Positions 1-64,000 of a stretch of 64,000 nt of DNA are shown here, piece by piece (positions within the stretch are counted from its first letter, which is position 1; each line of letters starts with the position of its first letter). Under the pieces are notes generated by a model. It was not told the origin of the DNA. It was given only the letters and a program-made list of their open reading frames with translations, and ran no database searches. The DNA is taken from NCBI GenBank assembly GCA_965116915.1, contig OZ220739.1, positions 630,864 to 694,863 of the forward strand, written 5' to 3'. This stretch comes from Tepidiformaceae bacterium. Lineage in GTDB: Bacteria; Chloroflexota; Dehalococcoidia; Tepidiformales; Tepidiformaceae. A program made the position numbers and the translations under genes.

Positions 1-205
1 TGGTGGCCTGGAGATTGAAGTGCGGCTTCCCGGGAACGCGAATCCCGGGAACTAGCCCAGGGTCCGCCCCACGAAGGCCGTTCAGTCCCTCGCCCGCCGC
101 ATCCCACCTCTTCGATCTGCAGGTCCGGCGGGGATGGAGCCGCGTAGCACTCGATGATGCGGGTGGTGATCTCGTCCAACGACTACGCCTGGTTCTCGCT
201 TACGG

Positions 206-235
206 CATCGAGCACACCCACATCGAGCACACCCA
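206..235. repeat. Perfect 15-bp tandem duplication (CATCGAGCACACCCA x2)
   Basis: Read directly: 206-220 and 221-235 are identical. It lies in a high-GC stretch (1-600) whose coding frame I could not resolve. Confidence 0.9.
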
Positions 236-498
236 CGGCCACCATCGTCTGCTGGGCCGCCGCCACGTCGTGGCTGGGGATGACGAGGTCGCGCTTCTCG
301 CCGGCGGGGTCCTTGACGTGGTCCACCAAACACTGACTGTGCTCAGAACTCGGCCCGACAGAGCCACGTCCGCGGCGTCTCCGCCCGCGTTCGGGCCGTC
401 CACGTCGTAGGGGTGCACCGCGGCCTTCTCGAGGGCCGAGGCGCCGTCGAAGGCGACATGGCCGGTCAGGCCGTCGCGTCGCACCCCGCGCCCCGCTG

Positions 499-565
499 CC
501 TTACGGAGACCTTAAGTGGCCTTCGCTAGCTTCCTCGCATGTCCATGTCTCGGAGCCGTGAGCTC
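499..565 (+). repeat. Direct repeat, copy 1 of 2, bracketing the efflux operon
   Basis: Aligns to 5386-5451 with one 1-nt gap and 9 mismatches over 67 positions (hand count). Both copies contain GCTAGC..TCCTCGCATGTCCATGTC. Copy 1 ends 48 bp upstream of the adaptor start codon. Confidence 0.85.
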
Positions 566-613
566 CGCCGCGCGGGAGGAACCGCCAGATGAGGCTACGA
601 ACGAAGACCGCAA

Positions 614-3376
614 ATGGCCGCGCTGGCCGGTGGCGCCGCCTCCCGATCCGATGAGAGACCACCAATGAGCGAAGTCGACATCGACCTCCTGATCCGCGGC
701 CGTAGCTCGCGCCGCCGGTGGCTGCTCCTCGCGGCCAGCGCCGTCCTTCTTGCTGTCGCGGTCGCCACCTGGTTCCTGCTCCGGCCTGTAGAGACGGACG
801 TCGTTGCCGAACCGCAGCGCAGCGAGGCGGTGATGGGCCAGCTCAGCACGACCGTGGATCTCTCCGGCTCGGCTGAGGCCGAACGCAGCACCACGATCAG
901 CTTCGGCGTCGCCGGCACCGTCGCTACGGTCGAGGTCGAGAGCGGCGATGCCGTGGAAACGGGCGATGTGTTGGCGACCCTGGACAACGCCGATGCGCAG
1001 CGCCGGGTCGCAACGGCCGAGACGCAGTTGCGGCTCGCGGAGTTGCGGCTTGACGCCCTGCTTGCCGATCCGGCCGCCGCGGAGATCGCGTCCGCACGAC
1101 AGTCGATCGAGTCGGCTGAGACCCAGGTGCTGAACGCCGAGCAGGCGCTCAAGCGGCTTTCCGAGCCGCCCGCCGCGAGCGAGCTGGCGAGCGCCGAGCA
1201 GGCGGTGGCGAGCGCCCTCGGGCAGCTATCGAGTGCCGAGGAGGTGCTGGTGCGGCTCTCGGAGCCGCCGAGCGTGAGCGAGCTGGCGAGCGCCGAGCAG
1301 GTGGTGGCGAGCGCCCTCGGGCAGCTATCGAGCGCCGAGGAGGCGCTGGCGCGGCTCTCGGAGCCGCCGGGCGCGAGCGAGCTGGCGAGCGCCGAGCAGG
1401 CGGTGGCGAACGCCCTCGGGCAGCTATCGAGCGCCGAGGAGGCGCGGGCGGCTCTGATCGCGGGTCCCGGCGAGACGGAGATCGCCGCCGCGCGCACGGA
1501 CGTCACGCAGGCACGGGCACAGCTAAGCGGGGCGATCGACAGGGCCGACGACTCCTGGCACGCCCTCGAAGACGCCTTCGACGAGTTCTGCGAGCAGTAC
1601 GACCACCTCAATGATGTCGCCGAGGGCCTATGCACCGCCCCACTGGCGCTTTCCGACGCACAGGTCCGGGAGCTGCGCGACTTGGCCGAGGATCGGAGCA
1701 GCAACTTCCAGCGTTACGCCAGTGCCGTGATCAACGCCAACGTCGCGTTCGTCGCAGACGACGCGACGAGGCAGTCGGCCGTCACGGCGCTCTCCTCGGC
1801 GGAGCAGCGGCTGGCCGACCTGCTCGCCCCTGCCTCAGACGAGGATCGCTACCAGGCCGAGCAGAGCGTGGAGGGGGCGCGTGCGAACCACGCCTCGGCC
1901 GTGGCGCGGCTCGAGGAGCTGCAAGCAGAGCCGAGCGCGGAGGACGTGCGCCAGGCGGAGCTTGCGGTGGAGGCGGCGCGTGCGAGCCACACGGCAGCCG
2001 TGGCTCGACTCGAGGAGCTGCAGGCAGAACCGAGCGCGGCGGACGTGCGCCAGGCGGAGCTTGCGGTGGAGGCCGCGAGGGCGAACCACGTTGCCGCCGC
2101 CGCGCGGTTCGAGGACCTGCGCGCCCCCGCCGACGAGGGCGAGTTCGAGCAGGCGCGCGCCTCCCTCGAGAGTGCGCGCGCGAGCCTCGCCAGCGCGCAG
2201 GCGCGCTACGACGAGCTGAACGCGGGCCCGACCGCGAACGCGATCGCGCAGCAGGAGGAGAACGTACGGCTCTCCGAGATCTCCCTTGAGGAGGCGCGGG
2301 CCGCCCTCGCCGACTTCACGGTGACGGCGCCGTTCCACGGGATCGTCGAGGCCGTGAACGTGCAGCCGGGCGACCGCGTGGCGGCGGGCCTCGCCGCGCT
2401 TACCCTGAGCACCTCGGACCGGATCCTGATCGCGCTCACCGTGACCGAGGCGGACCTGCTGAGCCTGGAGGTCGGCCAGGCCGGGCTTGCCACCTTCGAC
2501 GCCATCGACGATGTCGAGTACCCGGTCCGGATCGCCTCGATCAGCCGCGTGCCGAACGCCGCGCAGGGCGTCGTCACCTACGAAGTGGAAGCGCGCCTCC
2601 TCGCGGGGCCGGAGATCGCCGAGGTTGCCGCCGAGCTCGCCGCGCTCCGCGGAACCGGAGGCGACCTCGCCAGACTCCTCGCGGGGGCCGGCTTCGGAGC
2701 CGGGGCCGCCGAGGGCTCTGGTGGCGGCGGCGCTAGGGAAGGTGGCGCTGCTGGCGGCGACGCACGAGGCGCGGGTGGCCTCGGTGGCGGTGGGCTGCCG
2801 GCCGGCCTCGATCTGCCCGAGGGCGTCACGATCCAGGAGGTGTTGCAAGCGGTGGCTAACGGCGAGCCGCTGCCCGAGGGCGTGACGCTCCCCGAGGATT
2901 TCGAGATTCCCCCGCAGATCCTCGAACGCTTCCCGAACCTCACGTCGAACGCGCTCGAGCAAGGAGCCGAAACGCAGCAGGGAGCCCTCGCAGCGCGCCC
3001 GCTGCCCGCGCCGGGGATGAGCGCGAGCGTCACGGTCCTGAAGGAACTGCGGGAGCAGGCCGTGCTGGTCCCGGTCTCGGCCGTGCGCCAGCTCGATGGC
3101 GCGTGGTTCGTGACGGTCCCCGGCCCGGCAGTCGACGATGCCGGGGAGGGAATGATCGCCTTCCAGCGCGTCACCGTCGAGGTCGGCGAGTCGGACGGGA
3201 CCAACGTCGAGATCCTGAGCGGGATCGAGGCCGGCGCGGTGCTCCTGATCGGCGCCGACAACTCCGGGAGTGCTTTCAGCGCCACGCAGCAGCGACAGCA
3301 GCCCGGCGGTGGCTTCGGCGGCGGCTTCGGCGGTGGCTTCGGCGGCGGCGGTCCTGGCGGTGGAGGTCGACAGTGA
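614..3376 (+). CDS. HlyD/MacA-family periplasmic adaptor (membrane fusion protein), unusually long at 920 aa
   Basis: N-terminal TM segment (WLLLAASAVLLAVAVATWFLL). Split lipoyl-like beta segments (ISFGVAGTVATVEVESGDAVETGDVLATLD ... VTAPFHGIVEAVNVQPGDRV) are separated by a very long Ala/Glu/Gln coiled coil. Gly-rich C-terminal tail (GGGFGGGFGGGFGGGGPGGGG). The stop overlaps the GTG of the next gene (GTGA at 3373-3376). Confidence 0.8.
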   Translation: MAALAGGAASRSDERPPMSEVDIDLLIRGRSSRRRWLLLAASAVLLAVAVATWFLLRPVETDVVAEPQRSEAVMGQLSTTVDLSGSAEAERSTTISFGVAGTVATVEVESGDAVETGDVLATLDNADAQRRVATAETQLRLAELRLDALLADPAAAEIASARQSIESAETQVLNAEQALKRLSEPPAASELASAEQAVASALGQLSSAEEVLVRLSEPPSVSELASAEQVVASALGQLSSAEEALARLSEPPGASELASAEQAVANALGQLSSAEEARAALIAGPGETEIAAARTDVTQARAQLSGAIDRADDSWHALEDAFDEFCEQYDHLNDVAEGLCTAPLALSDAQVRELRDLAEDRSSNFQRYASAVINANVAFVADDATRQSAVTALSSAEQRLADLLAPASDEDRYQAEQSVEGARANHASAVARLEELQAEPSAEDVRQAELAVEAARASHTAAVARLEELQAEPSAADVRQAELAVEAARANHVAAAARFEDLRAPADEGEFEQARASLESARASLASAQARYDELNAGPTANAIAQQEENVRLSEISLEEARAALADFTVTAPFHGIVEAVNVQPGDRVAAGLAALTLSTSDRILIALTVTEADLLSLEVGQAGLATFDAIDDVEYPVRIASISRVPNAAQGVVTYEVEARLLAGPEIAEVAAELAALRGTGGDLARLLAGAGFGAGAAEGSGGGGAREGGAAGGDARGAGGLGGGGLPAGLDLPEGVTIQEVLQAVANGEPLPEGVTLPEDFEIPPQILERFPNLTSNALEQGAETQQGALAARPLPAPGMSASVTVLKELREQAVLVPVSAVRQLDGAWFVTVPGPAVDDAGEGMIAFQRVTVEVGESDGTNVEILSGIEAGAVLLIGADNSGSAFSATQQRQQPGGGFGGGFGGGFGGGGPGGGGRQ
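1157..1453 (+). repeat. In-frame tandem repeat, 3 x 99 bp (33-aa unit LSEPPxxSELASAEQxVAxALGQLSSAEExxxx)
   Basis: Three near-identical consecutive 99-bp units read directly from the sequence. They lie inside the coiled-coil part of the adaptor ORF and keep the frame. Confidence 0.9.
1841..2137 (+). repeat. Second in-frame tandem repeat, 3 x 99 bp (33-aa unit EDVRQAELAVEAARAxHxAAVARLEELQAEPSA)
   Basis: The two central units are nearly identical and the flanking units are more diverged. Same 33-aa periodicity as the first array, inside the same coiled coil. Confidence 0.85.
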
Positions 3377-4080
3377 TCCGTCTGCAAGACGTAACCCGCG
3401 TCTACTCCACCGGCGAGACGGAGGTTCACGCCCTCGCGGGCGTGAACCTCGATATCGGCGGCGGGGAGTTTGTCGCGATCATGGGCCAGTCCGGCTCTGG
3501 CAAGAGCACGCTGATGAACATCATCGGCCTGCTCGACCGCCCGAGCAGCGGCGGCTACGCCTTCGGGGGGCGAGACGTCTCGCAGCTCCCCGAGGATGCA
3601 CGCGCGCGCCTGCGAGGCAGCGCCTTCGGCTTCGTCTTCCAGTCCTACAACCTGCTGCCGCGCATGACCGCCCTCGAGCAGGTCGAGCTGCCGCTGATCT
3701 ACCAAGGCGCCGCCGACCGCAAGCGCCGTGCCGCCGAGTCGCTCGTGCGGGTCGGCCTGCAGGACCGCATCGCGCACCTCCCGACCGAGCTCTCGGGCGG
3801 CGAGCAGCAGCGCGTTGCGATCGCCCGGTCGCTCGTCGTGAACCCGCTCGTGTTGCTCGCCGACGAGCCGACCGGCGCCCTCGATACGGCGACGGAGCAC
3901 GAGCTGATGACGCTGCTAAGCGAGTTGGTGGACCAGCAGGGCCTGACGGTGGTGCTGGTCACGCATGAGGCGGAGGTGGCTGCCTACGCACACCGCACGG
4001 TGCGCATGCGCGACGGGCGGATCGTCGAGGACAGCGGCGCTCCGCTGGTGGCCGCCGCGCCGGACGGGCCCGCGCGGTGA
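3373..4080 (+). CDS. ABC transporter ATP-binding protein, MacB/LolD type
   Basis: Walker [10 protein letters not shown], signature [13 protein letters not shown], Walker [12 protein letters not shown]. The GTG start overlaps the adaptor stop. Its own stop overlaps the next GTG (GTGA at 4077-4080). Confidence 0.92.
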
Positions 4081-5333
4081 GCCCGCTCGACGCCTTTCGC
4101 ATCGCCCTGCGCGCGATCTTCGCGAACCGCCTGCGCAGCGCGCTGACCTCGCTCGGCCTGATCATCGGCGTCAGCTCGGTGATCGTGCTGATTGCCGTCG
4201 GCCAGGGCACGCAGCGAGGCGTCACGGACCAGATCCGCGGGCTCGGCACCGACCTGATCTTCATCGAGTCGAGCGCGGAGGCGACCACCTCGCAGACCGG
4301 AGCGCTCGCCGGCCTCGAGCAGTCCACGCTCGTGCAGGGCGACGCGGCGGCGATCGCCGCAGACGGCATCCCCGGCGTCGTCGCCGTCGCCGCGCGCGTG
4401 GCGGTGGACGCGCAGGCGGTCGCGGGTGCGAACAACGTCGGCGCGCAGATCGTCAGCACCTCGAGCGAATACGCCGAGGTGCGCGACCTGGCAATCCGCT
4501 CGGGCTCCTTCATCACGCCGCTGCACGACGAGGACAGCGCCCTCGTGGCCGTCCTCGGTGCGCGCGTCGCCGATACGCTCTACGAGGGCCTTGACCCGAT
4601 TGGGCAAGAGGTGCGGCTCTCCTTCGTCGGCGGCCGCATCACGCTCGGCTTCGTCGTGATCGGCGTGCTTGAGGAGCAGGGAGGCGCGAGCGAGGCGAAC
4701 GACCAGGTCTTCGTCCCGCTGAGCGGCACGGCGGGCCGCCTGCGCTTCCTCTACACGCCTGCCGGCGACCTGCGCGTCACACAGATCGACGTACAGACGG
4801 CGAGCGGCGCCGACGAGCAGCGCGTCAAGGAGGATGTGACCGAGCTGCTGCTCTTTCTCCACGAGACGCCTGAACCCGACTTCGTGATCCAGAGCCAGGA
4901 CGACCTGATCAACGCCGCCACCGAGGTCAGCAACACGCTCTCGATCCTGCTCGGCAGCATCGCCGGCATCTCGCTGCTCGTCGGCGGGATCGGGGTGATG
5001 AACATCATGCTCGTCTCCGTCACCGAGCGGACGCGCGAGATCGGCATCCGCCGCGCCGTGGGCGCGACGGCGGGCGACATCGTGAAGCAGTTCGTCACCG
5101 AGGCGCTGACGCTTAGCCTCTTCGGCGGCACCGTCGGCATCGCGATCGGCGTCGGCGCCTCGTTCGCCCTCGACGGGCGAGAGTTGGGTGGTCAGGAGAT
5201 GACGACGCTGATCCAGCCGTGGAGCATCGCGATGGCGTTCCTCGTGGCGGCGGGCGTTGGCTTCGCGAGCGGCAGTTACCCCGCCTACCGCGCCACGACC
5301 GTCGACCCGATAGCTGCGCTCCGCAACGAGTAG
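4077..5333 (+). CDS. ABC transporter permease, MacB/FtsX type
   Basis: N-terminal TM (LTSLGLIIGVSSVIVLIAVG), a large extracytoplasmic domain, and a C-terminal FtsX-type TM bundle with GGIGVMNIMLVSVTERTREIGIRRAVGA. Confidence 0.9.
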   Translation: MSPLDAFRIALRAIFANRLRSALTSLGLIIGVSSVIVLIAVGQGTQRGVTDQIRGLGTDLIFIESSAEATTSQTGALAGLEQSTLVQGDAAAIAADGIPGVVAVAARVAVDAQAVAGANNVGAQIVSTSSEYAEVRDLAIRSGSFITPLHDEDSALVAVLGARVADTLYEGLDPIGQEVRLSFVGGRITLGFVVIGVLEEQGGASEANDQVFVPLSGTAGRLRFLYTPAGDLRVTQIDVQTASGADEQRVKEDVTELLLFLHETPEPDFVIQSQDDLINAATEVSNTLSILLGSIAGISLLVGGIGVMNIMLVSVTERTREIGIRRAVGATAGDIVKQFVTEALTLSLFGGTVGIAIGVGASFALDGRELGGQEMTTLIQPWSIAMAFLVAAGVGFASGSYPAYRATTVDPIAALRNE

Positions 5334-5385
5334 CGCGAGGCGCTGGGCAACTCCGGCGCAACATCCCCGGAAGGTCAACAGAGGG

Positions 5386-5451
5386 CCTACGGAGACCATG
5401 CGCGGCCCTCGCTAGCCTCCTCGCATGTCCATGTCCTGGAGCCGCGAGCTC
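5386..5451 (+). repeat. Direct repeat, copy 2 of 2, bracketing the efflux operon
   Basis: See 499-565. Copy 2 begins 53 bp after the permease stop codon. Confidence 0.85.
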
Positions 5452-5722
5452 GTCGCGGCCGACCACGAGGAGCTGGACGAGAGCGACCGCGAGACACTGA
5501 AGAGCGCACGCGGCGCCGCTCGCTGGCATGCGGCTGCCCGAGGGCCACAGCCCGCACGCCGAAGTCGAGGACGGTGGGCGCGTCGTCATCGAGCCCACGG
5601 CTAGAGGCTGAACAACACCTCGAAGGTGGTACTGTCTACCGTCAAGTTAGGCCCGCGTGGCCGCGGTCCCGACCGCGAAGCCCCACCAAGGCCCTCGGTG
5701 GCGAGGAGCGCCGCGAGCTTAT

Positions 5723-5839
5723 CGACTTGCTCCTCGAGGACGCGACCATCGACGGCGAGGGCCGCCTGCCGCTCACGCTCGCCATCCCGGCCGACGGAGA
5801 GTTAGTGCCGATTGCGGAACTGGAGCCGACTACTCGGTC
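5723..5839 (+). repeat. Hybrid att-like junction: module B (5723-5827) plus 12-bp core GACTACTCGGTC (5828-5839), followed by the helicase 3' part
   Basis: Module B aligns to 24304-24405. The core recurs at 13955-13966 (reverse complement), 52694-52705 (reverse complement), 61130-61141 (reverse complement, 1 mismatch) and 24406-24417 (3 mismatches). Confidence 0.75.
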
Positions 5840-6397
5840 TATACGATGCGGCAGGCGTCACGGCGCTCCTGGCGGATAGGCCAGACAGAGCCCGTCCAGG
5901 TCGTCTTCATGGCCTACCGGAACACCCTCCAAGCCGACGCACTGAAGCTCGTGGCGCAGAAGCTCCAGTCCTCGCTCGCCGTCGAAGGCGAGTTGCCAGA
6001 GGGCGGCCTCGCTGCCTACGGCGATGACGGCGACGACCTCATGCTCGCGCTCGCGAGGAAGATCGTCGCGGGCGAGGAGGACGCCGGCTCGGTCGAGTCG
6101 GTCTTCGCCCAGGCCCAGCAGGTCGCGGCGGAGGCCGAGACGCTGCTGGTGGACGAGGAGTGGGCTGCGCCGCAGCCGGTACTCGTCGAGACTGCGGTGG
6201 CCATCGAGAGTGCCGCGGACACCGTGGACTTGGAGCCGCAGCGGTCGCTGTTCTCGTGGGCGGAGTTCCTGACGGACACGCCCGAAGAGCCGCTGCCGTC
6301 TCCGGGTCGCCGACGGCACGAAGCTCCGACGCTCTCGTTGTTCGAGTGGGCGCTCGAACAGGAGCGGGAGGCGGAGCTGGCTAGCGCCGCTGGATAG
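5828..6397 (+). pseudogene. 3' fragment of an SNF2-like helicase (motif VI to stop), detached from any 5' part
   Basis: Translation DYSVYTMRQASRRSWRIGQTEPVQVVFMAYRNTLQADALKLVAQKLQSSLAVEGELPE... is near-identical to the C-terminus of the intact helicase (60581-62830, minus) and to 52145-52705. There are no helicase codons upstream of 5828. Confidence 0.85.
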
Positions 6398-6896
6398 GAT
6401 CAGGAGGGAGGGCGTCGCGTCTGCGGCAGCCCTCCTTTCCGGTCCCACTGTATGCGCCCTCTCGTGCGTTAAGGGGTAGCCGTACCCGATGGCCTGTCGA
6501 CAGCAGCCCGAGCCGCCGAGGCCGCCTGATCTGTGGGCCCAGCTCGGCGAGTGCGCGAACCACGTTGGGATCATCGGGGCGGACTGGTCCGTATTGAAAG
6601 CACGCGGCGGTGCGGGGAACCCGACACCAATTTGAAGGTGGCCCAGTTGGATGTCCCGTCGTCGAGGCGCGATTGGTAGCGGATACTGCGTGAGAGGGTC
6701 GGCCCCCTCGGTGGCGCACTCGTGGACGAGCCGGGAACCCCATGGAGAAGCCACGGAGAGCGGTGAGGCGATTCGCGGCCCCATCGATGCGTGGGAGGCA
6801 GTGATGGGCGTCAAGCTGCTGACGGACGGAGTGCGCGACGAACTGCGTGTCGCTCATCAGGAACAGGTGAAAACCTGGCCTAGGTCTCCCAACTAC

Positions 6897-7658
6897 CTAC
6901 CAAGCGAGCTCCGCGACGACAGGGCCCACCACGCCCGCCACAATCGTCACCGCGATCATGATCGCGTTCGGCCCGAGCACGTCGGGTGGTGCCTGAACAC
7001 CCGCCTGCGTGCGAACGGAGCGGAGGTCGAACTTCCGGGGATGCCAGGCTGCGTTGGCCTCAACCCGTCGCCTCAGCCAGTATCCACCCGCCGTAGCTCC
7101 GAGGTATGCGATCACGACGGCAGCAGCGAGCCAGGGGTAGTCCCCTGCCAGACTAGCGGCCCCAACCCACGCGGCGTACGCACAAACCAGTGCGGCAATG
7201 AACCACCAATCACTGCCGATAATGCCGGTCCATCTCTTGTGTTTCTGCGCCCATGTCATCTGGGAAGCCCGCTGGAAGATGTTCCTGATCCCGATGAGGC
7301 TGTCGTCGTAGTGTTCGGCCCGCCCATCGGAACCGGACACTTGGGCCACCCAGGAACCCTTATCCTCGCTGGTGCTCAGGTTGGCCGAGAACAGCACCCG
7401 CTCGATCGAGTCTGACTCCCAAGCATTCAACTCCAGTGACTCAGGATCCGTGACCCTGTTCCTCTGCATTGCCAGCTCCTGAATCGACTCAGCTTCCAAC
7501 TTCGCAGAGCTGAGCTCGCGCCGACCTCTCAAGGTCCATTCGACATCGATGCCAGACCCCTCGGGGGCGAGCAATTGCTCAAGCTCCTCCAAATCGTCAA
7601 GGAACAGCGTTCCGGTGGGGTGCAGCCACTCCTCGGCAGAGCGATTCAGTCTCGACAA
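6897..7658 (-). CDS. Hypothetical membrane protein (soluble N-terminal half, 3-4 C-terminal TM segments)
   Basis: 253-aa ORF with a TTG start. Hydrophobic segments WWFIAALVCAYAAWVGAASLAG, WLAAAVVIAYLGATAGGYW and AIMIAVTIVAGVVGPVV. Lower GC than the flanks. No family recognised. Confidence 0.5.
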   Translation of the reverse strand: MSRLNRSAEEWLHPTGTLFLDDLEELEQLLAPEGSGIDVEWTLRGRRELSSAKLEAESIQELAMQRNRVTDPESLELNAWESDSIERVLFSANLSTSEDKGSWVAQVSGSDGRAEHYDDSLIGIRNIFQRASQMTWAQKHKRWTGIIGSDWWFIAALVCAYAAWVGAASLAGDYPWLAAAVVIAYLGATAGGYWLRRRVEANAAWHPRKFDLRSVRTQAGVQAPPDVLGPNAIMIAVTIVAGVVGPVVAELAW

Positions 7659-8111
7659 CGGCTGACCTCAATCGATGGGGCGAGACTCCGCTGATATTCC
7701 TATCCGGGTCTCTTGTTCGCGCCAGAGCGGGATGGTAGCAGGGGCGGACACTGCAAGCCCCTCTTCGCTAGAGACATCCTCATCGGGCCGTAGACCTCAG
7801 ACGCTGATGACCATTCCGACCGTCTAGTACCGGATGTGAACAGGCCCTAGCGGCCCGCGCACCAGGGCGTCAAGGCCCACGGGCGCCGATTCCGGTGTCG
7901 CGTGGTTCGGCCTCTAGCGGGCTCAAGAGTGCCGGCAAGTCTCGTAACGCGGCGCATACGCTCGAGACTTGTGAAACGATGGGGGCCGGCCCTAAGTCAA
8001 CGACTCAGACCAATTGCCACCCCGAAGGAGGCGGGCTAGACTCCGCGCCCACTTGTCCCGGCGCGATGTACGCTGTAAGTAGGAGATTGCGCGCAATCCG
8101 GAGGAGGGTTG

Positions 8112-8756
8112 ATGGCAATCACGGTCGTCGACGTACTGAAGGCCAACATGGCCTTCCCAGGCCTTCGCCTTCTCCCGGGGGATGGTGACTTCCAAGCCTT
8201 TAGGGAAGCCATGGAGACCGAGGTCTTTCTGCGTCGAGATGAAGAGCAGGGGCTCAACGTACTCCTGATGAGTCGCGAACGGACAACGCTCCTGCTGACT
8301 GACGATGGCTCCTCAATCGAGCGGCAGCACCTTGTGCGCGATGACTTGGCTTTCCTCGCACATGCCATCTCCACCTGCATCGCGAAGAGTACGCTGGGCG
8401 ACAACCTTCCCGAGGCGTTCGGCTACAACCTTGAGTTCGTGGCCGAGCAGGACTCTGACTCAGCCGCCGGCGAGTACTTAGTCGGCAAGCTCATCAATGG
8501 GGCGATATCAGAAGGGGCACCATGGGAGCTTGGGAGCGGCGGCTTCGTACTCCGGTTTCACGAAGGAGATAGAGTCTGGAACTTCACCATCGAGCCTCGC
8601 TTCAATGAGGTAGCCACATCGCGGATTTTCGTCCACGTGAACCTACATCAAGGTGAACAGCGGCTTCCTGAAAGTGAAGAGATTATCGAGGGCCTGACCC
8701 TCGCGTGGGATCGAACCCACTTGCTCCTCGACACCATTGACCAAGGAGGTCGCTAG
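8112..8756 (+). CDS. Hypothetical protein, first gene of a 4-gene operon
   Basis: ATG at 8112 preceded by GGAGGAGG (8100-8107). The stop TAG shares a base with the next GTG (TAGTG at 8754-8758). No family recognised. Confidence 0.6.
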   Translation: MAITVVDVLKANMAFPGLRLLPGDGDFQAFREAMETEVFLRRDEEQGLNVLLMSRERTTLLLTDDGSSIERQHLVRDDLAFLAHAISTCIAKSTLGDNLPEAFGYNLEFVAEQDSDSAAGEYLVGKLINGAISEGAPWELGSGGFVLRFHEGDRVWNFTIEPRFNEVATSRIFVHVNLHQGEQRLPESEEIIEGLTLAWDRTHLLLDTIDQGGR

Positions 8757-9628
8757 TGGCTCTGCCAAAGTTGAGTAGCAACGACCCAAAGATCAAGCGG
8801 GAGGGGGAGACATACCTCACGCCCGTTCGAGGTGCCAACTACAATTGGGAGCATGCGACACCGGAGACGGTCGGCGTGGTGGACCAGCCTGGCAGTGCAG
8901 CATGGCTGAGTGGCGATGCCTCGTTGCTAAGTGATTCCCAGTCCATCTATGGCTTCGGGCGCACAGAGTCTGATCCTCGAGAGTCTCAGATAATGGCAGA
9001 AGAAGTACATCGGTACTTCAACGCCTTGAGCATGGGCCGCCCTTCTCGAGCACACGACCTCTGGTTGTACTGGGCGGATACTGCACCGATGTTTCTCGGC
9101 GAAGAATCACTCCGGGACGCCGTAACAACGGCCACGCTCAGCAACCTGTGGAGCGCAGTCGCCAGAAACCAGGATGTACTTCTGGAGGCCTTCACTGGCT
9201 ACGGTCGCTTCGAGCATGACTTGGAAACTGCTCACGCCCTGTTCGTCGAAGGGGATGTCCCTGGGCACGAAACAGACGACTCGCGGGAAGAGCTCGTGAA
9301 GCAGTGGCTCCACGAGCTTGACGAGAATGCGCAGGAAAAGGGGATCGCGATCGGCCCTGAAGTACGTGGTGAAGTAGAACGACTTCTTTACGACCTGACG
9401 GAACTCCCAGACGACGCGTCCGTAATCGCCGACGAGGGCGGAGCTGCCGAGATTGAAGTCTTCAGGGTCCCGGACGGTGCGTTTGTTCTGCGATGCGAAC
9501 CGGGGCGGCGAGCACTCTGCGTGGTGTCCGTCGATCGATTCCGTCGGAGGGCCAGGTACCAGAATTCGCGGATGCTGCCCGACGGATTCGTGAACGAAGG
9601 ACTGGCCTCTGTGCTTCAGTACAGCTAA
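8756..9628 (+). CDS. Hypothetical protein (290 aa)
   Basis: GTG start overlapping the upstream stop, with AAGGAGG at 8743-8749. No family recognised. Confidence 0.6.
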   Translation: MALPKLSSNDPKIKREGETYLTPVRGANYNWEHATPETVGVVDQPGSAAWLSGDASLLSDSQSIYGFGRTESDPRESQIMAEEVHRYFNALSMGRPSRAHDLWLYWADTAPMFLGEESLRDAVTTATLSNLWSAVARNQDVLLEAFTGYGRFEHDLETAHALFVEGDVPGHETDDSREELVKQWLHELDENAQEKGIAIGPEVRGEVERLLYDLTELPDDASVIADEGGAAEIEVFRVPDGAFVLRCEPGRRALCVVSVDRFRRRARYQNSRMLPDGFVNEGLASVLQYS

Positions 9629-9647
9629 GGCCGCATCTCTAGTCTGA

Positions 9648-10085
9648 ATGCAGTTTGTGGAGCCCGGAGAAGTCCTTGGCAGGGCATGGTTTTCGAGCAG
9701 GAAGTCCCCATCCGACGTCAGGAAGGACTTTCGAGACGCCTATCGTAGGCACGGCGAGGTATCCGTTGATCGGATGCTTCCGTCGGCTGACCTCATCTAC
9801 CTCCGAGCCCTACATGACCAAGAGGCAGTGGATCGCGCCGGCGTCGAGAGGTTCTACGGTTGGAAGTGCTTCACCTTCGAGGAAGAGGAGTGGGAGGAGG
9901 AAGCCCAAGATGCCTCATGGGAAGTCAGGGCCACTCCGAAGGAACCCATCAACCCATGGCATGCAGACGTTGTTCCTTTCGACGGCGGGGACAGCCTGAC
10001 GGAACTCTGTACCCTTGTCTCACGCGCTGAGTGGCTGGACAGGACCGAGATTCCACACGGGCCCCCTGGATACCCTCCGATATGA
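9648..10085 (+). CDS. Hypothetical acidic protein (145 aa)
   Basis: ATG 20 bp after the previous stop, same strand. Contains a Glu-rich stretch (FEEEEWEEEAQD). No family recognised. Confidence 0.5.
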   Translation: MQFVEPGEVLGRAWFSSRKSPSDVRKDFRDAYRRHGEVSVDRMLPSADLIYLRALHDQEAVDRAGVERFYGWKCFTFEEEEWEEEAQDASWEVRATPKEPINPWHADVVPFDGGDSLTELCTLVSRAEWLDRTEIPHGPPGYPPI

Positions 10086-10522
10086 GTCCCACCTCGGGGT
10101 GTCCATGGCAGGTGACTGCAGGCTGTCGGGTTCCCCTCGGGCAGGGGCGGCTCAATCTCCGTCCAGCCTGACGCCCTGGGTCTTCTGCTCACAGGCAGGT
10201 CCGGGGTCCCTGTGAAGACTCGTCCAGGATTGACTCGGGTGGCAAGGAAGGCCCAACTCACCATCCCGAATCGACACCTCCGCGTCGAACCTCACGCATG
10301 CCCTCTCGCCCGAGCGTACCGTCATGCCGTGTTGGCACCGCCATGGATTGGCGAGGCTGCCATTCGCTACCACGTGAGGCCGCCAAAGCGGGAGGTCCGG
10401 CCGAACCCGCGGCTGCGTCGGCAACGCTTAGCCTGTCTAGATACGAGATGCACGCCGTGTACCATCGATGTAAGGGAGAAAGGGAAGCCTTGTCTGCGGT
10501 GAGAGCTAGTGTTTCGACTGAA

Positions 10523-11233
10523 ATGCCTGGGCAGGAGCGAACGTGTTCCTGCCCCGCCAGCTTTGAGGAGCACGAAAGGGCGTTTATGAATTACTACCTC
10601 TTCGGGGAAAGGACTGCTCCACTATTTCCCGAAGATCAGAGTTCTTTTGGGGACATCGACGTAGCCCACTACTCCTTCATGCTCGACTACTTGTCCACAT
10701 CGGAATTTGTTCTTGAGGAACACCGCCAGTACTTCAAGAAAGAACTTCTGGTTCAGGGGAGAACCGCGCGTAAATCTCGCGAGGATCTTCCGAAAGCTCT
10801 TGAGGCACGTAGGCAAGCCCAACAAGAGCGCTACGCCACGTGTCTTCCGGGAACCCCCTCCCGTTGGATGCCGTATGCCCGTATTCTTGTGACACTACTG
10901 AACGGTACGCACGGTCACGAATTTCTGCGACCCTTTGTTGGCGGACTGACCTGTAGAAAGTGCGGCTCAAGATTCTCCGATACTCACGACCTCGGCGAGG
11001 CGCAGGACCTTGGCGAGGCATACACCGGTAACTCCTGTCGGCGTTGCGGTGCAGTCCCTACCCCCTTCTGGGTCAGTCGAGGCAAGAGAAGGCTAAGCCG
11101 CTGGTATGGGGCAGGAGTTAGGAGCTTGACGTGGTCCTGGACTCAGGTGAGAAAAGAGGTGCCCTGGAGCCTGCTCATGCTCCTACTGGGGGGTGTTGTC
11201 TCTAACCGGATTACTAGCTGGTGGCCCTTCTAG
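10523..11233 (+). CDS. Hypothetical protein with two CxxC pairs and a C-terminal TM anchor
   Basis: The ORF is open from 10298, but the plausible start is ATG 10523 or 10586, where GC drops. CRKCGSRF ... CRRCGAVP suggests a Zn ribbon. Terminal hydrophobic segment WSLLMLLLGGVVSNRITSWW. Confidence 0.45.
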   Translation: MPGQERTCSCPASFEEHERAFMNYYLFGERTAPLFPEDQSSFGDIDVAHYSFMLDYLSTSEFVLEEHRQYFKKELLVQGRTARKSREDLPKALEARRQAQQERYATCLPGTPSRWMPYARILVTLLNGTHGHEFLRPFVGGLTCRKCGSRFSDTHDLGEAQDLGEAYTGNSCRRCGAVPTPFWVSRGKRRLSRWYGAGVRSLTWSWTQVRKEVPWSLLMLLLGGVVSNRITSWWPF

Positions 11234-11317
11234 CCGAACCTCTGCGACAAGGTGCCAACCCCACCGGTCAGGGGGCACCACAGCGGTCCGTGTGGCCCGG
11301 TCTTCCTGGTCCTAGGG

Positions 11318-11560
11318 CTAGTTAGGAGGCCCGGCCTTCCACCTCTCCAGGTGTTCCTTGGCTGTGGTGGGCCAGTGATTCAAGGCTCCTTCCAAGGCCA
11401 ACAGCTCCGCGTAGATTGCGTCGCACGCTTCGGAGGATACCCGTCCGTGCTTGGCACGGTACTCAGCACGTTCCACTGCAGCGATGAGCTCCTGGAAGGA
11501 GCGAGAGAAGAGCTGGTAGGCCGCTTGTATCTCGCTGGCCTCTTCTCGTTCGTCCTTCAA
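11318..11560 (-). CDS. Hypothetical small helical protein (80 aa), last gene of the ParB-like operon
   Basis: TTG start overlapping the upstream stop (TTGA on the minus strand at 11557-11560). No family recognised. Confidence 0.45.
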   Translation of the reverse strand: MKDEREEASEIQAAYQLFSRSFQELIAAVERAEYRAKHGRVSSEACDAIYAELLALEGALNHWPTTAKEHLERWKAGPPN

Positions 11561-12039
11561 GCGGTTTTCCGCAGCTCTAGGATCTTGGGCAGGGCAGCTT
11601 CATACACCGCATCGTTGATGACATCTGAACCGAGGCGTTCCATCTCCTGAAGGAAGATCGCGATACCGCTGGCCTTGATCTCCAGCTTGCGAGCTGCGCT
11701 CGACGTGTCCTGCATGACGGTACGCAACTCCCCGGGACTCATAGCTCGGAGCCGCATGTAGCGGTAGTCTGAACCGGCTCGGTAGCCCTCGTAGAGGCGG
11801 ATACCGTTGGCGTCTTTCACCTTGAGCGCGTCCGCGACGGCCTCCCTGAGGAACTCCATCAAGATGAAATCTCCACCGATGCTGGAGTAGCGACTGTTGA
11901 GATCCGCCCGAAGGCGAGCCAGCGTTCGAACGTTCGTCAACGCGAATACGACTTCGGACACGGTGAAGTAGGGTTCGCTATTCGCGATCTGAGCGATCTT
12001 GTTTCCGATCAACTGGTCGTAATAGCGATTCCGCCTCAT
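11557..12039 (-). CDS. Hypothetical protein (160 aa), translationally coupled to the ParB-like gene
   Basis: ATG overlaps the stop of the upstream gene (ATGA on the minus strand at 12036-12039). No family recognised. Confidence 0.55.
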   Translation of the reverse strand: MRRNRYYDQLIGNKIAQIANSEPYFTVSEVVFALTNVRTLARLRADLNSRYSSIGGDFILMEFLREAVADALKVKDANGIRLYEGYRAGSDYRYMRLRAMSPGELRTVMQDTSSAARKLEIKASGIAIFLQEMERLGSDVINDAVYEAALPKILELRKTA

Positions 12040-13025
12040 GGAACCAACTCCAATCGTTCTTTCTCACCTGTAAGGTGGGCACGCACGTCTTCGAGGAACT
12101 CAATATAGCCGGGAAGCTCCTGGATAAGGCGCTGCGTTCGCAGATCGCCAGCGGTGGAGGCGATGACCTCTGGGCGGAAAAGCCTGAGCCTGGCGAGCTG
12201 CGCCAGGGCGCGGTCGAGAGCCAGCACGGCGTCGTTGGCTTCAAGTTCCTTCACGCGCCGCCCCACAATGTCGGGCGTTACTGCAACGGCCTTCCCTTCG
12301 CTGCTGAAGATGACGGGGTCCGCCTCGCCGGCGCGCAGTCGTTCCTTGTGCTCCTCGGGAACGCGATCGTCCTCAAGGTTGCGAACGGCTTGGCGGGTTG
12401 CATCGCGCCCCCATCCCCTATCTACAGCTGCTTCGGTTAGCGGCTGACGATCATCTTCCTTAGCATTTAGCACCTCTACGATGGATGCGTCAGGGAGCTG
12501 TCGCACCGCTTCCGTGTGGTGGCTCCGACGGTACTCATCGACACGAAGCAGGTTGGTTACCGTGGAGCGGCTGACACCCATCTCCTGGGAGATGCGCTCG
12601 TGCGACCAGTCATCATGTATCTGCTTGAGTCGGCGGATGCCTCTATCTCGTTCGTCCTTCGTGAGTCGCTGACCGTTCCGCGCGTTGGCGGTAGCGGCAA
12701 ACACGGCAGCCTCGTCGTAGGTCCCCTGGTGGATGTTCGCGGGGATCGTGCGACGACCACTCCGGATCGCTGCGGCCAAGCGGTGGAAGCCGTCGGCGAC
12801 GTACAGACCGCCAAGCGTCTCGAACACGTCGATGGGCGGCAATTGATCGAGCACCTCCATGTATTGAAGGATTGTCTCCTCGTCGTTCCCATCCCTGATC
12901 TGGATGGCCGGGTCCATCTCGACCTCTGTAACAGCGATCTCTCTCACTCGAAACGCCTCCCCAAAAGCGCGGGCTATATTACATGATGCCGAGGCCTCCA
13001 TCGGTGCTGCGCAGCCGTGTACCAC
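12036..13025 (-). CDS. ParB/Srx-fold N-terminal domain protein with HTH
   Basis: LPPIDVFETLGGLYVADGFHRLAAAIRSGRRTIPA matches the ParB-like nuclease/NTPase domain pattern. It is followed by the HTH-like ISQEMGVSRSTVTNLLRV. The true start may lie downstream of 13025. Confidence 0.7.
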   Translation of the reverse strand: MVHGCAAPMEASASCNIARAFGEAFRVREIAVTEVEMDPAIQIRDGNDEETILQYMEVLDQLPPIDVFETLGGLYVADGFHRLAAAIRSGRRTIPANIHQGTYDEAAVFAATANARNGQRLTKDERDRGIRRLKQIHDDWSHERISQEMGVSRSTVTNLLRVDEYRRSHHTEAVRQLPDASIVEVLNAKEDDRQPLTEAAVDRGWGRDATRQAVRNLEDDRVPEEHKERLRAGEADPVIFSSEGKAVAVTPDIVGRRVKELEANDAVLALDRALAQLARLRLFRPEVIASTAGDLRTQRLIQELPGYIEFLEDVRAHLTGEKERLELVP

Positions 13026-13331
13026 CCGATGCGTCTTGAGGCCGCTGAGTCGGTTGAGGCCAGCGAAGAGGTCTCCCGCAGCGAGGGTGGGTCGCCGTTC
13101 TCAGCGGACGCATGGGGGTTGGGTACCACTCACTGGAGGCAGCGGGTGTTCGGAGTGGGCAATGGCCGGGGAGAAGCCAGTTCCCGAACACTAAGGAGCG
13201 CTTTCAGGCTGTCGCGCACAGCCGCGGCCAATGAACATCGGTTAGGTGGGCCTCGGCACCGCTGGTACTCTAGCCGCCGGTTTGGTGGGTCATGAACCTC
13301 ACTCAAGAAGGTCCAGTTTGGAGGCTAGGAA

Positions 13332-13817
13332 ATGAACGAGTTCACGCGGAAGGTCATACGGGTAGTCGATCAACTCCAAGTGGGAGCGACGAAGAGCTAC
13401 GAGGAGGTATCGCTGGAAGCTGGCAGCACGTCTGCTGCCGCCCAGAGTGTCGGCGCCGCCATGGAGAGTGCCGTGAATGAGGGTTGGCACGGGCCCTGGT
13501 GGAGAGTCACCGGAAAGGGCGGTGAGATCAAGACGCCACGAGAATGGCACCAGAGGGAGATTCTCGACGCTGAGGCATTGGCTGTAAGCAATGCTGGAGC
13601 GCAACTCGGTGCGAGGAGGTATCGGTTCAAGTTTGCAGATGGCCATGAGGGACCGCGAGAGATACGCGCGGATCGGGTGGAAACGGACTCTGAGGGTCGT
13701 CCCCAGAGTTTCTGGCTAGGGGACGAGATGGTAGGTCAGGTGGACTACTTCGCCGTTAATAGCTGGTGGGTAGAGGGACTTGCCATTGGCAGCCATGAGA
13801 ACAACCCTGTCTCATAA
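13332..13817 (+). CDS. MGMT/alkyltransferase-like (ATL-type) DNA-binding domain protein lacking the acceptor Cys
   Basis: GATKSYEEVSLEAGSTSAAAQSVGAAM...PWWRV follows the Ogt/Ada C-terminal domain pattern (TYGxIA..G.P.AARAVG ... PCHRV), but with Trp at the Cys position as in ATL proteins. RBS GGAGG at 13320-13324. Carries a ~70-aa C-terminal extension. Confidence 0.7.
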   Translation: MNEFTRKVIRVVDQLQVGATKSYEEVSLEAGSTSAAAQSVGAAMESAVNEGWHGPWWRVTGKGGEIKTPREWHQREILDAEALAVSNAGAQLGARRYRFKFADGHEGPREIRADRVETDSEGRPQSFWLGDEMVGQVDYFAVNSWWVEGLAIGSHENNPVS

Positions 13818-13874
13818 GATGTGGCGACGGGCCCCAAGCGTGGATAGGCGCCCGCAACCGGCGCAGCCTTCAAC

Positions 13875-13966
13875 GGAGGGCGCGGTGTGCTGCGACGCGA
13901 GGAGGGGGCAAACTCGCTCCCCAGGTATACCGCAGCGTTCGGTGCGGATTGGAGGACCGAGTAGTC
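13875..13966 (-). repeat. Hybrid att-like junction: helicase codons, core (13955-13966, reverse complement), then module A (13954 down to ~13875)
   Basis: The minus strand reads ...GLDLVEFPTIWWYETDYS then GTCCTCCAATCCGCACCGAACGCTGCGGTATACCTGGGGAGCGAGTTTG. This aligns to module A at 24418-24495. Confidence 0.75.
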
Positions 13967-14160
13967 CGTCTCGTACCACCAGATCGTAGGAACTCCACTA
14001 GGTCGAGTCCCGTCTGCACGAGCCGTGGGTGACGTAGACGAGCACCAGGCGCCCCGCCAGCGGCCTGTAGGCGACGGGGTCGGCCAGCGGCCATCCCTTC
14101 GGATGGAGCCAATCCTCGGCTAGTCGAAGAACGAGGCCAGGGAGAGTCGTCACTCGCAAG
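13955..14160 (-). pseudogene. Internal remnant of an SNF2-like helicase, ending exactly at the core
   Basis: The minus strand reads ...HPKGWPLADPVAYRPLAGRLVLVYVTH-PRLVQTGLDLVEFPTIWWYETDYS. The intact helicase reads YPKERALVDLVAAERLAGRRVLVYATH...(about 55 aa missing)...HPRLVQTGLDLVDFPTIAWYETDYS. One frameshift. Confidence 0.7.
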
Positions 14161-14206
14161 TCACACGTGCTGGTATGTCGAGGGTGACAGTGACGCCACA
14201 TGATCC

Positions 14207-16588
14207 TTAGGCCGGAACGGGCGTCTCGCTCTTGGGCATCCGGTAGCCGACGCGAGGCTGGGTAAAGATGTAGGTCGGATCGCTGGCGTTGTCCCCGAGC
14301 CTCGTGCGCAGTGCGTGGACAACGGTTCGGATTGGCCCGACGTCACCCTCGCCGTCCAGGTCCCAGACCCGCCTGAGGAGTTGCTCGTAGGTGGACACGC
14401 GCCCGGCGTTGGCCGAGAGCTCTGCCAGCGTCCGGTATTCGATGTCCGTCAACGGGACCGGTTGGCCCGCAAGCGTTACCTCCCGCTCCTTGTAGTCGAC
14501 GGTCAGGTCCCCCAGGACATAGGGCGCGGACGGCTGCTGGGCGTCGAGCCTGCGCAGGACGGCCCTGATCCTGGCCACCAGCTCAGTCGGTGAGAAGGGC
14601 TTGACGACGTAGTCGGCAGCCCCCGCGTCGAACGCCCGGGCGACGAGCTGATCCTGGCCGTAGGCTGAGACGAAGATGACCGGGACGTTCGCGGTGCGAC
14701 CGATCTCGCGCATCAACTCGATTCCGTCCGTCCCCGGCAGCATCAGGTCGAGCAGAACCAGACGGGGCTTCTCGTCCTCCACCAGCCGGCGCGCCTCCTC
14801 GGGGTCGGCGGTGAGCAGCGGCTCGAAGCCGGACTTCACGAGCACGTCACGGACGTACCTGAGCGCCTCCGGTTCATCGTCCACCGCGAGGATGCGCACC
14901 GGCGCCTCCTCAGCTCCCGCTCCCGAGGCCCGCCGGCTGAGCCGTGCGGGCACGGCCGGTGTGAAGAAGCCCGCCTCCTCCACCGTGGGGATCGTGAAGA
15001 TAAACCGCGCGCCCAGCCCGGGGCCTTCGCTTTCCGCCCAGATGCGTCCCCCGTGTGCCTCCACGATGCCCTCGCAGATGGCGAGACCGAGCCCCGTGTC
15101 TCCTCCCTGCGCCTCCGCGTCGATGCGGGAGAACTTGCGGAAAAGGTGGGGGAGGCTCTCAGCCGGGATGCCCCGTCCCTGGTCCGCGACGGAACATGCG
15201 ACGTGGACTCCCCTCGGCACGGCCTTCACCTGCAGCGTGGAGGTCTCAGGAGAGTTCCTCGCCGCGTTTGCCAGCAGGTTGCCCAGCACCTGCACGATGC
15301 GCAGCCGGTCCGCCATCACCCAGGGAAGGTCGGGGGGAGTCTCGACCTCGACGTCCTGCCTGCCCCCGCCACTCGTGAAGCCGTCGCGGGCCTCGGCCAG
15401 CAGCAGGGCCACTTCGGTCGGTTCGGGGGTGATTGCCAGGGTTCCCGTCTCGATGCGGGCAACGTCCAGCAGGTCGCTCACCATCACGTGCATGCGGTCG
15501 ATCTGCGCGTCGATGATGCGGAAGAACTGGTGGGACTCGGTGGGGCTCAAAGCGGCTGGAGGATCGAGCAGGGTCGTGACCGAGCCCTTCAGCGTGGCGA
15601 GGGGGGTGCGCAGCTCGTGGCTCACCATTGCCAGGAATTCGGCTCGCAGCCGCTCAAGCTCATCGAGGGCGGTCATGTCCTGCACTGTGATCACCACTGT
15701 CTCGACCTCACCCCCCTCCGCGCGGATGGGCGTGGCGTTCACCAGCGTCGTGACGCTGCGCCCATCCGGCACTGATAACACAACCTCCTCGGCCCGCACC
15801 GTCTCGCCGCTGCTGAGCGCCTGGGTCATGGAGAGGTCGTGCAGCGAGACCTCTCGCCCGTCCGCGCGCCGCGCCGTCAGCACCTCCAGCAGGTCCTGGG
15901 GTGAAGCGCCCGCTTCGTGCAGGCTGCTGACGATCCGCTCCGCCTCGCGGTTGAGCGACACCGGCAGACCAGTCTTCGCGTTGACGACCACCACGCCCAC
16001 GGGCGAGGTGTCGACCAGCGTCTCGAGGTCGGCCCGGGCCTTCTGCTCCTCCCGGTAGCGGCTTGCGTTCGAGATCACCATCGCCGCCTGGGAAGCGAAC
16101 ATCACCAGCGTCGCCTCGTCGTCGTCGCTGAACTCCCTTCCGCCTTCCGGGGCGGCGAGGAAGAAGTGGCCGGCGCGTTCGCCCTGGTGGCGGATGGGCA
16201 TCCCCAGGAACGGGATGACCGAGGCCTCGACGGGCAATTGGGAGTCGGGCAGGCCCAGCGCCTGCAGGTGACCGCGGAAGTCCGCCAGCCGCAGCGGTCC
16301 GGGAACCTCACCCAGGTGCTCGATGAGCCCGGCGTTCTCCGGCAGCCCCCAGAGCCGCTCCTCCTCCTCCGGCGTGAACCCGGAGGAGAGGAACTCTCCG
16401 ATCCCTCCGGCATCATCGAGCACCGTGATCACGCCGTAGCGAGCGCGCGTCAGCGCCGTGGCGGAGTCGAGCACGCCCTGCAGCACCGTGTCGTAGTCCA
16501 GGCTCTCGCTGATCCGCAGGCTGGCCTCGCTCAATGTCGAGAGCCGTTCCCTGAGCGAGGCTACCTGTGCGCTGTCTTCTTGATTCAT
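14207..16588 (-). CDS. Hybrid sensor histidine kinase fused to an OmpR-type response regulator (GAF/PAS - HisKA - HATPase - REC - winged helix)
   Basis: H-box SHELRTPLATLKG. G-boxes DQGRGIP and GLGLAICEGIVEAHGGRIW. REC VRILAVDDEPEAL...LVLLDLMLPGTDG. C-terminal wHTH LTDIEYRTLAELSANAGRVSTYEQLLRRVW...TQPRVGYRM. Confidence 0.9.
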   Translation of the reverse strand: MNQEDSAQVASLRERLSTLSEASLRISESLDYDTVLQGVLDSATALTRARYGVITVLDDAGGIGEFLSSGFTPEEEERLWGLPENAGLIEHLGEVPGPLRLADFRGHLQALGLPDSQLPVEASVIPFLGMPIRHQGERAGHFFLAAPEGGREFSDDDEATLVMFASQAAMVISNASRYREEQKARADLETLVDTSPVGVVVVNAKTGLPVSLNREAERIVSSLHEAGASPQDLLEVLTARRADGREVSLHDLSMTQALSSGETVRAEEVVLSVPDGRSVTTLVNATPIRAEGGEVETVVITVQDMTALDELERLRAEFLAMVSHELRTPLATLKGSVTTLLDPPAALSPTESHQFFRIIDAQIDRMHVMVSDLLDVARIETGTLAITPEPTEVALLLAEARDGFTSGGGRQDVEVETPPDLPWVMADRLRIVQVLGNLLANAARNSPETSTLQVKAVPRGVHVACSVADQGRGIPAESLPHLFRKFSRIDAEAQGGDTGLGLAICEGIVEAHGGRIWAESEGPGLGARFIFTIPTVEEAGFFTPAVPARLSRRASGAGAEEAPVRILAVDDEPEALRYVRDVLVKSGFEPLLTADPEEARRLVEDEKPRLVLLDLMLPGTDGIELMREIGRTANVPVIFVSAYGQDQLVARAFDAGAADYVVKPFSPTELVARIRAVLRRLDAQQPSAPYVLGDLTVDYKEREVTLAGQPVPLTDIEYRTLAELSANAGRVSTYEQLLRRVWDLDGEGDVGPIRTVVHALRTRLGDNASDPTYIFTQPRVGYRMPKSETPVPA

Positions 16589-16910
16589 GTAGTGCTTTCC
16601 GGCGGAGTCTCACGCCTTCACTGGCACCTTCGAAGATGCCCCTGACGCGCCTGCGGTCGGCCGCTGGCGCGCAATGTAATGAAAAACTGACAACATTCAA
16701 TCGAACAGAAGCTTTGTCTGACATATAGCTAATGACGCTCCTCTATTGTTCGGGCGACACAAAGCCAGCCGTAACCGGTGTGTCTCTGGGAGCTGACACG
16801 TCCTTGCCAGAGATGACCGCGTGCAGGTCTTCGAGTGAGGCAGCTGCGCCCTTCCCGGCATGGCTGCACTTCGTGAGAAGCGCCGCGAGACCCCGCGACC
16901 GAGGTGAGGC

Positions 16911-18686
16911 ATGCAGAGATTCGACTTCGGACCACGGCTGCTTGCTATGGCGGTCCTCGTAGCAACGGTCCCGGTGGTCCTCATGTCGTCGGGTGCTTCC
17001 ACCCTGCAGGCAACGGCGCAAAGCGCGACGGTCACGCTGACGACAGCCGCCTCGCCTGTGGGATGCGCTACGACGACGGCGCAAATCAGCAGCGACACGA
17101 GCACGGTCTCGCCCGGGTCCGAGTGGACGTTCCCGAAGAGCTCCTACGTCACGGCGAGGGCGACTGTGGCGGAAGGCTGCACCTTCAGCCACTGGTACCT
17201 GGACTTTGGGGGCGGGGTCACCTACGACTTCCGCGAGAACCCGGCCAGATTCCAGATTAGCGAGGACATGAAGGCGACGGCCTACCTCACCGTCCCCGAG
17301 GTCTGTACGCAAACCACGTTGGGACAAGCGCCTGCTCAAGTCCCCGACCTGGCGAAGGACTGCAACATCCTCATGGCCGCGAAGGACGCGCTGCGGGGCA
17401 CGGGCACGCTCAACTGGAGCGCGGATACCGCGATCACGGGCTGGGACGGCGTCACCGTCTCGGGCACACCGTCGCGCGTGACGGGACTCGCGCTGAGGCT
17501 GCGCGGCCTCACGGGCAGCGTGCCCGCGAAGCTCGGTGCACTCAGCGCGCTGGGCAGTCTCGACCTCTCCTGGAACAAGTTGACAGGGAGCATTCCCGCC
17601 ACGCTGGGTCACCTCGGCGAGCTCAGCAGCCTCTCCCTCTCGCGCACCTCGCTGGGCGGGAGCATCCCGCCCGAGCTGGGGGATCTGGCGAAACTGGAGC
17701 AGTTGACCCTCAGCCAGAGTTTCCTCGGCGGCGCCATCCCGGCGGAGCTCGGAAAGCTCACCAACCTCGAGGGCCTCTATCTCTACCAGAACCGGTTGAC
17801 GGGCAGCATCCCGCTGGAGCTAGCGGAGCTGTCGAACTTGGAGCGGCTCTACCTCGGCGAGAACACGTTCACGGGCTGCCTGCCGCGCGCTCTGCGCCTA
17901 GTGGCGAACAACGACCTCGCGGCGCTCGGGCTGGAGAGCTGTGCGCTTCCGTCCGTCAGCCTCACCTACGACACCTACGACCTCACGGGTGAGGTGATTC
18001 AGCCGGGCAGCCATGCACTTCTGGTCGACGACACCAGCGCCGCCACAGATTGGCATGAACTCACGAACACAGCAGCCATCGTCGTAAACGTCTCCGACAG
18101 TGGTGGGGCTTCGCGCGCAGCGTTCTACAACAGCATTGAAGTGGGTGACGTCGTCGAGTGGTACCCCGTCGGCTACGAGGACTGCTGGATGCGATACAGG
18201 GTCACGGCAATTCTTCTGGACCCTCCCGGGGAACGTGCCCGCAAGCGCCTTGCAGTTGAGTGGCTCTACCTCGCCCACCTCACGTGCGTCGACGACGTGC
18301 TCACCGACGAGTTAGAGGTGGAACTGCGTTGGAGTCCCCCTGCAGCCCGCCCTGATCCTGACGGTGGCCCTGCGATCATGCTGTACGAACAGCCCGTCCC
18401 GGGTGGGGCGAGATACCGTGTTGCCCCACATTCCCCACTCGAGATTGATGTTCCTGCGGGCATGACCTTGGTCCGTTACACGGGTTGGGTCCTCGGTGGT
18501 CGGGGTTACACCGTCGGGCTTGAAGATGTAGCGACTGGTTCCTACCTCGTCCTCGACGCAAACACTGGCGAGGAGTTGAGACGTCGGATCGAGAGTAGCG
18601 AGGGTGACTCGCGGGATGTGGGGGCGCTCTTTGACGCAATCGTCGCATCAGCGCGGGTTGTGCCGCCAGCAAGGGAGGGCCAGTAG
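16911..18686 (+). CDS. Secreted leucine-rich-repeat protein (plant-type 24-residue LRRs) with an unknown C-terminal domain
   Basis: Signal-peptide-like N-terminus (LLAMAVLVATVPVVLMSSGAS). At least five consecutive LxxLxxLxLxxNxLTGSIPxxLG units between about 17480 and 17890. RBS GAGGTGAGG upstream. Confidence 0.85.
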   Translation: MQRFDFGPRLLAMAVLVATVPVVLMSSGASTLQATAQSATVTLTTAASPVGCATTTAQISSDTSTVSPGSEWTFPKSSYVTARATVAEGCTFSHWYLDFGGGVTYDFRENPARFQISEDMKATAYLTVPEVCTQTTLGQAPAQVPDLAKDCNILMAAKDALRGTGTLNWSADTAITGWDGVTVSGTPSRVTGLALRLRGLTGSVPAKLGALSALGSLDLSWNKLTGSIPATLGHLGELSSLSLSRTSLGGSIPPELGDLAKLEQLTLSQSFLGGAIPAELGKLTNLEGLYLYQNRLTGSIPLELAELSNLERLYLGENTFTGCLPRALRLVANNDLAALGLESCALPSVSLTYDTYDLTGEVIQPGSHALLVDDTSAATDWHELTNTAAIVVNVSDSGGASRAAFYNSIEVGDVVEWYPVGYEDCWMRYRVTAILLDPPGERARKRLAVEWLYLAHLTCVDDVLTDELEVELRWSPPAARPDPDGGPAIMLYEQPVPGGARYRVAPHSPLEIDVPAGMTLVRYTGWVLGGRGYTVGLEDVATGSYLVLDANTGEELRRRIESSEGDSRDVGALFDAIVASARVVPPAREGQ

Positions 18687-18748
18687 AGGGCATGGCGCAG
18701 GCCCCGGATGTCGTGAGGCTCACGGAAGTCCTTCCCTAAAGGACCTCC

Positions 18749-19090
18749 ATGAGCTCTCGGCACTCCAGGATGACGAGGCGGAGGGCCTCTCCCCGCCTTC
18801 CGCGCGGCGGCTCGATCGTGATCGCCGGACGTGCTGTGCCGCCCGGGACCGGCGCCCTCCCGGAAGACTTCCCCGCACGCCTCGACCGCTTGAAGCAAGT
18901 CAGCGGCCTCACGTGGGAGGCCTTCGCGGAGGCCCTCGGGGTGCAGTGCAAGCAGGTGCTGCGATGGCGGAATGGGACTGAACCCAGGGGTGGCGCCTAC
19001 CACGCACTCGTACGACTGGTGCCCTGGATACCCGATGGTCTCGATATCCTCATGGGCGAGGACTTCCTGGCGCCGCACATGGAGGTCTGA
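18749..19090 (+). CDS. Possible XRE-like HTH protein (start uncertain)
   Basis: The segment LKQVSGLTWEAFAEALGVQCKQVLRWRNG resembles a helix-turn-helix. The N-terminal third of the ORF is Arg/Pro-rich and may not be translated. Confidence 0.35.
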   Translation: MSSRHSRMTRRRASPRLPRGGSIVIAGRAVPPGTGALPEDFPARLDRLKQVSGLTWEAFAEALGVQCKQVLRWRNGTEPRGGAYHALVRLVPWIPDGLDILMGEDFLAPHMEV

Positions 19091-19959
19091 TCCCGATGCC
19101 ACGGCGACGCACCGCGTGCCGCCCGACCACTTTGGGCAGGCACCGGAGCAATGTAGGCAGGGCTTCTGTCAGAAGTGGGCCGACCAACCCGGTTGGCGAG
19201 AGCTCACAACTCCCAACCCTCTGCGCTGGCGCAAGAGCGTAGTGCAGCCCAAACCAAAACACCGGCCGTCCCTGCAGGGCTTCCCGGCCCCTTCGAAACT
19301 CCGCCACCTACCGACAGCCAACTTCCTCACATACCCCCCAGGAACGCGGGCGTGTAGTCCCCTACAGGGGATTACACCCGACTCTCGGCGCAGGAAGACT
19401 CTCTACGTCGACACCCGATAGCAGTGCGGCTGTGGCCCTGGCGGCCGCCTGTAATCGCTCGGGACGAGGAGACGACATGGACGACAGCGATGCCCTCGAC
19501 GTGAGTGAGCTTGACACTGACCCCTCCACCACGAAGCCGAACGACCATGTGCAAGCGGGCAGCGACGTGACCCTCAGGGTCGAGTGGCGGACCGGTCCGC
19601 GCACACGGGCGTGGGATGAACTGTGGCGTCGACTCCTCGCTAGAGTCCGCGAAAGAGCCACGGCGGATGGAGGTCCCGACGAAGGCGAGTTGCCTCCCGG
19701 AGCGCCGCCCTCACCGGACAACCCAAGCTCGTAGAGGGCTTTCTGGCAGGTGGGTGTGCTCACGAGCGGCTTCCTGTTGGCTCCGTGTCTAAGCTTGAGC
19801 GAGGTCAGCGGAGGTCTTTGGCGCTCCGGGAATGCGCAGGAGCCGCATCAACCCAACCAAATGCGACCGAACCGTAGCCTGGCCAACCGAGTCGGGATGG
19901 CCGTCTCGATGCTGTGGTTTGCCGTCGCAGCTAGCCAAGACACCGAGTGGATAGGACGC

Positions 19960-20181
19960 ATGGCTGACTGGACCCTTCGGGAAGCCAAGACCCGCTCCAG
20001 CGCCTTGGTCGACGCCGCCCTCGTGGGCAACCCCCAGTGGGTCACGCGGCGGGGCCAACCTGCCGTCGTCGTGCTGGCCGTGGATGACTACGAGCGCCTT
20101 CGACGGATCGAGAAGGCGGGTGCGCCCACACTGAGAGAGTTGCTCCTCGAGATTCCCCGGGACGGGGGCGAGTTCGAGTGA
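19960..20181 (+). CDS. Phd/YefM-family type II antitoxin (orphan)
   Basis: MADWTLREAKTRSSALVDAALVGNPQWVTRRGQPAVVVLAVDDYERL matches the Phd/YefM N-terminal pattern. Only a 20-codon ORF follows the GTGA overlap at 20178-20181. No toxin gene is present. Confidence 0.75.
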   Translation: MADWTLREAKTRSSALVDAALVGNPQWVTRRGQPAVVVLAVDDYERLRRIEKAGAPTLRELLLEIPRDGGEFE

Positions 20182-20545
20182 CTCTCCTTGCCTCGCCGCT
20201 CGGAGGACTTCTGACGTCTCCCTCGTCAGCAAGGGACTAGCTCGTCGTCTCCGCCCGCAACACTGGGAGCCTCCTCCCGTCGCCCTGGCGGCATGAGGAG
20301 CTCGAAGCAAGTTGTGTCTGCTGCCACCCCTCGGTGCGGTGAGGGCAGACCACTTCATTCGTGAAGTCCCTTGCCGGGGGCTGCGCCCACCAGCCCGAGC
20401 CACGACACTACCCGCCTAGAACTGCAAGGGTGCGCTGGATCGGCTGTTTCCTGTCGCGCACTACACGGCGAGTGACCACCATGGACCGCACACCTAGGGC
20501 CGGAGTCTGGCGATGGTCGCGCCGTGACCCAGCGCTGGAGGGTCG

Positions 20546-21946
20546 ATGATGAAGGCGATTATCTACACCCGCGTCTCGACGGGCGAGGAGGAACCGGACG
20601 GGACATCCCTCGACCGGCAGGAGCGAGCGTGTCTCGAGTACGCGGTCGAGCAGCACTGGGAGATTGTCCGCTGCATCCGGGATAAGGGTAGCGGAGACCT
20701 GCTCGAGCGCGAGGGTCTCGCCGAGCTGCGTGACGCGCTCCGGCAGGGTACGGCCGACGTGGTCGTTGCGCACGCAGTCGATCGCCTGTCGCGAAGCCAG
20801 AGCCACCTGGGCATCCTGTACGACGAGGTTCATTCAGCAGGCGTAGCGCTGGCCTTCGTGACCGAGCGATTCGAAGACACCGCAGTGGGGAGCTTCATCC
20901 TCGCCGCGCGGGCGTTCGTCGCCGAGGTCGGTCGCGAACAGACCGCGGATCGCTCCATGCGCGGGAAGGAAGCGCGCGCCCGCAGCGGCCGTCTCCCCCA
21001 GGGATCCGGCCGCGGCTGCTACGGCTACACCTACAACCCTGACACAGGACGCCGCGAGGTTGAGCCACGCCAGGCCGGCGTTGTCCGCCGGATCTTCGGG
21101 CGCTACGCCGAGGTTCGCAGCTTGTCGACCATCTCCAGTGAGCTGAACGACGAGGGCATCCCGGCGTTCTCCGGGGGCCGCTGGTACCCGATCACGGTAC
21201 GGCGCCTGCTCCTCAACGAGGCCTACATCGGCCGCACGGTGTACCGCCGGACAAAGCGGGTCGGGGTGGGCGCAGGTCAAGCGGGCAGGGGAACTCGCGT
21301 CATGGAGCGCCCCGAGGAAGAACGAATAGAGATTCCCGGGGCTACGCCAGCGATCATCGGCCACGAGCTCTGGGAGCGGGTCCAGAGGATCCTGGAGGAC
21401 CCCGAGCGAACAAGCCGACGTTCCCCTCAAGAGCGGCACTACCCGCTTCGTGGTCGGCTGCGCTGCGGCCTGTGCGACAGCGCGATGGTAGGGCAGACCC
21501 TCACCTCGAAAGGCAAGAGCTACCCGTACTACCGCTGCCGCCATGCGTACACGAAGGACCGGTCGCGCCGCTGCGCAGCGCGGTACATCCCGGCCGACGG
21601 GCTCGAGGACCAGGTCTGGGCGGAGCTGTGCAAGGTGCTCGCCGCGCCCGAGGTCGTCCTGCGCGAGTTGCAGCGGCCTCGCGGTGCCGACGTCCACACT
21701 GAAGAGCGCGACCGTCTCACGTCCGAGGTTGCCTCGCTGGGCGAGGCCAGCGAGCGCCTCCGTCGGACCTGCGTGGCCGTCGCTGGGTGCTTGGACAGCG
21801 GAAGGCAGGAGGAGTTCGAACTCGTGCTCGAGGCAATTCAACTGAGCGTGGCGGCAACTCGCGAGAAGGTCACAGTTGAGGGTGTGGTGCCCTTAGAACC
21901 TTGCAAATCTGCTCAAGAAGGGTTTATCACCACTGAACAAACATAG
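20546..21946 (+). CDS. Large serine recombinase (phage-integrase/transposase type)
   Basis: Catalytic N-terminus AIIYTRVSTGEEE. Resolvase core VVVAHAVDRLSRS. Recombinase domain ITVRRLLLNEAYIGRTVYRR. Zn-ribbon RLRCGLCDSAM...YYRCRH. C-terminal coiled coil. Confidence 0.9.
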   Translation: MMKAIIYTRVSTGEEEPDGTSLDRQERACLEYAVEQHWEIVRCIRDKGSGDLLEREGLAELRDALRQGTADVVVAHAVDRLSRSQSHLGILYDEVHSAGVALAFVTERFEDTAVGSFILAARAFVAEVGREQTADRSMRGKEARARSGRLPQGSGRGCYGYTYNPDTGRREVEPRQAGVVRRIFGRYAEVRSLSTISSELNDEGIPAFSGGRWYPITVRRLLLNEAYIGRTVYRRTKRVGVGAGQAGRGTRVMERPEEERIEIPGATPAIIGHELWERVQRILEDPERTSRRSPQERHYPLRGRLRCGLCDSAMVGQTLTSKGKSYPYYRCRHAYTKDRSRRCAARYIPADGLEDQVWAELCKVLAAPEVVLRELQRPRGADVHTEERDRLTSEVASLGEASERLRRTCVAVAGCLDSGRQEEFELVLEAIQLSVAATREKVTVEGVVPLEPCKSAQEGFITTEQT

Positions 21947-22108
21947 GGATGGACGTTCAGCAATCACAAACTTGAGGAAGAATTGGTTTATTTCCGGCGG
22001 AAAATCTCGCTAAACCTTTCCCTCTCCCGGTAGTCAGGGTGTGGCAAGGGAGAATATGCGTTCTATACCCGTCCGCGCCCCTGAGGCCGACAGTGCGGGA
22101 CGCATCGG

Positions 22109-22320
22109 CCCGGAACACGCGTCGCCGGAGTGGTTCGGTTGTCGACCTGCTCTAGCACGCGGAGCAGGCGGCGGCCGATCGCGATGACCTAACGACAGCC
22201 CTCGCCAGTGCGGTGAGGGCTGGCCGGTTTGACACCGAGCGGCTGCGCTCCATGGTGAGGGAATACGGATCCTTGGACACGCAAGCGCAAGTGGCGTCGG
22301 CGCGCGGTGCCTCGCACGCG
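22109..22320 (+). pseudogene. 3' fragment of an AbiEi-like antitoxin gene (paralogue of 30240-30818)
   Basis: DNA aligns to 30602-30815 at roughly 85-90% identity by eye (PEWFVVDLLQHAEQAAADRDDLTTALASAVR.GRFDTERLRSM.REYGSLDTQA). Contains in-frame stops. Homology starts abruptly at CCCGGAACAC. Confidence 0.75.
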
Positions 22321-22462
22321 GAGATCCAACTGAGGCTGCGGCTCAGTCCAACTGCTTTCGCGTGAGAAAAAGTCTGGCAGTAAGATGGCCCAGTCCTGCT
22401 TTTGCGACAGAATTTCTAGTGAGCGTGGCGACCTTGCTCACACGAGGGGATCTGGAACACCC

Positions 22463-23293
22463 ATGACTGCGGATGTCAGGCCCAGGCGCTCCCCCGTCGG
22501 AATCGACTTGGTCCGCCGGCTCTCCTATGAGGGCGACCGCATCTTCACGACGGACCGCGCTCGGGAGCTGGCTCCGCTCGTGGGCCTGAAGGACTCCTAC
22601 GTCTGCGAGGCGCTGCAACGCCTCGGGCGCGATGGCTGGGTTGTCCCGCTGCGGCGGGGGCTCTACGCGATGTCCTCCACGGTGCCGGGCAGCACCATCG
22701 TCCACGAGTTCGAGGTCGCGATGGCCCTGGTCCACCCCGCCGCCATCTCCCACTGGTCGGCGCTGCACTTCCATGGCCTGACCGAGCAGGCGCCGCGAGC
22801 CGTCTTCGTCCTGACCACAACGGAATCCTCCGTGCCGCGCACGCGCGGGGAGGGAGCTGAGGAGGGCAGCGGCTGGCCCGTGGTTGGGGACACCGCCTAC
22901 CGGTTCATCCAGGTACAACCGGAGCGCTTCTTCGGCGGGGAGCGCGTCTGGGTCGGCGATGCCCGTGTGGCCGTCACCGACCGCGAGCGCACGCTGCTGG
23001 ACGGACTCTCGATGCCCCGACACTGTGGCGGCTTCGCCGAGGTCCTTCATGCGTTCGACGTCGCACTGCCCGACCTCGACATCCACCGCATCACCAGCTA
23101 CGCCCTGCAGCTCGACGCCGCGACGGCTAAGCGTCTGGGGTGGGTGCTGGAGCGGCTCGGGGTTGAGTCGCCCGCGCTGGCCGAGTTGCCCATCAAGGGC
23201 TACCGCAAGCTCGATCCCTCGGGGCCGAATAACGGACCCCACAACGGTCGCTGGATGGTTCGCGAGAACTTGCCAGGGCTGGTCGCCACGTGA
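22463..23293 (+). CDS. AbiEi-family type IV antitoxin / transcriptional regulator
   Basis: N-terminal wHTH-like YVCEALQRLGRDGWVVPLRRGLYA. AbiEi core ISHWSALHFHGLTEQAP and VAVTDRERTLLDGL. The stop overlaps the GTG of a truncated AbiEii gene (GTGA at 23290-23293). Confidence 0.75.
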   Translation: MTADVRPRRSPVGIDLVRRLSYEGDRIFTTDRARELAPLVGLKDSYVCEALQRLGRDGWVVPLRRGLYAMSSTVPGSTIVHEFEVAMALVHPAAISHWSALHFHGLTEQAPRAVFVLTTTESSVPRTRGEGAEEGSGWPVVGDTAYRFIQVQPERFFGGERVWVGDARVAVTDRERTLLDGLSMPRHCGGFAEVLHAFDVALPDLDIHRITSYALQLDAATAKRLGWVLERLGVESPALAELPIKGYRKLDPSGPNNGPHNGRWMVRENLPGLVAT

Positions 23294-23470
23294 GTCCGCT
23301 TCGGACGCGCATCGAGGAGGCACGCCGGCAACGCTGCGTGCAGTGGGATGTGCTCGAGCGGGCCTACATGCTGTCCTGAATCTTCCCAGGCGTGGGTCAG
23401 GTCCCGGTGCTCCGCAACACCCCTAGCCTTCAAGGGGTGGCACGGCGCTCAACCCCCGCACCTCGACTCC
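23290..23470 (+). pseudogene. N-terminal remnant of an AbiEii-type nucleotidyltransferase toxin
   Basis: VSPLRTRIEEARRQRCVQWDVLERAYMLS then a stop. After a frame change, GVGQVPVLRNT..FKG resembles the AbiEii N-terminus (LEKDY.LSW.L.GI....L...LVFKGGTAL). No nucleotidyltransferase core follows. Confidence 0.6.
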
Positions 23471-23473
23471 CTT

Positions 23474-23513
23474 CGGAAATGTCGGTACTTATGGACACCC
23501 ACCGACATTTCCG
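23474..23513. promoter_or_regulatory. Perfect 13-bp inverted repeat (CGGAAATGTCGGT N14 ACCGACATTTCCG), candidate AbiEi operator
   Basis: Read directly. It ends 13 bp upstream of the AbiEi_4-type gene start at 23527. AbiEi antitoxins are known to autoregulate through inverted repeats in their promoters. Confidence 0.55.
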
Positions 23514-23526
23514 GAATCATTGAACC

Positions 23527-24129
23527 ATGAGCAGGACAGGCACCGATGGGATACTCGAGTTCGTGCGCGGCGCCGGGCTGGTCCGTCCTCGTGACCTTGA
23601 GGCAGCAGGCGTGCCGGGGGGCTACCTATCGCAACTGGCGCACCGGGGTCTCCTGGAGCGTGTCGGACGCGGCCTTTACGCCGTGCCGGGTGCTGCACCT
23701 AGCGAGCACCGTTCGCTGGCTGAAGTCTCCAAGCGGACCCCCCGAGGAGCGATCTGCCTGCTCTCAGCGCTTCGCTTCCACGGACTGACCAGCCAGACGC
23801 CCCCCGACGTCTGGCTGGCGATTGGCCCAAGAGATCGGGCACCGAGAGAAGACGGAGTTCGCCTGCGGATCGTGCGCGTTTCGGGCGAGGCGCGTAACGC
23901 TGGCATCGAGGCTCATGTCGTCGAGGGCGTACCCGTCCGTATCTATGGCGTGGCGAAGACCGTCGCGGACTGCTTCAAGTTCAGGAACAAGATCGGCGTC
24001 GACATCGCTGTCGAGGCTCTGCGCGACTGCCTCGAACAGCGCCGCTGCGCGACCGACGAACTCGCCGAACACGCTCGTATTTGCCGCGTCTCGCGCGTCA
24101 TGCGTCCCTATATGGAGGCTCTGGCGTGA
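23527..24129 (+). CDS. AbiEi_4-type type IV antitoxin
   Basis: RPRDLEAAGVPGGYLSQLAHRGLLERVGRGLYA, ICLLSALRFHGLTSQTP and RIYGVAKTVADCFKFRNKIGVDIAVEAL. The stop overlaps a GTG (GTGA at 24126-24129), but only 13 codons follow. Confidence 0.8.
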   Translation: MSRTGTDGILEFVRGAGLVRPRDLEAAGVPGGYLSQLAHRGLLERVGRGLYAVPGAAPSEHRSLAEVSKRTPRGAICLLSALRFHGLTSQTPPDVWLAIGPRDRAPREDGVRLRIVRVSGEARNAGIEAHVVEGVPVRIYGVAKTVADCFKFRNKIGVDIAVEALRDCLEQRRCATDELAEHARICRVSRVMRPYMEALA

Positions 24130-24303
24130 AAATCAGGCGTTCCCGGAACGGTGTTACGGCGGTGTAATCGGGCCGTCATCGCGCCGTACCTCATGGGAGC
24201 CAACAGGAGGGGGCAGGCGCACCGGGTGGACCAGCTGGTTCCGAGAACCACTAACCTGGCGACCTAGATGACGACGCGCTTGCCGCCCTCGGTTCTGTGT
24301 GCA

Positions 24304-24495
24304 CGACTTGCTCCTCGAGGACGCGGCGATCGACGCCGAGAACCGCGTGACGCTCACGTTCATCCCGGCCGACCGAGAGTTAGTGCCGATTGCGGAACTA
24401 GAGCCGAGTTATCGGTCCTCCAATCCGCATCAAACGCTGCGGTATTCCTGGGGAGTGAGTTTGTCCTCTCCCCGCGTCGAAGCACGCCGAACGCG
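24304..24495 (+). repeat. Uninterrupted module B - core - module A site (attP-like or tandem-junction-like)
   Basis: 24304-24405 aligns to 5723-5827 (module B). 24406-24417 is the core variant GAGTTATCGGTC. 24418-24495 aligns to the reverse complement of 13875-13954 (module A). Confidence 0.75.
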
Positions 24496-24742
24496 TCGGG
24501 GCGGGCCGGGCGGGGCGTCCCTTGTACCGGAGGGGGCCACGCGCGGCGCCCTCGACTCCTAGCGCCTGAGCGCCTCGGGTGAGTGCCGGGGTCGCTGGCG
24601 ATCCCGAGTCAGGTGACGCCGCGGCACAGTCATGGGCGGAGGTGAAATCGATTGTGGCGACGACATCATGCCTACGGCAATTCACGTGGCCAATTGGGGA
24701 GGAACAGCCAGGAGCGACACGGCTGCCGAGCAGTTTTGGCTA

Positions 24743-25090
24743 CTAGGGGGTCTGCCCCCTGAGCTCTTTCACCTCGGCCTCAAGGGCCTCTATGCGCTCT
24801 ACGAGGACCGCCACGTCATGGAGCTCGCTAAACTTCAAATCAAGGGCCAGTGCCGTTGCCAGGTCATCAACGAATAGGTCATTGCCTTCTTCTGGCTCGA
24901 CGAGTGCCGTGGTAAGAGCCCAGCCGTATCTCTCTACCAACCCGCTACGTCCTGGGGCCAACCCGTGGGTCACCTGCCGCGCGGCAAGAATAGTCTTGAG
25001 TTCTTCTGGGGTGAATCGCCGCCGCAGGGACTGCGCAAATTCCTTACCCTGCTCTATATGGCCCGCCCAATCTGTTTCCATAGCCGCCAT
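24743..25090 (-). CDS. Hypothetical protein (115 aa) with a C-terminal coiled coil
   Basis: ATG-initiated ORF in a lower-GC block. No family recognised. Confidence 0.4.
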   Translation of the reverse strand: MAAMETDWAGHIEQGKEFAQSLRRRFTPEELKTILAARQVTHGLAPGRSGLVERYGWALTTALVEPEEGNDLFVDDLATALALDLKFSELHDVAVLVERIEALEAEVKELRGQTP

Positions 25091-25319
25091 CCTACTCTAC
25101 TAGTGGACATCCCTTAGGCCGCGAGGAGGTCGGTGCAGGCAGGCGCTTCCCGACCATGCCGTCAGGGCTGATGCCGATACGCTCGGTGATTTCGGCGTTC
25201 GCGCCGCCCAGGCGCAACTCGCCGAGGACGCGCTGCTCGGCAGGGGCGACGAGGTCGTGGTCAAACCGGGCGTGGCCTCGGCCTCGTCGCGTCGTGAGGG
25301 CAGCCGCTGCGGACGAGTC

Positions 25320-25460
25320 TTGAGGAGCACGACCGGCAACGCGTGCAGTGGGACCGTGCTCGAGCGTGACTACCTACCATCCCGGATCCTCACAGGCGTG
25401 GGCCAGGCCCCGGTTCCCACGGTGCTCCGCATGGAATGCAGGTTCTCCGAACTTAGACAG
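25320..25460 (+). pseudogene. Second AbiEii N-terminal remnant
   Basis: DNA aligns to 23313-23430 (GAGGAG.CACG.CCGGCAACGC.GTGCAGTGGGA...GTGCTCGAGCG). Translation VLERDYLPSRILTGVGQAPVP. Broken by stops or frame changes. Confidence 0.55.
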
Positions 25461-25482
25461 GTCCGATAGACTAGATGCAGAG

Positions 25483-25719
25483 ATGCCAACGGTGCTGAGG
25501 GAAGGGCCATATCGCTTTTTCTTCTATGCGAGCGACGGGGAGGAACCACCTCATGTCCACGTTGAGCGTGACCATCAGATTGCGAAATTCTGGCTGCAGC
25601 CCGTAAGGCTTCAGCGCAGCGGAGGGTTTCGACCACCCGAGATACGTCGGATCCAGAGAGCAGTCGTGGAGAACGAGGCGCTGTTCATGGAGGAATGGAA
25701 TGAGCGTTTTGACACTTGA
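25483..25719 (+). CDS. DUF4160-family protein
   Basis: MPTVLREGPYRFFFYASDGEEPPHVHVERD... matches the DUF4160 pattern (..F.FY..E...PHFHV). Overlaps the next gene by 20 nt. Confidence 0.75.
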   Translation: MPTVLREGPYRFFFYASDGEEPPHVHVERDHQIAKFWLQPVRLQRSGGFRPPEIRRIQRAVVENEALFMEEWNERFDT

Positions 25720-26773
25720 GATGATGGTCCCGGTAGCTGAAGGGGTTGAGGTTTCGGACGATGCGTTGACCGCCGAACTTACTGATGGTCGGACAATCTC
25801 CGTGCCGCTCGATTGGTACCCGCGGCTCACCCACGCCATGCGGGAAGAGCGCGACAATTGGCGTCTTATCGGCGGAGGTGAAGGCATTCACTGGCCCGAT
25901 CTGGACGAAGACATCAGCGTTGAGGGCCTCATTGCAGGCCGTCCGTCGGCTGAGAGCCAGACGTCCTTCCAGCGCTGGGTCGACGCCAGGCGGGCTCGCC
26001 GGCCAGTGGCGGAAGTACCACCCCTTGCCTTCCAAAGAGCGGGAGGGCCCGCTGCGGTAGGGAGTTTGGCAGAGAGCTTGCGCATGGCTGCCGAGATGGC
26101 GCGGGAGGCCGCAATGACCCTGGCCGAGTTCGCGGAAGAGGAGCCCGACTTCGCCAGCGACGAAGTCGTGGCAAGACATGATGAAGCGCTGACGACACTG
26201 GCCGCCGCCTACTCTTTCACGACACATAGCGGACTCGGCTTGGTCGCTGGGCAGTTGCTGGCAGCGACGCTGCCAGCTTTCTCGATGGGGTACTGGGAAA
26301 ACGCCAAGGACTTGGCTCGCGTGGGCGCCGCCTATGCAGAAGTCGAACTCGCCCATCGAGACAAGGGCGGAGAAATGTACGGCTATACCAAAGTCGAGAA
26401 TCCAGTCGCTGCACTCGGGCCCATTGGCTGGAGTGCGCCTGACATCGCCGAAACTGACCTCTCCAGCCTTGCAGCGAACGCCCAAGACATCGCTGACACT
26501 GCACACCAACAGTGGATGCTGACCAAGGATGCTCCCATCTCGGACCTTCCCGAGGAGCCTGAGTGCGAGGAGATGCTGCAGCAGTTGGCAGATGCCTGTT
26601 GGGGACTCAGCGTGGCAGGCGACTTCATGTTTGCTGAGTCTCCACCACTCGGTGTGCTCTTGGAAGCGACGCTGATGAGCGTTGCACGACGATCCTGGTC
26701 TACGGCGTATGCATTTGCGAGTGCCACAGCTCTGTTGGCGGAGCATCAACTCCACGACTTGGATACCACATAG
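25700..26773 (+). CDS. DUF2442-domain protein with a ~260-aa C-terminal extension
   Basis: The N-terminal ~95 aa (LTDGRTISVPLDWYPRLTHAMREERDNWRLIGGGEGIHWPDLDEDISVEGL) match DUF2442. The remainder is Ala/Glu-rich helical with no recognised family. Confidence 0.7.
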   Translation: MSVLTLEMMVPVAEGVEVSDDALTAELTDGRTISVPLDWYPRLTHAMREERDNWRLIGGGEGIHWPDLDEDISVEGLIAGRPSAESQTSFQRWVDARRARRPVAEVPPLAFQRAGGPAAVGSLAESLRMAAEMAREAAMTLAEFAEEEPDFASDEVVARHDEALTTLAAAYSFTTHSGLGLVAGQLLAATLPAFSMGYWENAKDLARVGAAYAEVELAHRDKGGEMYGYTKVENPVAALGPIGWSAPDIAETDLSSLAANAQDIADTAHQQWMLTKDAPISDLPEEPECEEMLQQLADACWGLSVAGDFMFAESPPLGVLLEATLMSVARRSWSTAYAFASATALLAEHQLHDLDTT

Positions 26774-27006
26774 GCCCTCCACTGGCCCATGTGGCTCATG
26801 CCCAACGCCTGACTTCCCGCCATGGCTTCCATCCGCATCCCCTTGAGAATCGGGTGTGCAGCAGTTCCGCGTTCATCCCTCACTCGCTGCAACCATGAGG
26901 CCCGAGGGCTTGAGGCACCGCCTCGCCACGTAATCCGTCCCTAGGACCCGGTGCCGCTGCGTTTGCCCGCAGCCACCCTCGCGAGTTCAGCGCCGTGAGC
27001 GCCTGT

Positions 27007-29513
27007 TCAACGCCTCAATTCCCGCAACGTTTCCATCCGCAGGTTGTCTAGACACCGAGGGTACAGGAGTCCACGTTCCTCCAGCATTGCTTGAAGCGCA
27101 GTTCCCACGTCGTGAGGAACCGCTTGCCGTGCGACATCCTCTAGGGCTGCTACCAGCTCTTTCCCGAGGCCTTCAAAGCTCCCCAACTCCACGACTTTGA
27201 TGTCAGGCCCCGGATTCGCCGATTTCGAGGCTGGCAGCGTCGGACCAACGAAGACGGGGTGGATCGCGGTTGCCGGATAGCGTTCCTTCACCCACTGCAC
27301 GTGGTCTCTTAGTTGCCCAATGTCTTCCTTCCGGTACTTCCCCGTTTGCCCCTTATCTGTCTTGACTTCCATGCAAAGGACTGTGTCATCGCACAGCCAC
27401 AGTACGTCAGGCCCGGTGCCGAATTCCTTGTCAGGTCTGCTGGCTTCTATCCCTAAGTACTGGCCTAGGGCTCTAATGGCCTCCTCTGTTTGGGACGTTG
27501 AGTAGCCTTCACCTAAGGCACAGAGGTCCTGTGTAATGTTCTTTGGCAGTCCGACATCGGCCGGCTGTGGAAAGCCGATCCTCATCTGGCTTTCAACATT
27601 CTGCGCTTGTTGACCGATGCCGCGCTGCTGACCCTTGGACGGGCGCACTCTCGGAACGTTGGGTTGATTGCCCTGGGCCTTTGCATAGCACTCAGCCGCG
27701 TGCTCGTCATCGCCACACATCTCAAGGGCGAATCCCAGCCACAGGGACAGCCAAGCCCCTGTGGCGTGGCTGACGTCGAATCCGTCATTCAGACTTCCCC
27801 GCAGGACGCGAACTGCCTCTTTCATAGTTGCGGTTCCACAACGCTTCTCCGAACTTCGCTTCAGCACTTGCCACTCGGGTGAGTTTCTTGAGGTCAGTGC
27901 GCTCGTGTGGCGTGCCCCTAGCTCCCTCCCTCATGTTCTCGGCGTAGAACTCGACCCAATTCGCCTCCCTGTCCAGGCAAGCTGCCAAGCCTCCTGCAAG
28001 TTCGCCCTCACTCTCCATCTGCCTAGAGAGGTTCTCGCCCACCTCTAGTTGCCGTCGCAGGAAGTCGGGCAACATGGCACGATTCCGAGGTAAGCTGAGC
28101 CACTCAACTAGTCGGTCGCCGGTGACCACTACGACACCATAGTCACTGGTTCCTCGAAATATCCGCCCGAAACTCTGCACAACTCTTGAGGCTACAGTTG
28201 CTTCGGAAGCTCTTTTGCATGTTTAGCCTCTCCCACTGGAATCTTTCCAGTGGGTCAGTTCCTGTAGGAAGACCATCGATCACAACAACACGGCAGGTAT
28301 CCCCGGGAAAATCAATGCCATCATAGCGTGCCACCAATAGGAGATTCTCTGGGCCGTCATCCTCTTTGAATGCTTGAATGCTTTCTGCTGCAACTTCTCT
28401 ATCGGGTGGAGAAGTCACTGCTTCCCATTTCATGCTCATTTCATAGCTTGGTGTTAGGATTAGTGTCTTCGCATTTTGGGTGATTGCTATCGCCGAAGAA
28501 ACGTCGTCAGACACTTCTGGTGACAGAGAGGGAATTAATACCAGTCTCTCACACTCCCCTACCGTAGTCGACGGACTAATGGTGTAGCTGGGTTCTCGGC
28601 CAAACGCTCGCACGAAAGCATCTGGTGCTCTCAGCGTAGCCGACAAATAGATGCGCCGTACGTCCGAACGGAAGTACGGCAACTGAGATAATGGGACATT
28701 GTTTGGGGTCAGAGTAATTTCCCGCGGTGAAATCAGCAAGCAGCAAGTATCTTCATGATCCTGTAGATATCCCCAAGCAAAGAGAGTCTCCGTGTGTTGG
28801 GACAGTTCGGCCGAAAGCAGAATCTGCCGAAGACGTGCGAGTTGCCGCCGTATTTCAAAGGGTGGTACTAAGAAAAGATTTTCCGCATCACCACGCGTAG
28901 TTGAAGTATAACTTGTTCCAAGGCCAACGGCGTCGTGATATTCGTAAAACACTTCGCAAATACTGGCATATAGGTCGGGAAAAAGGTTCCGGGAAATTTG
29001 CAGGGAAAATTGGTCGCGAAGGATGGCCTGTGCTGTGTGGGCGTCATCGAAGATGACGGCCGCGATGTCATCGGAACGGAAACGAGTCCTACTGTTGAAG
29101 AGCGCGTGATATGTCGTGACACAAGGAGCTTGGGCTTGAGCGTACAGGCGGTCGGAGGAAAACTCGCCGCGTATGTAGGTTGTGACGGGCAAGCCATAGC
29201 CTGCGGCCTTTTCGGCTGTTTGTTCAACGAGTTGAATGGAGCTGCAGGCATAGACGACTTGGCGATGGGTTTCGTTGACGAGAGATTGGGCCATGAGGAG
29301 GCCGAGGAGGGTCTTTCCTGCACCCGTGTTCAAGACTACGGCGACATCCTTCTCAGCCCGGTTCTCGTGCCACTCCCGGAGTGCGTCGCCTTGCACCAAC
29401 CACAGGTCGTTTATTGCGGCGTCGGAAACGGAGGACGCTTGGAAGAGGGCGATCGGGTCGACGGGGGAGGGCTGGTGGTGCTGTGGCGTGACCTTGGAAA
29501 AGTCAAAGGGCAT
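27007..29513 (-). pseudogene. DinG/Rad3-like DEAD/DEAH helicase fused to a C-terminal PD-(D/E)xK-like domain, broken by two frameshifts
   Basis: Three consecutive minus-strand ORFs (29513-28143, 28180-27785, 27867-27007) make one protein. Walker A LNTGAGKT, VIFDDAHT, motif VI-like QSFGRIFRGTSDYGVVVVTGDR, then DVLWLCDDTVLCMEVKTDK. Frame changes lie near 28150-28180 and 27790-27860. Confidence 0.65.
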
Positions 29514-29862
29514 GTTGTGCTCCCTGGCTGCATGGCGTCGGCCACGGAGCATAGGGGTACTCGGAGGCCCGCAGGGTGCCGGCATGCCTAGGTGATGGGG
29601 CCTGGGGATGGTTGTCGTGGGAGGGCAGCCGCGAGTCGCAGGAGCCTGGTGCGTGGCCGGCCCGCAGCCCTTCACATGGAGAACTCATGGCGGGTGCGCC
29701 GGAACGCCTTTGGAGCTGGTCCATGAAGCGACCACGAGGCCTTCTCACGAAGATTCTGGTCGAGGCCATCGGCTACCTCTTCACGCCCGGGGGGTATCCC
29801 TGCGAATTGCAGGGAGTGGATTCGATCCGCGCTGTGTAAGCCTATCGATCGACACTAGTCTA

Positions 29863-30140
29863 TCGCGCTGGGTGGGATTGCCCGACAAGCGAGGGAACTC
29901 GGAGCCACCACAAAGGCAGCTGGCCTGGCTTGAGCCAGAAGTCGAAGTCACGGTCCGGATTCAAGCGCAGGATGGGCTTCCCGAGGAAGCTCTCAAGTTC
30001 GACCAAGAACTATAGACCTCGTGCAGTTCCTTGCCTGTGTCGGTGAAGAAGTACTCGATGTCTAGATCCGGGTGCTGCTCGCGCATATAGACAGCGAGCG
30101 CGGCGCTGTCGCGCCCTCTCTTCGGCCGGATACCACGTCC
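29863..30140 (-). pseudogene. N-terminal remnant of a PAPS-reductase-family protein
   Basis: The minus strand reads GRDSAALAVYMREQHPDLDIEYFFTDTGKELHEVY, then after a frameshift FLVELESFLGKPILRLNPDRDFDFWL. This resembles the SGGKDS ... DTG.E.PET pattern. The P-loop is degenerate and the ORF is truncated. Confidence 0.4.
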
Positions 30141-30239
30141 ACTAGTGCAGCGCCTTAGAACCCTTCACCACAGGGAGATAGCGTTGGGTTGGGCCGGACA
30201 CGCTAGGACAATGTATGCTTTTTCCGGGAGATTACTGAC

Positions 30240-30818
30240 ATGTCGACCAACACTATGGTGCTCGAGCCTGGCCACGTCTACCGCACACGTGACCTCTCGC
30301 AATGGACCGCCAACCCCTCGCGGTTGGCCCGCCGGCTCGTGGATCGAGGGCAATTCAAGCCGCTCGCGCAGGGGCTGTTCGTTCACCCCAGGCAGAGCCG
30401 TTTTGGTGCCGTGCCCCCGGCTGATGAAGAAGTCATGCGTGCCTTCCTCGGTGGCCCGTTCGTTCTCACGGGACCGGAGCGTTGGAATGCGCTTGGTCTT
30501 GGCACCTCGGCGGCATTTGCCACTCAATTGGTCTACAACACCAAGCGTTCCGGGGAGTTCACTTTCGGGGGCCGTCGCTTCCTGCTACGGAGGGTGGCGT
30601 TCCCGGAACACCCCTCGCCGGAGTGGTTCGTCGTCGACCTGCTCCAACACGCGGAGCAGGCGGCCGCCGATCGTGACGATCTGACGACAGCTCTCGCCAG
30701 CGCGGTGAGGGATGGCCGGTTCGACACCGAGCGACTGCGCTCCATGGCGAGGGAATACGGATCCCTCGACACGCAGGCGCGAGTGGCGTCGGTTCTCGGC
30801 GCCTCGCAAGCGGCGTAG
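30240..30818 (+). CDS. AbiEi-like antitoxin (partner of the following AbiEii)
   Basis: 192-aa ORF ending 6 bp before the AbiEii-type gene. Its 3' third is duplicated as a pseudogene at 22109-22320. The family call rests mainly on position. Confidence 0.6.
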   Translation: MSTNTMVLEPGHVYRTRDLSQWTANPSRLARRLVDRGQFKPLAQGLFVHPRQSRFGAVPPADEEVMRAFLGGPFVLTGPERWNALGLGTSAAFATQLVYNTKRSGEFTFGGRRFLLRRVAFPEHPSPEWFVVDLLQHAEQAAADRDDLTTALASAVRDGRFDTERLRSMAREYGSLDTQARVASVLGASQAA

Positions 30819-30824
30819 CGGTCA

Positions 30825-31601
30825 ATGCCCTTCGTCCACGAAGATCGCGACTTCAACGAGCTGCTCAGCATCGTCGCCGAACGGCAGGGTCTTGCCATCG
30901 CGGCCGTTGAGAAGGACTACTGGGTCACGCACGTTCTCTGGGCCACCCTCGCTCAAGGATTCGACGTCTGGTTCACGGGCGGCACGTCGCTCTCCAAGGG
31001 CTTCGGTCTCATCAATCGCTTCTCTGAAGACCTCGATCTGAAGATAGAGCCTGGCAGCGCCACGGCCCTGCCAGGGGTGAGCGATTGGACGCGCGAGAGC
31101 CGCCGGGCGACTCAGCAGCGCCAGGCCTACTTCGAGGCCCTGTCGACGCTCCTGCGCGTGCCGGGTGCGGAGACTCACCTGACCGTTCCCGATACCGAGA
31201 GGCATTGGAGGGGGGCCAACCTGGAAGTGCACTATCAGGGGAGGCACCTCGAAGCTCTCGGTGTCCTAAGACCGTTCGTGTTGCTGGAGGTGGGGAGCGC
31301 GCGCGTTACGCCTTCCCTCGAGCGCGATTGCACCTCCTTCATCCACGACTATCTGGATGAAGAAGGCGAACTAGACAACTACGAGGACAATCGGCCCTGC
31401 TCCGTCCGCTGCCTTCACCCACTCGTGACCCTCATCGAGAAGCTAGACAGCTTGCACCGCCGAGCGCGACAGGCCGGCCGCGCCCCGGCTACCTTCGTCC
31501 GCCACTACGAAGACGCAGCCCATATCATCGCGGCGACGGCGGAACTACCGGCGCTTGAAGGCTACAGCGATGTGTCACCAAGCATCTCAAGCGGTGGGTA
31601 G
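30825..31601 (+). CDS. AbiEii/AbiGii-family nucleotidyltransferase toxin
   Basis: AVEKDYWVTHVLWATL...WFTGGTSLSKGFGLINRFSEDLDLKIEPG matches the DUF1814/AbiEii N-terminal and NTase motifs. Confidence 0.8.
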   Translation: MPFVHEDRDFNELLSIVAERQGLAIAAVEKDYWVTHVLWATLAQGFDVWFTGGTSLSKGFGLINRFSEDLDLKIEPGSATALPGVSDWTRESRRATQQRQAYFEALSTLLRVPGAETHLTVPDTERHWRGANLEVHYQGRHLEALGVLRPFVLLEVGSARVTPSLERDCTSFIHDYLDEEGELDNYEDNRPCSVRCLHPLVTLIEKLDSLHRRARQAGRAPATFVRHYEDAAHIIAATAELPALEGYSDVSPSISSGG

Positions 31602-32537
31602 ATCTGTACTTCCCGAAGAGCGTCAAGGTCTTCGAAGGACTTGAGCCGCACACGAATGACAGGATGCTGCTTACATATGGTCGGCTACTTGGAAGGATGA
31701 AGCTCAACACACACTTCGTCGTAGTGTGGGATTGCGACGCGGCTAGTAAGGAGAAGGAGCTTCGAGGCCAGCTCCCTCGTGGCGCTAGGGTTACGCCGTT
31801 CGCGTTTCCGAAGAGGGGGGAGCGCGGGATCCCTGACCACGGAATCGAGAATAGCTACGATGAAGAGATCCTGAAGCCGTTTTCCAACACGGTGATGGAT
31901 CCCGAAGGAACTGTAGTACGTCGTGAGGTCCCCAACGATCGTAAGACCGAGTTTGCCAACCACGTCCTGAGAGAGGGGACACATCGTTACTTTGCGATCG
32001 TCAGCGGGATCCTGGAAGCACCCGACTGACGCCCGGCTGACTCAGGACTCCCGGTTCAAGATACGCAGGTTTGCGTTGGGCCGTTCGCTTCAGCGTGGCG
32101 TCCGTTGCTCTGTGGGTCGTGCTCTTGGCATTGCGCGGGACTAACCCACACCCCCCAACGCTCGACGCTAGTGCGCGGGGTCATCGACTTGGCCGGCTAT
32201 CCCCTTGGCCTGCGTCTGAGGTGGCTCAATCTCCCGAAGCCAACAGTCTTCCCAAGGGCGCCCCAGCCAGGAGCTAACCCGACAACACCCGCGTTGGTCT
32301 TGAGCTTCGTGCTCTCCTTCGGCGATTACCACCCGAGAAGGCGAGTGCGCCTAGCCTGCATCTCGAACAGGGTGGCCTGCTCGGCTGGTCTCGCCCCTCA
32401 GCGCTGCCGTGCCAACCGGAGCCTCCTAGGCACGACCCTGACAGCGCTGTCCTACAGGGCACCCTGCTAGGCGGCGAGGAGACCGGACAGGCTCGGTCCA
32501 GCCTCGGACGGGTGGGAGAGCACTTCTGAACCCAGCG

Positions 32538-35500
32538 TTACTGGTGGCCTTCCGATACAGCGATGTGCAGCAGTACTGCTGGAACTAGCCAACTGCTCGT
32601 CACGGGGTCTCGGGAGAGGCGAGCCTCCACTGCCGACGCCAACATCCGAGGCACCGGCCTGCCTTGACGCCCACTCTGGAGCACCTCGATCACGCTTCCG
32701 AGAATCAGGCCCACCTTGTCTGGCGCTCGCCGCGCCAGCTCCACCATCAACTCAGCTGCCACGGAGACAGCGGATTCGTCGGAGCACTCCGGTCCCTCAA
32801 GGGTCTCGACCATTGCCCTTGTCCCGTCGGTTGTAACGTAACCGTTCGCCTCTAGGCGCCCTAGTATGGTGGCCGCGTCGACACGCACGAACCGGTAGTT
32901 CAGCAGCACAAGGCTTTCGATCTGCGCGAAGTAGTCCTGGGCGGTGATGACACCGGCGCGACGCAACTCGCTAAGCACTGCCTGCGTGTTCACCACCTCG
33001 ACACCTAGGTGGCGAGCGACACTCGCAAGTCCGAGGTCGTCCGAAACAAGAACGAGCTTTGCTGAGGTCTCCGGTTCTCCTGCGTAGACCGCGCCAGCAC
33101 CGGCCCAAGACAACATCTCGACAAGGTTCTCAGCATCGCTCTCATCCAACAGGCGATACGAAGGAAGCCGCTCCAACGACTCGGCGAAACTGAGCACTGA
33201 GCGGACGAAGTCCCGCTGCTGCTCCCACTCCTCGTTCGTCATTTCTGTCAACGCGTAACGGCCGTCGGCATCCTTGCCGAGGTAGCCGGAGGGAGCTGGC
33301 CCTAACACTGTGTTGTAGTAGGCCTCTTGGATCTCTTCGATCACGAGTTGGGGTACCGCGACATGCGAGAAGCGGTCCTGTATGACGGCCGCAAGGCCCA
33401 ACCTATGAGCCGTGAGCAGCGCGAGCGGGTCAAGGATGATCCCATCAGCTTCGAGCAGCGATTCACTCGCGGTGCTCGCCTCCTCGTCTGTGCCAGCACT
33501 ACAGCGAATGGGGATAGACCGACTCTCTGTACAAGCGCGCCAGCCTTCAAGCGCCGATCGTCCGAGTAAGGAGCAGAAGGATGCGAAGGGTAGTCGCCCC
33601 TCGCGGTACATGCGCTCTGCCTCGCTGGCGAATTGGTCGCGTTGTTCGATGGTCGTAAGGACTTTGGCCAGCCCCTCGTCGCCCCCAGTCACGCGCGAGA
33701 GCCCCTTGTGGTCCGGGAAACGGGTCGAAAACTCCTCGTGGATCTCTTGAAACGCGCGGGTGAACTTGCTTTGGATAGCGACGACGTCGTACGAGAGGTC
33801 TTCCAAGTCCTGTCGCAACACGATGCTATCTCCAACACGCGCTCCCATGAGCCGAGTGGCGAGAGGGTGAGCCGGTTTCAGCTCATTGGCGGTGCGGGGA
33901 GTCTCCTCATCTTCAAGGAGCAGGTACCAATGTTCCTTCAGTTCGTCCTTCAGCAGCACAGCACAACCAGCGCTGACGGCTTCGGGGTCGGGGCCACTGG
34001 CTTCGCACGCTAGGAAGAGCCCTAGATATCCGAGGTGGGCCTCCGGAGCATCTGGGCCGCACCGGTACACGAGGAGCGCGGTGTCAAGCGCTCCTCCTTC
34101 GCCTAGGAGCAGCTGCAGTTGTGCCAGCCTCAAGAGGGACATGGGATCCGCACAGAGTTCAGGAATAGGAATCTCCCGGATCGTCTCACAGGCGAGTTCG
34201 GGCATGCCCCCTCTGAATTGGGCGGCTGCCAGCGAGACTTGATCGACTGCCGTGCTATCGACGTGGGAGCAGAGTTCTTTCAGGCGCTCAATCGCTGCTA
34301 GCGTGTCGCCGGCTCGCTCCAGGATCCTGGCTTCTGCCTCGATTACCAGTCGCGGCAAGTGAGGCTGTGCCTTGCGTATCTCCCTTGCCCAAGCAAGGGC
34401 GTCTCGCAGTCGCTGGCTGTTGACTAGACAAATCAGGAGCTCGCCCGCCGCAGGATGCGAGGGAGCATCGTTGACGACTTCAGCTAGAAGGTCCGCGGCC
34501 TCTGCAAAGCGTCCGTTCCTCTGGTATAGGGCCGCCAAGCGTGTCGAGACTTCCCGGCGGTCACGTTCGTTACCTTGCTTCCTCGCCTCCAGGAGTAGGC
34601 GCTCGGCCTCCTCTTGACTTCCGTTAAGGTCCGAGTGTGCCGCCGCAAGCGTTAGTAGTCGGGCATTGTTCGGGCGGTCCGCTAGCGCAGCTTCAATCGC
34701 AGGCCCTACCGAGTCCTCCCCCCCAGAATTGGCTTCGGCTCTGTTGAGAAGGATAGCTCGGTAGACATCTTCCCACTCAGGTTCTGCAAGGGAGAAAGAC
34801 CCCTTCAGCAGGTTGACGGCTGCTATCGGGTCTCCCGAGTCGATGCACGCCCCTGCAAGCGGGCCCAGAACATCCTCTCCTCGGTCCTCTAGGCTCGACT
34901 CCAAAGCGAGGCGGGCCTCAGCTGGCTCCCCTTTGTCAAGAAGCAGCAAACCCTTCATGAAGTTGGCGTCAGGGTGGGAAGGGGACTCGCTCAGGACCCT
35001 GTTCAGCTCAGCCATAGCTTCAGTCGGCAACCCTAGGAGACTGTGGGTGTTCGCTAGCGCAACGAGGGCGTCGTGCTTTTGTGTCCTCAATTGGGTTGAG
35101 TCCAGGCGTTCCGCAGCGCGCAGAAGCGCAGTCTCCGCGGACCTTAGCTGCGCGAACGAGGCTTCCGTAATGGTGCCCGTCAACTGAAGCCCCGCCTGCG
35201 CCTGCTTAAGCAGGCACTGGCCCAGGGTAAGGTGAACACCGGCATCCTCCGGGTTGGCCGCAGCTAGAGTGCGGCAGAGGGCAACTGCCTCTGGAAAGCG
35301 AGACTGGCGCAGCCGAATAGTCGCGAGGGTGATTCCGCAGTTTCGGTCACCCCAGAGCCACGGTTCGGTGGAGATGAGGGTTTCCAGATCGTCAGTCCGC
35401 TCTGCCTCCCATAGCTCGTCTAGCAGCACGGCTGTGGCTTGCGAGTTCTCCGCGACGGCTTCCCGAGCTTGAACTGCCAACTCTATCGCCCGCTCGGAGT

Positions 35501-36374
35501 CCTTCCGAATACGGGCGGCAATGGCCGCATTGGCAATCCCCTTCGGGTTGTCCGGCTGAATTCTGTGAGCGTGCTCAAGGTGGCCGGCGGCGGTGAGGGT
35601 ATCCTCGGCTGCCAGCAAGGCAGCTCCGAGATTTGTGAAGATGCGGAATCGGAGCTCCTTCGGTAGCTCGTCCGCCTGCTCCGTCAGTTGCTCAAGGTCC
35701 TCGCGAGCTGTGTCTGCGAGACCTCGGTTGATGAGGTCTCTTGCGAAGTCGATCTTCTTGACGATCTCGTTGTGCCGGGGGTCGGCGAAGCTCCCCGGCT
35801 CTGTCGGCTCAGCTAACAGGCCAGCCGTCTCAATTGAAGACTGCAACCGTGCAAACTTGTCCTCTAGCTCTGTCCCGAGAGAGTCGAACTGAGAGGCAAT
35901 TTCGCTCTTGGCGTCGGCGTGAAGTGTCTCGAGGCGGTTCGCCAGTGCAGGAAGCGCCTCATCGCCCCGGAAGAGAAGGGCCAGCATCTCCGCAAAGATC
36001 GCCACCACAAGCTGCGCGGCAACTTGTGCCTCTTCCCGTTCAGGACCCTGATAGAAGCCGCCTTCTTCAACGAATGAGCGGATGACCTCATCTTGCTCAA
36101 TGTCACGCTCGCCGGCATGCAGGCGCTCAAACAACCGCCTGAAGCCGTCACTCTGCGTCCACTGCTCGAGGGCCACCTCGGCTCCCTCGGCTTCAGGGAA
36201 TCGCCCGGCTATCGTCCTGATGGAGCGAGCTATCCCCTCTTCTTCTTTGGTGAGGAACGCGCGAAGGCCGTCGGTCGCAAAGTTGGCAGCGATGGCGGTG
36301 CCGAGTTGAGCCAACAGGGGTATCACTTCGGGCTGAACCAAATTGGGCTCCATATAGTGATCGTCCCTTAGCAT
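32538..36374 (-). CDS. Large TPR-repeat protein with a PIN-like C-terminal domain (1278 aa)
   Basis: Helical N-terminal ~200 aa, then many TPR-like Ala/Leu-rich repeats. The C-terminal region (about 32950-33450) carries PIN-type acidic positions: GIILDPLAL, VPQLVIEEI, KLVLVSDDLGLASVARHLGVEVV. An alternative start is ATG 36353. Confidence 0.7.
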   Translation of the reverse strand: MLRDDHYMEPNLVQPEVIPLLAQLGTAIAANFATDGLRAFLTKEEEGIARSIRTIAGRFPEAEGAEVALEQWTQSDGFRRLFERLHAGERDIEQDEVIRSFVEEGGFYQGPEREEAQVAAQLVVAIFAEMLALLFRGDEALPALANRLETLHADAKSEIASQFDSLGTELEDKFARLQSSIETAGLLAEPTEPGSFADPRHNEIVKKIDFARDLINRGLADTAREDLEQLTEQADELPKELRFRIFTNLGAALLAAEDTLTAAGHLEHAHRIQPDNPKGIANAAIAARIRKDSERAIELAVQAREAVAENSQATAVLLDELWEAERTDDLETLISTEPWLWGDRNCGITLATIRLRQSRFPEAVALCRTLAAANPEDAGVHLTLGQCLLKQAQAGLQLTGTITEASFAQLRSAETALLRAAERLDSTQLRTQKHDALVALANTHSLLGLPTEAMAELNRVLSESPSHPDANFMKGLLLLDKGEPAEARLALESSLEDRGEDVLGPLAGACIDSGDPIAAVNLLKGSFSLAEPEWEDVYRAILLNRAEANSGGEDSVGPAIEAALADRPNNARLLTLAAAHSDLNGSQEEAERLLLEARKQGNERDRREVSTRLAALYQRNGRFAEAADLLAEVVNDAPSHPAAGELLICLVNSQRLRDALAWAREIRKAQPHLPRLVIEAEARILERAGDTLAAIERLKELCSHVDSTAVDQVSLAAAQFRGGMPELACETIREIPIPELCADPMSLLRLAQLQLLLGEGGALDTALLVYRCGPDAPEAHLGYLGLFLACEASGPDPEAVSAGCAVLLKDELKEHWYLLLEDEETPRTANELKPAHPLATRLMGARVGDSIVLRQDLEDLSYDVVAIQSKFTRAFQEIHEEFSTRFPDHKGLSRVTGGDEGLAKVLTTIEQRDQFASEAERMYREGRLPFASFCSLLGRSALEGWRACTESRSIPIRCSAGTDEEASTASESLLEADGIILDPLALLTAHRLGLAAVIQDRFSHVAVPQLVIEEIQEAYYNTVLGPAPSGYLGKDADGRYALTEMTNEEWEQQRDFVRSVLSFAESLERLPSYRLLDESDAENLVEMLSWAGAGAVYAGEPETSAKLVLVSDDLGLASVARHLGVEVVNTQAVLSELRRAGVITAQDYFAQIESLVLLNYRFVRVDAATILGRLEANGYVTTDGTRAMVETLEGPECSDESAVSVAAELMVELARRAPDKVGLILGSVIEVLQSGRQGRPVPRMLASAVEARLSRDPVTSSWLVPAVLLHIAVSEGHQ

Positions 36375-36445
36375 TTTACGCGTTCCCGCTCTGTTGAGGC
36401 TCTGCTGGGGTGAAACCCAGGGCAGAGAGGGAGTCCTCGCGAGGA

Positions 36446-36480
36446 GGGGGAGACCGTCGCTCGACAGGACGATCTCCCCC
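36446..36480. terminator. GC-rich hairpin (13-bp stem with 1 mismatch, 9-nt loop)
   Basis: GGGGGAGACCGTC gctcgacag GACGATCTCCCCC, read directly. It sits just after the stop of the helicase-tail remnant. There is no U-tract, so its function is uncertain. Confidence 0.35.
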
Positions 36481-36491
36481 TGGGCACCCAG

Positions 36492-36579
36492 TCAGTTACC
36501 TCCGGCAGCCGGCTGTGCCCCCCGTTCTCGTTCCAGCGCCCACTCGAAGAGCTGGACCGTCGGGGCTTCGCCGCGGCAG
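36492..36579 (-). pseudogene. Extreme 3' tail of the SNF2-like helicase (last ~29 codons only)
   Basis: The minus strand reads RCRGEAPTVQLFEWALERERGAQPAAGGN-stop. The intact helicase ends RRDEAPTLSLFEWALEREQEGALAA-stop, and the other copies end EAPTLSLFEWA.... Confidence 0.65.
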
Positions 36580-36659
36580 CGGCCATGAGTGGCAACCGCA
36601 GCTGGGAGCCCACGCGGGTACAGAAGCGTGGGGCTGGCCCTAGACCTCGCTGTCAATAC

Positions 36660-36788
36660 GGTTGGGACACCCCCTGGTGGAGAGTCATCAGGGCGGATGG
36701 GACGCTCGGCACTCCTCCTGAGTGGCACCAGCGCGAGCTGCTGAACCTTGAGGGGCATGACTTTCCAATGCGTCCGCACGAGCACTAG
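36660..36788 (+). pseudogene. C-terminal fragment of an ATL/MGMT-like gene (paralogue of 13332-13817)
   Basis: GWDTPWWRVIRADGTLGTPPEWHQRELLNLEG compares to GWHGPWWRVTGKGGEIKTPREWHQREILDAEA in the full gene. The N-terminal DNA-binding part is missing. Confidence 0.6.
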
Positions 36789-36921
36789 AGGCCGCTCTGA
36801 CCCCCCCTCGAGTGGTTGTGTTGCGTTCGCCGCCGGTACGAGGCGGTCGCGGATCGCTCAGGCCTGTATTTCCCGCCTCATCGGCTGGGCTTCCACGAGG
36901 AGCCGAATGGCTGCATCGTTA

Positions 36922-39900
36922 TCACCAAGCACGAAGGCGATCAGGCTCAAACACCAACTCGGGAACCACGACCTCCCATGTCTCAACGCGCAGCCCCTCT
37001 TGGTGTTCCAGAGCAGTCAGCGCTCGCTCCCAAGTGACTATTGCTAGCACCGTGGCGTCGACACAGCGCATTCCTTGTGGCGGTTCGAACCCCTGGGCAA
37101 GCTGCCCCACGACCGTTCCCCGGCTGTCCAGCAGCGTCCAGCGCCCCTCCTGAGGCCGTACTTCAAGCTGGTCGCCTGATACCAGAGCACCGATTGCTTT
37201 GTGGATCCTGTGGTTGGGCGATCGGTATCCCGCGAAGCTGATAAACACGTCACGCAGGCTCACCCGGACGTATCGCCGGGCGAGCTCCGAAACCCGTAGC
37301 GAGGTCGCCGACGCTCCTTCCCGCTGGAGCACCGCTGGCAGATCGCGAAGAGGCTCTTGGAGAGGTTGGGCGCTAGCGAGCCGCATCAGGCTCAAGGTGT
37401 GCCGCGCCCTGGTCATCGCGACGTAGTAGAGGCGGCGTGGGGCGTCGGGGTCTTCACCTTGGCCTACGCGGTGCCAGCCACCGTCGAGCACGATCGCATG
37501 GTCGAACTCCAATCCCTTTGCTCGGTGGGCGGTCAGGAGCAGCAGGCCGTATTGCCGGCGTCGTGCCTCCCTGCTCCACTCGGCAAGCCACTCGATTGCG
37601 TGGTCGCGGGGCGTTTCCACGCCCCCGGTCTCCAACTCGTACTCCTCAATGGCCTCTCGCAGGAACGTGTTCCACGGGGTGTCCGGCTGCCCTGCCAGCC
37701 GAGCCTCAATTTCCGCCGTAGCAACCACCCCGGAGCCCCGTTCTCGCAGCCAGTTGATCAGCGCCTGAGTCTCCCGCAGCCGCCAGACGGACGAGATCTC
37801 CTCATGCGCCAGTTGGGAGGGGATGCCCTCGAGTTCGCAGAGGGTGCGTACAGGGTCCAGGAAGCTCCACTCGCGGGCGATGACGGCGCAACGGGACCAG
37901 TCCCAGTCCGGGTCGAGCGACGCCAGCCGTTGCAGCTCCGTGACGGCGGATCGCGCCTGTGAGAGCGGGGTGTCGCCCGCCGTGAGTATCTGGACCCGCC
38001 CCTGGGTTACAGGGTCACGACGCTCCCAGGTGCCGCCGGCATCTGCGTCGCGCCGAGCACGATCGACGCCGAGCGGGTGCCCGGCCTTCATGCGCTCCCG
38101 CGCCGGTGCGATCACGGCGTTCGCCGCCTCGACGATGTGCTTCGTCGAGCGGTAGTTTCCCGTGAGGTAGGACAGTCGAGCGTCGTAGTCCGCTTCGAAG
38201 CGACGGATGAACTCCACTGAGGCGCCAGCGAATGCATAGATGTTCTGGTCGTCGTCCCCGACTGCCAGCAGGGTCAACTTGCTGTCGGCGTCGTTCAGGG
38301 TCTTGCCGGCGAGGGCGGAGATGAGCTCGTACTGGGCTGGTGCTAGATCCTGGTACTCGTCGATGAGCACCCAGCGGAACCCAGCAAGAAGACGGCCCCG
38401 GACATCGTCCGCTTCCTCCGGCGGCAGGCCGTCGCCCCGCAATAGTGCGATCGCCTGCCTAAGGACTTCGTCGAAGTCCTCCGTGTCCGGCTGACCGGCA
38501 CGTCCTGCGTAGCTCGCTCCCAGCAGCCGCATGGCGAGCGCGTGGCAAGTCATGACCGTCACACCACGGGCGTCTGCGCCCACAAGCTCGACGAGCCGGC
38601 GACGTATCTCGACCGCGGCGTGACGGTTGTAGGTCAGGGCGATGATGCTGCGCGGGTTCTCACGTCGGACACGGAGCAGGAAGGCGATGCGGTGGACAAT
38701 CACACGGGTCTTTCCGGACCCCGGTCCGGCCAACACCAGCACATTGGTTTGTTCTCGCTCGTCGGCCACGATGGCGCGCTGGTCGGGGTTCTTCAGGTCC
38801 GCGACGACGGCTTGCCACGACTCCGCCGTCGTTTGTCGGCCCAATTCAGCGTCCCGGTTGGGCAACCACCGGTGCAGGAAGTCGGCCTCTGGCAGGCTGA
38901 AGTAGTCCATTGCTAGTTGCAGCGCGCCCGTCATCGAGCGCAAGCCTTGCTCGGCGTACTCCGCCATCACATGGATCTGGCGGACCTGCTCGTCGTAGTG
39001 GATTCTGAGGGATGCGAAGTCGGTGGGGCTGAAACTGCGCCGGCGGTCACTGTCGATGCGGACTGTCATCGCGGGACGGAAGACGGTCAGACCTCGGTTC
39101 AGTTGAATCACCTGCTGCTCGTGCAGCCACAGGAGCGCCCGCTCCATCAACTTGTCCGGGGTGCGCGCCCTGGCCCGGATCAAGAGGTCTTCCTGCAGGG
39201 CTCCAACCAACTTTCCAAGCGTGGTCTCGGTGAGCAGGTCGACGCCCTGGACACCGGGGGGCAACGTGCCGAGCAGGTGGTCAAGCAGCCGAGCAGCTGC
39301 GGCGCGGCGAAGCTCCGCAGTGCGCTCAAGGTCACTCCACTTTCGTCGCAGCGTGACCTGGACGGTTTCGCGGTCGCGACGGCGCAGGCTGAGACTTCCC
39401 CCCACCCCCGCTTCGTCACGCCCATCGGCCGCGATACTGCGCATGTGCTCCCACAGCAGCTCCTGCAGCACACCTTCATGTCCTTCGGCCTTGAGGCGGG
39501 CTGTCGCGTGCCGCAGGTGGAGCGGTGATGTGTCTCCTGGATCCAGATCGGGAGCCGCCTCACGCAGGAGGCCAATCAACGCGACCTCACGTGTCATTGC
39601 CGCTTGCAGGCGGTTTCGGGACGAGTTGGCCACGCCCGCGTGGACGAATGCTGTGATCGCCGTGTCGTTGCTGGCGATACCGAGATCGGCGAGGTCGTGG
39701 AGCGCCGCCCGCACATCGGCGGGACTCAACCCGACGGCCGACATGAGCTCGTCCGTGGAGAGACCCTGGTCGGAGGGTGCCTCGAATAGGATCTCCACGA
39801 CTTTGAGCAGCTTCTCTTGGTATGCCGCTGTGATCTGCGAACGGGCCAGTCGGGTCCGCGCGTCTTCGACCGAACTCACGCGCAGGGATGAAGGAAACAC

Positions 39901-42045
39901 CCGAACCTGGTTCTCTTCCCGCGAGACCAGCATGGCGTCCTCGAGCCAAGCGACCGCGGTACGAACCCGCGTGTCGTCGGTCGCTGAGTCCCGCTCGAAC
40001 TCCTTCTCCTCGTCCTCAAGGAGAATCTCCCCAGGCGTGGCTACGACCTCACCGTCGAGTCTGTGCCTGCGGTCCAGGCTGCGGAGGGCTCGCAGGACCG
40101 CCTGAATCTCGTGTCGCTGCAGCCGCGAGCGCGCTGCCAGGCCGAACTGCCGCTCCACGTCCTTGGCCGTGTAGAGAAGGATGCAGCGGGCGGCCTTTTG
40201 GTCCCGTCCCGCCCGTCCCGCCTCCTGCAGGTAGTTCTCCAGCGACCCTGGAATGTCGGCGTGGATCACGACGCGAACATCGGGCTTGTCGATGCCCATG
40301 CCAAACGCGCTGGTGGCGGCGATGACCTTCAGTTCCCCGCCAATGAACCCCTCCTGGACACTTCGCTTGGTGTCGGGGAGGAGTCCAGCGTGAAAGTGGT
40401 CGGCGGACAGGCCCTTGTCACGCAGGAAGGCCGCCATCTGTTCAGTGCGCGCGCGGGTCGAGCAGTACACGATGGCGCCGCCCCCGGTGTCCTCCGTCAA
40501 CTCCGCTTCTAGCAGCTGGTGCACGCTGGCGAACTTCTGGTCGTCGCTGGTCTCGACCACGACGAACTCCAGATTCGTCCGTTGAGAGCCGGCGTCGAAC
40601 ACCTGCAGCTCGATGCCGAGGCTGTCCTGGAAGTACTTCACGATGTCGGTGGTCACGTCGGGCTTCGCGGTTGCCGTCAGACACCAGACAGGCGGAGGAG
40701 CGGCGTCCCCGGCCCGCTCGCGGATGAAGCGGCCGATGTACCGGTAGTCGGGGCGGAAGTCGTGTCCCCACTGCGAGAGGCAATGCGCCTCGTCCACCAC
40801 CCACGCGCCAACTTCGCGCTGTTCCAGCGCCCTGCGGACGGAGACACTTCGAAGCTGCTCAGGCGAGATCAGGAGGATGCCGGCGTCCCCGAGGCGAACG
40901 CGGTCAAGCGCGTCGCCTCGTTCGGGCATCGATAGCATCCCGTTGACGGTCACGCCTGCGCTGATTCCCCGCCTCTCCAGCCCTGCAACCTGATCCGCCA
41001 TGAGGGCCACCAGCGGTGAAATCACGACAGTGAGCGCACCCGTCTTCGCGTATCGCGACAACGCTGGCACCTGGTAGCACAGCGACTTCCCGGCACCGGT
41101 CGGCAGAATGGCGAGGAGGTTTCCTCCGGCCATGGCGGCCTCGACGACCTGCTTCTGGACGGGTTGCCCGTCATCGTCGGCAGGTTCGGCTCGAAAGTCG
41201 TCGAAGCCGAACCACCGCTTCAGCTCCTTGCGGGCGTCGTGCCTCTCCCGGCACCACTCGCATCCCGGCTCGATGCAGGCGCGGTCGCGGAGGCGCTCCA
41301 CGAGCCGGTCCGCTTCGGGGAACTGGTGGCGGACCCACGGGGGCATCACCGAGTTACCCTCCGCCACCGAGAGCCATGCGAGAGTGTAGGCCAGAGGCCA
41401 TGCATGCACTTGGGCATCGGCCAGTGCACCCCGCGAAGCCGGGGAGCACGCGCGCCCTTCGAGGCAGGCGAGTGTGGCGGCCCTTCCCTCTTCCTCGTTC
41501 GGACGGCTCGCACCGCGCACCCGCGAGAAGGCGAGATCGAAGCCCGCCATCCCCTCGTCAAGGGTGGTCAGCCAGTGCCAAGCGGTCAGCAACTGGGGAC
41601 TGGCGCGACGGAGCGCTTCGTACTGGTCGGCGAAGAGTTCAAGCGCCAGGAGGGAGTCTAGGTGAGGGTCGTTCAGGCGGCCGCGCTTGAGTCCGCCTTC
41701 CTGGTAGTGCTTGACCAGGTGGTGGTAGGGATTCGCGGGGTGAGCCAGCGGACTCAAACGGAGGGTGTCGATGACGGGCAGCCCGAGGAGGCGGAGGTCG
41801 GGATGCGCGGCGCGAAGGTGGGGAAGGTCGAACGCGATGATGTTGTGACCGAGCAGGGCGTCCACGCCGGCTCCGAGTTCATCAAGAGCGGAGAGCGCCT
41901 CGGGCAACGTCTGCGATGTCCCTGGGAGTGTTACCGGCGTATCGGCGTCAGTGCGCACTCCGCCCAGCGCGTAGATGCCTCCATCCCCCGGACTTACCTC
42001 GAGGTCCACGGAGAGGCAGCGGATGAGGAGGGGGGTGTAGTCCAT
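36922..42045 (-). CDS. Triple-fusion protein: DEDD (DnaQ-like) 3'-5' exonuclease + RecQ helicase + UvrD/Rep-type helicase (1707 aa)
   Basis: Exo motifs SVDLEV, GHNIIAFDLPHL, PHLDSLLALELF (about 41480-42045). RecQ: ILPTGAGKSLCYQVPAL, VVDEAHCLSQWGHDFRPDY, ATSAFGMGIDKPDVRVVIH, QEAGRAGRD (about 39900-41200). UvrD: VLAGPGSGKT, LIDEYQDL, VGDDDQNIYAF, GNYRST, HRAKGLEFD, YVAMTRAR (about 37400-38800). Confidence 0.9.
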   Translation of the reverse strand: MDYTPLLIRCLSVDLEVSPGDGGIYALGGVRTDADTPVTLPGTSQTLPEALSALDELGAGVDALLGHNIIAFDLPHLRAAHPDLRLLGLPVIDTLRLSPLAHPANPYHHLVKHYQEGGLKRGRLNDPHLDSLLALELFADQYEALRRASPQLLTAWHWLTTLDEGMAGFDLAFSRVRGASRPNEEEGRAATLACLEGRACSPASRGALADAQVHAWPLAYTLAWLSVAEGNSVMPPWVRHQFPEADRLVERLRDRACIEPGCEWCRERHDARKELKRWFGFDDFRAEPADDDGQPVQKQVVEAAMAGGNLLAILPTGAGKSLCYQVPALSRYAKTGALTVVISPLVALMADQVAGLERRGISAGVTVNGMLSMPERGDALDRVRLGDAGILLISPEQLRSVSVRRALEQREVGAWVVDEAHCLSQWGHDFRPDYRYIGRFIRERAGDAAPPPVWCLTATAKPDVTTDIVKYFQDSLGIELQVFDAGSQRTNLEFVVVETSDDQKFASVHQLLEAELTEDTGGGAIVYCSTRARTEQMAAFLRDKGLSADHFHAGLLPDTKRSVQEGFIGGELKVIAATSAFGMGIDKPDVRVVIHADIPGSLENYLQEAGRAGRDQKAARCILLYTAKDVERQFGLAARSRLQRHEIQAVLRALRSLDRRHRLDGEVVATPGEILLEDEEKEFERDSATDDTRVRTAVAWLEDAMLVSREENQVRVFPSSLRVSSVEDARTRLARSQITAAYQEKLLKVVEILFEAPSDQGLSTDELMSAVGLSPADVRAALHDLADLGIASNDTAITAFVHAGVANSSRNRLQAAMTREVALIGLLREAAPDLDPGDTSPLHLRHATARLKAEGHEGVLQELLWEHMRSIAADGRDEAGVGGSLSLRRRDRETVQVTLRRKWSDLERTAELRRAAAARLLDHLLGTLPPGVQGVDLLTETTLGKLVGALQEDLLIRARARTPDKLMERALLWLHEQQVIQLNRGLTVFRPAMTVRIDSDRRRSFSPTDFASLRIHYDEQVRQIHVMAEYAEQGLRSMTGALQLAMDYFSLPEADFLHRWLPNRDAELGRQTTAESWQAVVADLKNPDQRAIVADEREQTNVLVLAGPGSGKTRVIVHRIAFLLRVRRENPRSIIALTYNRHAAVEIRRRLVELVGADARGVTVMTCHALAMRLLGASYAGRAGQPDTEDFDEVLRQAIALLRGDGLPPEEADDVRGRLLAGFRWVLIDEYQDLAPAQYELISALAGKTLNDADSKLTLLAVGDDDQNIYAFAGASVEFIRRFEADYDARLSYLTGNYRSTKHIVEAANAVIAPARERMKAGHPLGVDRARRDADAGGTWERRDPVTQGRVQILTAGDTPLSQARSAVTELQRLASLDPDWDWSRCAVIAREWSFLDPVRTLCELEGIPSQLAHEEISSVWRLRETQALINWLRERGSGVVATAEIEARLAGQPDTPWNTFLREAIEEYELETGGVETPRDHAIEWLAEWSREARRRQYGLLLLTAHRAKGLEFDHAIVLDGGWHRVGQGEDPDAPRRLYYVAMTRARHTLSLMRLASAQPLQEPLRDLPAVLQREGASATSLRVSELARRYVRVSLRDVFISFAGYRSPNHRIHKAIGALVSGDQLEVRPQEGRWTLLDSRGTVVGQLAQGFEPPQGMRCVDATVLAIVTWERALTALEHQEGLRVETWEVVVPELVFEPDRLRAW

Positions 42046-42293
42046 GAGCGATGATGAAATTCAAGGGGGTGTACGCCCACTTCGGGATGGTACTTCAGAA
42101 GGTAGGCTTCAAAGAGGGGGCGATTATGGCACGTGCGAGCGGGTTGGGCGGCTGTGTTCCGCGAGACTGCGCGACGCCCATTCCTGCCAATGCTGCCTGC
42201 CTGTACGGAGGAGCACCCATGGGCATGGAACGCCAGAAGGTGGTAGGCGGCGGGTAGGGGGAAGAGTGAGACGGCTCACCACAGCTTGATGGT

Positions 42294-43070
42294 TTAGTCA
42301 GACCGCGGGGCGGCTGTTGCAGCGACAGCCGCTTTGTGGGCGGCCTCGATTCTAGTGAGCGCCGAGCTCACTAGCGCCAGCACTGCCTCCGTCTCTTCCG
42401 GGTTTGGCGGTACGTCGTTGTGGGCAACGGGATTGCGGCTCAACGCGTAGAGGCCCTTGAAGAGATGCAGGTAACCTTCGCGCTCATGCGCATCCAGGAA
42501 CTGTGTGGTGACGGATCCTCCGCCGAAGAGTCGGCCTGCGAGGCTGTCGCCGTCTGTACCGGCCGGGAGGTTGAACATCTCTACCATGCGAGTCTTGAAG
42601 ATGGCCCACGCCTCCCTAACTGCGGCGTTCAGTTGACCGTTGGAGACATGAGGCTCCAGGCGGGAGTTGAGAGCTTGGTCGGAGGGCGAGTTTACGTTGT
42701 ACCACTCCTCAAACATGCCCAGAGCCTTGGGCATGTCGATGCTCACGATGTCGACTGGGTCATGTGCACAGCTCCCGGGAGCGCTCACCTGAAGGTAGTG
42801 GTTGATGAACCACAGGTGTCGCTCCAAGTGTGTGTGCTGTTCCACTTGGCTCTTGACCTCAGGGGGCAGCGCTGACTTGAACTCGTCGACGGCTCCCCGC
42901 AGCAGAATCGTCTGGTTGGTGAGGCCCGGCAAGTGGGCAGCAAAGACGCTACGAGCATCTGCGGCGACTTGCTGGTCACCGACACACTTAGACAGCGCCA
43001 CCGCGAGCCTGGTGGCCTCAGCCGACGCAGCCATTGCGAGGCTATAAACATGAGCCCGGTAAGTGAGCAT
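42294..43070 (-). CDS. TIGR02391/Hypoth_Ymh-like protein
   Basis: The C-terminal half (AVREAWAIFKTRMVEM...YLHLFKGLYALSRNPVAHNDVPPNPEETEAVLALVSSALTRIE) matches the conserved ...RNP.AH... core of that family. Same strand as the giant helicase, 249 bp upstream of it. Confidence 0.6.
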   Translation of the reverse strand: MLTYRAHVYSLAMAASAEATRLAVALSKCVGDQQVAADARSVFAAHLPGLTNQTILLRGAVDEFKSALPPEVKSQVEQHTHLERHLWFINHYLQVSAPGSCAHDPVDIVSIDMPKALGMFEEWYNVNSPSDQALNSRLEPHVSNGQLNAAVREAWAIFKTRMVEMFNLPAGTDGDSLAGRLFGGGSVTTQFLDAHEREGYLHLFKGLYALSRNPVAHNDVPPNPEETEAVLALVSSALTRIEAAHKAAVAATAAPRSD

Positions 43071-43460
43071 GGGCGATCGATTTTCTCACCCTGAACCCAT
43101 TCCGTCTCGCGTTTCCGACCGTGCACCATAACGTCGAGTCGGCCAGTACTCCCCCAACTCGAGAGGCACAGCGCCGCGCAGCACACCGGATGCGGGAGTG
43201 GACCGAGTGCTGATGAGGGGCCTGCCGCGCGGAGTCCGGGTGGCGGGAGGCCGCTACCCGAGGGCTGGTGTGGCCGCCCCTGGCCCACGGGCACCTAGTG
43301 GGACGAAGAGCATGCCCTGGCTGCGGCCTTGCCCAAAGATGCGTGTGGAGCGCGTCAACCGTCTGAGTAGATGGCTAGCACGACAGCAATGCGGGGCAGA
43401 ATGCAGGACAAGCTGCCTTCCCGGTACACTGCGGCTACAGTCAGAGCCTCCACAAACTGA

Positions 43461-43655
43461 GTGCATATGGCAACGTCACCGGAACTGGGTGAGAGTGAAC
43501 TCGAGAAAGTTCGGGATCTCTTAGATCGCGCGACTGGGGAGGAGCCCGGCGCCCCCGAGTCCCCGCCAGCTGACCGCACATTGACCCTCTTGTCGAAGCG
43601 GGACGACTTGCGGACCCTGGTCGGGCGGATGATAGCCGATGCGCTTCTCGATTGA
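43461..43655 (+). CDS. Small hypothetical ORF (62-64 aa) leading the SMC-SIR2 operon
   Basis: GTG 43461 or ATG 43467. Its 3' end overlaps the ATPase ATG (43639) by 17 nt. Short and acidic, so its coding status is uncertain. Confidence 0.35.
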   Translation: MHMATSPELGESELEKVRDLLDRATGEEPGAPESPPADRTLTLLSKRDDLRTLVGRMIADALLD

Positions 43656-45990
43656 CGCGGAGACTAGTGGCGGCCTGAGGGTCATTCCCACCATCCCGAA
43701 TATAGATAGATGTTGGCTGGAGGGCAGGAACGGCATCGGCAAGACCGTTGCCGTGCGACTCCTCGAACTTGTCGCCGGAAGGCAGCCTTTTCGGAGCGAC
43801 GGAGATGCTTGGGCTGCGCTGAAGGAGAATCTCGGCCCGACGACCGTCGTCATTAGTGAATTCCCTTCCACAGCCGAGATAGAGTCCATCCGTATTGAAC
43901 TCACACCCGACGAGTGGCCAGCTGACCCTGTCCCCCTGACGGCCGATCTGGGCCCAGTCTTCATAGATGGGAAGCAGCGCGACCACCACGCTCTACGCGA
44001 GTACTTTGACCTAGTGCGGATCGGAGGTGACGAAACTGTTGTCTCACAGCTAAGCAATCTAATTGGCGACGACTATGCCCTTGCGGCGCGCTCCAGAAGG
44101 TCGCTGGAGGACCTAGCTAGAGACGCAGGGTCAGTCCTAAACCCACTGATCATTGACATTGACCGGCTCTCCGAACCCGAGTTTGTGGCTGCTGACGAGG
44201 CTGTCCGAATCACCACAGAGGAGCTGGCCAGCGTTGACACCAAAGTCGAGAAGGCCTCAGAGCGGCAACTCGATCTTGAAGAGTTGATCAGGTTATCTGA
44301 TCTGCGGCAGCAGCAGGTGCGGCTTGGACCGGAGATTCGAGCATCACTCGATGCGGCCAAGTCGAGAGTGCGGGAGCTTACCGAAGCGAAGGAAGCGCTG
44401 ATGGAGCAGCTTCGGGCGTTAGTGCCAAGGCGCGCCGCCTTGCAGCAGCTCCAGCGCGATCTGGAGGAGCTGCAGAGGCGGCGGGACGGGCGCCGTAATC
44501 GGGCCGCGCGCTCCCACTCGACCGCTCAACAAGCCATGCAGGAAGCCGGTGTCGCAATCGACACCGTGGACTCGGTGTACCAACAGGCGCTCGATAAGCG
44601 AACCGAACTGCGCGGCGATCGCGCTGCCTTAGCCTCCCTTCCGGACGTACTTAAGCTGATCAACGATGCGCGATCACCCCTCGCTGATGTCGAGGGGTCA
44701 AGCCTTGACGACGAGGTTCTTGCAGTTATCGACAGCAGCGCACGGATGACAACCTCGGACCTGCGCGCCGGGCTCGATGCGCGAAGTGACGAATTGAAGC
44801 GAGATGTCTCATACGATCAGCTGGCGAAGATCGATGAGGATATCGCCAGGTCAACATCCCACATCAAACAGCTTTCGAATGTTCGCTCACTGATCCTAGA
44901 CGCGGACCGAAAAGCAACCCTCCTGCTTGAAGTCGAACGTGAGATCGAAGCAAAGGACGACCAGATTCGAGACTCGTCAGGAGACGAGTATTCCGAGGTG
45001 TCCGAGCGGCTCCATGTGGTGGAGTCGCAGATTGCCGAGGAGATCAAGCGTGAGGCTGAATTCCGAGTACATCTTGACTTGCTCAATCGAAGTGGAGGCG
45101 CATCTGCCTTGGACAGCAAGGTGGCGGACCTGGAGCAACGCCTGGACATCGCGGCCTCCGGGGCCAAGGATGCTCTTGGCGTTACCGTAGCGCTTCGTCA
45201 AGACCTAGCCGCTGAACAGCAACGTCTCCGCTACGAGCTCTCGTCCAAGAAGACACTACACCGTGACTTAGAGGACCAGCTCGTCCGGGCCCTTCAACTC
45301 ATCGCGCGGGGCGCCGACTACCAATGGCTCAGGGAGAGTGTGCCAGCTGGCACCATCCCACCAGTCAAGGCAGACCGCAGGGACGCGCTTCGACGGCTGG
45401 TGCGCCTGGCGGACGCGGCCCGACGCGTGCAGTCGGACGTTGACGCTTCGCTCAATCAAGTCGCCGCTGTCGAGGCGGCTCTAGACGCAATCAAACACTC
45501 GATAGCCACACACGCCGACCCAAGCCGGAATCGCTATGCCGAGAGCCTAATTGAGTGGTACCAGGGACAGATGGCGGACTACCTCTCCAACGAAGACATC
45601 CGTGAGGCCATATTCGATGGAGGCGAATTCCAGCAATTCGACCTCGTGAATGGGTTCGTGTCCTGGCGCACGAAGACGGGTGAGCAGAGGCGACGACCGA
45701 TCGAAGCGTTCTCGAGTGGGGAGCGAGCGTTTGCATACATGCTGGCTGCGATCCTGAGCCATGGTAGGTCCACGGCGCAGTACCGCGTATTCGTCCTCGA
45801 TGAGTTCGGTGCGTTCGTTGAGCAGAGCAGGAGAAGCCGTCTCTGGCACTTCCTCGACCAGCGGCTCCTGAAGGAAGGTCTGGCAGCTCAAGTCGTCGTG
45901 ATTTTGCCTTCGCAGGCGAGTCTGCCTGGAGCCTTCGACGGTGAACTGTTCGAGGCCGAAGACTACATTGCCAGGGACGCCGGGCCGTGA
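43639..45990 (+). CDS. SMC/Rad50-like ABC ATPase with a long coiled-coil insertion (783 aa)
   Basis: Walker A EGRNGIGKT at the N-terminus, ~450 aa of heptad-rich coiled coil, then signature-like FSSGERAF and Walker B YRVFVLDEFG at the C-terminus. The stop overlaps the next GTG (GTGA at 45987-45990). Confidence 0.8.
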   Translation: MRFSIDAETSGGLRVIPTIPNIDRCWLEGRNGIGKTVAVRLLELVAGRQPFRSDGDAWAALKENLGPTTVVISEFPSTAEIESIRIELTPDEWPADPVPLTADLGPVFIDGKQRDHHALREYFDLVRIGGDETVVSQLSNLIGDDYALAARSRRSLEDLARDAGSVLNPLIIDIDRLSEPEFVAADEAVRITTEELASVDTKVEKASERQLDLEELIRLSDLRQQQVRLGPEIRASLDAAKSRVRELTEAKEALMEQLRALVPRRAALQQLQRDLEELQRRRDGRRNRAARSHSTAQQAMQEAGVAIDTVDSVYQQALDKRTELRGDRAALASLPDVLKLINDARSPLADVEGSSLDDEVLAVIDSSARMTTSDLRAGLDARSDELKRDVSYDQLAKIDEDIARSTSHIKQLSNVRSLILDADRKATLLLEVEREIEAKDDQIRDSSGDEYSEVSERLHVVESQIAEEIKREAEFRVHLDLLNRSGGASALDSKVADLEQRLDIAASGAKDALGVTVALRQDLAAEQQRLRYELSSKKTLHRDLEDQLVRALQLIARGADYQWLRESVPAGTIPPVKADRRDALRRLVRLADAARRVQSDVDASLNQVAAVEAALDAIKHSIATHADPSRNRYAESLIEWYQGQMADYLSNEDIREAIFDGGEFQQFDLVNGFVSWRTKTGEQRRRPIEAFSSGERAFAYMLAAILSHGRSTAQYRVFVLDEFGAFVEQSRRSRLWHFLDQRLLKEGLAAQVVVILPSQASLPGAFDGELFEAEDYIARDAGP

Positions 45991-46952
45991 GCGAGGTACG
46001 TGCTCCGTCGGACATCTTCGGCGTGCCGTTCGTCCTCCGGAGACAGGATGCTGAGCAACTCGTCGACAGTCTTGGCCAGCTTTGGATCACCCAAACGGGT
46101 GAGCCGATGACCGGTCTCGACGAGGATCTCAAGCTCCTGTTCTCCAAGCTCTTTAATCCCAAGACAACTGGCGCTCGGCTCCGCGATGTCCTGAATTCTT
46201 TGCCGCCAGCGCCGATGGTCCGTTCTCGCTTCCTGAATCCTCCGCTGATTATCGAAGCCGGCCCGTCCACACTCGTGACCCCTGAGGGTCGGGCCGTATA
46301 CGACCTGCTAGGTAACTTGCTGCAGGAGTCGGACGAGGATCCGATCGGCCTCGATCCAATCGATGCATTTGCCTTGGTGAGCCTGACTCACCAACGTTAC
46401 CGGGAAGTAGGAGTGAAGCGGCTCGAGGACGCGGTCGGGCTCCTGGGGGGACGGGCGGAGGGGCTTCGGCTACCATCGATTGCACTCCTGCTGTTCCTTC
46501 TGGTGAACGGATCAACGTCTACAGCAACGGCCATCCGCAGACCGAGCGACAGTGATGAACTGAGCCGACTGGATGACGCCGTCGCGAAGGCCATTTCGGC
46601 ATTTGCCGACACTCTCAGTTCACGTGCGCGCGATCCGAGTCACTTCTCGCTTTACTCCGGATACGCGGTAACCGAAGCGCGGCGACGCCTCGGTCAGACT
46701 ATGGGTCCGACTCCCGACCAAATCTACGTGGATGACAGGCACCGGGACGCCGTGATTGAGCGCGTTGCCAGCGAGCTCCGGCGTAGTCAGCGCTCGCCTG
46801 AAACCCGGAACGTCATGGCTGCATTCGACAACCTCGTTTCAGCCTACCGAGAGGAGAGGCCGACCCTCGCATCGCTGGGTGTCACGCACGAGAGCCGTGT
46901 AGAAACAGCAAGACTCCGCGAGCAGTTGGAGCGCGCACTTGGAGACCCGTGA
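45987..46952 (+). CDS. Hypothetical protein (321 aa), middle gene of the SMC-SIR2 operon
   Basis: Translationally coupled on both sides (GTGA overlap upstream, 14-nt overlap downstream). No family recognised. Confidence 0.65.
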   Translation: MSEVRAPSDIFGVPFVLRRQDAEQLVDSLGQLWITQTGEPMTGLDEDLKLLFSKLFNPKTTGARLRDVLNSLPPAPMVRSRFLNPPLIIEAGPSTLVTPEGRAVYDLLGNLLQESDEDPIGLDPIDAFALVSLTHQRYREVGVKRLEDAVGLLGGRAEGLRLPSIALLLFLLVNGSTSTATAIRRPSDSDELSRLDDAVAKAISAFADTLSSRARDPSHFSLYSGYAVTEARRRLGQTMGPTPDQIYVDDRHRDAVIERVASELRRSQRSPETRNVMAAFDNLVSAYREERPTLASLGVTHESRVETARLREQLERALGDP

Positions 46953-48495
46953 TGTGCTGTGCCTGCTATCCGAGCTGCTAGGGGATCCGGAGGAGGACGA
47001 TCGCAACACATCCGTTGTGCCCGTTGTGATCGATGACTTCGCCGGACATGGCGATCTCGTGCGGGCCGCTGCGCACGCTGTCGGGGCTTCGCTAATCGTC
47101 GCCTCGGATGTCGTAGATGGGGTCCGTGGAAGACGCGATCACACGCTGAAGGCCCGCATCGAGGAGTACCTACGGGTTCCGCGTTCGGGGGGCGAAGACT
47201 CTCGAGTCTCCATCCTGGCGGACCAAGGCATCGTGCATGCGAGGATCGACGACCAGACCGAACTCGCGAGCAGATCCGAGAGAGAGGTTGCTGGGCTAGC
47301 TTCAGCTCTGTTCTCAGAAGAACTGCAGACGAGCAGCCTTGCGTTCATTGTCTACAACGAGACCGTACTGGACGACGAGTGGGCCGAAGCCATCTGGCGC
47401 CTCTTCGGCAGCATCGATGGGACGCGGTTCCGGGCGGTCAAGCGCTTCATCTTGCTCATTGAGCGATCTGGCGAGCACACGCCGGATCACCATCTTGACT
47501 CCGAGCCTACCGTCCAGTTCTTCGTTCGGTCGTCGGGACTGACGCGCCGGAAGCCGTGGCTCGTAGACCTTGCCGAAGTCCGCTACATAGCGGAGCAGGC
47601 TGCCAGCAATGGCCTCGTCCTGTTCCTCGGGGCCGGTTTCTCGAGTTCGTCGGGGCTTCCGCTCGGCAACACACTTCGCGACGATGCGCTGCGAGCATTC
47701 CTAGCTATGCCAGAGGCAGGGTTCGACGAGCTCGCTTCGGCGTTCTTCGAGTACCTCCGGGCCAACAGACGTCTGCTCGAGGTCGAGCATCAGATGCCAT
47801 CCGACGAGTTCAACAGCCAGCTCACGCTTGAGCGGGTCCTCCGCGAAGAGATCTGGAGGAGCGGTGCCGACGATAGTCCGACACTGCGTGGTTTCGAGAA
47901 CATGAACGACATTGCTTTGAAGAACAGAGGTCCCGCCGTCGCTGGCCTGCACAACGTCTTGAGGCTCATTCCCAGGACTGTCGTGATCACTGTGAACTTC
48001 GACACCCTCGTAGAGGCTGAGGACGGCGATGTGCACACGATGGTCACAGAGCAAGAGTTCAGGGACGGCCGGGACTACCTGGATACGTACCTCGGCGAAC
48101 CCGACAATCCCGTCCCCGTCTTGAAGCTCCATGGTTCAATTCGGTCGAGAGAGACGATCATTGCCACGGTCGACCAGACCGCTCAGGGTCTATCCACAGA
48201 GAAGGAAGACTGCATTCGTGCCGTCCTCGAGACCAACCGCAAGGTGCCATGGGTCTACGTCGGATACAGCATGCGCGACCCGGATCTTTGGGGCATTCTC
48301 GAATCCCGGCTCGTCGCTGATCGTGCCGACGAATACTGGGTTAGCCCATTCGAGGATCCGAACGCTTTCGAGTGGTCCGGGTTGCACCGGCAGTTTGGTC
48401 AAGATGGGCGGACGTTCTGGCAGAGATGCATCACGCTGACTGCCGATAGGTTCTTCGAGCAGCTCCTAGCTGCCTGGGCTGCACAGCACGACTAG
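46939..48495 (+). CDS. SIR2-family (SIR2_2-type) protein with a ~210-aa unknown N-terminal domain
   Basis: GLVLFLGAGFSSSSGLPLGNTL, VITVNFDTLVE and VLKLHGSIRS follow the defence-type SIR2 pattern (GAG.S...G.P ... N.D ... KLHGS). TTG start at 46939; alternatives lie nearby. Confidence 0.8.
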   Translation: METRDVLCLLSELLGDPEEDDRNTSVVPVVIDDFAGHGDLVRAAAHAVGASLIVASDVVDGVRGRRDHTLKARIEEYLRVPRSGGEDSRVSILADQGIVHARIDDQTELASRSEREVAGLASALFSEELQTSSLAFIVYNETVLDDEWAEAIWRLFGSIDGTRFRAVKRFILLIERSGEHTPDHHLDSEPTVQFFVRSSGLTRRKPWLVDLAEVRYIAEQAASNGLVLFLGAGFSSSSGLPLGNTLRDDALRAFLAMPEAGFDELASAFFEYLRANRRLLEVEHQMPSDEFNSQLTLERVLREEIWRSGADDSPTLRGFENMNDIALKNRGPAVAGLHNVLRLIPRTVVITVNFDTLVEAEDGDVHTMVTEQEFRDGRDYLDTYLGEPDNPVPVLKLHGSIRSRETIIATVDQTAQGLSTEKEDCIRAVLETNRKVPWVYVGYSMRDPDLWGILESRLVADRADEYWVSPFEDPNAFEWSGLHRQFGQDGRTFWQRCITLTADRFFEQLLAAWAAQHD

Positions 48496-49812
48496 CCGCT
48501 CGCTCAAGGCATGCTGGTGCCGAACACCATTATTGACCCACCTGGCACCGCGATGCCGGATAGTACTCACGTTCACGGGCCGCAAGCCGAGCTCTTGAGC
48601 AAGCTGCGCCAGCAGCCCAGGCGTGTCGATGTACACGCCGTAAGGCGCACTGTCACCAACTACGAGGGCGATCCGTGCGCCGGGCCGTACGCATTTGCGC
48701 ATGTTCACGAGCACGCGGCTCATACCTTCAAAGTATGGCCCGATCACCCGATCGTACTCCTTGCCTCGGGGCCGCCGCCTGCGTTCCGCCTCTAAGCGAC
48801 TGCTGAGAGATTCGAGGACCGATCCAGTGTGCGGTGCTATGGCAGCCACGCGCGCCATCGACTCAGAGGCCGCAGCACTGCGGGCCTGCTGAGTCGATGC
48901 CGTGAGCATCCCGGCTCTAACCCGCTCAACCATCTCGGACCAAGTGCGAGCTACCCCCCAAAAGTAGAGCTCAAGCCGGGTTGCATCAGCGTAGTCGAAG
49001 TTATTGAGGTAAGGGGGCGATGTCACGACTGCGTCGGCGGGTTCATCTCCGAGGACCCGAACCCAGTCCCCGAGTCGTCGAGCATCCCCGCGCAGCACAA
49101 TTGACCCTGACTCACGGGACGACTCGCGAAGGTCGGCCGCCATCCACTCCGCCCTTCGCAGAAACGCTCGCACCGGCTGGGCGATCCGTGGCTTCCTTCG
49201 GACCGCGGGGCGCTGGTAGGGCCAACGAACCTGGACGCTTGCGCAGTCCCGCAGAGCACCTAGCAGGGACCATTTGAGATACCGAGTTGTCGCTCTACGG
49301 GGATGCGCCTTCAATTGGTCCCGGATGCTGACCAGTTCGCGCAGGGAGTCCTCGTCGAAGCTGCGAGCCACCAGATCCGTCTCGCGCGAGATGTCCGCCT
49401 CAAGAATGTCGCAAGCAACGCGCTGCGCGTCGTCAACGATGCGCTCCGGCTTCGCGAAGGCCTGAGTCTTGAGCTGTGCCAACTCGGCAATCTCCGGGTG
49501 CACCTCGATACCGGCGTACCGGTATCCCTGCTCAGCCCCAGCTCTCCAGCCAGTTGCAGCGCCGACAAACGGATCAATGAGTAGATCACCGGGTCGTGCG
49601 GCCACAGCCTGTAGCGCAGCCCCGAGGGCTGTCGGCGAGAACCCTGCGGGATACCGAAACCAGCGATCGAAGGGCACCTGCCGCGGACCGTTGGAAGCTC
49701 CACCACTGCTTTTAAAATTCACCGCGGCGCTCCTAGTCCCGCCACGGCGAATAATATGGGATGCTCCGCGTTTCCTCCAGTCTGCAGCAAGAACCCCTGC
49801 ACCGTCCGTCAA
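48466..49812 (-). CDS. DNA methyltransferase (N6-adenine or N4-cytosine; motif I before motif IV)
   Basis: AdoMet motif LLIDPFVGAATGW and catalytic VVTSPPYLNNFDY. The 3' end overlaps the SIR2 gene 3' end by 30 bp (convergent). The start is uncertain (TTG 49812 or GTG 49722). Confidence 0.75.
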   Translation of the reverse strand: MTDGAGVLAADWRKRGASHIIRRGGTRSAAVNFKSSGGASNGPRQVPFDRWFRYPAGFSPTALGAALQAVAARPGDLLIDPFVGAATGWRAGAEQGYRYAGIEVHPEIAELAQLKTQAFAKPERIVDDAQRVACDILEADISRETDLVARSFDEDSLRELVSIRDQLKAHPRRATTRYLKWSLLGALRDCASVQVRWPYQRPAVRRKPRIAQPVRAFLRRAEWMAADLRESSRESGSIVLRGDARRLGDWVRVLGDEPADAVVTSPPYLNNFDYADATRLELYFWGVARTWSEMVERVRAGMLTASTQQARSAAASESMARVAAIAPHTGSVLESLSSRLEAERRRRPRGKEYDRVIGPYFEGMSRVLVNMRKCVRPGARIALVVGDSAPYGVYIDTPGLLAQLAQELGLRPVNVSTIRHRGARWVNNGVRHQHALSERLVVLCSPGS

Positions 49813-50055
49813 CTGAGACCGGGGGGGATCTAGGTTCTCTTGCTAATCGATCGGCCTAGGCACGGCAGCAAGTGCCCGACGGAGGAGGCGTGCTGGCACC
49901 CATGCAGCTGTGTTGCCTCCTCGAGGGGCGCCCTGCCCTAGCCGGATCGATCAAGACCCTCGCGCGCGTTGTTACCCAGTCCAAGCCAGGTCGCGCATCC
50001 ACACGCGGCTGTTACCCTGAGATGCGTTCCCTACTACTAACCAAGGGGGTCGAAC

Positions 50056-50439
50056 ATGTCATCTCGCCGACCGACAAAGCAGGGCGGGGAAGAGAGAGGG
50101 CAAGAGGCCGACTACGACGCTTGGTTGGAGGAGGCCGATGCGCGCAGCGCTCAGCTTGAGAGCGTTGTCACGGTACTTCATGCCGAGTTGGACAAACTTG
50201 CCCGCAAGTCGCCGACCGGGCAGGTGAGCGATCTGATGGTTCAGCGAGTCAACAAGGCCATTCGCGAGTCACACGCCCTCATGGACCGGGAAGGCGACGA
50301 CTTTCTCCAAGAGGTGACTGAGTTCATCGCGGCCGGCGACAACCCTGAGAACCGAGACGTGCTTCTTGTCCTCGCGGAGCTGAAAGCTGCCTTGTCGCGT
50401 TTTCGTTCCGGGCACAGAGCCGACTGGCTTCGGCACTAA
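50056..50439 (+). CDS. Hypothetical helical protein (127 aa)
   Basis: ATG preceded by AAGGGGG. Ends 1 nt before the next gene start. No family recognised. Confidence 0.55.
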   Translation: MSSRRPTKQGGEERGQEADYDAWLEEADARSAQLESVVTVLHAELDKLARKSPTGQVSDLMVQRVNKAIRESHALMDREGDDFLQEVTEFIAAGDNPENRDVLLVLAELKAALSRFRSGHRADWLRH

Positions 50440-50440
50440 C

Positions 50441-51883
50441 TTGGCTCTACTGAACCAAGACTTCGGGCTTCCTTTTGGCCAAATTGAGGTCGATTTTGTA
50501 GTTCCCGATCTCACTCAGGACTTGCCTCTCTGCATTGATCCTTTTCTGCTTTACCGTAGCCAAGATCCGGAGTTACGCAATCTTCACCAGCAAGTCATTA
50601 GCGTCTTTAATCACGGCATAGAACTCTTCAAGTTGGGCAAAACTCAGGACCTTGCTAGGCTAGTCCAGTTTCCGGAGGTTGATGAGATCGGCTTTGGCTA
50701 CTCTGAAGGGGCTATTCGTGGACGAGGTCTAGGCCAGACCATGAACGGTATCTTGGTCGAGCTTCTAGGAAGCGTTGGGGAGATATTTGATCGAGGGATT
50801 CGACATATCGAAGAGCTTCAGTTGCTTTCGGTTCGCATAGGGCCAGACCTTGTGAGCGACACGGTAGCCAACTTGATGAAGGATTTTCTTGTCCAATACA
50901 CACAAAGGCAATCCGAGCTGCACGGCATACCAGTCAGTTCGGGCGTGCCGGTAAATCACTTCTTTGACTTCGATAGTTTCGAGTGGTCAGACGGATACTT
51001 CGATCTGCCACGAAACCCCAACTCCGGGCTGCCGGTGCTCTTGGTACCCCGGCGTGTCGTCCGCCTACTTCCCTGGATAAACTATGCTGACTACCAACGG
51101 AATGAATTCCGCGAGTTCCTAAAGCCCAAGGCACCGCCGTCGCAGCGACGGCGACTGGAACCCGTGGGTGAACCGCTAGATCTTTCCTCCCGCGCAGGCA
51201 AGGCGACAACGTACAAGCCAGAGGTAGTCCGAATTACGCGTCGCAATCTTGAACTTGTCGACAAGTATGTTGAGCGTAAGGAGCGCGAGAGCGCAGGCGC
51301 CGAACCGACACTGCCTCCCGGTCGGTCCGAGACTGCCGCCGTAAGAGAGGAGGGGAACCGCCTGCTCGAGGAGCTTAGGCAGTTACCGCCGGGTCGGGAA
51401 GCTGCCACTGACTACCAGCAACACGTGCTCCGAATTCTGACGTTTGTCTTTGGGCCAGAGTTGACCGACGGGAGGCTTGAGGAGGCGACCGTGCACGGCA
51501 CGGAGCGCCGAGACATCATTTTCACAAACGAGTCGACCAAGTCGTTCTGGATGTATGTACGACAGCATCACGGATCCATTTTGCAAATGTTCGAATGTAA
51601 GAACACCAAAGGCCTGAATACGGCGGACCTGAATCAGACAGCAACCTACTTGGGCGCTCGATTGGGGACGCTTGGAATTGTTGTTACCCGGACAGCACCG
51701 GCAAAGAGTGTCTTGCTAAAGGCCTACTCGATTCATAACGACTCAGCGGGAGAAAGCCGAAAGACAATTCTCATCCTTTCAGACGATGATCTCGGCAGCC
51801 TAGTGCTGGCACGCCAACGGGGAGAGCCGCCGTCGAGGGTCGTTCAGAAGGTATACCGGGACTTCAAGCTCAGTTGCCAATAG
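50441..51883 (+). CDS. Hypothetical protein with a C-terminal PD-(D/E)xK nuclease-like motif (480 aa)
   Basis: TERRDIIFTNESTKSFWMYVRQHHGSILQMFECKNTKG gives a D ... E-x-K arrangement. TTG start. Divergent from the methyltransferase gene. Confidence 0.6.
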   Translation: MALLNQDFGLPFGQIEVDFVVPDLTQDLPLCIDPFLLYRSQDPELRNLHQQVISVFNHGIELFKLGKTQDLARLVQFPEVDEIGFGYSEGAIRGRGLGQTMNGILVELLGSVGEIFDRGIRHIEELQLLSVRIGPDLVSDTVANLMKDFLVQYTQRQSELHGIPVSSGVPVNHFFDFDSFEWSDGYFDLPRNPNSGLPVLLVPRRVVRLLPWINYADYQRNEFREFLKPKAPPSQRRRLEPVGEPLDLSSRAGKATTYKPEVVRITRRNLELVDKYVERKERESAGAEPTLPPGRSETAAVREEGNRLLEELRQLPPGREAATDYQQHVLRILTFVFGPELTDGRLEEATVHGTERRDIIFTNESTKSFWMYVRQHHGSILQMFECKNTKGLNTADLNQTATYLGARLGTLGIVVTRTAPAKSVLLKAYSIHNDSAGESRKTILILSDDDLGSLVLARQRGEPPSRVVQKVYRDFKLSCQ

Positions 51884-52144
51884 CTCTGCTCACTTGCAGT
51901 GGCTGCACCAAGTGCCGCAGGAGCCCGCCCTGCCGCTGAACAGCCGAAGGTGGAGGCGGGCCGACAGACGGCGTAGCCACCCGCTTCTTGGCAGGGTTTC
52001 TGGAACGCCAACGTAGGGGTAGAGATGTGGCGTTGCCTTGTGCACGACATCGCCAGGGGGCGCAAGTTAACGCACGAGAGGGCGCATACAGGCGCCTGAA
52101 GGGGGGCCACCACTTGGTGTGGTAGCCCCCCGTATCCGCCTTGG

Positions 52145-52942
52145 TCAACCTGCGCCGGCCAGCACTCCCTCGCGCTCGCGGTCCCGCGCCCACTCGAAGA
52201 GCGACAGCGTGGGAGCCTCACCGCGCCGCCCGCGCGGTGGCTCCTCCGGCTCCCCGGCCATGAACTCCGCCCACGAGAACAGCGACCGTTGCAGCCCCGG
52301 GGCTTCGTCGTCCACGATGGCCGCGACTGTCACCGTGGGCTCCGCCACCGGCGCCGGCTCGGGCGTACGCCAGCCCTCGTCGACCAGCAGCGCCTCGGCC
52401 TCGGCCGCTACCTGCTGGGCCTGAGCGAAGACCGACTCGACCGAGCCGGCGTCCTCCTCGCCCACGACGATCTTCCTGGCGAGGGCGAGCATGAGGTCGT
52501 CGCCGTTGTCCCCGTAGGCGGCGAGACCGTCCTCGGGCAACTCACCCTCGACGGCGAGCGACGACTGCAGCTTCTGCGCCACCAGCTTGAGGGCGTCCGC
52601 CTGCAGGGTGTTCCGGTATGCCATGAAGACGACCTGGACGGGCTCGGTCTGGCCGATGCGCCAGGAGCGCCGTGACGCCTGCCTCATCGTGTAGACCGAG
52701 TAGTCGGTCTTCGCCCATACGATAGTTAGGAACTCCACCAGGTCCACCCCGTTCTGCATCAACGGCGCCCTGCGAACCGCTCTCCAAGCTGCTGCTCCGA
52801 TGTTGCCTGCGTCGACGGCGGCTCCGATCTCACGCGCCTGCCCTTCCGGGCCTTGAACGCAGAGGATCAGCGCTGCCTCGTCTCCGCAGGGGCCGACCCC
52901 CAAAGGTGACGCAGCGCCCCATAGCCGACTCGGACGCTCCAC
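52145..52942 (-). pseudogene. 3' portion of an SNF2-like helicase (third copy), with no 5' half
   Basis: Downstream of the core (52694-52705) the translation DYSVYTMRQASRRSWRIGQTEPVQVVFMAYRNTLQADALKLVAQKLQ... is near-identical to the intact gene. Upstream of the core it is only loosely helicase-like (PLMQNGVDLVEFLTIVWAKT versus PRLVQTGLDLVDFPTIAWYET). The shared motif CTGTATGCGCCCTCTCGTGCGTTAA follows the stop, as it does after 6397. Confidence 0.8.
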
Positions 52943-53142
52943 ACGTCGACAACGTCGGGGTACCGCGACCGGAGATCACTGGCAGCCGCAAGCAGATCCT
53001 CTGCGACAGCCCAGCCGCCGCTGTTGACGTCGATGGCGACGTAATCGCCGTCGTGGTCGACCTCGACCTGAGCGCGAATGTAGCGCTCGTAGATCGCTTC
53101 TCCCAGACGGGCTGTCTCTTCGGTGGGTCGGCGCACGGCCAT
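52867..53142 (-). CDS. Small hypothetical protein (91 aa)
   Basis: ATG at 53142 within the longer ORF 52867-53430. The sequence MAVRRPTEETARLGEAIYERYIRAQVEVDHDGDYVAIDVNSGGWAVAEDLL... looks like a compact conserved small protein. Its 3' end overlaps the helicase-like ORF in another frame. Confidence 0.45.
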   Translation of the reverse strand: MAVRRPTEETARLGEAIYERYIRAQVEVDHDGDYVAIDVNSGGWAVAEDLLAAASDLRSRYPDVVDVWSVRVGYGALRHLWGSAPAETRQR

Positions 53143-53611
53143 GGCAACTCTCCCCTGACGAGGATAGCGCCCCCGGCAATCCCATCCAGCGCTGGTGTGA
53201 CGTATAGCTCCGTCATCTCGAGTCTCCAGGCAGGTGCTTCGAGCAGGACGACAGCTCCTGCACCGGGGACGCCGGCCGCTCCGCTCCGACACCAGCCCCA
53301 CCGTGGCCGTGTCGCAGCAACACAAGGACTGTCGGCCCCGAGGTGATGGCGGCCGCGCGCCTTCCTGGCCGGCGAACGAGTTGCCATCCTTGAGGCCGTG
53401 GCTCCGCTGGTCCGGTCTCTCGTCTTGCACGCGCTCCCAGCCCCTGGGCGTGGCTCGATTGGAGTCAAGCGGTCCTGGACGGCGCGTTCGGCAGTCGCTG
53501 GCTGGGGGCGGTCTTTGTAGCCGGCGAGATCGACGGTCCCCCGGTAGGCAAGACCCCCCCCGAAATCTTGGAAAACGTCCTATTGAGGAATTTTACTCAG
53601 TAGGGAGTATC

Positions 53612-54877
53612 ATGGTCCTGATGAACGCATTCCAACGCTCAGGCGTTGACACCCTGGCCGAACGTCTCGACGAACCCCCGAGACGGCTGATCGCCGTGTT
53701 CGGACCTCGCCAGACCGGCAAGACCACGATGGTTCGTCAGGCGCTGAGCCGGATTAATCGGCCGAGTCTGTATCTGGCTGTCGATGAACCGGAGTCCCGT
53801 TCTCCCCGCATCAGCGAGAGTGAGCCTTCGGGAGACACCGCGCCAATCGGTCAAGAGCGTGATGGGGCTTGGTTGGCCGGCATCTGGGAGGACGCTCGGC
53901 GGCGGGCGGAGCAGTCCCCCCAGGGCCTCGTGCTCGTGTTCGACGAGATCCAGAAGGTCCCCAACTGGTCCGACACCGTCAAGGGGCTGTGGGACGCCGA
54001 CCGCGCTCAGGGCTGCCCGCTTCATGTTGTCGTCCTCGGTTCCGCGCCGCTTCAGATCCAGTCGGGGTTGAGCGAGAGCCTCGCCGGCCGCTTTGAGTCG
54101 ATACGCGTCACGCACTGGTCGTTCCCTGAGATGTCCACGGCGTTCAACTTCACGCTCGACGAGTTCATCTTCTTCGGCGGCTACCCGGGGGCGGCAAGCC
54201 TCATCGCGGATGAAGAGCGCTGGCGGGACTACATCCTGTACGGGCTGGTTGAGCCGCACCTCGAACGCGACCTCCTCGCCATGACCCGGGTCGACAAGCC
54301 GGCACTGCTCAAGAACCTCTTTGAGCTGGGGGCCTCCTACTCCGGGCAGATCCTCTCGTACACCAAGATGACAGGGCAGCTTCAGGATGCCGGCAACACG
54401 ACGACGCTCGCGCACTACCTCGACCTCCTCTCCACGGCCGGCCTGCTCACGGGGTTGGAGAAGCACTCTGGCAGCGCACAGCGGCGCAGGCGGTCCAGTC
54501 CCAAGCTCAACGTGCTCAACACGGCCCTGATGACCGCTACCTCCGGCTACTCCTTCGCGGAGGCCAGGGCCGACCGCACCTTCTGGGGGAGACTGGTGGA
54601 GAGCACGGTCGGCGCCCACCTGGTCAATACCGCTCGCCCGGGGCTGGATGTCGGTTACTGGCGAGACGGTTCCGACGAGGTCGACTTCGTGCTGGGGCGC
54701 GCGGGCCGCGTGCGCGCGGTCGAGGTCAAGAGTGGCGACCGTCGCCCGAACGACCGTGCCCTGAGGGAGTTCGAGGGCAAGTTTCGGGCGCCGCCATCGC
54801 TCGTGGTTGGTGAGAACGCGATACCGCTCAACGAGTTCCTCTCCGCTCCCGCCTGGGATTGGTTCGAACAGCCATGA
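53612..54877 (+). CDS. AAA ATPase of the AAA_14/DUF4143 type
   Basis: Walker A FGPRQTGKTT, Walker B LVLVFDEIQKVPNW, and a C-terminal DUF4143-like region (VGAHLVN...GYWRDGSDEVDFVL...AVEVKSG). ATG at 53612 preceded by GGGAG. Confidence 0.8.
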   Translation: MVLMNAFQRSGVDTLAERLDEPPRRLIAVFGPRQTGKTTMVRQALSRINRPSLYLAVDEPESRSPRISESEPSGDTAPIGQERDGAWLAGIWEDARRRAEQSPQGLVLVFDEIQKVPNWSDTVKGLWDADRAQGCPLHVVVLGSAPLQIQSGLSESLAGRFESIRVTHWSFPEMSTAFNFTLDEFIFFGGYPGAASLIADEERWRDYILYGLVEPHLERDLLAMTRVDKPALLKNLFELGASYSGQILSYTKMTGQLQDAGNTTTLAHYLDLLSTAGLLTGLEKHSGSAQRRRRSSPKLNVLNTALMTATSGYSFAEARADRTFWGRLVESTVGAHLVNTARPGLDVGYWRDGSDEVDFVLGRAGRVRAVEVKSGDRRPNDRALREFEGKFRAPPSLVVGENAIPLNEFLSAPAWDWFEQP

Positions 54878-57800
54878 CGCACATCGTCGCGCGCACCTGC
54901 ACGGAGCTATCTCCGAACAGGGAGCGTCACGCTCCCGAGCCACAGCCCCAACCGCTGAGCGCCTACCGGGCCGAACCGGCGTATGTCCTGTTGGGCGACC
55001 CAGGTCTGGGAAAGACCACTGCCCTTCAAGGCGAATACGAGGCGATGGGAGAGTCCGCCTGCTTCATCACTGCCCGCAACTTCCTGACCCTCGATCCCGA
55101 CAGCCATCCGGAGTGGCGGGAGAAGACGCTCTTCATTGACGGCCTCGACGAGGTGCGTACGGGCTCCGCCGACGTGCGAACGCCCCTCGACGCCATCCGC
55201 GGCCGCCTGGACAGCCTTCGATGCCAATCCTTCCGGCTGTCCTGCCGGGAAGCCGACTGGTTGGGCGACAACGACCGGCGGGCACTGGAACTGGTGGCTC
55301 CAGGGCGCAGGGTCACGACCCTGCGGCTCGATCCCCTCACCGGCTCCGAAGTGAAGCAGATCCTCGCCGGCCACGAGAAGATCGACGACCCCCAGGCCTT
55401 CATCGACGAAGCGGAGAGCCGCGGCATTGACAGCCTCCTCGCCAATCCGCAGACCCTCAATCTGCTGGCCGATGTGGTGGGCGGGAAGGGAACGTGGCCC
55501 GAGAGCCGCCTCGAGACCTTCGAACTGGCATGTGGTGAAATGGTTAGGGAGCACAACGAGGAGCACTCGTTCGGGACTCAGCCACCGCCCCGGGACGAGC
55601 TGCTGGACGCCGCCGGCTACCTGTGCGCCGCTCAACTCGTGACGGGCGCCGCCGGGTTCTCCCTCGGCCCCGCAGAGGCCTCCGCTGACTGCATTCCCCT
55701 CAACGACTGTGACTACCCTGCTCCGGACGCCCTGCAGCATGCGCTGGCCACACGGCTGTTCAAGGCGGGCGAGGAGAGGCACTTCCTTCCGGTGCACCGC
55801 CATGTGGCGGAGTTCCTGGGTGCGCGTTACCTCGCCCAACGCATCGCCGGAGGCCTGTCGGCGCGACGCGTGCTGGCCCTGATCAGCGGTGCCGACGGGG
55901 TGGTGGTGACCGAGATGCGAGGGCTCTCGGGCTGGCTGGCGGCGCAGTGCGGCGACGCCCGGAGCCTCCTCATCGATCGGGACCCGGTAGGGGCCGCGCT
56001 GTACGGCGACATCCATGGCTTTTCGACCGAGGAGAAGGGCGCCCTCTTGAGGGCGCTTGGCCGGCGCGAGGTGCTCGGTCCCCTCTGGCGGGAGGTCGCC
56101 TCGTTCGAGATGGGAACCACCTTCGGTGCCCTCTCCTCTCCGGACATGGCGCCGGCGATCGACGCCATCCTGTCCGACCCGTCCCGCGATAGCGACCATG
56201 AAGGGCTCGTCCGGTTCTTGCTGATCCTGCTGTTGCAGGGCTCCCCTGACGCCAGGCTGGCTCCACGCCTGCTCTCCGTGGCACGGGACGAGAGCTGGCC
56301 GCCTCGAGTGAACTCCTTCGCCCTCGATGCGTTCCTCCGCGTCGCGAGCGGCGGCGCCGACCACACCGCCGAACTCAGGGGCCTGTTGGATGCGGTTCAC
56401 GACGGCGCTGTCCCGGACCCGGACCACGAGATGAGGGGCGCACTGCTGAGCCACCTCTATCCGGGGGAGGTCTCCGCGTCCAGCGTCTGGGACCACCTGA
56501 TTGAACGCGGCACCAGCCATTTGGTCGGACACTACTGGTCGTTCTGGAACCAGCACCTCCTGGGTCGGTCGTCAGACCGGGACGTGGGTGACCTTCTCGA
56601 CAGTCTCTACCAGCATCGATCCGACGTGGTCCCCGCCCTGGAGTCTCACCACTGGGAGTCCCTTCCCCTGGACCTGCTGGCTCGGGGACTGGAAGCCCAG
56701 GGGGACAGCGTCCCGCTACCGCGCCTCTCCAACTGGCTACGTGCAGCGGCACCGCCGCTCCGGTGGAGCTTCGGCCCCGACAACGAGTCCCAGCGCCGGG
56801 TCCGTGGCTGGCTGGAGCGGCGCCCCGAGATCCAGAAGGCCGTGCTCATGGAGGGGCTGAAGCGGTGCCCCGACGGCGATCGCTACCACCACGAGTCCTA
56901 CGAGGCCTGGGGCGCGCTTCACGGGAGCTCGCTGCCACCTGACTTCGGGCTGTGGTGCCTGAACCGGGCCGTCGACCTTGCGCCTGTGCACGCCAGGGCA
57001 GCGGAGGATCTCCTCTTGAGGGCGTTTCAAGCCTGGAGGGAGAAGCGCGACGACGAGGGCCTGTCCCTTCCTGTCCTGACGGACGGTGTGCGTGGGCATG
57101 CGCCACTGGAGGCGAGGCTGGCGGCCCTCGTCGAGGGCATGGTGTCCTCCGAAGCGGAGGCGGTGCGCGACAGGACTGAGCAGGACGAGGCAAGGGACGA
57201 ACAGGCACGCGAACGCGAGGAGGACATCGCCTACGTACGCTCCCATGCCGAGGCCCTTCGCGAGAACCGAGCCCCCCTGTGGGTCGTCGGCGAACTGGGC
57301 AGGGCGTACTTTCTCTTCCCACGCGGCCCGGCGACGCATGCTTCTCCCGTAGCGGCCCTCTCGGCATTTCTGGGTGACGACCCAACCCTGGTCGAAGCGG
57401 CCTTGGCCGGCCTGCGAGAGACCTTGTGGCGGAACGACGTGCCGGACGCTGACGAGGTCGTCCGGCTCAAGGAGACGTCCATGCGTCACCGCCTTGACTT
57501 CGCGGTTCTCGCCGGCCTGGACATCCTCCATCGGGACGATCCCACCCGGCTCGAGGACATCACCCAGGATCAGATCGAGACGGCTCTGGCGTTCTACTAC
57601 TGCACACCGGCGGGGTTTGCGGCCACCCCGGCGTGGATCGAGGAGTGGACGGAACGCGTTCCCGACGTGGTGGCGGACGTAGCAGCCCGATGCACGCTCT
57701 CCGCAATCCGGCGCGGCGATGGCTACTCTCCGGCCCTTGAGACCATCAGGCGCCTTGGCGGCCACCCATCCCTGAGGCATGCCACCGCTCTCAGGCTCCT

Positions 57801-58962
57801 TGAAGGGGTGCCGGCCGGAGCGGGCCTGAAGGCGCTGGACACCCTTGACAGTCTGCTCTGGGTCGCTCTCGCCGATCCCGACCGGTCGGCCCTTCTCGAC
57901 CTCGTCGGCGCGAAGCTCTCCCTCAAGAGCATGGGGGTGTCTCAGCGAGTGCGCTGGCTGGCTGCAGGCGCTATCGCCGCCCCGGAAGCCTATGCCGCGG
58001 AGTTGAAGACCTTTGTCGGTGAGGGCCAGCGACGCGTCCGGGCACTGGCGGCCTTCTTCGACTCCCGTGACGCCATGGAGCCCCTGCCGTTCCCGAGCGA
58101 GGAGCGGTGCGCCCCGGTCCTTGAGGCCCTCATCTCTCTCATGGGCCGCTCGTTCGCACGAGACGAGCCCCTCGGGTCTGGCGTCGTGACCATCGAGATG
58201 ACGACCGCTGGACACATCAGGCGCCTCATCCAGCAACTGGCCTCGCTCCCCGGAGACGACGCCCTGCAGGCGTTGGACTCACTCGTTGCCGACGCCGGGC
58301 TCGTCCACTGGCTCGATCACCTCGAGCAGGCGCGCGACGACCAGCGAGTCGTTCACCGGGATGCAGCCTACGGCCACCCGGACCTTGGTCAGTTCAACCG
58401 TGCCTTGAAGGAAGGGGAGCCGGCCAACGTCGGTGACCTTGCCGCACTGCTCCACGACCGACTGACCGCGGTGGCGTCAGGCCTTCGTGCCACCAACACG
58501 GATGACTGGCGGCAGTACTGGAATGAAGACCCGCAAGGTCGACCAGAGAAGCCCAAGCATGAGGAGTCCTGCAGGGACGCACTCCTTTCCCAACTGCGCA
58601 GGACACTCCCGGACGGTGTGGATGCACAGCGCGAGGGGCAGCACTCGGGCGACAAGCAGTCCGACATCCGCGTCTCCTTTGAGGGGTTTAGCGTGCCGGT
58701 AGAGATCAAGAGGGACACGCACCCTAAACTCTGGAGCGCCATCAGGAATCAGCTGATCCAGCAGTACACGCGCGACATCGAAACGGGTGGGTACGGCATC
58801 TACCTGGTGTTCTGGTTCGGTGAGGGGAGCGTGCAATCTCCGCCGACCGGAACGCGCCCGACAAGTCCCCAGGAGTTGCAGGAGCGCCTGGAAGCGACGT
58901 TGACGGAGGACGAAGCCCGCAAGATTGAAGTGTTCGTGGTTGACGTCAGCCGGGTGACCTAG
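54874..58962 (+). CDS. STAND/NACHT-like NTPase with helical repeats and a C-terminal PD-(D/E)xK-like domain (1362 aa)
   Basis: ATG 54874 overlaps the upstream TGA (ATGA). Walker A LLGDPGLGKTT and Walker B TLFIDGLDEV. About 900 aa of Leu/Ala-rich helical repeats. The C-terminus has SDIRVSFEGFSVPVEIKRD (about 58660-58720). Confidence 0.8.
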   Translation: MTHIVARTCTELSPNRERHAPEPQPQPLSAYRAEPAYVLLGDPGLGKTTALQGEYEAMGESACFITARNFLTLDPDSHPEWREKTLFIDGLDEVRTGSADVRTPLDAIRGRLDSLRCQSFRLSCREADWLGDNDRRALELVAPGRRVTTLRLDPLTGSEVKQILAGHEKIDDPQAFIDEAESRGIDSLLANPQTLNLLADVVGGKGTWPESRLETFELACGEMVREHNEEHSFGTQPPPRDELLDAAGYLCAAQLVTGAAGFSLGPAEASADCIPLNDCDYPAPDALQHALATRLFKAGEERHFLPVHRHVAEFLGARYLAQRIAGGLSARRVLALISGADGVVVTEMRGLSGWLAAQCGDARSLLIDRDPVGAALYGDIHGFSTEEKGALLRALGRREVLGPLWREVASFEMGTTFGALSSPDMAPAIDAILSDPSRDSDHEGLVRFLLILLLQGSPDARLAPRLLSVARDESWPPRVNSFALDAFLRVASGGADHTAELRGLLDAVHDGAVPDPDHEMRGALLSHLYPGEVSASSVWDHLIERGTSHLVGHYWSFWNQHLLGRSSDRDVGDLLDSLYQHRSDVVPALESHHWESLPLDLLARGLEAQGDSVPLPRLSNWLRAAAPPLRWSFGPDNESQRRVRGWLERRPEIQKAVLMEGLKRCPDGDRYHHESYEAWGALHGSSLPPDFGLWCLNRAVDLAPVHARAAEDLLLRAFQAWREKRDDEGLSLPVLTDGVRGHAPLEARLAALVEGMVSSEAEAVRDRTEQDEARDEQAREREEDIAYVRSHAEALRENRAPLWVVGELGRAYFLFPRGPATHASPVAALSAFLGDDPTLVEAALAGLRETLWRNDVPDADEVVRLKETSMRHRLDFAVLAGLDILHRDDPTRLEDITQDQIETALAFYYCTPAGFAATPAWIEEWTERVPDVVADVAARCTLSAIRRGDGYSPALETIRRLGGHPSLRHATALRLLEGVPAGAGLKALDTLDSLLWVALADPDRSALLDLVGAKLSLKSMGVSQRVRWLAAGAIAAPEAYAAELKTFVGEGQRRVRALAAFFDSRDAMEPLPFPSEERCAPVLEALISLMGRSFARDEPLGSGVVTIEMTTAGHIRRLIQQLASLPGDDALQALDSLVADAGLVHWLDHLEQARDDQRVVHRDAAYGHPDLGQFNRALKEGEPANVGDLAALLHDRLTAVASGLRATNTDDWRQYWNEDPQGRPEKPKHEESCRDALLSQLRRTLPDGVDAQREGQHSGDKQSDIRVSFEGFSVPVEIKRDTHPKLWSAIRNQLIQQYTRDIETGGYGIYLVFWFGEGSVQSPPTGTRPTSPQELQERLEATLTEDEARKIEVFVVDVSRVT

Positions 58963-59501
58963 AGCGATCGAGGGGTAGGGTCCGGTGGCTGATGCCCGCA
59001 GTCGGGCTGACAGGAGGAGCGGACGATCGAGCAAGGCGCAGCGTCCCTTGATGAGGTCGGGAGGAAACTGCAGGCCCTCGGGCCTGCCGATGTACGCCTG
59101 CTGGTGCACCGAGATGCTGATGAACTCTCCCTGGTCACGGTTGTCCTCAGCGCGGGCCTGGACACCGCCGGCCTGGCCGACAAGACCTACGACTGCGGCG
59201 AGGTCGCGCGGCCCGTCGACGATCCACTTTGGGGTGCTCCGTGTCGTCGCCCAGCTTGCGGCGGAGCCTACTGACGATCGTGCGCATGGGGCGGGTGTCG
59301 CCGTCGCTCCTATCGCCCCAGACGCGCTTCAGCAGGTGCTGGTGTCCGCATCCGCCCGGCGTCGGCCGGGTAGTGGAGTCCTACCCACGCCGTGTGCGCT
59401 TAGCGTCATTCTGCGGCAGGCGGGGCCGTGTCTGCGCGGTCACTGCTATGGGTGACCCACCCGAACGGCGGGGTACTGCGCTCACACGCCCGGCTATGGT
59501 G

Positions 59502-59708
59502 CTACCCCACTTCTTGTTCGGCGAGTTGATGCTCCACCCAGGTCGACAGTCGCCGCCACTCCGCGATGCTCATCCTCATGGAGCGCTGATAGTCGGCGCC
59601 GGGGTAGTGCGTGTTGCTGCGGCTCAAGAGGTAGATCAGAATCTCTTGACGATCGACCTTCACGCGGAGATCCCAAACCGGAATCGCCTTCGCCGTCAGT
59701 TCGGCCAT
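59502..59708 (-). CDS. Hypothetical small protein (68 aa)
   Basis: ATG at 59708 within ORF 59502-59993. No family recognised. Confidence 0.35.
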   Translation of the reverse strand: MAELTAKAIPVWDLRVKVDRQEILIYLLSRSNTHYPGADYQRSMRMSIAEWRRLSTWVEHQLAEQEVG

Positions 59709-59956
59709 GCTCACCCCCGCCGGAGCTCGCGTTGGCCTCACGCCGTCGCACCTCCGGTTTAAGTCGTTCTTCGGGTGGCATCCTATCACTCCATTGCGGC
59801 CCCATCGGCTCCCAGCAACCCCGCCCGGGATCCCTCTCGGTCGGGTCGCGTCCCCCTGGGCATGCGGAAGCCGACGCAGGGCGATAAAATGCGCGAGCGG
59901 GGCCGCCGGTGTGCGCCGCATCTGGCTTGAGAGCTTGCAGAGCCGGAGTCGTGACC

Positions 59957-60181
59957 ATGACCGACCTTCTACAGCAGGCCTTCGACAGGGCATCGGAGTT
60001 GCCGCGAGGCGAGCAGGATGCGTTCGCCCGGTTCCTACTGGCCGAGCTGGATGCGGAGCAGCGCTGGGACGAACTGCTCGACCGCCCCGAGTCGCAGGAC
60101 ATGCTGGAGCGGATGGCGGACGAAGCGATCGGGGCTCACCGGGCGGGGCGGACGGAGCCTCTGAATCTGAGCCAATTGTAG
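59957..60181 (+). CDS. Type II antitoxin (partner of a RelE/ParE-superfamily toxin)
   Basis: MTDLLQQAFDRASELPRGEQDAFARFLLAELDAEQRWDELL is typical of short helical addiction-module antitoxins. It lies directly upstream of the toxin remnant. Confidence 0.6.
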   Translation: MTDLLQQAFDRASELPRGEQDAFARFLLAELDAEQRWDELLDRPESQDMLERMADEAIGAHRAGRTEPLNLSQL

Positions 60182-60183
60182 GG

Positions 60184-60452
60184 GTGCGTTCCTACACGGT
60201 GGCGAGCTTCTGGCGCGCCTATCGCCAACTCCCGGACGCCGTGAAGCAGCAGGCGTGCGACGCGTACCGGTCTTCCTGATGAACCCGCAACATCCGGGCC
60301 TCAACTTCAAGCGCGTGGGAAGACGACGACCGGTGTATTCGGTGCGCGTGAGCAGGAACCATCGGGCACTGGGCATTCTCGAGGACGGCGATATCGTCTG
60401 GTTCTGGATTGGCCCACACGACGAGTACGACCGGTTGCTGAGGCGCGCATGA
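60184..60452 (+). pseudogene. RelE/ParE-superfamily toxin interrupted by a frameshift
   Basis: Frame 1 reads VRSYTVASFWRAYRQLPDAVKQQACDAYRSS-stop (60184-60279). Frame 2 continues FLMNPQHPGLNFKRVGRRRPVYSVRVSRNHRALGILEDGDIVWFWIGPHDEYDRLL (to 60452). Together they form one typical toxin. Confidence 0.7.
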
Positions 60453-60580
60453 CGCCTTACCGGCGTAAGCATCGCGCCGCACGAGAGGCGCACGGCCCGG
60501 ACAGCAAGAAAGGCTCCACACAGGGACGGGAGCCGGGGACACCGCCGTAACCGGCGATGCCCCCGCGTCCGTCCCGCCTG

Positions 60581-62830
60581 TCAGGCGGCCAGCGCCCCCT
60601 CCTGTTCCCGCTCAAGCGCCCACTCGAAGAGGGAGAGCGTGGGAGCCTCGTCGCGGCGCTTGCGCCTCGGCGGCTCCTCCGGCTCCCCGGCCAGGAACTC
60701 AGCCCACGAGAACAGCGACCGCTGAGGCTCCGAGTCCACGGCCTCCGCGACGGCCTCGGCGGCCACCGTGGCACTGGCACCTACCGGCTCTGGCTCCGGC
60801 GCGTGCCAGCCCTCATCGACCAGCAGTGCCTCGGCCTCCGCCGCAACCTGCTGAGCCTGGGCGAAGACCGACTCCACCGAGCCGGCATCCTCCTCGCCCG
60901 CGACGATCTTCCTCGCCAGCGCAAGCATGAGGTCGTCGCCCTCGTCCCCGTAGGCGGCGAGGCCGTCCTCCGGAAGCTCGCCCTCGACGGCCAGCGAGGA
61001 CTGCAGCTTCTGCGCCACGAGCTTGAGGGCGTCCGCCTGCAGGGTGTTCCGGTAGGCCATGAAGACGACCTGGACGGGCTCGCTCTGGCCGATGCGCCAG
61101 GAGCGCCGCGATGCCTGCCGCATGGTGTAGACGGAGTAGTCCGTCTCGTACCAGGCAATCGTAGGGAAGTCCACGAGGTCGAGGCCTGTCTGCACCAACC
61201 GCGGGTGGCAGACGAGCACGTCGACGCCCTCCTCAACGCGCTTCGCCACCCACGCCTCGCGGCGCTCGGGCGGAACGGCGTCGGCCTTCATCACCGCGAC
61301 GTTGAAGCCGTGGCGGGAGAGGAACTCCTCCATGCGCCCCGTGATGTCGCGCGTGCCCGTGTGGGTGGCGTAGACGAGCACCCGCCGCCCCGCCAGCCGC
61401 TCGGCGGCGACGAGGTCGACGAGCGCCCGCTCCTTCGGGTAGAGCCGCTCCTCGGAGAGGGGCGGCACCTGCACGAGCAGCTCCTCGCTCTCCGGGTCGA
61501 AGACCGTCTCGCCCCGGGTGCAGCCGTCCGGGTAGGCGAGGAGCGTCTGCAGATAGGTGGCCAGCAGGCGCTTCGAGCCCTTCGCGAGAAGGTCCGTCAG
61601 CGCCGCCCTGAGCGTCCGGAAGAGCTCGTCGTAGGCGCTCCGCTGGGAGAAGCCGGTGCCGTCCGCTTCCGTCTCCATGTCGGAGAGGAGCACGCGCTCC
61701 TCGTAGGGCGGGAGCCCGGCAGCGACGTCCGAGAGCCTGAGGAAGACGGAGTTGCCGATGAGGTGGAAGAGGGCGGCGGGGGCGAGCCCCGGGCGCTCGC
61801 GGATGACCTTGCGGTACTTCCGCCTGCGGCTCGTGCGGCCGTCCTCGAGGGACTCGCCGTCGTCGCGCCCGATGGTGTGCTCGACGAAGCCGTAGCGCTC
61901 GATCCAGCGGCTCTCCTCCCCGCGCCCGAACTCACCCCGGATCTCCGGGCTGAACCGGTAGAGGAGGTGGAAGAGCGTCGAGGAGTAGCCCCCCATGAGC
62001 GTGCCGCTCAGGCTGAGGGACTTGCCGCAGGCGTCGGCGAGGATGCCGGCGGCGATGCCCTGGGCGGAACCCCTTCCTTTGTATTCATGGGCCTCGTCCC
62101 CGATCAGCAGGTCGAAGAAGCCCCGCAGGTGGTGCTTCACGTAGTCGCTGAGCGGGTAGCGCTTCGGCCCCGAAGGGTCCGCCTTCCAGAGGGTGGAGCC
62201 GCACTCGTCACAGGTGCGCTTCCTGCGGGCGAGGTCCTTCTGCGTGAGGGGCAGCCCGTCCTTGTCGACGATCGGCTCGAAGCAGTTCGGGCAGCAGGGC
62301 ACCCGGAACGGTTCGAGGGTTTCCTCGTTGCGGACGAGCCTGCCGTCGGCCGTCGCCCAGCGCTCAACCACCGCCGGTAGCCAGCGGTAGGAGAGCTTCG
62401 CGCGTTCCCTGGACATGACCGCGAAGAGCGGCCCTGGCCCGTGCGAGAGGCGCAGCTTCTCGAGGTCGGTGATGGAGGCGACGACGGCGGCGCGGGCGTC
62501 GGGCACCGTCTCCTCCACCTCCCGCTTCCACTTGCGGGTGAGGTGGGGCGGGCAGAGGACGAGGATGCGGCGGAAGCCGGCCAGGTGGGCGGCGGAGGCC
62601 GCGATGAACGTCTTGCCCGTGCCCATCTCCCCGACGACGGTGGTGCCGCGGTGTTCCTCGAGGGAGAGGGCGGCGCCGCGGATGGCGTCGGCCTGCGCCC
62701 CCAGGGGCGTGCGCAGCAGGTGCGGCAGGGGCTTCCCGCAGTCGGAGGGCCGGTAGCGGGGTGGGTAGGACTCCACCACCCGTTCGGCGATGGCGTCGCG
62801 GTAGGTGTCGATGAATTCAGCCAGGTCCAT
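60581..62830 (-). CDS. SNF2-like helicase with a Zn-ribbon insert (750 aa, intact)
   Basis: ATG 62830 preceded by GGAGAAGGAG. Walker A GEMGTGKT, LIGDEAHEYKG, CCPNC...CDEC insert, motif VI QASRRSWRIGQ. The ORF upstream of 62830 is Arg/Gly/Pro-rich and was not called. Confidence 0.88.
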   Translation of the reverse strand: MDLAEFIDTYRDAIAERVVESYPPRYRPSDCGKPLPHLLRTPLGAQADAIRGAALSLEEHRGTTVVGEMGTGKTFIAASAAHLAGFRRILVLCPPHLTRKWKREVEETVPDARAAVVASITDLEKLRLSHGPGPLFAVMSRERAKLSYRWLPAVVERWATADGRLVRNEETLEPFRVPCCPNCFEPIVDKDGLPLTQKDLARRKRTCDECGSTLWKADPSGPKRYPLSDYVKHHLRGFFDLLIGDEAHEYKGRGSAQGIAAGILADACGKSLSLSGTLMGGYSSTLFHLLYRFSPEIRGEFGRGEESRWIERYGFVEHTIGRDDGESLEDGRTSRRRKYRKVIRERPGLAPAALFHLIGNSVFLRLSDVAAGLPPYEERVLLSDMETEADGTGFSQRSAYDELFRTLRAALTDLLAKGSKRLLATYLQTLLAYPDGCTRGETVFDPESEELLVQVPPLSEERLYPKERALVDLVAAERLAGRRVLVYATHTGTRDITGRMEEFLSRHGFNVAVMKADAVPPERREAWVAKRVEEGVDVLVCHPRLVQTGLDLVDFPTIAWYETDYSVYTMRQASRRSWRIGQSEPVQVVFMAYRNTLQADALKLVAQKLQSSLAVEGELPEDGLAAYGDEGDDLMLALARKIVAGEEDAGSVESVFAQAQQVAAEAEALLVDEGWHAPEPEPVGASATVAAEAVAEAVDSEPQRSLFSWAEFLAGEPEEPPRRKRRDEAPTLSLFEWALEREQEGALAA

Positions 62831-63036
62831 GGTGTGTCTCCTTCTCCTGTGAGGGACGACACCACGACCTGGACGCACTGAGCCCCCAGCAGCAGCCGGG
62901 GACAAGTGCGCGCAGGCTGCTGGAGGCGTCCCCGGTGAGGTCGTTGGTGCGAGGTTGCCGGTTGCTTGGCGGACCTCGTATTTCCGGATCGGCGTCGACC
63001 CGTCGGGAGCCGCCAACTGAAGGCGGCTCGAAGAAA

Positions 63037-64000
63037 TCAGGCGGCGATGTCGGTGACCTGGCCGGTGTCCAGGTCGAGGGCGACGACGGTGGTGAGGAGA
63101 CGCTCGCGAAAAGTCTCCTTCGTGGGTGTGGTCTCGACGAGGTGCATCTCTTTCGAGGTGCGCCCCTTGACGAGGATGCGGCTGTCTCCGGCCTCCAGCT
63201 GGAGGTTGTCGAGGAAGCCCGCCGCCACGAGCATGGCCAGGTGGCCGCGCCGCAGCGGCATGAGCGGTCGCGTGCGCTGGTCCTGGGCGGGCCAGAGCAG
63301 GTCGGTGACGGCCGTGCTCGCCCAGAGCCCCGAGCGCCTCGCCTCGTCCGCCGCCGCCACCGGGTCGACGGTGCGGGTCGCGAAGAGCACGTCCCCCGCG
63401 GGCGTGGCCGAGGCCAGGTAGAGGGGGTAGCGCCGGGGAGCGAGCTCGGGAGCCTCTCCCGCCGCCCACCCGTGGATGCGCTCCTCGGCATGGGCGTCGA
63501 GGAAGATTTCACCCTTGCGGTAGCCCATCAGGACGACCTGGTCGTAGGCCTCGCGCTCCGGCTCGGGGAAGGCCCAGCAGTCGAGGCGCGCGAAGTGGGA
63601 GGCGAGGTACCTCGCCGACACCGCCAGCCGCTGCCGGGGCACGACGAGGACGAGCAGGCCGTCCTCCGCCAGGTAGCGGGTGCAGTGGGTGAGGAAGCTG
63701 TGCTCGACGCGCTTCTCCTCGCCCGAGTCCCAGTCATAAGGAGGGTTGAGGTAGAGGAGCCCGAAGGCGCCGTTGGCGATCGAGGTGGCGAAGAGGTCCG
63801 TCCCGAGCACGTGGTCGAGGCGGCTCTTCGCCATCTCGGCGCGCTCGGTGTGCAGTTCCACCCCGTACGTCTCCACGTCGGCCGCGTGTGGCTTCCTGAG
63901 GGCGGCCGCCAGCCGCACGAGGGCATCGCCCTCGCCGCAGCAAGGGTCGAGAACGCGGAGCGTTTCGTCCTTGCGGGCGTAGCCCGCGGGCGGCTGGATC
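63037..64000 (-). CDS. DNA methyltransferase (NPPY type), 5' end beyond the window
   Basis: GLLYLNPPYDW catalytic motif. The frame stays open to the window edge (..CCGEGDALVRLAAAL..). Lies 207 bp upstream of the helicase on the same strand. Confidence 0.8.
   Translation of the reverse strand, partial: IQPPAGYARKDETLRVLDPCCGEGDALVRLAAALRKPHAADVETYGVELHTERAEMAKSRLDHVLGTDLFATSIANGAFGLLYLNPPYDWDSGEEKRVEHSFLTHCTRYLAEDGLLVLVVPRQRLAVSARYLASHFARLDCWAFPEPEREAYDQVVLMGYRKGEIFLDAHAEERIHGWAAGEAPELAPRRYPLYLASATPAGDVLFATRTVDPVAAADEARRSGLWASTAVTDLLWPAQDQRTRPLMPLRRGHLAMLVAAGFLDNLQLEAGDSRILVKGRTSKEMHLVETTPTKETFRERLLTTVVALDLDTGQVTDIAA

Follow-up and report, generated by a model that had tools for sequence, protein, structure and literature searches.

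Two identical 12-bp sequences lie about 8 kb apart in opposite orientations, one leading into the 3′ end of a helicase gene and the other leading out of a helicase remnant. Is the DNA between them an invertible segment, and which recombination system left these junctions? The first-pass annotation proposed a site-specific inversion between an attP-like site and an attB in a helicase gene. Judged from its sequence, the 8-kb segment is flanked by what appear to be two hybrid att scars of a mobile element of the large serine recombinase (LSR) type, with a helicase gene as its target. The locus is a fossil and not a working switch, and the most economical history of its attR and attL scars is a past single intramolecular attP × attB inversion, to which we assign a probability of roughly 45%.

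Two hybrid junctions bound a low-GC segment

The segment and its boundaries comprise the following features, numbered along the window (the whole 64-kb stretch that was analysed).

5697–5827, + strand: module B, a relic of the last ~45 codons of an LSR gene
5828–5839, + strand: common core GACTACTCGGTC of the attR-type junction, with the inferred crossover dinucleotide GA at 5828–5829
5840–6397, + strand: helC, the final 186 codons of an SF2 helicase gene from motif VI onward, reading frame uninterrupted
6398–6548, + strand: native 3′ flank accompanying the 3′ ends of helicase copies, homologous to the post-stop sequence of L012, L009, H2 and H3
6549–13857: low-GC cargo, 60% G+C versus 68–71% in the flanks
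6897–7658, − strand: membrane protein gene (cargo)
8109–11233, possibly to 11650, + strand: operon of unknown function (cargo)
11557–13025, − strand: 160-aa gene and ParB-like gene (cargo)
13332–13817, + strand: DNA_binding_1/ATL-like gene (cargo)
13858–13954, − strand: module A, the right (P′) arm of attP, within the attL-type junction; 80% identical to 24412–24514
13955–13966, − strand: core GACTACTCGGTC of the attL-type junction, identical to the left-junction core
13967–14119, − strand: helN, a decayed helicase remnant (~codons 671–707 and 751–780 in the numbering of a 962-codon open reading frame (ORF))

Both junctions have the order originally described. On the left (5697–6397, +), module B is followed by GACTACTCGGTC at 5828–5839 and then by in-frame helicase codons, DYSVYTMRQASRRSWRIGQ onward, to a stop at 6395–6397. 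The continuity of frame between B and the helicase codons is fortuitous; B codes in another frame, that of the integrase. helC matches residues 777–962 of the intact helicase H3 (described below) at 82% (tblastn), and its dN/dS against the other copies is 0.15–0.21. On the right (14119–13858, −), the reverse complement of the 12-mer at 13955–13966 is preceded on the minus strand by ...PTIWWYETDYS and followed by module A, which is 88% identical to its counterpart in L003 and to that in the attL of L010. The helN sequence beside position 13966 amounts to only ~150 nt and carries an internal deletion (~codons 708–750) and a 1-nt frameshift; its orthologues in L011 and L012 are less decayed, and both share two in-frame stops. 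The 793-aa ORF beyond helN (14207–16588) is not a helicase gene; it encodes a hybrid histidine kinase/response regulator.

The lower G+C content of the cargo and its membrane, operon, ParB-like and ATL-like genes were also borne out, the ParB-like gene matching phrog_1033 at 1.9e-19 and TIGR00180 at 2.4e-7. By contrast, flipping the segment would not recreate a helicase gene as had been predicted: it would join only a decayed, 5′-truncated and frameshifted pseudogene fragment, restoring nothing functional.

The junctions are reciprocal hybrids of two parental site types

The window contains candidates for both parental sites.

24300–24590, + strand: uninterrupted B-core-A, an attP-type relic lacking an integrase gene, with core GAGTTATCGGTC at 24406–24417
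52156–52767, − strand: H2, a helicase 3′ fragment (codons 758–961) with an unoccupied attB core at 52694–52705
60581–62830, − strand: H3, an intact 749-aa SF2 helicase gene (ResIII+Helicase_C) with an unoccupied attB core GACTACTCCGTC at 61130–61141
63037–63918, − strand: DUF6094 methyltransferase gene adjoining H3

Both window hybrids are reciprocal hybrids of the B-core-A copy and the helicase cores (52694 and 61130). The uninterrupted copy that the first-pass annotation placed at 24304–24495 is present, but its core matches the 12-mer at just 9 of 12 positions. The modules are likewise real, although comparison with relatives widens their limits: the homology of B to its source gene begins near 5697 (in alignment with the intact integrase genes of L004, L006, L007, L009 and L005) and A reaches ~24590. 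Repeat B is 86% identical between 5723–5780 and 24304–24361 and 91% between 5783–5839 and 24361–24417, and repeat A is 80% complementary between 13858–13960 and 24412–24514. With at most one mismatch, the 12-mer occurs five times in the window, against 0.46 expected, a count reached in none of 100 shuffles; four of the five are the predicted cores at 5828, 13955, 52694 and 61130. A homologous attP relic, also without an integrase gene, is present in L003.

These relationships support the assignment of B|A, helN|helC, helN|A and B|helC as putative attP, attB, attL and attR of one site-specific recombination system. When the window sites are aligned with those of L003, L004, L006, L008 and L010, the four site types are related by half-site exchange at a single point. 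This point probably lies at the GA that starts the 12-mer, because the bases after GA in attR follow the codon variation of the helicase, whereas typical attL sites carry attP-type bases there. GA is the sole position consistent with both the attR sites (L004, L006, L007 and L009) and the typical attL sites. The latter come from L008, L011 and public data, in which over 80 short ORFs are helN+A-like junctions of the attL type. An exchange point within the 12-mer is upheld by the attR and attL of relatives. The window attL instead carries attB-type bases (CTAC) after GA, which calls for an attP variant whose common core spans 12 bp. A second attL in L010 has the same A subtype and the same post-GA bases, which supports a variant-attP lineage without proving it.

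The arms of the ~50-bp attP are imperfectly dyad-symmetric about GA: aligning the left arm against the reverse-complemented right arm gave a score reached by 12 of 2,000 shuffles. The left arm of attP also resembles that of attB (11 of 2,000), and dyad symmetry of the attB arms was not significant (241 of 2,000).

Module B comes from an LSR family that is absent from the window

Module B is the left (P) arm of attP and attR. The source of its sequence is evident in L002/L004, from related Tepidiformaceae genomes that keep the LSR gene intact. There the 532-aa protein (Resolvase+Recombinase+Zn_ribbon) ends in ...ELVPIAEPEPTTRSIR*, its codons passing through B and the core, and the helicase 3′ end comes next; residues 535–585 of the L002/L004 LSR match 5694–5846 at 84% (tblastn). 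In L004, L006, L007 and L009 the integrase beside the att arm has all three Pfam domains (Resolvase, Recombinase and zinc ribbon). The same junction of integrase, B, GA and helC recurs in L006, L007, L009, L014, L015, L018 and L027, and in the C-terminal tails of most of 120 members of the LSR family. In the paralogue L005 the shared sequence stops at the core and an unrelated gene takes over, which marks the core as a true recombination point. Members of the B-bearing family have several different targets, the main subfamily being highly specific for one stretch of helicase codons, and their integrase genes are often truncated. In L011 and L015, integrase-less B relics are joined at GA to unrelated DNA.

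No cognate LSR gene was found in the 64-kb window; only the last ~45 codons, module B, are left at the locus and the remainder of the gene is missing. A different LSR lies nearby.

20546–21946, + strand: unrelated LSR (Pfam Resolvase+Recombinase+Zn_ribbon_recom), 27–28% identical to the B-bearing family

The first-pass annotation had named this recombinase as the enzyme to assay on these sites. We reject it as the cognate enzyme, since module B belongs to a different LSR gene family: besides its low identity, the recombinase at 20546–21946 has no B-like C terminus, and after it, at 22138–22321, comes a 3′ piece of the AbiEi-like gene found at 30240–30818, which is probably its own target.

The helicase target is mobile and variably occupied

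The element's attB coincides with the codons for motif VI (...ETDYSVYTMRQ...) in an SF2 helicase gene that is itself carried by other mobile elements. The H3 family has more than 2,000 representatives at E < 1e-30, some of which are 900–1,400 aa long and match H3 in their C-terminal part alone. L010 carries the H3 element onward, with SSB and RadC genes, and has its further attL ~10 kb past the right end of the window. Divergence among the helicase 3′ copies is roughly even (83–88% nucleotide identity) and star-like, so the window helC is not demonstrable as the original partner of the window helN.

For the site beside the kinase gene, three sister contigs allow a comparison. L001, a metagenome contig, is 99.5% identical to and colinear with 4227–26587 and has the same arrangement, indicating that the window structure is not an assembly artefact. 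In L012 the site is empty, with a contiguous helN-core-helC that represents an unrecombined attB; in L011 it is occupied by a different A and different cargo, and homology between the two stops exactly at the core. The alternative orientation was not found among these contigs: the window and L001 share one orientation, and L011 and L012 differ in occupancy rather than in orientation.

Origin of the inverted pair

In L008, attL and the conserved block upstream of the integrase lie 10 kb apart on the same strand, which suggests that direct orientation is normal for the integrated form and that the inverted pair in the window is unusual. Because the window hybrids are inverted, the locus is a rearranged or inverted derivative and not a simple prophage-like insertion. 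LSRs invert DNA between inverted attP and attB sites, and do so unidirectionally, according to two published accounts (PMC11891168, PMC12286644).

Since the two hybrids face each other, a single intramolecular attP × attB reaction is the most economical explanation. The starting point would be an LSR-type integrative element with an attP of B-GA-A, in which the integrase gene's own 3′ end serves as B and A is the other arm, and an attB beside the histidine kinase gene, within a 3′ helicase-gene fragment that was already dead. An integrase-less attP relic (like that at 24300–24590) would have lain ~8 kb from this kinase-side attB in inverted orientation. On the assumption that a cognate LSR encoded elsewhere catalysed the reaction in trans, all DNA between the two GA dinucleotides (5830–13964) would have been inverted; the interval first proposed, 5840–13954, amounts to the same thing, since the two hybrids do not differ within the 12-mer. 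As attP × attB is irreversible without a directionality factor, the inverted product would be frozen. We infer that both scars are reciprocal products of one event, that this event was an inversion and that the enzyme acted in trans. The origin of an integrase-less attP relic next to a helicase fragment is a point against this account, as are the attB-type bases in the window attL, the even divergence of the helicase 3′ copies and the absence of a cognate LSR from the window; the predicted pre-inversion state (attP relic and cargo beside an intact attB) was not seen in any genome compared.

The hybrids are thus inverted as an attP × attB inversion would leave them, but other histories give the same junctions. 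The attL at 13.9 kb and the attR at 5.7 kb could be independent scars, with no inversion: one element would have integrated normally in the kinase-side fragment and another in a convergent helicase fragment on the MacB side, after which two deletions took away the integrase gene of each element, the remaining pair of junctions and the intervening DNA. The two strands are crowded with helicase pieces and LSR relics (the window has five cores, and the L010 attL lies beyond it), which makes this conceivable, as do the B relics joined to unrelated DNA in L011 and L015 and the star-like helC copies, which free helC from having to partner helN. The cost is four events, a second helicase fragment of which there is no trace and two deletions that must both end just outside the att arms; we regard this history as unlikely. 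Less probable still is a normal direct integration at the kinase-side attB followed by illegitimate recombination that inverted a ~0.85-kb block (delta-B, core, helC and flank; 5697–6548), with deletion of the integrase module. It would begin from the direct orientation that is the normal product (L008), would leave the cargo adjoining A as the interior of an element should, and agrees with the frequent truncation of integrase genes in the B-bearing family. Its inversion breakpoints are nevertheless unexplained, and ~2.4 kb of integrase module would have gone without trace: tblastn and blastn detected no remnants of the integrase or its upstream region near 6549–6900.

An active, reversible switch driven by the recombinase at 20546–21946 is very improbable. 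That gene is only 6.4 kb away, and an LSR with a directionality factor could in principle recombine inverted hybrids; however, its distance from the B-bearing family, its missing B and its apparent target of its own all count against it, two assemblies agree in orientation, the helicase would be non-functional either way round, and attL × attR needs a directionality factor, of which none was identified. Chance similarity or misassembly, for which nothing but the shortness of the 12-mer speaks, is practically negligible given the excess of cores, the ~100-nt modules at 80–91% identity, the same structure in an independent contig and the same junction types in many other genomes.

Comparison with known systems

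The sites resemble those of phiC31/Bxb1/A118/SPbeta-type LSR systems in the domain architecture of the relatives' integrases, in their short length with an imperfect dyad around a 2-bp crossover and four reciprocal half-site types, and in integration into, and disruption of, a protein-coding gene. They differ in that the attP core overlaps the last integrase codons, the enzyme is absent from the locus, the sites are relics and the attB lies in a pseudogene fragment. TnpX and TndX of Tn4451 and Tn5397 are large serine recombinases that exchange strands at a GA dinucleotide, as predicted here, and the B-bearing family likewise has several targets; unlike them, its main subfamily is highly specific for one helicase codon stretch, and the two share a domain architecture. 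With Hin/Gin/Cin small serine invertases and shufflons the locus shares a segment bounded by inverted recombination sites. Here, however, no cognate invertase is adjacent, the nearby recombinase being non-cognate; the sites are hybrids (attL/attR) and not two copies of one site; a single orientation is seen; and the flip controls no promoter or alternative gene end.

In streptococci, ICEs of the Tn5252/ICESa2603 family have an SNF2 (methylase + helicase) gene in which Tn1806-like ICEs and serine-recombinase IMEs are nested (PMC7168690, PMC12942858). The likeness, of organization only, lies in a conserved helicase-type target on another mobile element that is tied to a DNA methyltransferase, an association found here in H3 with its DUF6094 neighbour. 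Truncated target genes serve as integration signatures in both, and elements accrete and decay (PMC7168690, PMC12942858). The present examples come from Chloroflexota (Tepidiformaceae MAGs), their methyltransferase and helicase are separate genes and their cargo consists of defence-type or unknown genes, not antibiotic resistance. On this comparison, the Tepidiformaceae case would add to a kind of nesting of LSR elements in methylase/helicase genes that is already known.

A broader reading, which we consider speculative and rather unlikely, is that Tepidiformaceae have an integron- or SCC-like platform in which dead helicase 3′ fragments provide portable landing pads, attP cassettes without an integrase carry the cargo, and one LSR family working in trans brings about the insertion, swapping and inversion of defence islands. 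If true, exchange at the GA core would be continuing, and the fragment itself might be under selection. Several observations fit this reading: sister strains have the site empty, with a different occupant or inverted; 3′ ends of the helicase that lack a functional 5′ part keep their ORFs, with dN/dS of ~0.15–0.2; and in L012 the helN that meets an intact helC at GA is an old pseudogene.

Hybrid att sites flank the segment

The two junctions described in the first-pass annotation are present as claimed. On the left, module B (the left arm of an attP-type site, 5697-5827) is followed by the 12-mer GACTACTCGGTC (5828-5839), which continues in frame into the helicase codons DYSVYTMRQASRRSWRIGQ... 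up to a stop codon at 6395-6397. On the right, the reverse complement of GACTACTCGGTC lies at 13955-13966 and is preceded, on the minus strand, by codons for ...PTIWWYETDYS and followed by module A (the right attP arm, 13858-13954). The contiguous B-core-A copy that had also been reported exists at 24300-24590, but its core is only related to the 12-mer (GAGTTATCGGTC, 9/12 identical). A repeat finder placed the B copies at 86-91% identity and the A copies at 80%. With up to one mismatch allowed, GACTACTCGGTC occurs five times (0.46 expected), and four of the five are predicted cores. Comparison of the segment with the rest of the window by tblastx was very noisy, the meaningful matches being B, A and the 5′ and 3′ parts of a split SF2 helicase copy (helN and helC) only.

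We assign these junctions to two types of att site and their hybrids, with a probability of roughly 0.9: B-core-A is attP, helN-core-helC is attB, and the left (plus-strand) and right (minus-strand) junctions are attR and attL, which converge on a shared interior. This interior carries helC and native flank at one end and A with 7.3 kb of cargo (60% GC) at the other; Pfam, NCBIfam, PADLOC and PHROGs returned no function for most cargo genes. Misassembly is excluded, because a metagenome contig (L001) has the identical arrangement, colinear and 99.5% identical over 4227-26587.

Helicase pieces in the window
60581-62830, minus strand: H3, an intact 749-aa SF2 helicase gene (ResIII and Helicase_C) adjoining a DUF6094 methyltransferase gene
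52156-52767: H2, a helicase 3′ fragment (codons 758-961 in the numbering of a 962-codon ORF)
~36506-36597: a helicase tail relic of 90 nt
5828-6397, plus strand: helC of the split copy, 186 codons in an open frame
14119-13967, minus strand: helN remnant of the split copy, ~150 nt, without roughly codons 708-750 and with a frameshift
14207-16588: a large ORF beyond the helN remnant, encoding a hybrid histidine kinase/response regulator

The idea that flipping the segment would rebuild a helicase gene has to be abandoned: because the helN remnant is only ~150 nt long with a deletion and a frameshift, and the ORF beyond it encodes the kinase, a flip would join two pieces of a dead fragment.

Module B is the 3′ end of an integrase gene

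A scan for a 21-mer of B, with one genome per species, matched two Tepidiformaceae (Chloroflexota) MAGs. In OZ242321.1 (L002/L004), the gene for a 532-aa large serine recombinase (LSR) terminates in ...GELVPIAEPEPTTRSIR*; module B forms its last ~45 codons, its end spans the core, and directly after it comes the helicase 3′ end. Because this gene runs through both B and the core, B is an integrase 3′ end, and the region around the integrase stop overlaps the attP core. Both B copies in the window retain only the LSR tail, with different truncation points, and the differences between them are nearly all non-synonymous in the integrase frame.

The LSR family comprises 1120 matches at E<=1e-20. 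Among the best 120 of these 1120, most C-terminal tails continue past the core and, in a shifted frame, into the helicase 3′ end, indicating that int-B-core-helC is the usual integrated state; this order was confirmed in the contexts of L006, L007, L009, L014, L015, L018 and L027. The block conserved among such loci starts ~0.8 kb ahead of the integrase gene and reaches as far as the end of helC. In a paralogue from the same genome (L005), block homology persists only up to the core and then gives way to an unrelated gene, which identifies the core as the recombination point.

Other assignments of the modules were rejected. An attP composed of B|helC, with helC as part of the element, is discarded because the L005 sequence is shared only to the core, and because one exchange, B|A x helN|helC, explains all four junction types. 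The reading of B as one portion of a protein fused to the helicase 3′ end is likewise discarded, its coding frame being that of the integrase and nearly all differences between the two window copies being non-synonymous in that frame. Nor are A and B parts of a conserved neighbouring gene, the ordinary explanation that the first-pass annotation had set against its own proposal.

The conserved block includes a gene of 63-64 aa (L004-L009, ~9590-9806) that always precedes the cognate integrase gene and encodes MK/RxxK...GPEPRVVA[VI]EYRPxPDAEARLRRIAAILL.... Its product, without a match in Pfam or PHROG, may be a regulator or a directionality factor.

Sister strains record three states of one site

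Three relatives of the kinase gene represent three states of a single chromosomal site. In L012 (kinase 94% identical), the kinase, helN, GACTACTCGGTC, helC and ~150 nt of flank are uninterrupted, giving an empty attB. In L011 (kinase 95% identical), kinase and helN lead into GAGTCATCGGTC, an attL core of the typical kind; beyond it lie another A (78% identical) and cargo quite unlike that of the window (HEPN_Swt1/DUF499, DUF1156 and others). L001 is arranged as in the window. Homology between L011 and L012 ends exactly at the core, and their helN copies share two identical in-frame stops, so that the fragment had become a pseudogene before the two lineages split. The refuting condition set in the first-pass annotation is thereby answered in part: L012 has the unrecombined state and recombination recurs at this core, but no relative carries the segment in the flipped orientation. 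In L008, attL and the beginning of the integrase-upstream block share a strand and are separated by 10 kb, the layout that an ordinary ~13-kb insertion would give. The helC copies are star-like and about equally distant pairwise (83-88% nt), and the window helC could not be tied to that of L012 as its orthologue, which would have linked attL and attR to one attB.

Sequence comparison places the exchange at a GA dinucleotide

A query of 59 helN residues plus translated A retrieved 211 short ORFs. Most of the 120 inspected join a helicase fragment to an A-like tail (ETE[FVL][SP]V[FS]QS...) and are thus attL-type junctions. After GA, typical attL sites carry bases of attP type (GAG TTx TCG GTC), whereas those of attR sites track helicase codon variation (for example, GAT TAC AGC GTG in L009); this places the exchange at the GA that starts the 12-mer. 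The B-GA-A arms show imperfect dyad symmetry about GA (score reached by 12/2000 shuffles), and the left arms of attP and attB resemble each other (11/2000). The window attL is unusual in having CTAC, not GTTA, after GA. The L010 attL, of the same A subtype, also has CTAC, which points to an element lineage whose attP matches attB at all 12 bases.

L010 appears to overlap the right end of the window in a related strain (L010 2-95 corresponds to window 63907-64000; 94 nt, 96.8%). It carries SSB, RadC and DUF6094 methyltransferase genes, then attL (9986-10253, ~10 kb right of the window end; helN codons 746-780, GACTACTCGGTC and A, 88% identical to the window attL) and, after it, an AAA_15 and DUF4276 gene pair that we take to be PARIS-like.

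An A-arm pattern search of JGI metagenomes and viral contigs gave no match, and the JGI loci added attR junctions and no attL. The 10 kb upstream of five intact integrases contained no attL, so these elements exceed 10 kb.

In L015, a 195-codon integrase relic (1305-1889) lies on the same strand 4 kb upstream of an intact integrase-attR unit. The DNA that adjoins the relic at GA is neither helC nor A, suggesting that these elements accrete in tandem and have further target sites.

Origin of the inverted arrangement

LSRs are described as recombining attP with attB, for which two short sites suffice, and as inverting DNA between inverted sites on one molecule, irreversibly without a directionality factor (PMC11891168, PMC12286644). 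We tentatively favour, at somewhat short of even odds, a single attP x attB inversion in trans. An integrase-less attP relic, comparable to that at 24300-24590, would have lain inverted ~8 kb from the kinase-side attB; a cognate LSR acting in trans would then have produced exactly the present structure, with zero extra breakpoints.

Identical junctions would result if two convergent helicase fragments had been scarred independently and two deletions had followed; we regard this history as unlikely. Less probable again is an insertion of the usual kind, after which the 0.85-kb block 5697-6548 was inverted and the integrase module lost; it too would yield these junctions, and no trace of that module turned up by tblastn or blastn near 6549-6900. 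The window helC cannot be tied to the window helN, because the distances among all helC copies are much alike.

On the available data, the segment is not an active genetic switch. It differs from Hin/Gin switches in its hybrid sites, the lack of a cognate enzyme at the locus, its single orientation and the fact that nothing functional is tied to the flip. In working as a gene-disrupting element it resembles serine-integrase elements. The closest described parallel, one of organisation, is in streptococcal ICEs, where serine-recombinase IMEs and Tn1806-like ICEs nest in a SNF2 methylase-helicase gene and truncated SNF2 genes are their signatures (PMC7168690, PMC12942858). The locus also carries the theme of one mobile element nesting in another's helicase or methylase gene from Firmicutes to a distant phylum.

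The locus is a genuine, well-documented recombination scar; no new mechanism emerges from it. It is of interest mainly for recording how LSRs have shuffled islands in nature and for the testable att sites it provides. It offers a natural example, with a sister-strain empty-site control, of a serine integrase family reshaping a defence-island region through insertion, cargo replacement and probably inversion. For a large LSR clade of thermophile-related Chloroflexota, so far uncharacterised, it also supplies candidate attP and attB sites and the likely crossover dinucleotide, directly testable as genome-engineering reagents.

The neighbouring recombinase and helicase 3′ ends

The LSR at 20546-21946, which the first-pass annotation proposed to test on these sites, has the right domains but is only 27-28% identical to the B-bearing family and lacks a B-like tail; an exact look-up of its sequence gave no match. 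Homology between the window and L011 stops 5 nt past its stop codon, and an AbiEi-like gene 3′ fragment follows (22138-22321; full copy at 30240-30818). This LSR probably belongs to another element that has its own target. The displaced fragment is 88% identical (aa) to 30630-30813. In L011, the same recombinase gene has ~70 nt downstream a B relic (5501-5660) that runs at GA into unrelated DNA, and the AbiEi block has the opposite orientation to that in the window; the recombinase/AbiEi region is also reshuffled at recombinase sites.

Detached helicase 3′ pieces (window 5828-6394 and 52148-52705; L012 6729-7298; L004; L007) all retain open frames of ~186 codons, with dN/dS of 0.15-0.33 and dS of ~0.45-0.7 between copies, whereas the adjoining helN in L011 and L012 carries stop codons. 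Either these pieces were recently captured from functional genes via GA exchange, or the fragment itself is under selection. The H3 3′ end (60581-61200) and H2 (52156-52767) form direct repeats of ~610 nt (77-90% identical) that bracket an 8.4-kb island encoding an AAA_14/DUF4143 ATPase (53234-54877) and a 1367-aa protein (54859-58962). L006 and L007 likewise each contain two helicase 3′ fragments, the second lying 0.5 and 6.9 kb downstream. The pattern looks like island accretion at helicase 3′ ends.

Other features of the window

A 64-nt direct repeat (502-565 and 5388-5451; 86% identical), upstream of an HlyD-family gene and downstream of a MacB/FtsX permease gene, brackets an entire ABC efflux operon. 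The gene for the 920-aa HlyD-family membrane-fusion protein contains two sets of three tandem 99-nt repeats (1132-1448 and 1852-2148; 33 codons, 64-89% identical), which probably encode repeated coiled-coil segments. Defence-type genes run densely through 25000-60500, and a PIN-TPR-GreABC gene also directly adjoins the L008 attL.

Defence-type and antitoxin genes in the window
19750-20181: Phd/YefM antitoxin gene
22385-24129: AbiEi antitoxin genes
within 25000-60500: DUF4160/DUF2442 genes
32538-36374: PIN-TPR-GreABC protein
36922-42045: DEAD and UvrD fusion, 1707 aa
43639-45990: AAA_21 ATPase
46939-48495: SIR2_2 protein

Follow-up and report, generated by a model that had tools for sequence, protein, structure and literature searches.

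What is the origin of a stretch of some 280 bp whose two halves recur separately in the same genome, each of them fused to a piece of a helicase gene? The question is raised by positions 24304-24587 of the window, by which we mean the whole 64,000-nucleotide stretch of DNA analysed here. The window belongs to a 3.08-Mb genome, designated G000, and was compared with relatives that are Tepidiformaceae MAGs (Chloroflexota). The answer we propose is that the stretch is most probably the attP-type site of a family of elements which are inserted into a helicase gene by a large serine recombinase (LSR), and that in G000 it is a fossil whose own integrase has been lost. The element family occurs in Tepidiformaceae and in other Dehalococcoidia.

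In the following, module B designates the 3' end of the LSR gene and module A the opposite half-site, and a slash marks the junction of two arms. The attP type is written B/A, attB helN/helC, attL helN/A and attR LSR-B/helC, and a short N arm is written dN. The features of the site itself are these:

24299-24562, plus strand: 87-codon ORF, an LSR remnant reading through the site, without a Pfam family
24304-24405, plus strand: B arm, comprising the final 34 codons of an LSR gene truncated at its 5' end, and left half-site of the attP-type junction
24406-24407, plus strand: crossover dinucleotide GA, at which the arms swap exactly in the aligned attP, attB, attL and attR sites of seven genomes
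24408-24587, plus strand: A arm, the right half-site followed by the LSR-frame tail (stop codon 24560-24562) and about 25 nt

Module B as the end of a large serine recombinase gene

The preliminary description of this DNA had recognised the two modules, separately fused to helicase halves, at 5.8 kb and 13.9 kb, and a search of the whole 3.08-Mb genome confirms both. Positions 24304-24417 match 5723-5839 with 86-91% identity (E = 1.9e-33), and positions 24412-24489 match the reverse complement of 13883-13961 with 88% identity (E = 2.6e-22). The homology of module A to its other copies extends to about position 24587, its first 30-48 nt or so being conserved in all of them. The 87-codon ORF reported to run through the site, 24299-24562, does exist, and its status is that of a gene remnant without a family match; the ORFs containing A or B were also considered as ordinary genes, a reading which was rejected.

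The surmise that module B could be the 3' end of an element gene proved correct, and the gene is that of an LSR. In the relative G095, a full-length LSR ORF at L032:11294-12889 (minus strand) with the Resolvase, Recombinase and Zn_ribbon_recom domains ends in ...EERRELLDLLLEDATIDGENRVTLTLAIPTDGELVPIAEPEP / ...GEERRELLDLLLEDATIDGENRVTLTLAIPTDGELVPIAEPEPTTRSIR (stop) and is directly followed by helicase residues 777-962, and the B peptide of the window, DLLLEDAAIDAENRVTLTFIPADRELVPIAELEP, aligns with residues 545-583 of this enzyme. Since the G095 LSR shares that end, module B represents the last 34 LSR codons before the crossover. In all the unrecombined copies, the LSR frame remains open through the GA for a further 23-52 codons (SYRSSNPHQTLRYSW...); the attP-type site sits within the integrase ORF, and insertion swaps out the tail of this ORF. 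A coding test on the A arm gave 42, 44 and 48 variable columns by codon position, with no third-position bias, and on the minus strand the A region has a broken frame and is not coding; the conservation of the first 48 nt or so of A is best read as that of a half-site. Around the site, Rfam and tRNA scans returned no RNA family and no tRNA, and a promoter scan no promoter-like site, while a terminator scan gave a single terminator-like hairpin (24138-24150, minus strand), a number within chance expectation.

Full-length homologues of this LSR, 25 in number and 66-100% identical, are present in 14 of the 28 genomes of the genus, and G000 has none. A tblastn search of G000 detects three C-terminal LSR remnants only, at 5.7 kb, 24.3 kb and 1.626 Mb, and the cognate enzyme is absent from it, the best other LSR being 29.6% identical. 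To judge from the sequence, the site of the window would thus be inert today, in a genome without its cognate enzyme.

The state of the LSR gene depends on what follows it. All five LSRs with at least 78% identity continue straight into the helicase at about residue 776. In a wider comparison of 80 LSR loci from public genomes of Dehalococcoidia, the junction of LSR and helicase at residue 775-778 is found at about 30 loci; these include LSRs of 60% identity, where the helicase fragment is 50-60% identical to the helicase of the window. In most database proteins of this clade of LSRs, the C-terminal end is helicase sequence read out of frame. Modules B and A are contiguous at six loci only (the window, G095, two loci of G112, G119 and G102), and at each of the six the LSR is truncated at its 5' end, with 27-203 residues left at the five that were measured, which is not the picture of a normal conserved gene unconnected with helicases. 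Every full-length LSR is already joined to the helicase or to another target, and none of the full-length LSR genes at the 80 public-genome loci reads into A or an attP-type tail. Truncated LSR genes at the B/A junctions and full-length ones at the recombined junctions fit a one-way reaction between attP and attB: an intact LSR beside its attP, among the many attB copies of such a genome, would recombine. Metagenome, viral and protein collections yielded no excised circle and no full-length LSR with a B/A junction, and scans for the B/A pattern, twice through metagenome contigs and also through viral contigs, gave three chance matches only. One lone full-length LSR with an attP-like joint, P0065 (L163:3091-4760, ENA contig ctg828369), is diverged; its joint reads ...GGAGTCC GA GTTCTCCGTCTTCCAGTCGACAC..., its tail ends in ...RFSWAVDL, and its neighbours are housekeeping-like (BatD, GFO/IDH/MocA, RND efflux).

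The crossover dinucleotide and the helicase target

The alignment of 24 att sites from seven genomes resolves four site types, which are related to one another by the reciprocal exchange of arms at a GA dinucleotide. The attP site reads ..GAGCC GA GTTATCGGTC CTCCAATCC (consensus ...GATTGCGGAACYRGAGCC GA GTTATCGGTC YTCCAATCC...), and the attB site of the unoccupied helicase ..GAGACG GA CTACTCCGTC TACACC (consensus ...TGGTACGAGACG GA CTACTCCGTC TACACSATG...). Clean attL sites, present in G095, G110 and G113, read helicase N-GA-GTTAYCGGTY..., and attR reads B-GA-CTACTC.GTC-helicase. The GA is the only contiguous identity of attP and attB at the crossover, a further shared block, TC.GTC, lying 4 nt downstream. 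A 12-nt core of the site, GAGTTATCGGTC, had been described as differing from the helicase core, GACTACTCGGTC, at three of its twelve positions. The count is right (positions 3, 5 and 6), but the arms change at the first two bases of the 12-mer, the GA, and the remainder of it is the start of the A or of the helC arm.

From position -26 to -5, the B arm mirrors the reverse complement of A at 15 of 22 positions in a comparison of the consensus sequences. Such an imperfect inverted repeat is expected for a serine-integrase site, and it is because of this imperfection that a search of the att sites for inverted repeats with exact seeds found nothing. The 24.4-kb site is near the consensus in both arms. 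The exception within the set is provided by both helN/A scars of G000 (13.9 kb and 1.641 Mb), which read GA-CTACTCGGTC-ctcc and are helicase-like at positions 3, 5 and 6, GA-GTTATCGGTC-ctcc being the reading expected from an attP of the 24.4-kb type that crosses at GA; these aberrant scars either arose from a variant attP or were converted by helicase paralogues.

The target is represented in the window by an intact gene:

60581-63469, minus strand: intact target helicase of 962 codons with ResIII and Helicase_C domains, bearing an unoccupied attB (GA at 61140-61141)

The crossover falls in the codons for TDYSVY, which immediately precede motif VI (RQASRRSWRIGQ). In its module, the helicase gene comes last, after those for a CHC2/Toprim primase, a Rad52-like protein, an SSB and a DUF6094 methyltransferase. 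This module is multi-copy, G000 having two intact helicases plus fragments, and one relative up to 24 matches. In G095, a group II intron (L031:4064-7343) splits the same helicase gene near residue 468; the 616-aa intron ORF carries RVT_1, intron maturase and HNH domains, and the helicase copies of G110 and G113 have gaps at the intron's position. The presence of this intron in the same gene marks the helicase as a repeated target, a hotspot for mobile DNA.

From established LSR biochemistry we infer the following catalytic mechanism. LSR dimers on attP would synapse with dimers on attB, the latter site being the TDYSVY codons of the helicase in the multi-copy primase-Rad52-SSB-methylase-helicase module. 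The enzyme would then cut both duplexes at the central GA, rotate its subunits and religate the ends, thereby producing helN/A (attL) and LSR-B/helC (attR). Sites in direct orientation would lead to a normal insertion, and sites that are inverted on one molecule would lead to the flipping of the intervening DNA. The latter outcome is familiar from phage serine integrases, whose inverted sites flip the DNA between them in engineered inversion.

Ordinary insertions with defence genes in their cargo are found in two relatives, G110 (24 kb) and G113 (20 kb), where helN/A and LSR-B/helC enclose the element on one strand and in direct orientation. The cargo of G110 comprises a PLD-SNF2 protein, an MmeI-like enzyme, an NB-ARC protein, a Replic_Relax protein and a UvrD helicase; that of G113 comprises a type I restriction system and a KAP NTPase. 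ORF-level blastp shows that each element has cargo of its own and that conservation is confined to the LSR and a small upstream ORF; tblastx of the window against the relatives' elements gave compositional noise only. The small ORF, of about 92-103 aa, immediately precedes the LSR in each of the five elements that were inspected (L064:15301-15579 and L032:13091-13402, with homologues in G113, G115 and G119); it has no family in a Pfam search, and is a candidate directionality factor or regulator. An IME carries its own integrase and att sites together with a relaxase or oriT, and no mating-pore genes. Among these features, the integrase and the att sites are present in the element family, and the Replic_Relax protein is found in the G110 element only, with nothing of the kind in the cargo of the window.

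Inverted partners and competing explanations

The other att-related features of the window lie on both sides of the 24.4-kb site:

5694-6498, plus strand: attR-type scar, consisting of a 51-codon LSR remnant, GA at 5828-5829, helicase residues 777-962 and about 100 nt of helicase downstream sequence
13883-14140, minus strand: attL-type scar, consisting of a helicase piece (13967-14140), GA at 13965-13966 and an A arm (13883-13964)
24588-52156, no strand assigned: cargo that separates the attP-type site from the inverted helicase fragment, a lower-GC defence island
52157-52767, minus strand: helicase 3' fragment (residues about 758-961) with an attB-type site (GA at 52704-52705), 82% identical to the intact helicase

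Positions 5828-6385 (plus strand) match the intact helicase of 60581-63469 (minus strand) over its residues 777-962 with 82% identity, and 13967-14140 (minus strand) is a short helicase piece just 5' of residue 777. The hybrid sites differ in strand, B-helC being on the plus and helN-A on the minus strand, so that together they form the product of an inversion and not a simple insertion. The helicase fragment at 52.7 kb, whose N arm is only about 60 nt long, is inverted relative to the 24.4-kb site, with 28 kb of defence genes between the two. We presume this fragment (52157-52767) to be the partner of the site; other candidates are a helicase-tail remnant (36.5 kb) and the intact gene (61.1 kb).

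The same layout, in which an opposite-strand helicase copy with an attB-type site lies downstream of A, recurs in the relatives. The inverted partner is a 3' fragment at 28 kb in the window and at 12.5 and 11.6 kb in G112, and a near-full-length copy at 35 kb in G119. Unrecombined inverted pairs of B/A on the plus strand with helC/dN on the minus strand are thus seen in G000, twice in G112 and, more loosely, in G119, and the recombined inverted form is seen in G000 at 5.8/13.9 kb and at 1.626/1.641 Mb and in a pair of G095. Only inverted pairs survive to view, because direct pairs would lose their cargo by deletion. In the window, the LSR gene has been deleted down to 34 codons, the site stands in inverted orientation to the attB-type sites of the helicase copies (52.7 and 61.1 kb) with the defence island in between, and the scars at 5.8 and 13.9 kb are the recombined version of the same inverted layout. 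Like the choice of the partner copy, the route by which an unrecombined attP would have reached the chromosome is a matter of inference.

Two further joints at GA are seen in G115, where an A arm is fused to non-helicase sequence (X/A) 21 kb upstream of LSR-B/helC (L067 position 3317), and where, on the opposite strand and some 2.3 Mb distant, the N part of the helicase is fused to another sequence that is not A (L069 position 6982). These joints suggest a large chromosomal inversion mediated by the LSR through a pseudo-site. A serine invertase switch of the Hin/Gin/Cin type was also considered for the inverted pairs. The Hin, Gin and Cin systems use a small serine recombinase with a C-terminal HTH, two near-identical inverted sites and an enhancer; the enzyme here is a three-domain LSR of 532 aa and the two sites are unlike, one being of the attP and the other of the attB type, and this candidate was rejected.

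The preliminary description had left the choice between an attP and the junction of tandem elements, and had named the nearby recombinase as the enzyme of the site. The attP type stands. A tandem junction would be produced by accretion, two LSR elements being placed head to tail in one helicase gene and the left LSR being truncated later. Tandem islands driven by a serine recombinase are known from the same class (the ssrA islands of Dehalococcoides, PMC3146451), the content differs on either side of the site, with AbiEi-like genes on the left and the defence island on the right, and a tandem array would result if two occupied helicases in opposite orientation underwent an inversion between attL and attR. 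Such an array predicts helN/A upstream and B/helC downstream, both on the strand of the site, but these flanking direct attL and attR sites are absent: the nearest sites in the window are on the opposite strand (helN/A at 13.9 kb, helN/helC at 52.7 and 61.1 kb), both B/A loci of G112 are paired with an inverted helicase 3' fragment and have no direct attR, and that of G119 is paired with an opposite-strand near-full-length helicase. We therefore regard the tandem junction as very unlikely. As for the enzyme, the ORF 20546-21946 is indeed a three-domain LSR which ends 2.36 kb upstream of the site, at the distance that had been given, and its proximity is what speaks for it as the owner of this attP. 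It is only 27-28% identical to the B-type LSR, its C-terminus reads ...EEFELVLEAIQLSVAATREKVTVEGVVPLEPCKSAQEGFITTEQT and not B, and B is the demonstrable end of a different LSR gene, so that this ownership is exceedingly improbable. On its 3' side, the AbiEi antitoxin gene that is intact at 30240-30818 has its 3' end duplicated over 213 nt (22109-22321, 88%). This succession of an integrase and the 3' end of a target indicates that the 20546 LSR probably serves a different element; the copy is probably its own attR, a second LSR element targeting an abiEi gene.

Is the fossil attP, then, altogether out of use? A locus found in opposite states in two genomes bears on this point (G000:C1:1615000-1665000 and G112:C2:1554000-1613999; L156, L027 and L157). 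Its left flank is collinear over 11 kb at 88-93% identity and includes the same truncated LSR remnant, and its right flank is collinear over about 10 kb at 88%. The att states are opposite, G112 having B/A...helC/dN and G000 having B/helC...A/dN, and the 14.0 kb between the sites in G000 have no ORF in common with the 11.4 kb in G112. As the LSR truncation is the same in both orthologues, it was already present in their common ancestor, and the later recombination was achieved by an enzyme acting in trans, which hints that integrase-less sites stay usable in this way. A plain inversion is insufficient, because the cargo differs between the two loci. A double crossover between two antiparallel units would yield the change of state and the new cargo at once; homologous replacement plus a separate inversion would also give both. 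In the first case, an attP-type site and an inverted attB-type site would bound a cassette position at which LSRs supplied in trans flip or replace the defence cargo, as a natural form of recombinase-mediated cassette exchange. We consider this general scheme unlikely, and distinctly unlikely its application to the 24.4-kb site, which would then be the end of an exchangeable or invertible cassette and a landing pad for trans-supplied LSRs still in evolutionary use. In agreement with a cassette, the G000 locus at 1.63 Mb and its G112 counterpart share flanks and LSR remnant and differ in both state and cargo, as one double crossover would have it; identity drops from 91.6-92.7% in the left flank and B arm to 86.6-87.5% in the interior arms, with the right flank at 89.5%; and the outer arms keep at least a half-site in all units but one. 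Yet the argument comes from one orthologous pair, whose flank divergence of about 10% leaves time for several unrelated events, such as a homologous replacement through the flanks and then an inversion. The step in identity is a modest one and sets coding against non-coding sequence, the cognate LSR is missing from present-day G000, and the outer-arm lengths vary as they do in decay, the N arm of one unit being only about 10 nt long. If the cassette scheme were true, integrase-less sites would be still-active hubs of defence-gene turnover in Dehalococcoidia.

Related systems and the defence island

The kind of system to which the fossil attP belongs is already known, and the site itself is an inert relic in a little-studied phylum; less usual are the repeated occurrence of inverted attP/attB pairs around defence genes and the evidence that such sites were used in trans. 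The phage integrases of phiC31, Bxb1 and TP901-1 act on non-identical attP and attB sites made of imperfect inverted-repeat half-sites, with a 2-bp crossover and a one-way attP x attB reaction. The helicase-site family resembles them in its unlike attP and attB, its 2-bp crossover and the imperfect symmetry of its half-sites, and differs in that its elements are not phages, that attP lies within the integrase ORF and that the directionality factor is only a candidate. The GA crossover recalls TnpX of Tn4451 and TndX of Tn5397, both of which use a GA dinucleotide; these are, unlike the enzymes of the helicase-site family, enzymes of a transposon or conjugative transposon with a looser choice of target.

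The nearest analogues appear to be streptococcal IMEs with serine integrases, IME_Spy2096_SNF2 and IME_SsuT15_SNF2, which reside in the snf2 helicase gene of ICEs of the Tn5252 superfamily (Coluzzi et al. 2017, PMC5357655). In both cases an element with a serine integrase targets and disrupts the helicase gene of another mobile element; also on the side of resemblance, the helicase is here paired with a DUF6094 methylase and one element has a relaxase-like protein. In the present family, as opposed to the streptococcal one, the hosts are Chloroflexota, and the host module carries primase, Rad52 and SSB genes, no conjugation genes being seen in it; the cargo is one of anti-phage defence, att pairs are inverted and chromosomal attP-type relics are frequent. 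Within the same class, the ssrA islands of Dehalococcoides are mobilised by the serine recombinase DsiB (about 540 aa, encoded at the island edge), and decayed islands without an integrase keep their att sites (McMurdie et al. 2011, PMC3146451). Site-specific insertion into a single conserved gene and integrase-less islands with att sites are common to both families. The Dehalococcoides islands target ssrA, have 20-bp direct repeats, form direct tandem arrays and possess a second small recombinase, DsiA, whereas the family described here inserts into a helicase ORF, has 2 bp of identity at the crossover and leaves relics in inverted pairs.

Our observations thus provide a natural and complete set of attP, attB, attL and attR sites, with the crossover pinned to two bases, from an uncharacterised Chloroflexota clade of LSRs, and such att sets are raw material for new integrase tools. 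They also extend to a distant phylum the helicase-gene parasites of another mobile module that were known from streptococcal ICEs, which here ferry anti-phage defence genes.

In the window, the cargo of these genes has a GC content of 0.50-0.67, against 0.69 beyond the island. It includes DUF4160/DUF2442 genes, a PDC-S28 helicase, AbiEi/AbiEii, a TPR-GreAB-C-PIN protein, an AAA_21 ATPase, a 1707-aa double helicase that is DpdF-like and GajB-like, SIR2, MTase_II (a type II methylase) and PDC-M36A. Defence genes are dense across 27007-52000 and 53234-58962, PDC-S01 being among them; the PDC-S28 helicase is possibly frameshifted, and a 1367-aa protein of the island has no family match. The island between 24.6 and 52.1 kb is split into layers of about 12 kb and about 15 kb by the helicase-tail remnant at 36506-36597 (minus strand), a third, short one, with which the 24.4-kb site may originally have been paired. 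Further to the left in the window, a 920-codon HlyD-like ORF (614-3376) contains three tandem 99-nt repeats at each of two places, 1132-1448 and 1852-2148, which correspond to in-frame repeats of 33 residues. A 64-nt direct repeat (86%) is present upstream of this HlyD-like gene, at 502-565, and again at 5388-5451, just past a MacB/FtsX gene, at the edge of the island.

Follow-up and report, generated by a model that had tools for sequence, protein, structure and literature searches.

Does the long gene at this locus, in which an exonuclease, a RecQ-type helicase and a UvrD/Rep-type helicase follow one another in a single polypeptide, represent an undescribed defence system, and if so does it act alone or together with the gene upstream of it? 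The gene is carried on a 64,000-nucleotide stretch of DNA from a Tepidiformaceae bacterium (GCA_965116915.1, OZ220739.1:630864-694863), referred to here in its entirety as the window. Both reading frames lie exactly where the initial annotation had placed them (Table 1), and the three-enzyme fusion gene is real, intact and under purifying selection. There are thousands of relatives of 1700-1730 aa, one of which (P0001) is 85% identical to the window protein over 100% of its length. Across 76 relatives the Walker A and DExx motifs of both motors are invariant, as are the exonuclease's four acidic residues, whilst all helicase motifs are invariant or nearly so; the canonical helicase motifs are thus intact, as had been proposed, in the RecQ and UvrD parts alike. 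The GC3 of the gene is 0.79, compared with 0.85-0.93 in the flanking core genes of the window. From N- to C-terminus the protein comprises a DnaQ-fold exonuclease, a helical module with four cysteines, a RecQ core, a linker, a UvrD/Rep motor and a beta domain; the N-terminal module is almost confined to the N-terminus of proteins of ~1700 aa, and on its own matches more than 1100 representative clusters in a 50%-identity library.

Table 1. Domains of the fusion protein and surrounding genes, with positions counted from the first nucleotide of the window.
Feature	Position	Strand	Residues or length	Basis or content
Exonuclease-RecQ-UvrD fusion gene	36922..42045	-	1707 aa, stop codon included	ORF list and translation
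DnaQ-fold (RNase H-like) 3'-5' exonuclease domain	41566..42024	-	~8-160	Model, fold matches, invariant residues
All-helical module	41176..41565	-	161-290	Secondary structure from AlphaFold model
RecQ-type SF2 helicase core	40141..41175	-	291-635	Motifs 0-VI and RecQ aromatic loop
Family-specific linker	38806..40140	-	636-1080 (445 aa)	
UvrD/Rep-type SF1A motor	37381..38805	-	1081-1555	Q motif, I, Ia, II, III, IV, V, VI, 2B-like insertion
C-terminal domain	36925..37380	-	1556-1707	
Hypoth_Ymh gene	42294..43070	-	258 aa	Pfam PF09509, 47.2 bits (cutoff 25)
TPR-GreAB-C-PIN gene	32538-36374	-		Neighbour of the fusion gene
AAA_21 / 321-aa / SIR2 operon	43639-48495	+		
Serine recombinase	20546-21946			

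The N-terminal domain had been described as a DEDD 3'-5' exonuclease, and its fold agrees with this. The AlphaFold model of residues 1-290 has a mean pLDDT of 87.6, and when it was compared with the PDB using Foldseek, the best five and nearly all of the 50 matches listed were DnaQ-like 3'-5' exonucleases, including a TREX1 homologue (9mrd), S. aureus DinG, Cas2-DnaQ, PolB exonuclease domains, Cap18 and TREX2; the top five have a probability of 1.00, although the E-values lie only between 2e-3 and 0.4 and the TM-scores near 0.5. A profile search against PDB sequences gave the S. aureus DinG exonuclease as the best match (E=0.057), in an alignment which places D130 on the ExoIII aspartate. The motifs D14-x-E16, G66-H67-N68...D73, D93-T94-L95 and N125-x-P-x-x-D130 could be located, and their residues are invariant even in variants from four other phyla at 24-46% identity; the four acidic residues of ExoI, ExoII and ExoIII (D14, E16, D73 and D130) show no substitution among 25 close and four distant relatives. 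The part of the assignment which did not stand concerns the fifth catalytic position, four to five residues ahead of the last Asp and occupied by His in DEDDh and Tyr in DEDDy enzymes, which is here an invariant Asn (N125), and the match to a curated model: in the window protein no Pfam exonuclease family was found at E<=1, and RNase_T matched weakly in five of 25 relatives (best E=0.0015). The invariant residues H108, K112 and H113 might replace the fifth catalytic residue; they lie on a flexible loop, the conserved NPYHHLVKHY (105-114), which is predicted with low confidence (pLDDT <50 for residues 108-123 of the AlphaFold model). The helical module which follows contains four invariant cysteines (C200, C257, C262 and C265) and the motif NSVMPPWVRHQFPEA, and is a possible metal or Fe-S site; variants from Allochromatium and Bacteroides retain these cysteines, and those from Calothrix and Aliarcobacter have lost them.

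Membership of the RecQ family is indicated by NCBIfam TIGR00614 (RecQ subfamily; 309.1 bits against a cutoff of 219.8), together with SF2 motifs I, II, III and VI and the aromatic loop (LPTGAGKS, 314-321; DEAH, 418-421; WGHDFRPDY, 426-434; QEAGRAGRD, 607-615). Pfam recognised this part as DEAD (residues 295-463, 108 bits) and Helicase_C (507-615, 71 bits), and the PDB RecQ 4tmu matches the fusion protein at E=5e-69. Assignment to bacterial RecQ proper (TIGR01389/PRK11057) was rejected, as the TIGR01389 equivalog model gives 342 bits against a cutoff of 640 and aligns over model positions 3-349 of 591 only, and as the Zn-binding (RecQ_Zn_bind), RQC and HRDC domains were not detected in the fusion protein by Pfam. 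There is no four-Cys Zn-binding site after the motor core, because C621 is the sole cysteine in residues 616-1166. What had been called a complete RecQ motor is accordingly a motor core with all of its motifs which lacks the three domains that would follow it.

The second motor, by comparison, is as complete as had been claimed, with motifs Q and I-VI located (AGPGSGKT, 1106-1113; DEYQD, 1229-1233; GDDDQNIY, 1263-1270; YVAMTRAR, 1541-1548) and both UvrD domains above threshold. Pfam finds UvrD-helicase from residue 1086 (148.8 bits, cutoff 23), AAA_19, and UvrD_C/UvrD_C_2 at residues 1499-1553 (PF13361, 44.9 bits, cutoff 25.6), and in the PDB it matches UvrD1 (9dci, E=6e-37) and E. coli UvrD (7e-35). 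PF00580 and PF13361 thus place it in the UvrD/Rep/PcrA group of SF1A, whilst its scores against the UvrD, PcrA and Rep equivalogs fall far below their cutoffs, so that it belongs to the family without being orthologous to any named enzyme.

Between the two motors lies a larger unannotated stretch which was absent from the earlier description of the protein. This linker is strongly conserved (60% mean column identity) and had no Pfam match at E<=0.01 and no PDB sequence match; weak winged-helix matches around residues 740-795 (DprA_WH in eight and RPA_C in seven of 25 members) suggest that it probably contains winged-helix domains. The uncharacterised C-terminus had been estimated at ~170 aa; it is present, at a length of about 150 aa, and no analogue was found for it. 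Its model has a mean pLDDT of 79.9, rising to >90 for model residues ~60-150, and the last ~95 residues form a confidently predicted all-beta domain ending in the conserved WEVVVPELVF. Only G, A, W, P and F are invariant within it, with no conserved acidic, His, Lys or Arg candidate for catalysis and no PD-(D/E)xK signature; the best Foldseek match in the PDB has E=0.15 and TM<=0.31, a profile search of the PDB gave no match, and distant variants can be aligned only as far as residue ~1545-1555. The winged-helix-like linker and the beta domain at the C-terminus probably bind DNA or a ligand.

Full-length relatives were found in at least 588 of 185,579 species representatives (about 0.3% or more), spread over more than 12 phyla. 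Copies from Acidobacteriota and Spirochaetia are 93.1% identical and those from Binatia and Thermodesulfobacteriota 85%, and the nearest neighbour by identity belongs to another class or phylum for 30 of 77 copies. Identity of up to 93% across phyla shows that transfer is recent, and the fusion gene is passed between bacterial phyla as a single gene; such near-identical copies are a clear marker of recent inter-phylum gene flow. The initial annotation had held that core, syntenic homologues would speak against a defence candidate, and the pattern seen is instead patchy and non-syntenic. Copies are abundant in metagenome-assembled genomes which appear, from their names or isolate labels, to come from sponge and other uncultured symbionts.

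The neighbourhoods of the gene were equally variable. In 80 species no neighbouring gene proved to be conserved, the largest cluster of neighbours occurring at seven of 80 loci, and neither small ORFs nor upstream DNA were conserved across 77-84 loci, from which we conclude that the gene is a stand-alone, single-gene unit. The majority of annotated neighbourhoods carry restriction-modification (R-M), toxin-antitoxin, Abi, OLD or CRISPR genes. Relatives adjoin type III R-M with HepT/MntA, MmeI with DACNG/DACNH and Panacea, a TCAD9-kinase/HATPase/AAA_21 set, an OLD nuclease with an MNT/HEPN pair, PIN with AbiE, type I-D CRISPR, RES with BrnT, HipA, and type I R-M, and in two related genomes the helicase and its left flank are kept whilst the defence genes to the right differ, as in a hotspot. 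Among 120 immediate neighbours from 60 species, ResIII, reverse transcriptases, type IV restriction endonucleases, PLD, HNH, PDC-S01 and PDC-S36 recur, and MetG, DctM and aminotransferases are also present. The defence-island setting proposed for the window agrees with this, since the TPR-PIN gene and the SIR2 operon were found as described and the island also holds AbiEii, an MTase, PDC-M36A and PDC-S01.

Given this context, the fusion gene is best explained as a stand-alone, horizontally mobile multi-enzyme DNA-processing gene, which most likely forms, by itself, a barrier to phages, plasmids or other foreign DNA, a reading to which we would assign a probability of somewhat under one half (about 0.45). 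More tentatively still, it could constitute an undescribed single-gene immune system, widespread across phyla and forming a new mechanistic class of helicase-nuclease distinct from RecBCD-like systems, Gabija, Hachiman, Hna and Nhi, in which invader DNA structure (3' ends, rolling-circle or fork intermediates) would be recognised without a partner and two 3'-5'-family motors would feed the 3'-ended strand to an atypical DnaQ exonuclease. Members of the RecQ-type SF2 and UvrD-type SF1A families move 3'-5' on DNA. In foreign DNA that is entering the cell or being replicated, the motors might engage a gap, a fork or a 3' single-stranded tail, with one of them tracking along the template strand and the other peeling off the strand which bears the 3'-OH end; the freed end would then be fed to the exonuclease, and replication intermediates or DNA ends would be dismantled. 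This mechanism is speculative, since a pair of motors with matching polarity departs from the bipolar scheme by which RecBCD classically resects ends, and the nuclease activity, the substrates, the discrimination of self from non-self and the immune role should all be read as predictions; no component for self/non-self discrimination is evident. Against the exonuclease step stand N125, in place of the His or Tyr general base, and fold matches that are marginal by E-value. Against a role in defence stand some copies in metabolic or repair settings (L084 and L099) and distant variants in plasmid backbones, and these leave some probability for roles in repair or in mobile elements.

It is rather unlikely that the gene instead encodes an accessory DNA repair or recombination enzyme, in effect a bacterial WRN-like helicase with a UvrD motor attached, which acts on the stalled forks, gaps or breaks of its host's own genome and spreads horizontally by benefit to its carriers. 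The N-terminal half does have the layout of WRN (a DnaQ-type exonuclease and then a RecQ core), both helicase families are classical repair motors, and the GO term given by NCBI is 'DNA recombination'. At L084, acyl-CoA genes on one side are accompanied on the other by a repair setting of HNH genes, SRAP and ImuB-DnaE2, with Fpg, and two further relatives lie near Ogt and NurA, whilst the neighbourhood of L099 is metabolic; close relatives, L006 and L008 among them, also share synteny. However, a repair function of this kind sits poorly with so patchy a distribution and with recent transfer between phyla, there is no conserved repair-gene neighbourhood, the contexts being mostly R-M, toxin-antitoxin or Abi islands, and the protein lacks the RQC and HRDC domains on which housekeeping RecQ relies.

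We would also consider improbable a role as a mobile-element factor, serving in plasmid or ICE establishment or maintenance, in anti-defence or in competition with rival elements, with the chromosomal copies being cargo of integrated elements. Near full-length copies occur in 22 plasmid records, but the carrier plasmids are mostly large non-mobilizable replicons or chromids. Two distant variants do lie in plasmid backbones, the Aliarcobacter copy between ParAB/Rep and a T4SS coupling protein and the Bacteroides copy near two SSB genes and ParA, and recombinases or transposases are found near the gene in the window (the serine recombinase of Table 1) and in L081, L088, L090 and L100. However, most copies are chromosomal and have no conserved element genes adjoining them, and a search of 50,697 phage records gave no full-length copy. 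As defence systems often ride on mobile elements, this explanation overlaps with that of a barrier to foreign DNA.

The gene upstream had been proposed as a TIGR02391-like partner, and it is indeed present on the same strand and passes the Pfam Hypoth_Ymh model, although it scores below the cutoff of the stricter NCBIfam TIGR02391 (16.4 bits against 39.45). Its membership of Hypoth_Ymh is further indicated by a HEPN-type R-x4-6-H motif, here RNxxxH, whose R212, N213 and H217 are shared by all of 25 homologues. Comparison of loci indicates that it is an independent gene and not a partner of the helicase: tblastn with the 258-aa protein found no homologue beside the fusion gene at any of 80 homologous species loci, none is present in the four closest relatives (76-85% identity; the 256-aa upstream gene of L081 is unrelated), and a homologue with 80% identity forms part of a type I R-M operon (HsdM-HicAB-Ymh-HsdS-HsdR) which has no such helicase nearby. 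That the Ymh protein and the helicase-nuclease form a two-gene system, for example with a sensor and an abortive-infection effector, is thus scarcely credible and is largely refuted already by these comparative data, for although the genes are adjacent on the same strand both in the window and in another sample from this lineage (L091), and the HEPN-type motif is invariant, a gap of 248 nt separates them and no conserved partner of any size was found.

The protein is therefore best regarded as an uncharacterised single-gene dual-motor helicase-exonuclease which, judging from its context, probably acts against foreign DNA. If it is a stand-alone immune gene, its presence in at least 588 species would make it a widely distributed addition to the defence repertoire, and it would be the first protein to join a RecQ SF2 motor, a UvrD SF1 motor and a proof-reading-type exonuclease in a single chain, in effect a WRN of bacteria with a second engine. 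It would also offer a compact model for the cooperation of motors of the same polarity, for a DnaQ-type site that lacks the usual general base and for discrimination between self and foreign DNA by a single protein. As a repair enzyme it would instead represent a new accessory machine for processing forks. In both cases the NCBI name, which is 'RecQ family ATP-dependent DNA helicase' only, conceals most of what the protein contains.

The view that no named defence system corresponds to the gene was upheld, as PADLOC-DB v2 (2023) holds no full-length model for the fusion protein and yields only domain-level matches to DpdF, PsyrT and GajB; no published description was found in a literature search. 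Gabija, in which the UvrD-type helicase GajB is encoded beside the OLD-family ATPase-nuclease GajA, was rejected, since GajB matches the UvrD part only (180 bits or less), there is no conserved neighbour, and the neighbours in the window are the Ymh and TPR-PIN genes. Matches to the DpdF models are limited to the RecQ core (residues 267-657, 396 bits), and the Dpd system, a dpdA-K cluster, was rejected with NF041063 at 211.5 bits against a cutoff of 550 and no conserved neighbour of any kind. PsyrT matches residues 268-656 only (299 bits), and the toxin-antitoxin pair PsyrTA (RqlH/RqlI-type, with PsyrA as the antitoxin) was rejected because the fusion protein has 1707 aa where PsyrT has ~690 and has no conserved adjacent gene. 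GajB, Hachiman HamB, DpdF and PsyrT are, like the fusion protein, helicases encoded in defence islands, but their partners (GajA, HamA, the dpd cluster and PsyrA) are not conserved beside the fusion gene.

Alike in concept are Hna and Nhi, single polypeptides that join a nuclease to a helicase and act as stand-alone defences; they are set apart by different nuclease and helicase families and by having one motor. RecBCD, AddAB and AdnAB also unite two helicase motors and a nuclease in one machine, but are multi-subunit enzymes with RecB-type PD-(D/E)xK nucleases, the RecBCD motors being of opposite polarity, whereas the fusion protein is one polypeptide with an SF2 and an SF1A motor, both of 3'-5' families, and a DnaQ-type exonuclease. 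Its UvrD-like part matches AddA and RecB models at domain level, and AdnAB is described, in PMC3378886, as using two UvrD-like motors. The DinG of Firmicutes (S. aureus and B. subtilis) is likewise an exonuclease-helicase fusion, of a DEDD exonuclease with an SF2 helicase, and S. aureus DinG was the second-best Foldseek match for the N-terminal domain; it is presented in PMC12525004 as a chromosomal housekeeping or repair gene. Unlike the fusion protein, DinG has a single motor, XPD-like rather than RecQ, and a canonical DEDDh site. The N-terminal half of the fusion protein is reminiscent of WRN, the eukaryotic Werner syndrome protein, in which a DnaQ-superfamily 3'-5' exonuclease likewise precedes a RecQ core and whose helicase chains match residues 294-645 at E ~1e-48. 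WRN has a DEDDy exonuclease and RQC and HRDC domains but no UvrD motor; the fusion protein, in contrast, has Asn as the fifth residue, dispenses with the RecQ C-terminal domains and adds an SF1A motor and a novel beta domain.

The helicase ORF encodes a single polypeptide in which two complete sets of motor motifs follow an N-terminal nuclease domain. In the first half of the 1707-aa protein Pfam placed DEAD at residues 295-463 and Helicase_C at 507-615, and in the second half UvrD-helicase/AAA_19 from residue 1086 and UvrD_C/UvrD_C_2 at 1499-1553. Against PDB sequences, residues 281-630 matched solved RecQ structures (E=5e-69) and the C-terminal motor matched UvrD1 and UvrD at about 1e-35. 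Within NCBIfam, the RecQ-subfamily model TIGR00614 scored 309 bits (cutoff 219.8), and the RecQ, UvrD, PcrA, Rep and DpdF equivalog models all fell below cutoff. The full set of SF2 and SF1 signature motifs is present, and these are invariant or nearly so in an alignment with 76 relatives. Together, the database matches and the motif conservation indicate that the fusion is real and intact, with both motors under purifying selection. The exonuclease-RecQ-UvrD fusion proposed in the initial annotation is thus confirmed, subject to three refinements: an atypical exonuclease site, a RecQ part limited to its core, and a second, larger unknown region. What had been called a complete RecQ is a motor core, as the Zn-binding, RQC and HRDC domains were not detected with Pfam or NCBIfam; the unannotated C-terminus is there (the last 152 residues), accompanied by a larger unannotated region at 636-1080. 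In an exact-sequence look-up the 1707-aa protein was not on record, and that of its neighbour, the Hypoth_Ymh/TIGR02391-like Ymh gene, was (P0121). A scan of 36300-43700 returned no promoter-like sites and a single terminator-like site, which lies inside the coding region.

Positions of the features discussed, in window coordinates
Feature	Position	Strand	Remarks
Large serine recombinase	20546-21946		
AbiEi-like gene	22385-23293		
192-aa ORF and AbiEii pair	30240-31601		
TPR-GreAB-C-PIN protein	32538-36374	-	1278 aa; TPR repeats, GreA/GreB C-terminal-like domain, PIN-TPR-GreABC PIN domain
Helicase ORF	36922-42045	-	ATG start, 1707 aa
NPYHHLVKHY loop	41704-41733	-	Residues 105-114; one of the exonuclease domain's best-conserved stretches
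Ymh ORF	42294-43070	-	258 aa; 248 nt upstream of helicase ORF
Three-gene operon	43639-48495	+	Overlapping stop/start codons
Type II-like N6/N4 DNA methyltransferase region	48466-51883	MTase -	127-aa ORF and 480-aa PDC-M36A (DUF8370) on +
PDC-S01 and 1367-aa ORF	53234-58962	+	AAA_14/DUF4143, 530 bits; 19-nt overlap with 1367-aa ORF

The nuclease domain was identified by predicted structure rather than by family models. Residues 1-290 had no Pfam matches even at E<=1, RNase_T was matched weakly by five of 25 relatives, and the best PDB match of a profile built from 25 N-termini was the exonuclease of S. aureus DinG, at E=0.057 only. A confident AlphaFold model of the N-terminus based on 53 sequences (mean pLDDT 87.6, pTM 0.85) has a mixed beta-sheet/helix core at about 10-160, followed by an all-helical part. 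The five best Foldseek matches in the PDB, and nearly all of the 50 listed, were DnaQ-like 3'-5' exonucleases, among them the TREX1 homologue Plex9.1, S. aureus DinG and Cas2-DnaQ, as well as family-B polymerase exonuclease domains, Cap18 and TREX2; the top five had a probability of 1.00, yet marginal E-values (2e-3 to 0.4) and TM-scores of about 0.5. The acidic residues D14, E16, D73 and D130 are invariant, as are G66-H67-N68, D93-T94-L95, H108, K112, N125 and P127, and this invariance extends to relatives of 24-46% identity from Chromatiales, Cyanobacteria, Bacteroidota and Campylobacterota. When aligned with DinG, the invariant N125 occupies the site of the DEDDh catalytic His, and we therefore accept a DnaQ-fold exonuclease with four acidic ligands but not a canonical DEDDh/y enzyme, so that the DEDD exonuclease of the initial annotation stands in its fold and ligands only. 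The missing general base might be supplied by the NPYHHLVKHY loop, around which (residues 108-123) pLDDT is below 50; this loop may be mobile, with a part in catalysis or in gating the substrate. Four cysteines, C200, C257, C262 and C265, are invariant across the close family, suggesting a metal site.

The 445-aa region at residues 636-1080 is family-specific and strongly conserved (mean column identity 60%); its winged-helix Pfam matches were all sub-threshold and a profile search against the PDB gave no matches. The final ~95 of the last 152 residues are predicted to form a confident all-beta domain, for which neither Foldseek (best E=0.15, TM<=0.31) nor a profile search of the PDB found a significant analogue, the weak Foldseek matches to Rad5 and HamB (TM<=0.31) being leads only. 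A RecB-type nuclease was ruled out here since catalytic-type residues are not conserved. Distant variants can be aligned only to about residue 1550, making the C-terminal domain the most variable part of the protein, and this domain, together with the linker, is a candidate for the regulatory or sensing parts.

The fusion unites in one chain a DnaQ-fold domain that keeps its acidic metal ligands, two motor cores, one of RecQ type and one of UvrD type, and conserved non-catalytic modules. Enzymes of the RecQ and UvrD families move 3'-5' along single-stranded DNA, and nucleases of the DnaQ type trim DNA from its 3'-OH end. A pair of motors that share one polarity cannot give the bipolar scheme of RecBCD at a blunt end, which makes a fork, gap or looping mode more plausible. 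The substrate of the protein would be DNA carrying a 3' tail, a gap or a fork. There, one motor would track the template whilst the second would unwind the 3'-ended strand, for example a nascent leading strand or a strand that invades or enters, and the exonuclease would degrade what is released, so that foreign DNA would be kept from replicating or becoming established. We put the probability that the fusion acts in this way, stripping and degrading a 3'-ended strand to the detriment of foreign DNA, at roughly 45%, and the scheme is accordingly offered as tentative.

The initial annotation had also treated the fusion and the Ymh gene as a two-gene system, and this partnership was rejected from both sides. 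A homologue of the 258-aa Ymh protein was absent from all 80 helicase loci searched by tblastn, so the proposed co-occurrence was seen in none of them, and the four closest relatives of the helicase (76-85% identity) have neighbours that differ from those in the window; a similar-sized upstream gene in one relative's locus, L081, is unrelated. Conversely, an 80%-identical Ymh homologue is embedded in a type I R-M cluster, flanked by HicAB and HsdS and without such a helicase in its vicinity, which agrees with the tendency of TIGR02391 genes to be found near restriction genes. Outside the window the two genes were adjacent only in a second sample from this lineage. The Ymh family itself has at least 103 cluster representatives and an invariant HEPN-type motif, R212-N213-x3-H217. 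The gene order at the locus of the homologue (L093:5207-15139) is HsdM, HicA, HicB, Ymh, HsdS, ..., HsdR, with SocA_Panacea nearby, and is an example of accessory HEPN/toxin-antitoxin genes nested in R-M operons. No other partner emerged from all-against-all clustering: the largest family among 1177 ORFs flanking the gene (70 aa or longer) occurred in seven of the 80 loci, and for 1780 small ORFs (30 aa or longer) and the 300 nt upstream, conservation was confined to closely related genome pairs. The unit is one gene.

This gene is widespread. A protein search gave more than 7800 matches, of which the best 120 were all full-length (1690-1760 aa) at 65-91% identity, the few named entries among them being called 'RecQ family ATP-dependent DNA helicase'. 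With one genome scanned per species, relatives turned up in at least 588 species, and the 80 loci kept come from Chloroflexota, Acidobacteriota, Latescibacterota, Gemmatimonadota, Binatia, Thermodesulfobacteriota, Spirochaetota, Actinomycetota, Cyanobacteria, Poribacteria and Alpha-, Beta- and Gammaproteobacteria. Cultivable bacteria with a homologue include Cupriavidus oxalaticus JPY540 (L020), Massilia brevitalea (L033) and Thiothrix fructosivorans (pTfr153, WP_207249163). The N-terminal module alone, used as query, retrieved 1147 cluster representatives; full-length carriers are 1670-1890 aa with the module almost always N-terminal, and the remaining matches are shorter, many apparently fragments. 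Identity across helicase copies does not track taxonomy: it reaches 93.1% between Acidobacteriota (Vicinamibacterales) and Spirochaetia, 85% between Binatia and Thermodesulfobacteriota and 77% between Poribacteria and Dehalococcoidia, the nearest neighbour of 30 of 77 copies is in another class or phylum, and identity averages 62.6% within groups and 56.9% between them. The gene has thus been transferred frequently and recently. Cross-phylum pairs include loci L009 and L014, L015 and L016, and L062 and L001 (helicase at about 8001-13100). The names or labels of many carrier MAGs (Poribacteria, Poriferisocius/Poriferisodalis, and the SB06xx, RHO3 and IRC4 bins) suggest sponge symbionts, which hints at sharing of the gene within the sponge habitat, and one Chloroflexota MAG (RHO3_bin_68) has two full-length copies on separate contigs (L028, L030).

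A near full-length copy occurs on 22 plasmid records and divergent versions (25-43% identity) on plasmids of Allochromatium, Nostoc, Calothrix, Bacteroides and Aliarcobacter. Of these, the distant copies from the last two genera lie in plasmid partition, replication or SSB regions. No full-length copy was found in phage records. A part for the fusion in the maintenance of mobile elements, or in competition between them, is the reading to be set beside these plasmid copies, and we consider it unlikely. On Nostoc punctiforme pNPUN02 (L097:4962-9980) the annotation splits the homologous locus into three ORFs in a row on one strand: a 1021-aa RecQ family helicase, a 373-aa UvrD-domain protein and a 256-aa '3'-5' exonuclease', the last label being likely an annotation artefact for the C-terminal part of UvrD. 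This is probably a frameshifted or decaying copy, and was set aside as split-gene (Rosetta-stone) evidence as it looks like a disrupted gene.

In the window, the helicase gene lies within a stretch of lower GC (0.56-0.67 as against 0.70 in the flanks) together with AbiEii, the TPR-GreAB-C-PIN gene, an AAA_21/321-aa/SIR2 operon, a type II-like methyltransferase, PDC-M36A, PDC-S01 and a serine recombinase. In two parts of the window, at roughly 8-14 kb and 24-52 kb, GC falls to 0.56-0.66 from about 0.70, a pattern that points to a composite island; a search for island borders found no tRNA gene in the window. The 1278-aa protein encoded directly downstream of the helicase has no PADLOC matches and belongs to the predicted TPR-GreAB-C-PIN conflict systems. 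The three-gene operon encodes a 783-aa AAA_21/SMC-like ATPase (weak AriA match), a 321-aa protein without a family and a 518-aa SIR2_2 protein (weak Aga_SIR2 match); it had no strong match to a PADLOC model and may be an undescribed ATPase-SIR2 system. The operon is also present in L091, the second sample from this lineage. No cognate nuclease was identified for the methyltransferase, and the 1367-aa ORF that follows PDC-S01 had no Pfam or PADLOC matches.

The neighbourhoods of relatives contain a TCAD9-kinase/HATPase/AAA_21 set with a recombinase; MmeI, DACNG/DACNH and Panacea; type III R-M, HepT/MntA, HD and M78; an OLD nuclease with an MNT/HEPN pair; or PDDEXK, PIN and AbiE, and others adjoin, in one context each, type I-D CRISPR, RES with BrnT, HipA, type I R-M with HNH, and PIN with a transposase. 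Loci L089 and L101, from two related genomes, have the left flank and the helicase in common and differ in the defence genes to the right, a variability that is hotspot behaviour. Their common flank comprises GatB, DUF6807, an MNT/HEPN pair and the helicase at 7001-12133; downstream, one has an OLD-family nuclease and the other an AAA_15/AAA_21 pair with duplicated Ogt genes, both followed by NurA. Among the 120 nearest neighbours from 60 species every family occurs at most four times, and the 25 most frequent families listed include ResIII, RT/DRT, type IV REase, PLD, HNH, PDC-S01 and PDC-S36 alongside MetG, DctM and aminotransferases. There are counter-examples: the neighbourhood of L099 is metabolic, and L084 is metabolic on one flank, its other flank containing HNH, SRAP and ImuB-DnaE2. 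An accessory role in repair, the alternative to be weighed against the defence neighbourhoods at such loci, seems improbable to us. The association with defence genes is strong but circumstantial evidence, not proof, and defence is a putative function of the gene. Of the undescribed defence system first proposed, what survives is an undescribed, mobile and island-associated single gene.

No description of an exonuclease-RecQ-UvrD fusion was found in the literature searched, and the papers on polyvalent proteins and RqlH do not mention one. Known defence systems were rejected as its identity, the PADLOC matches being to single domains and no NCBIfam equivalog applying: the DpdF, PsyrT and GajB models match a single motor only, and these systems' hallmark partner genes, or matches to their models over the full length, are lacking. 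The layout of WRN resembles the N-terminal half of the fusion, the exonuclease of Firmicute DinG resembles its nuclease domain, and RecBCD, AddAB and AdnAB resemble the whole protein in concept only. The fusion belongs among the helicase-nuclease genes of defence islands.
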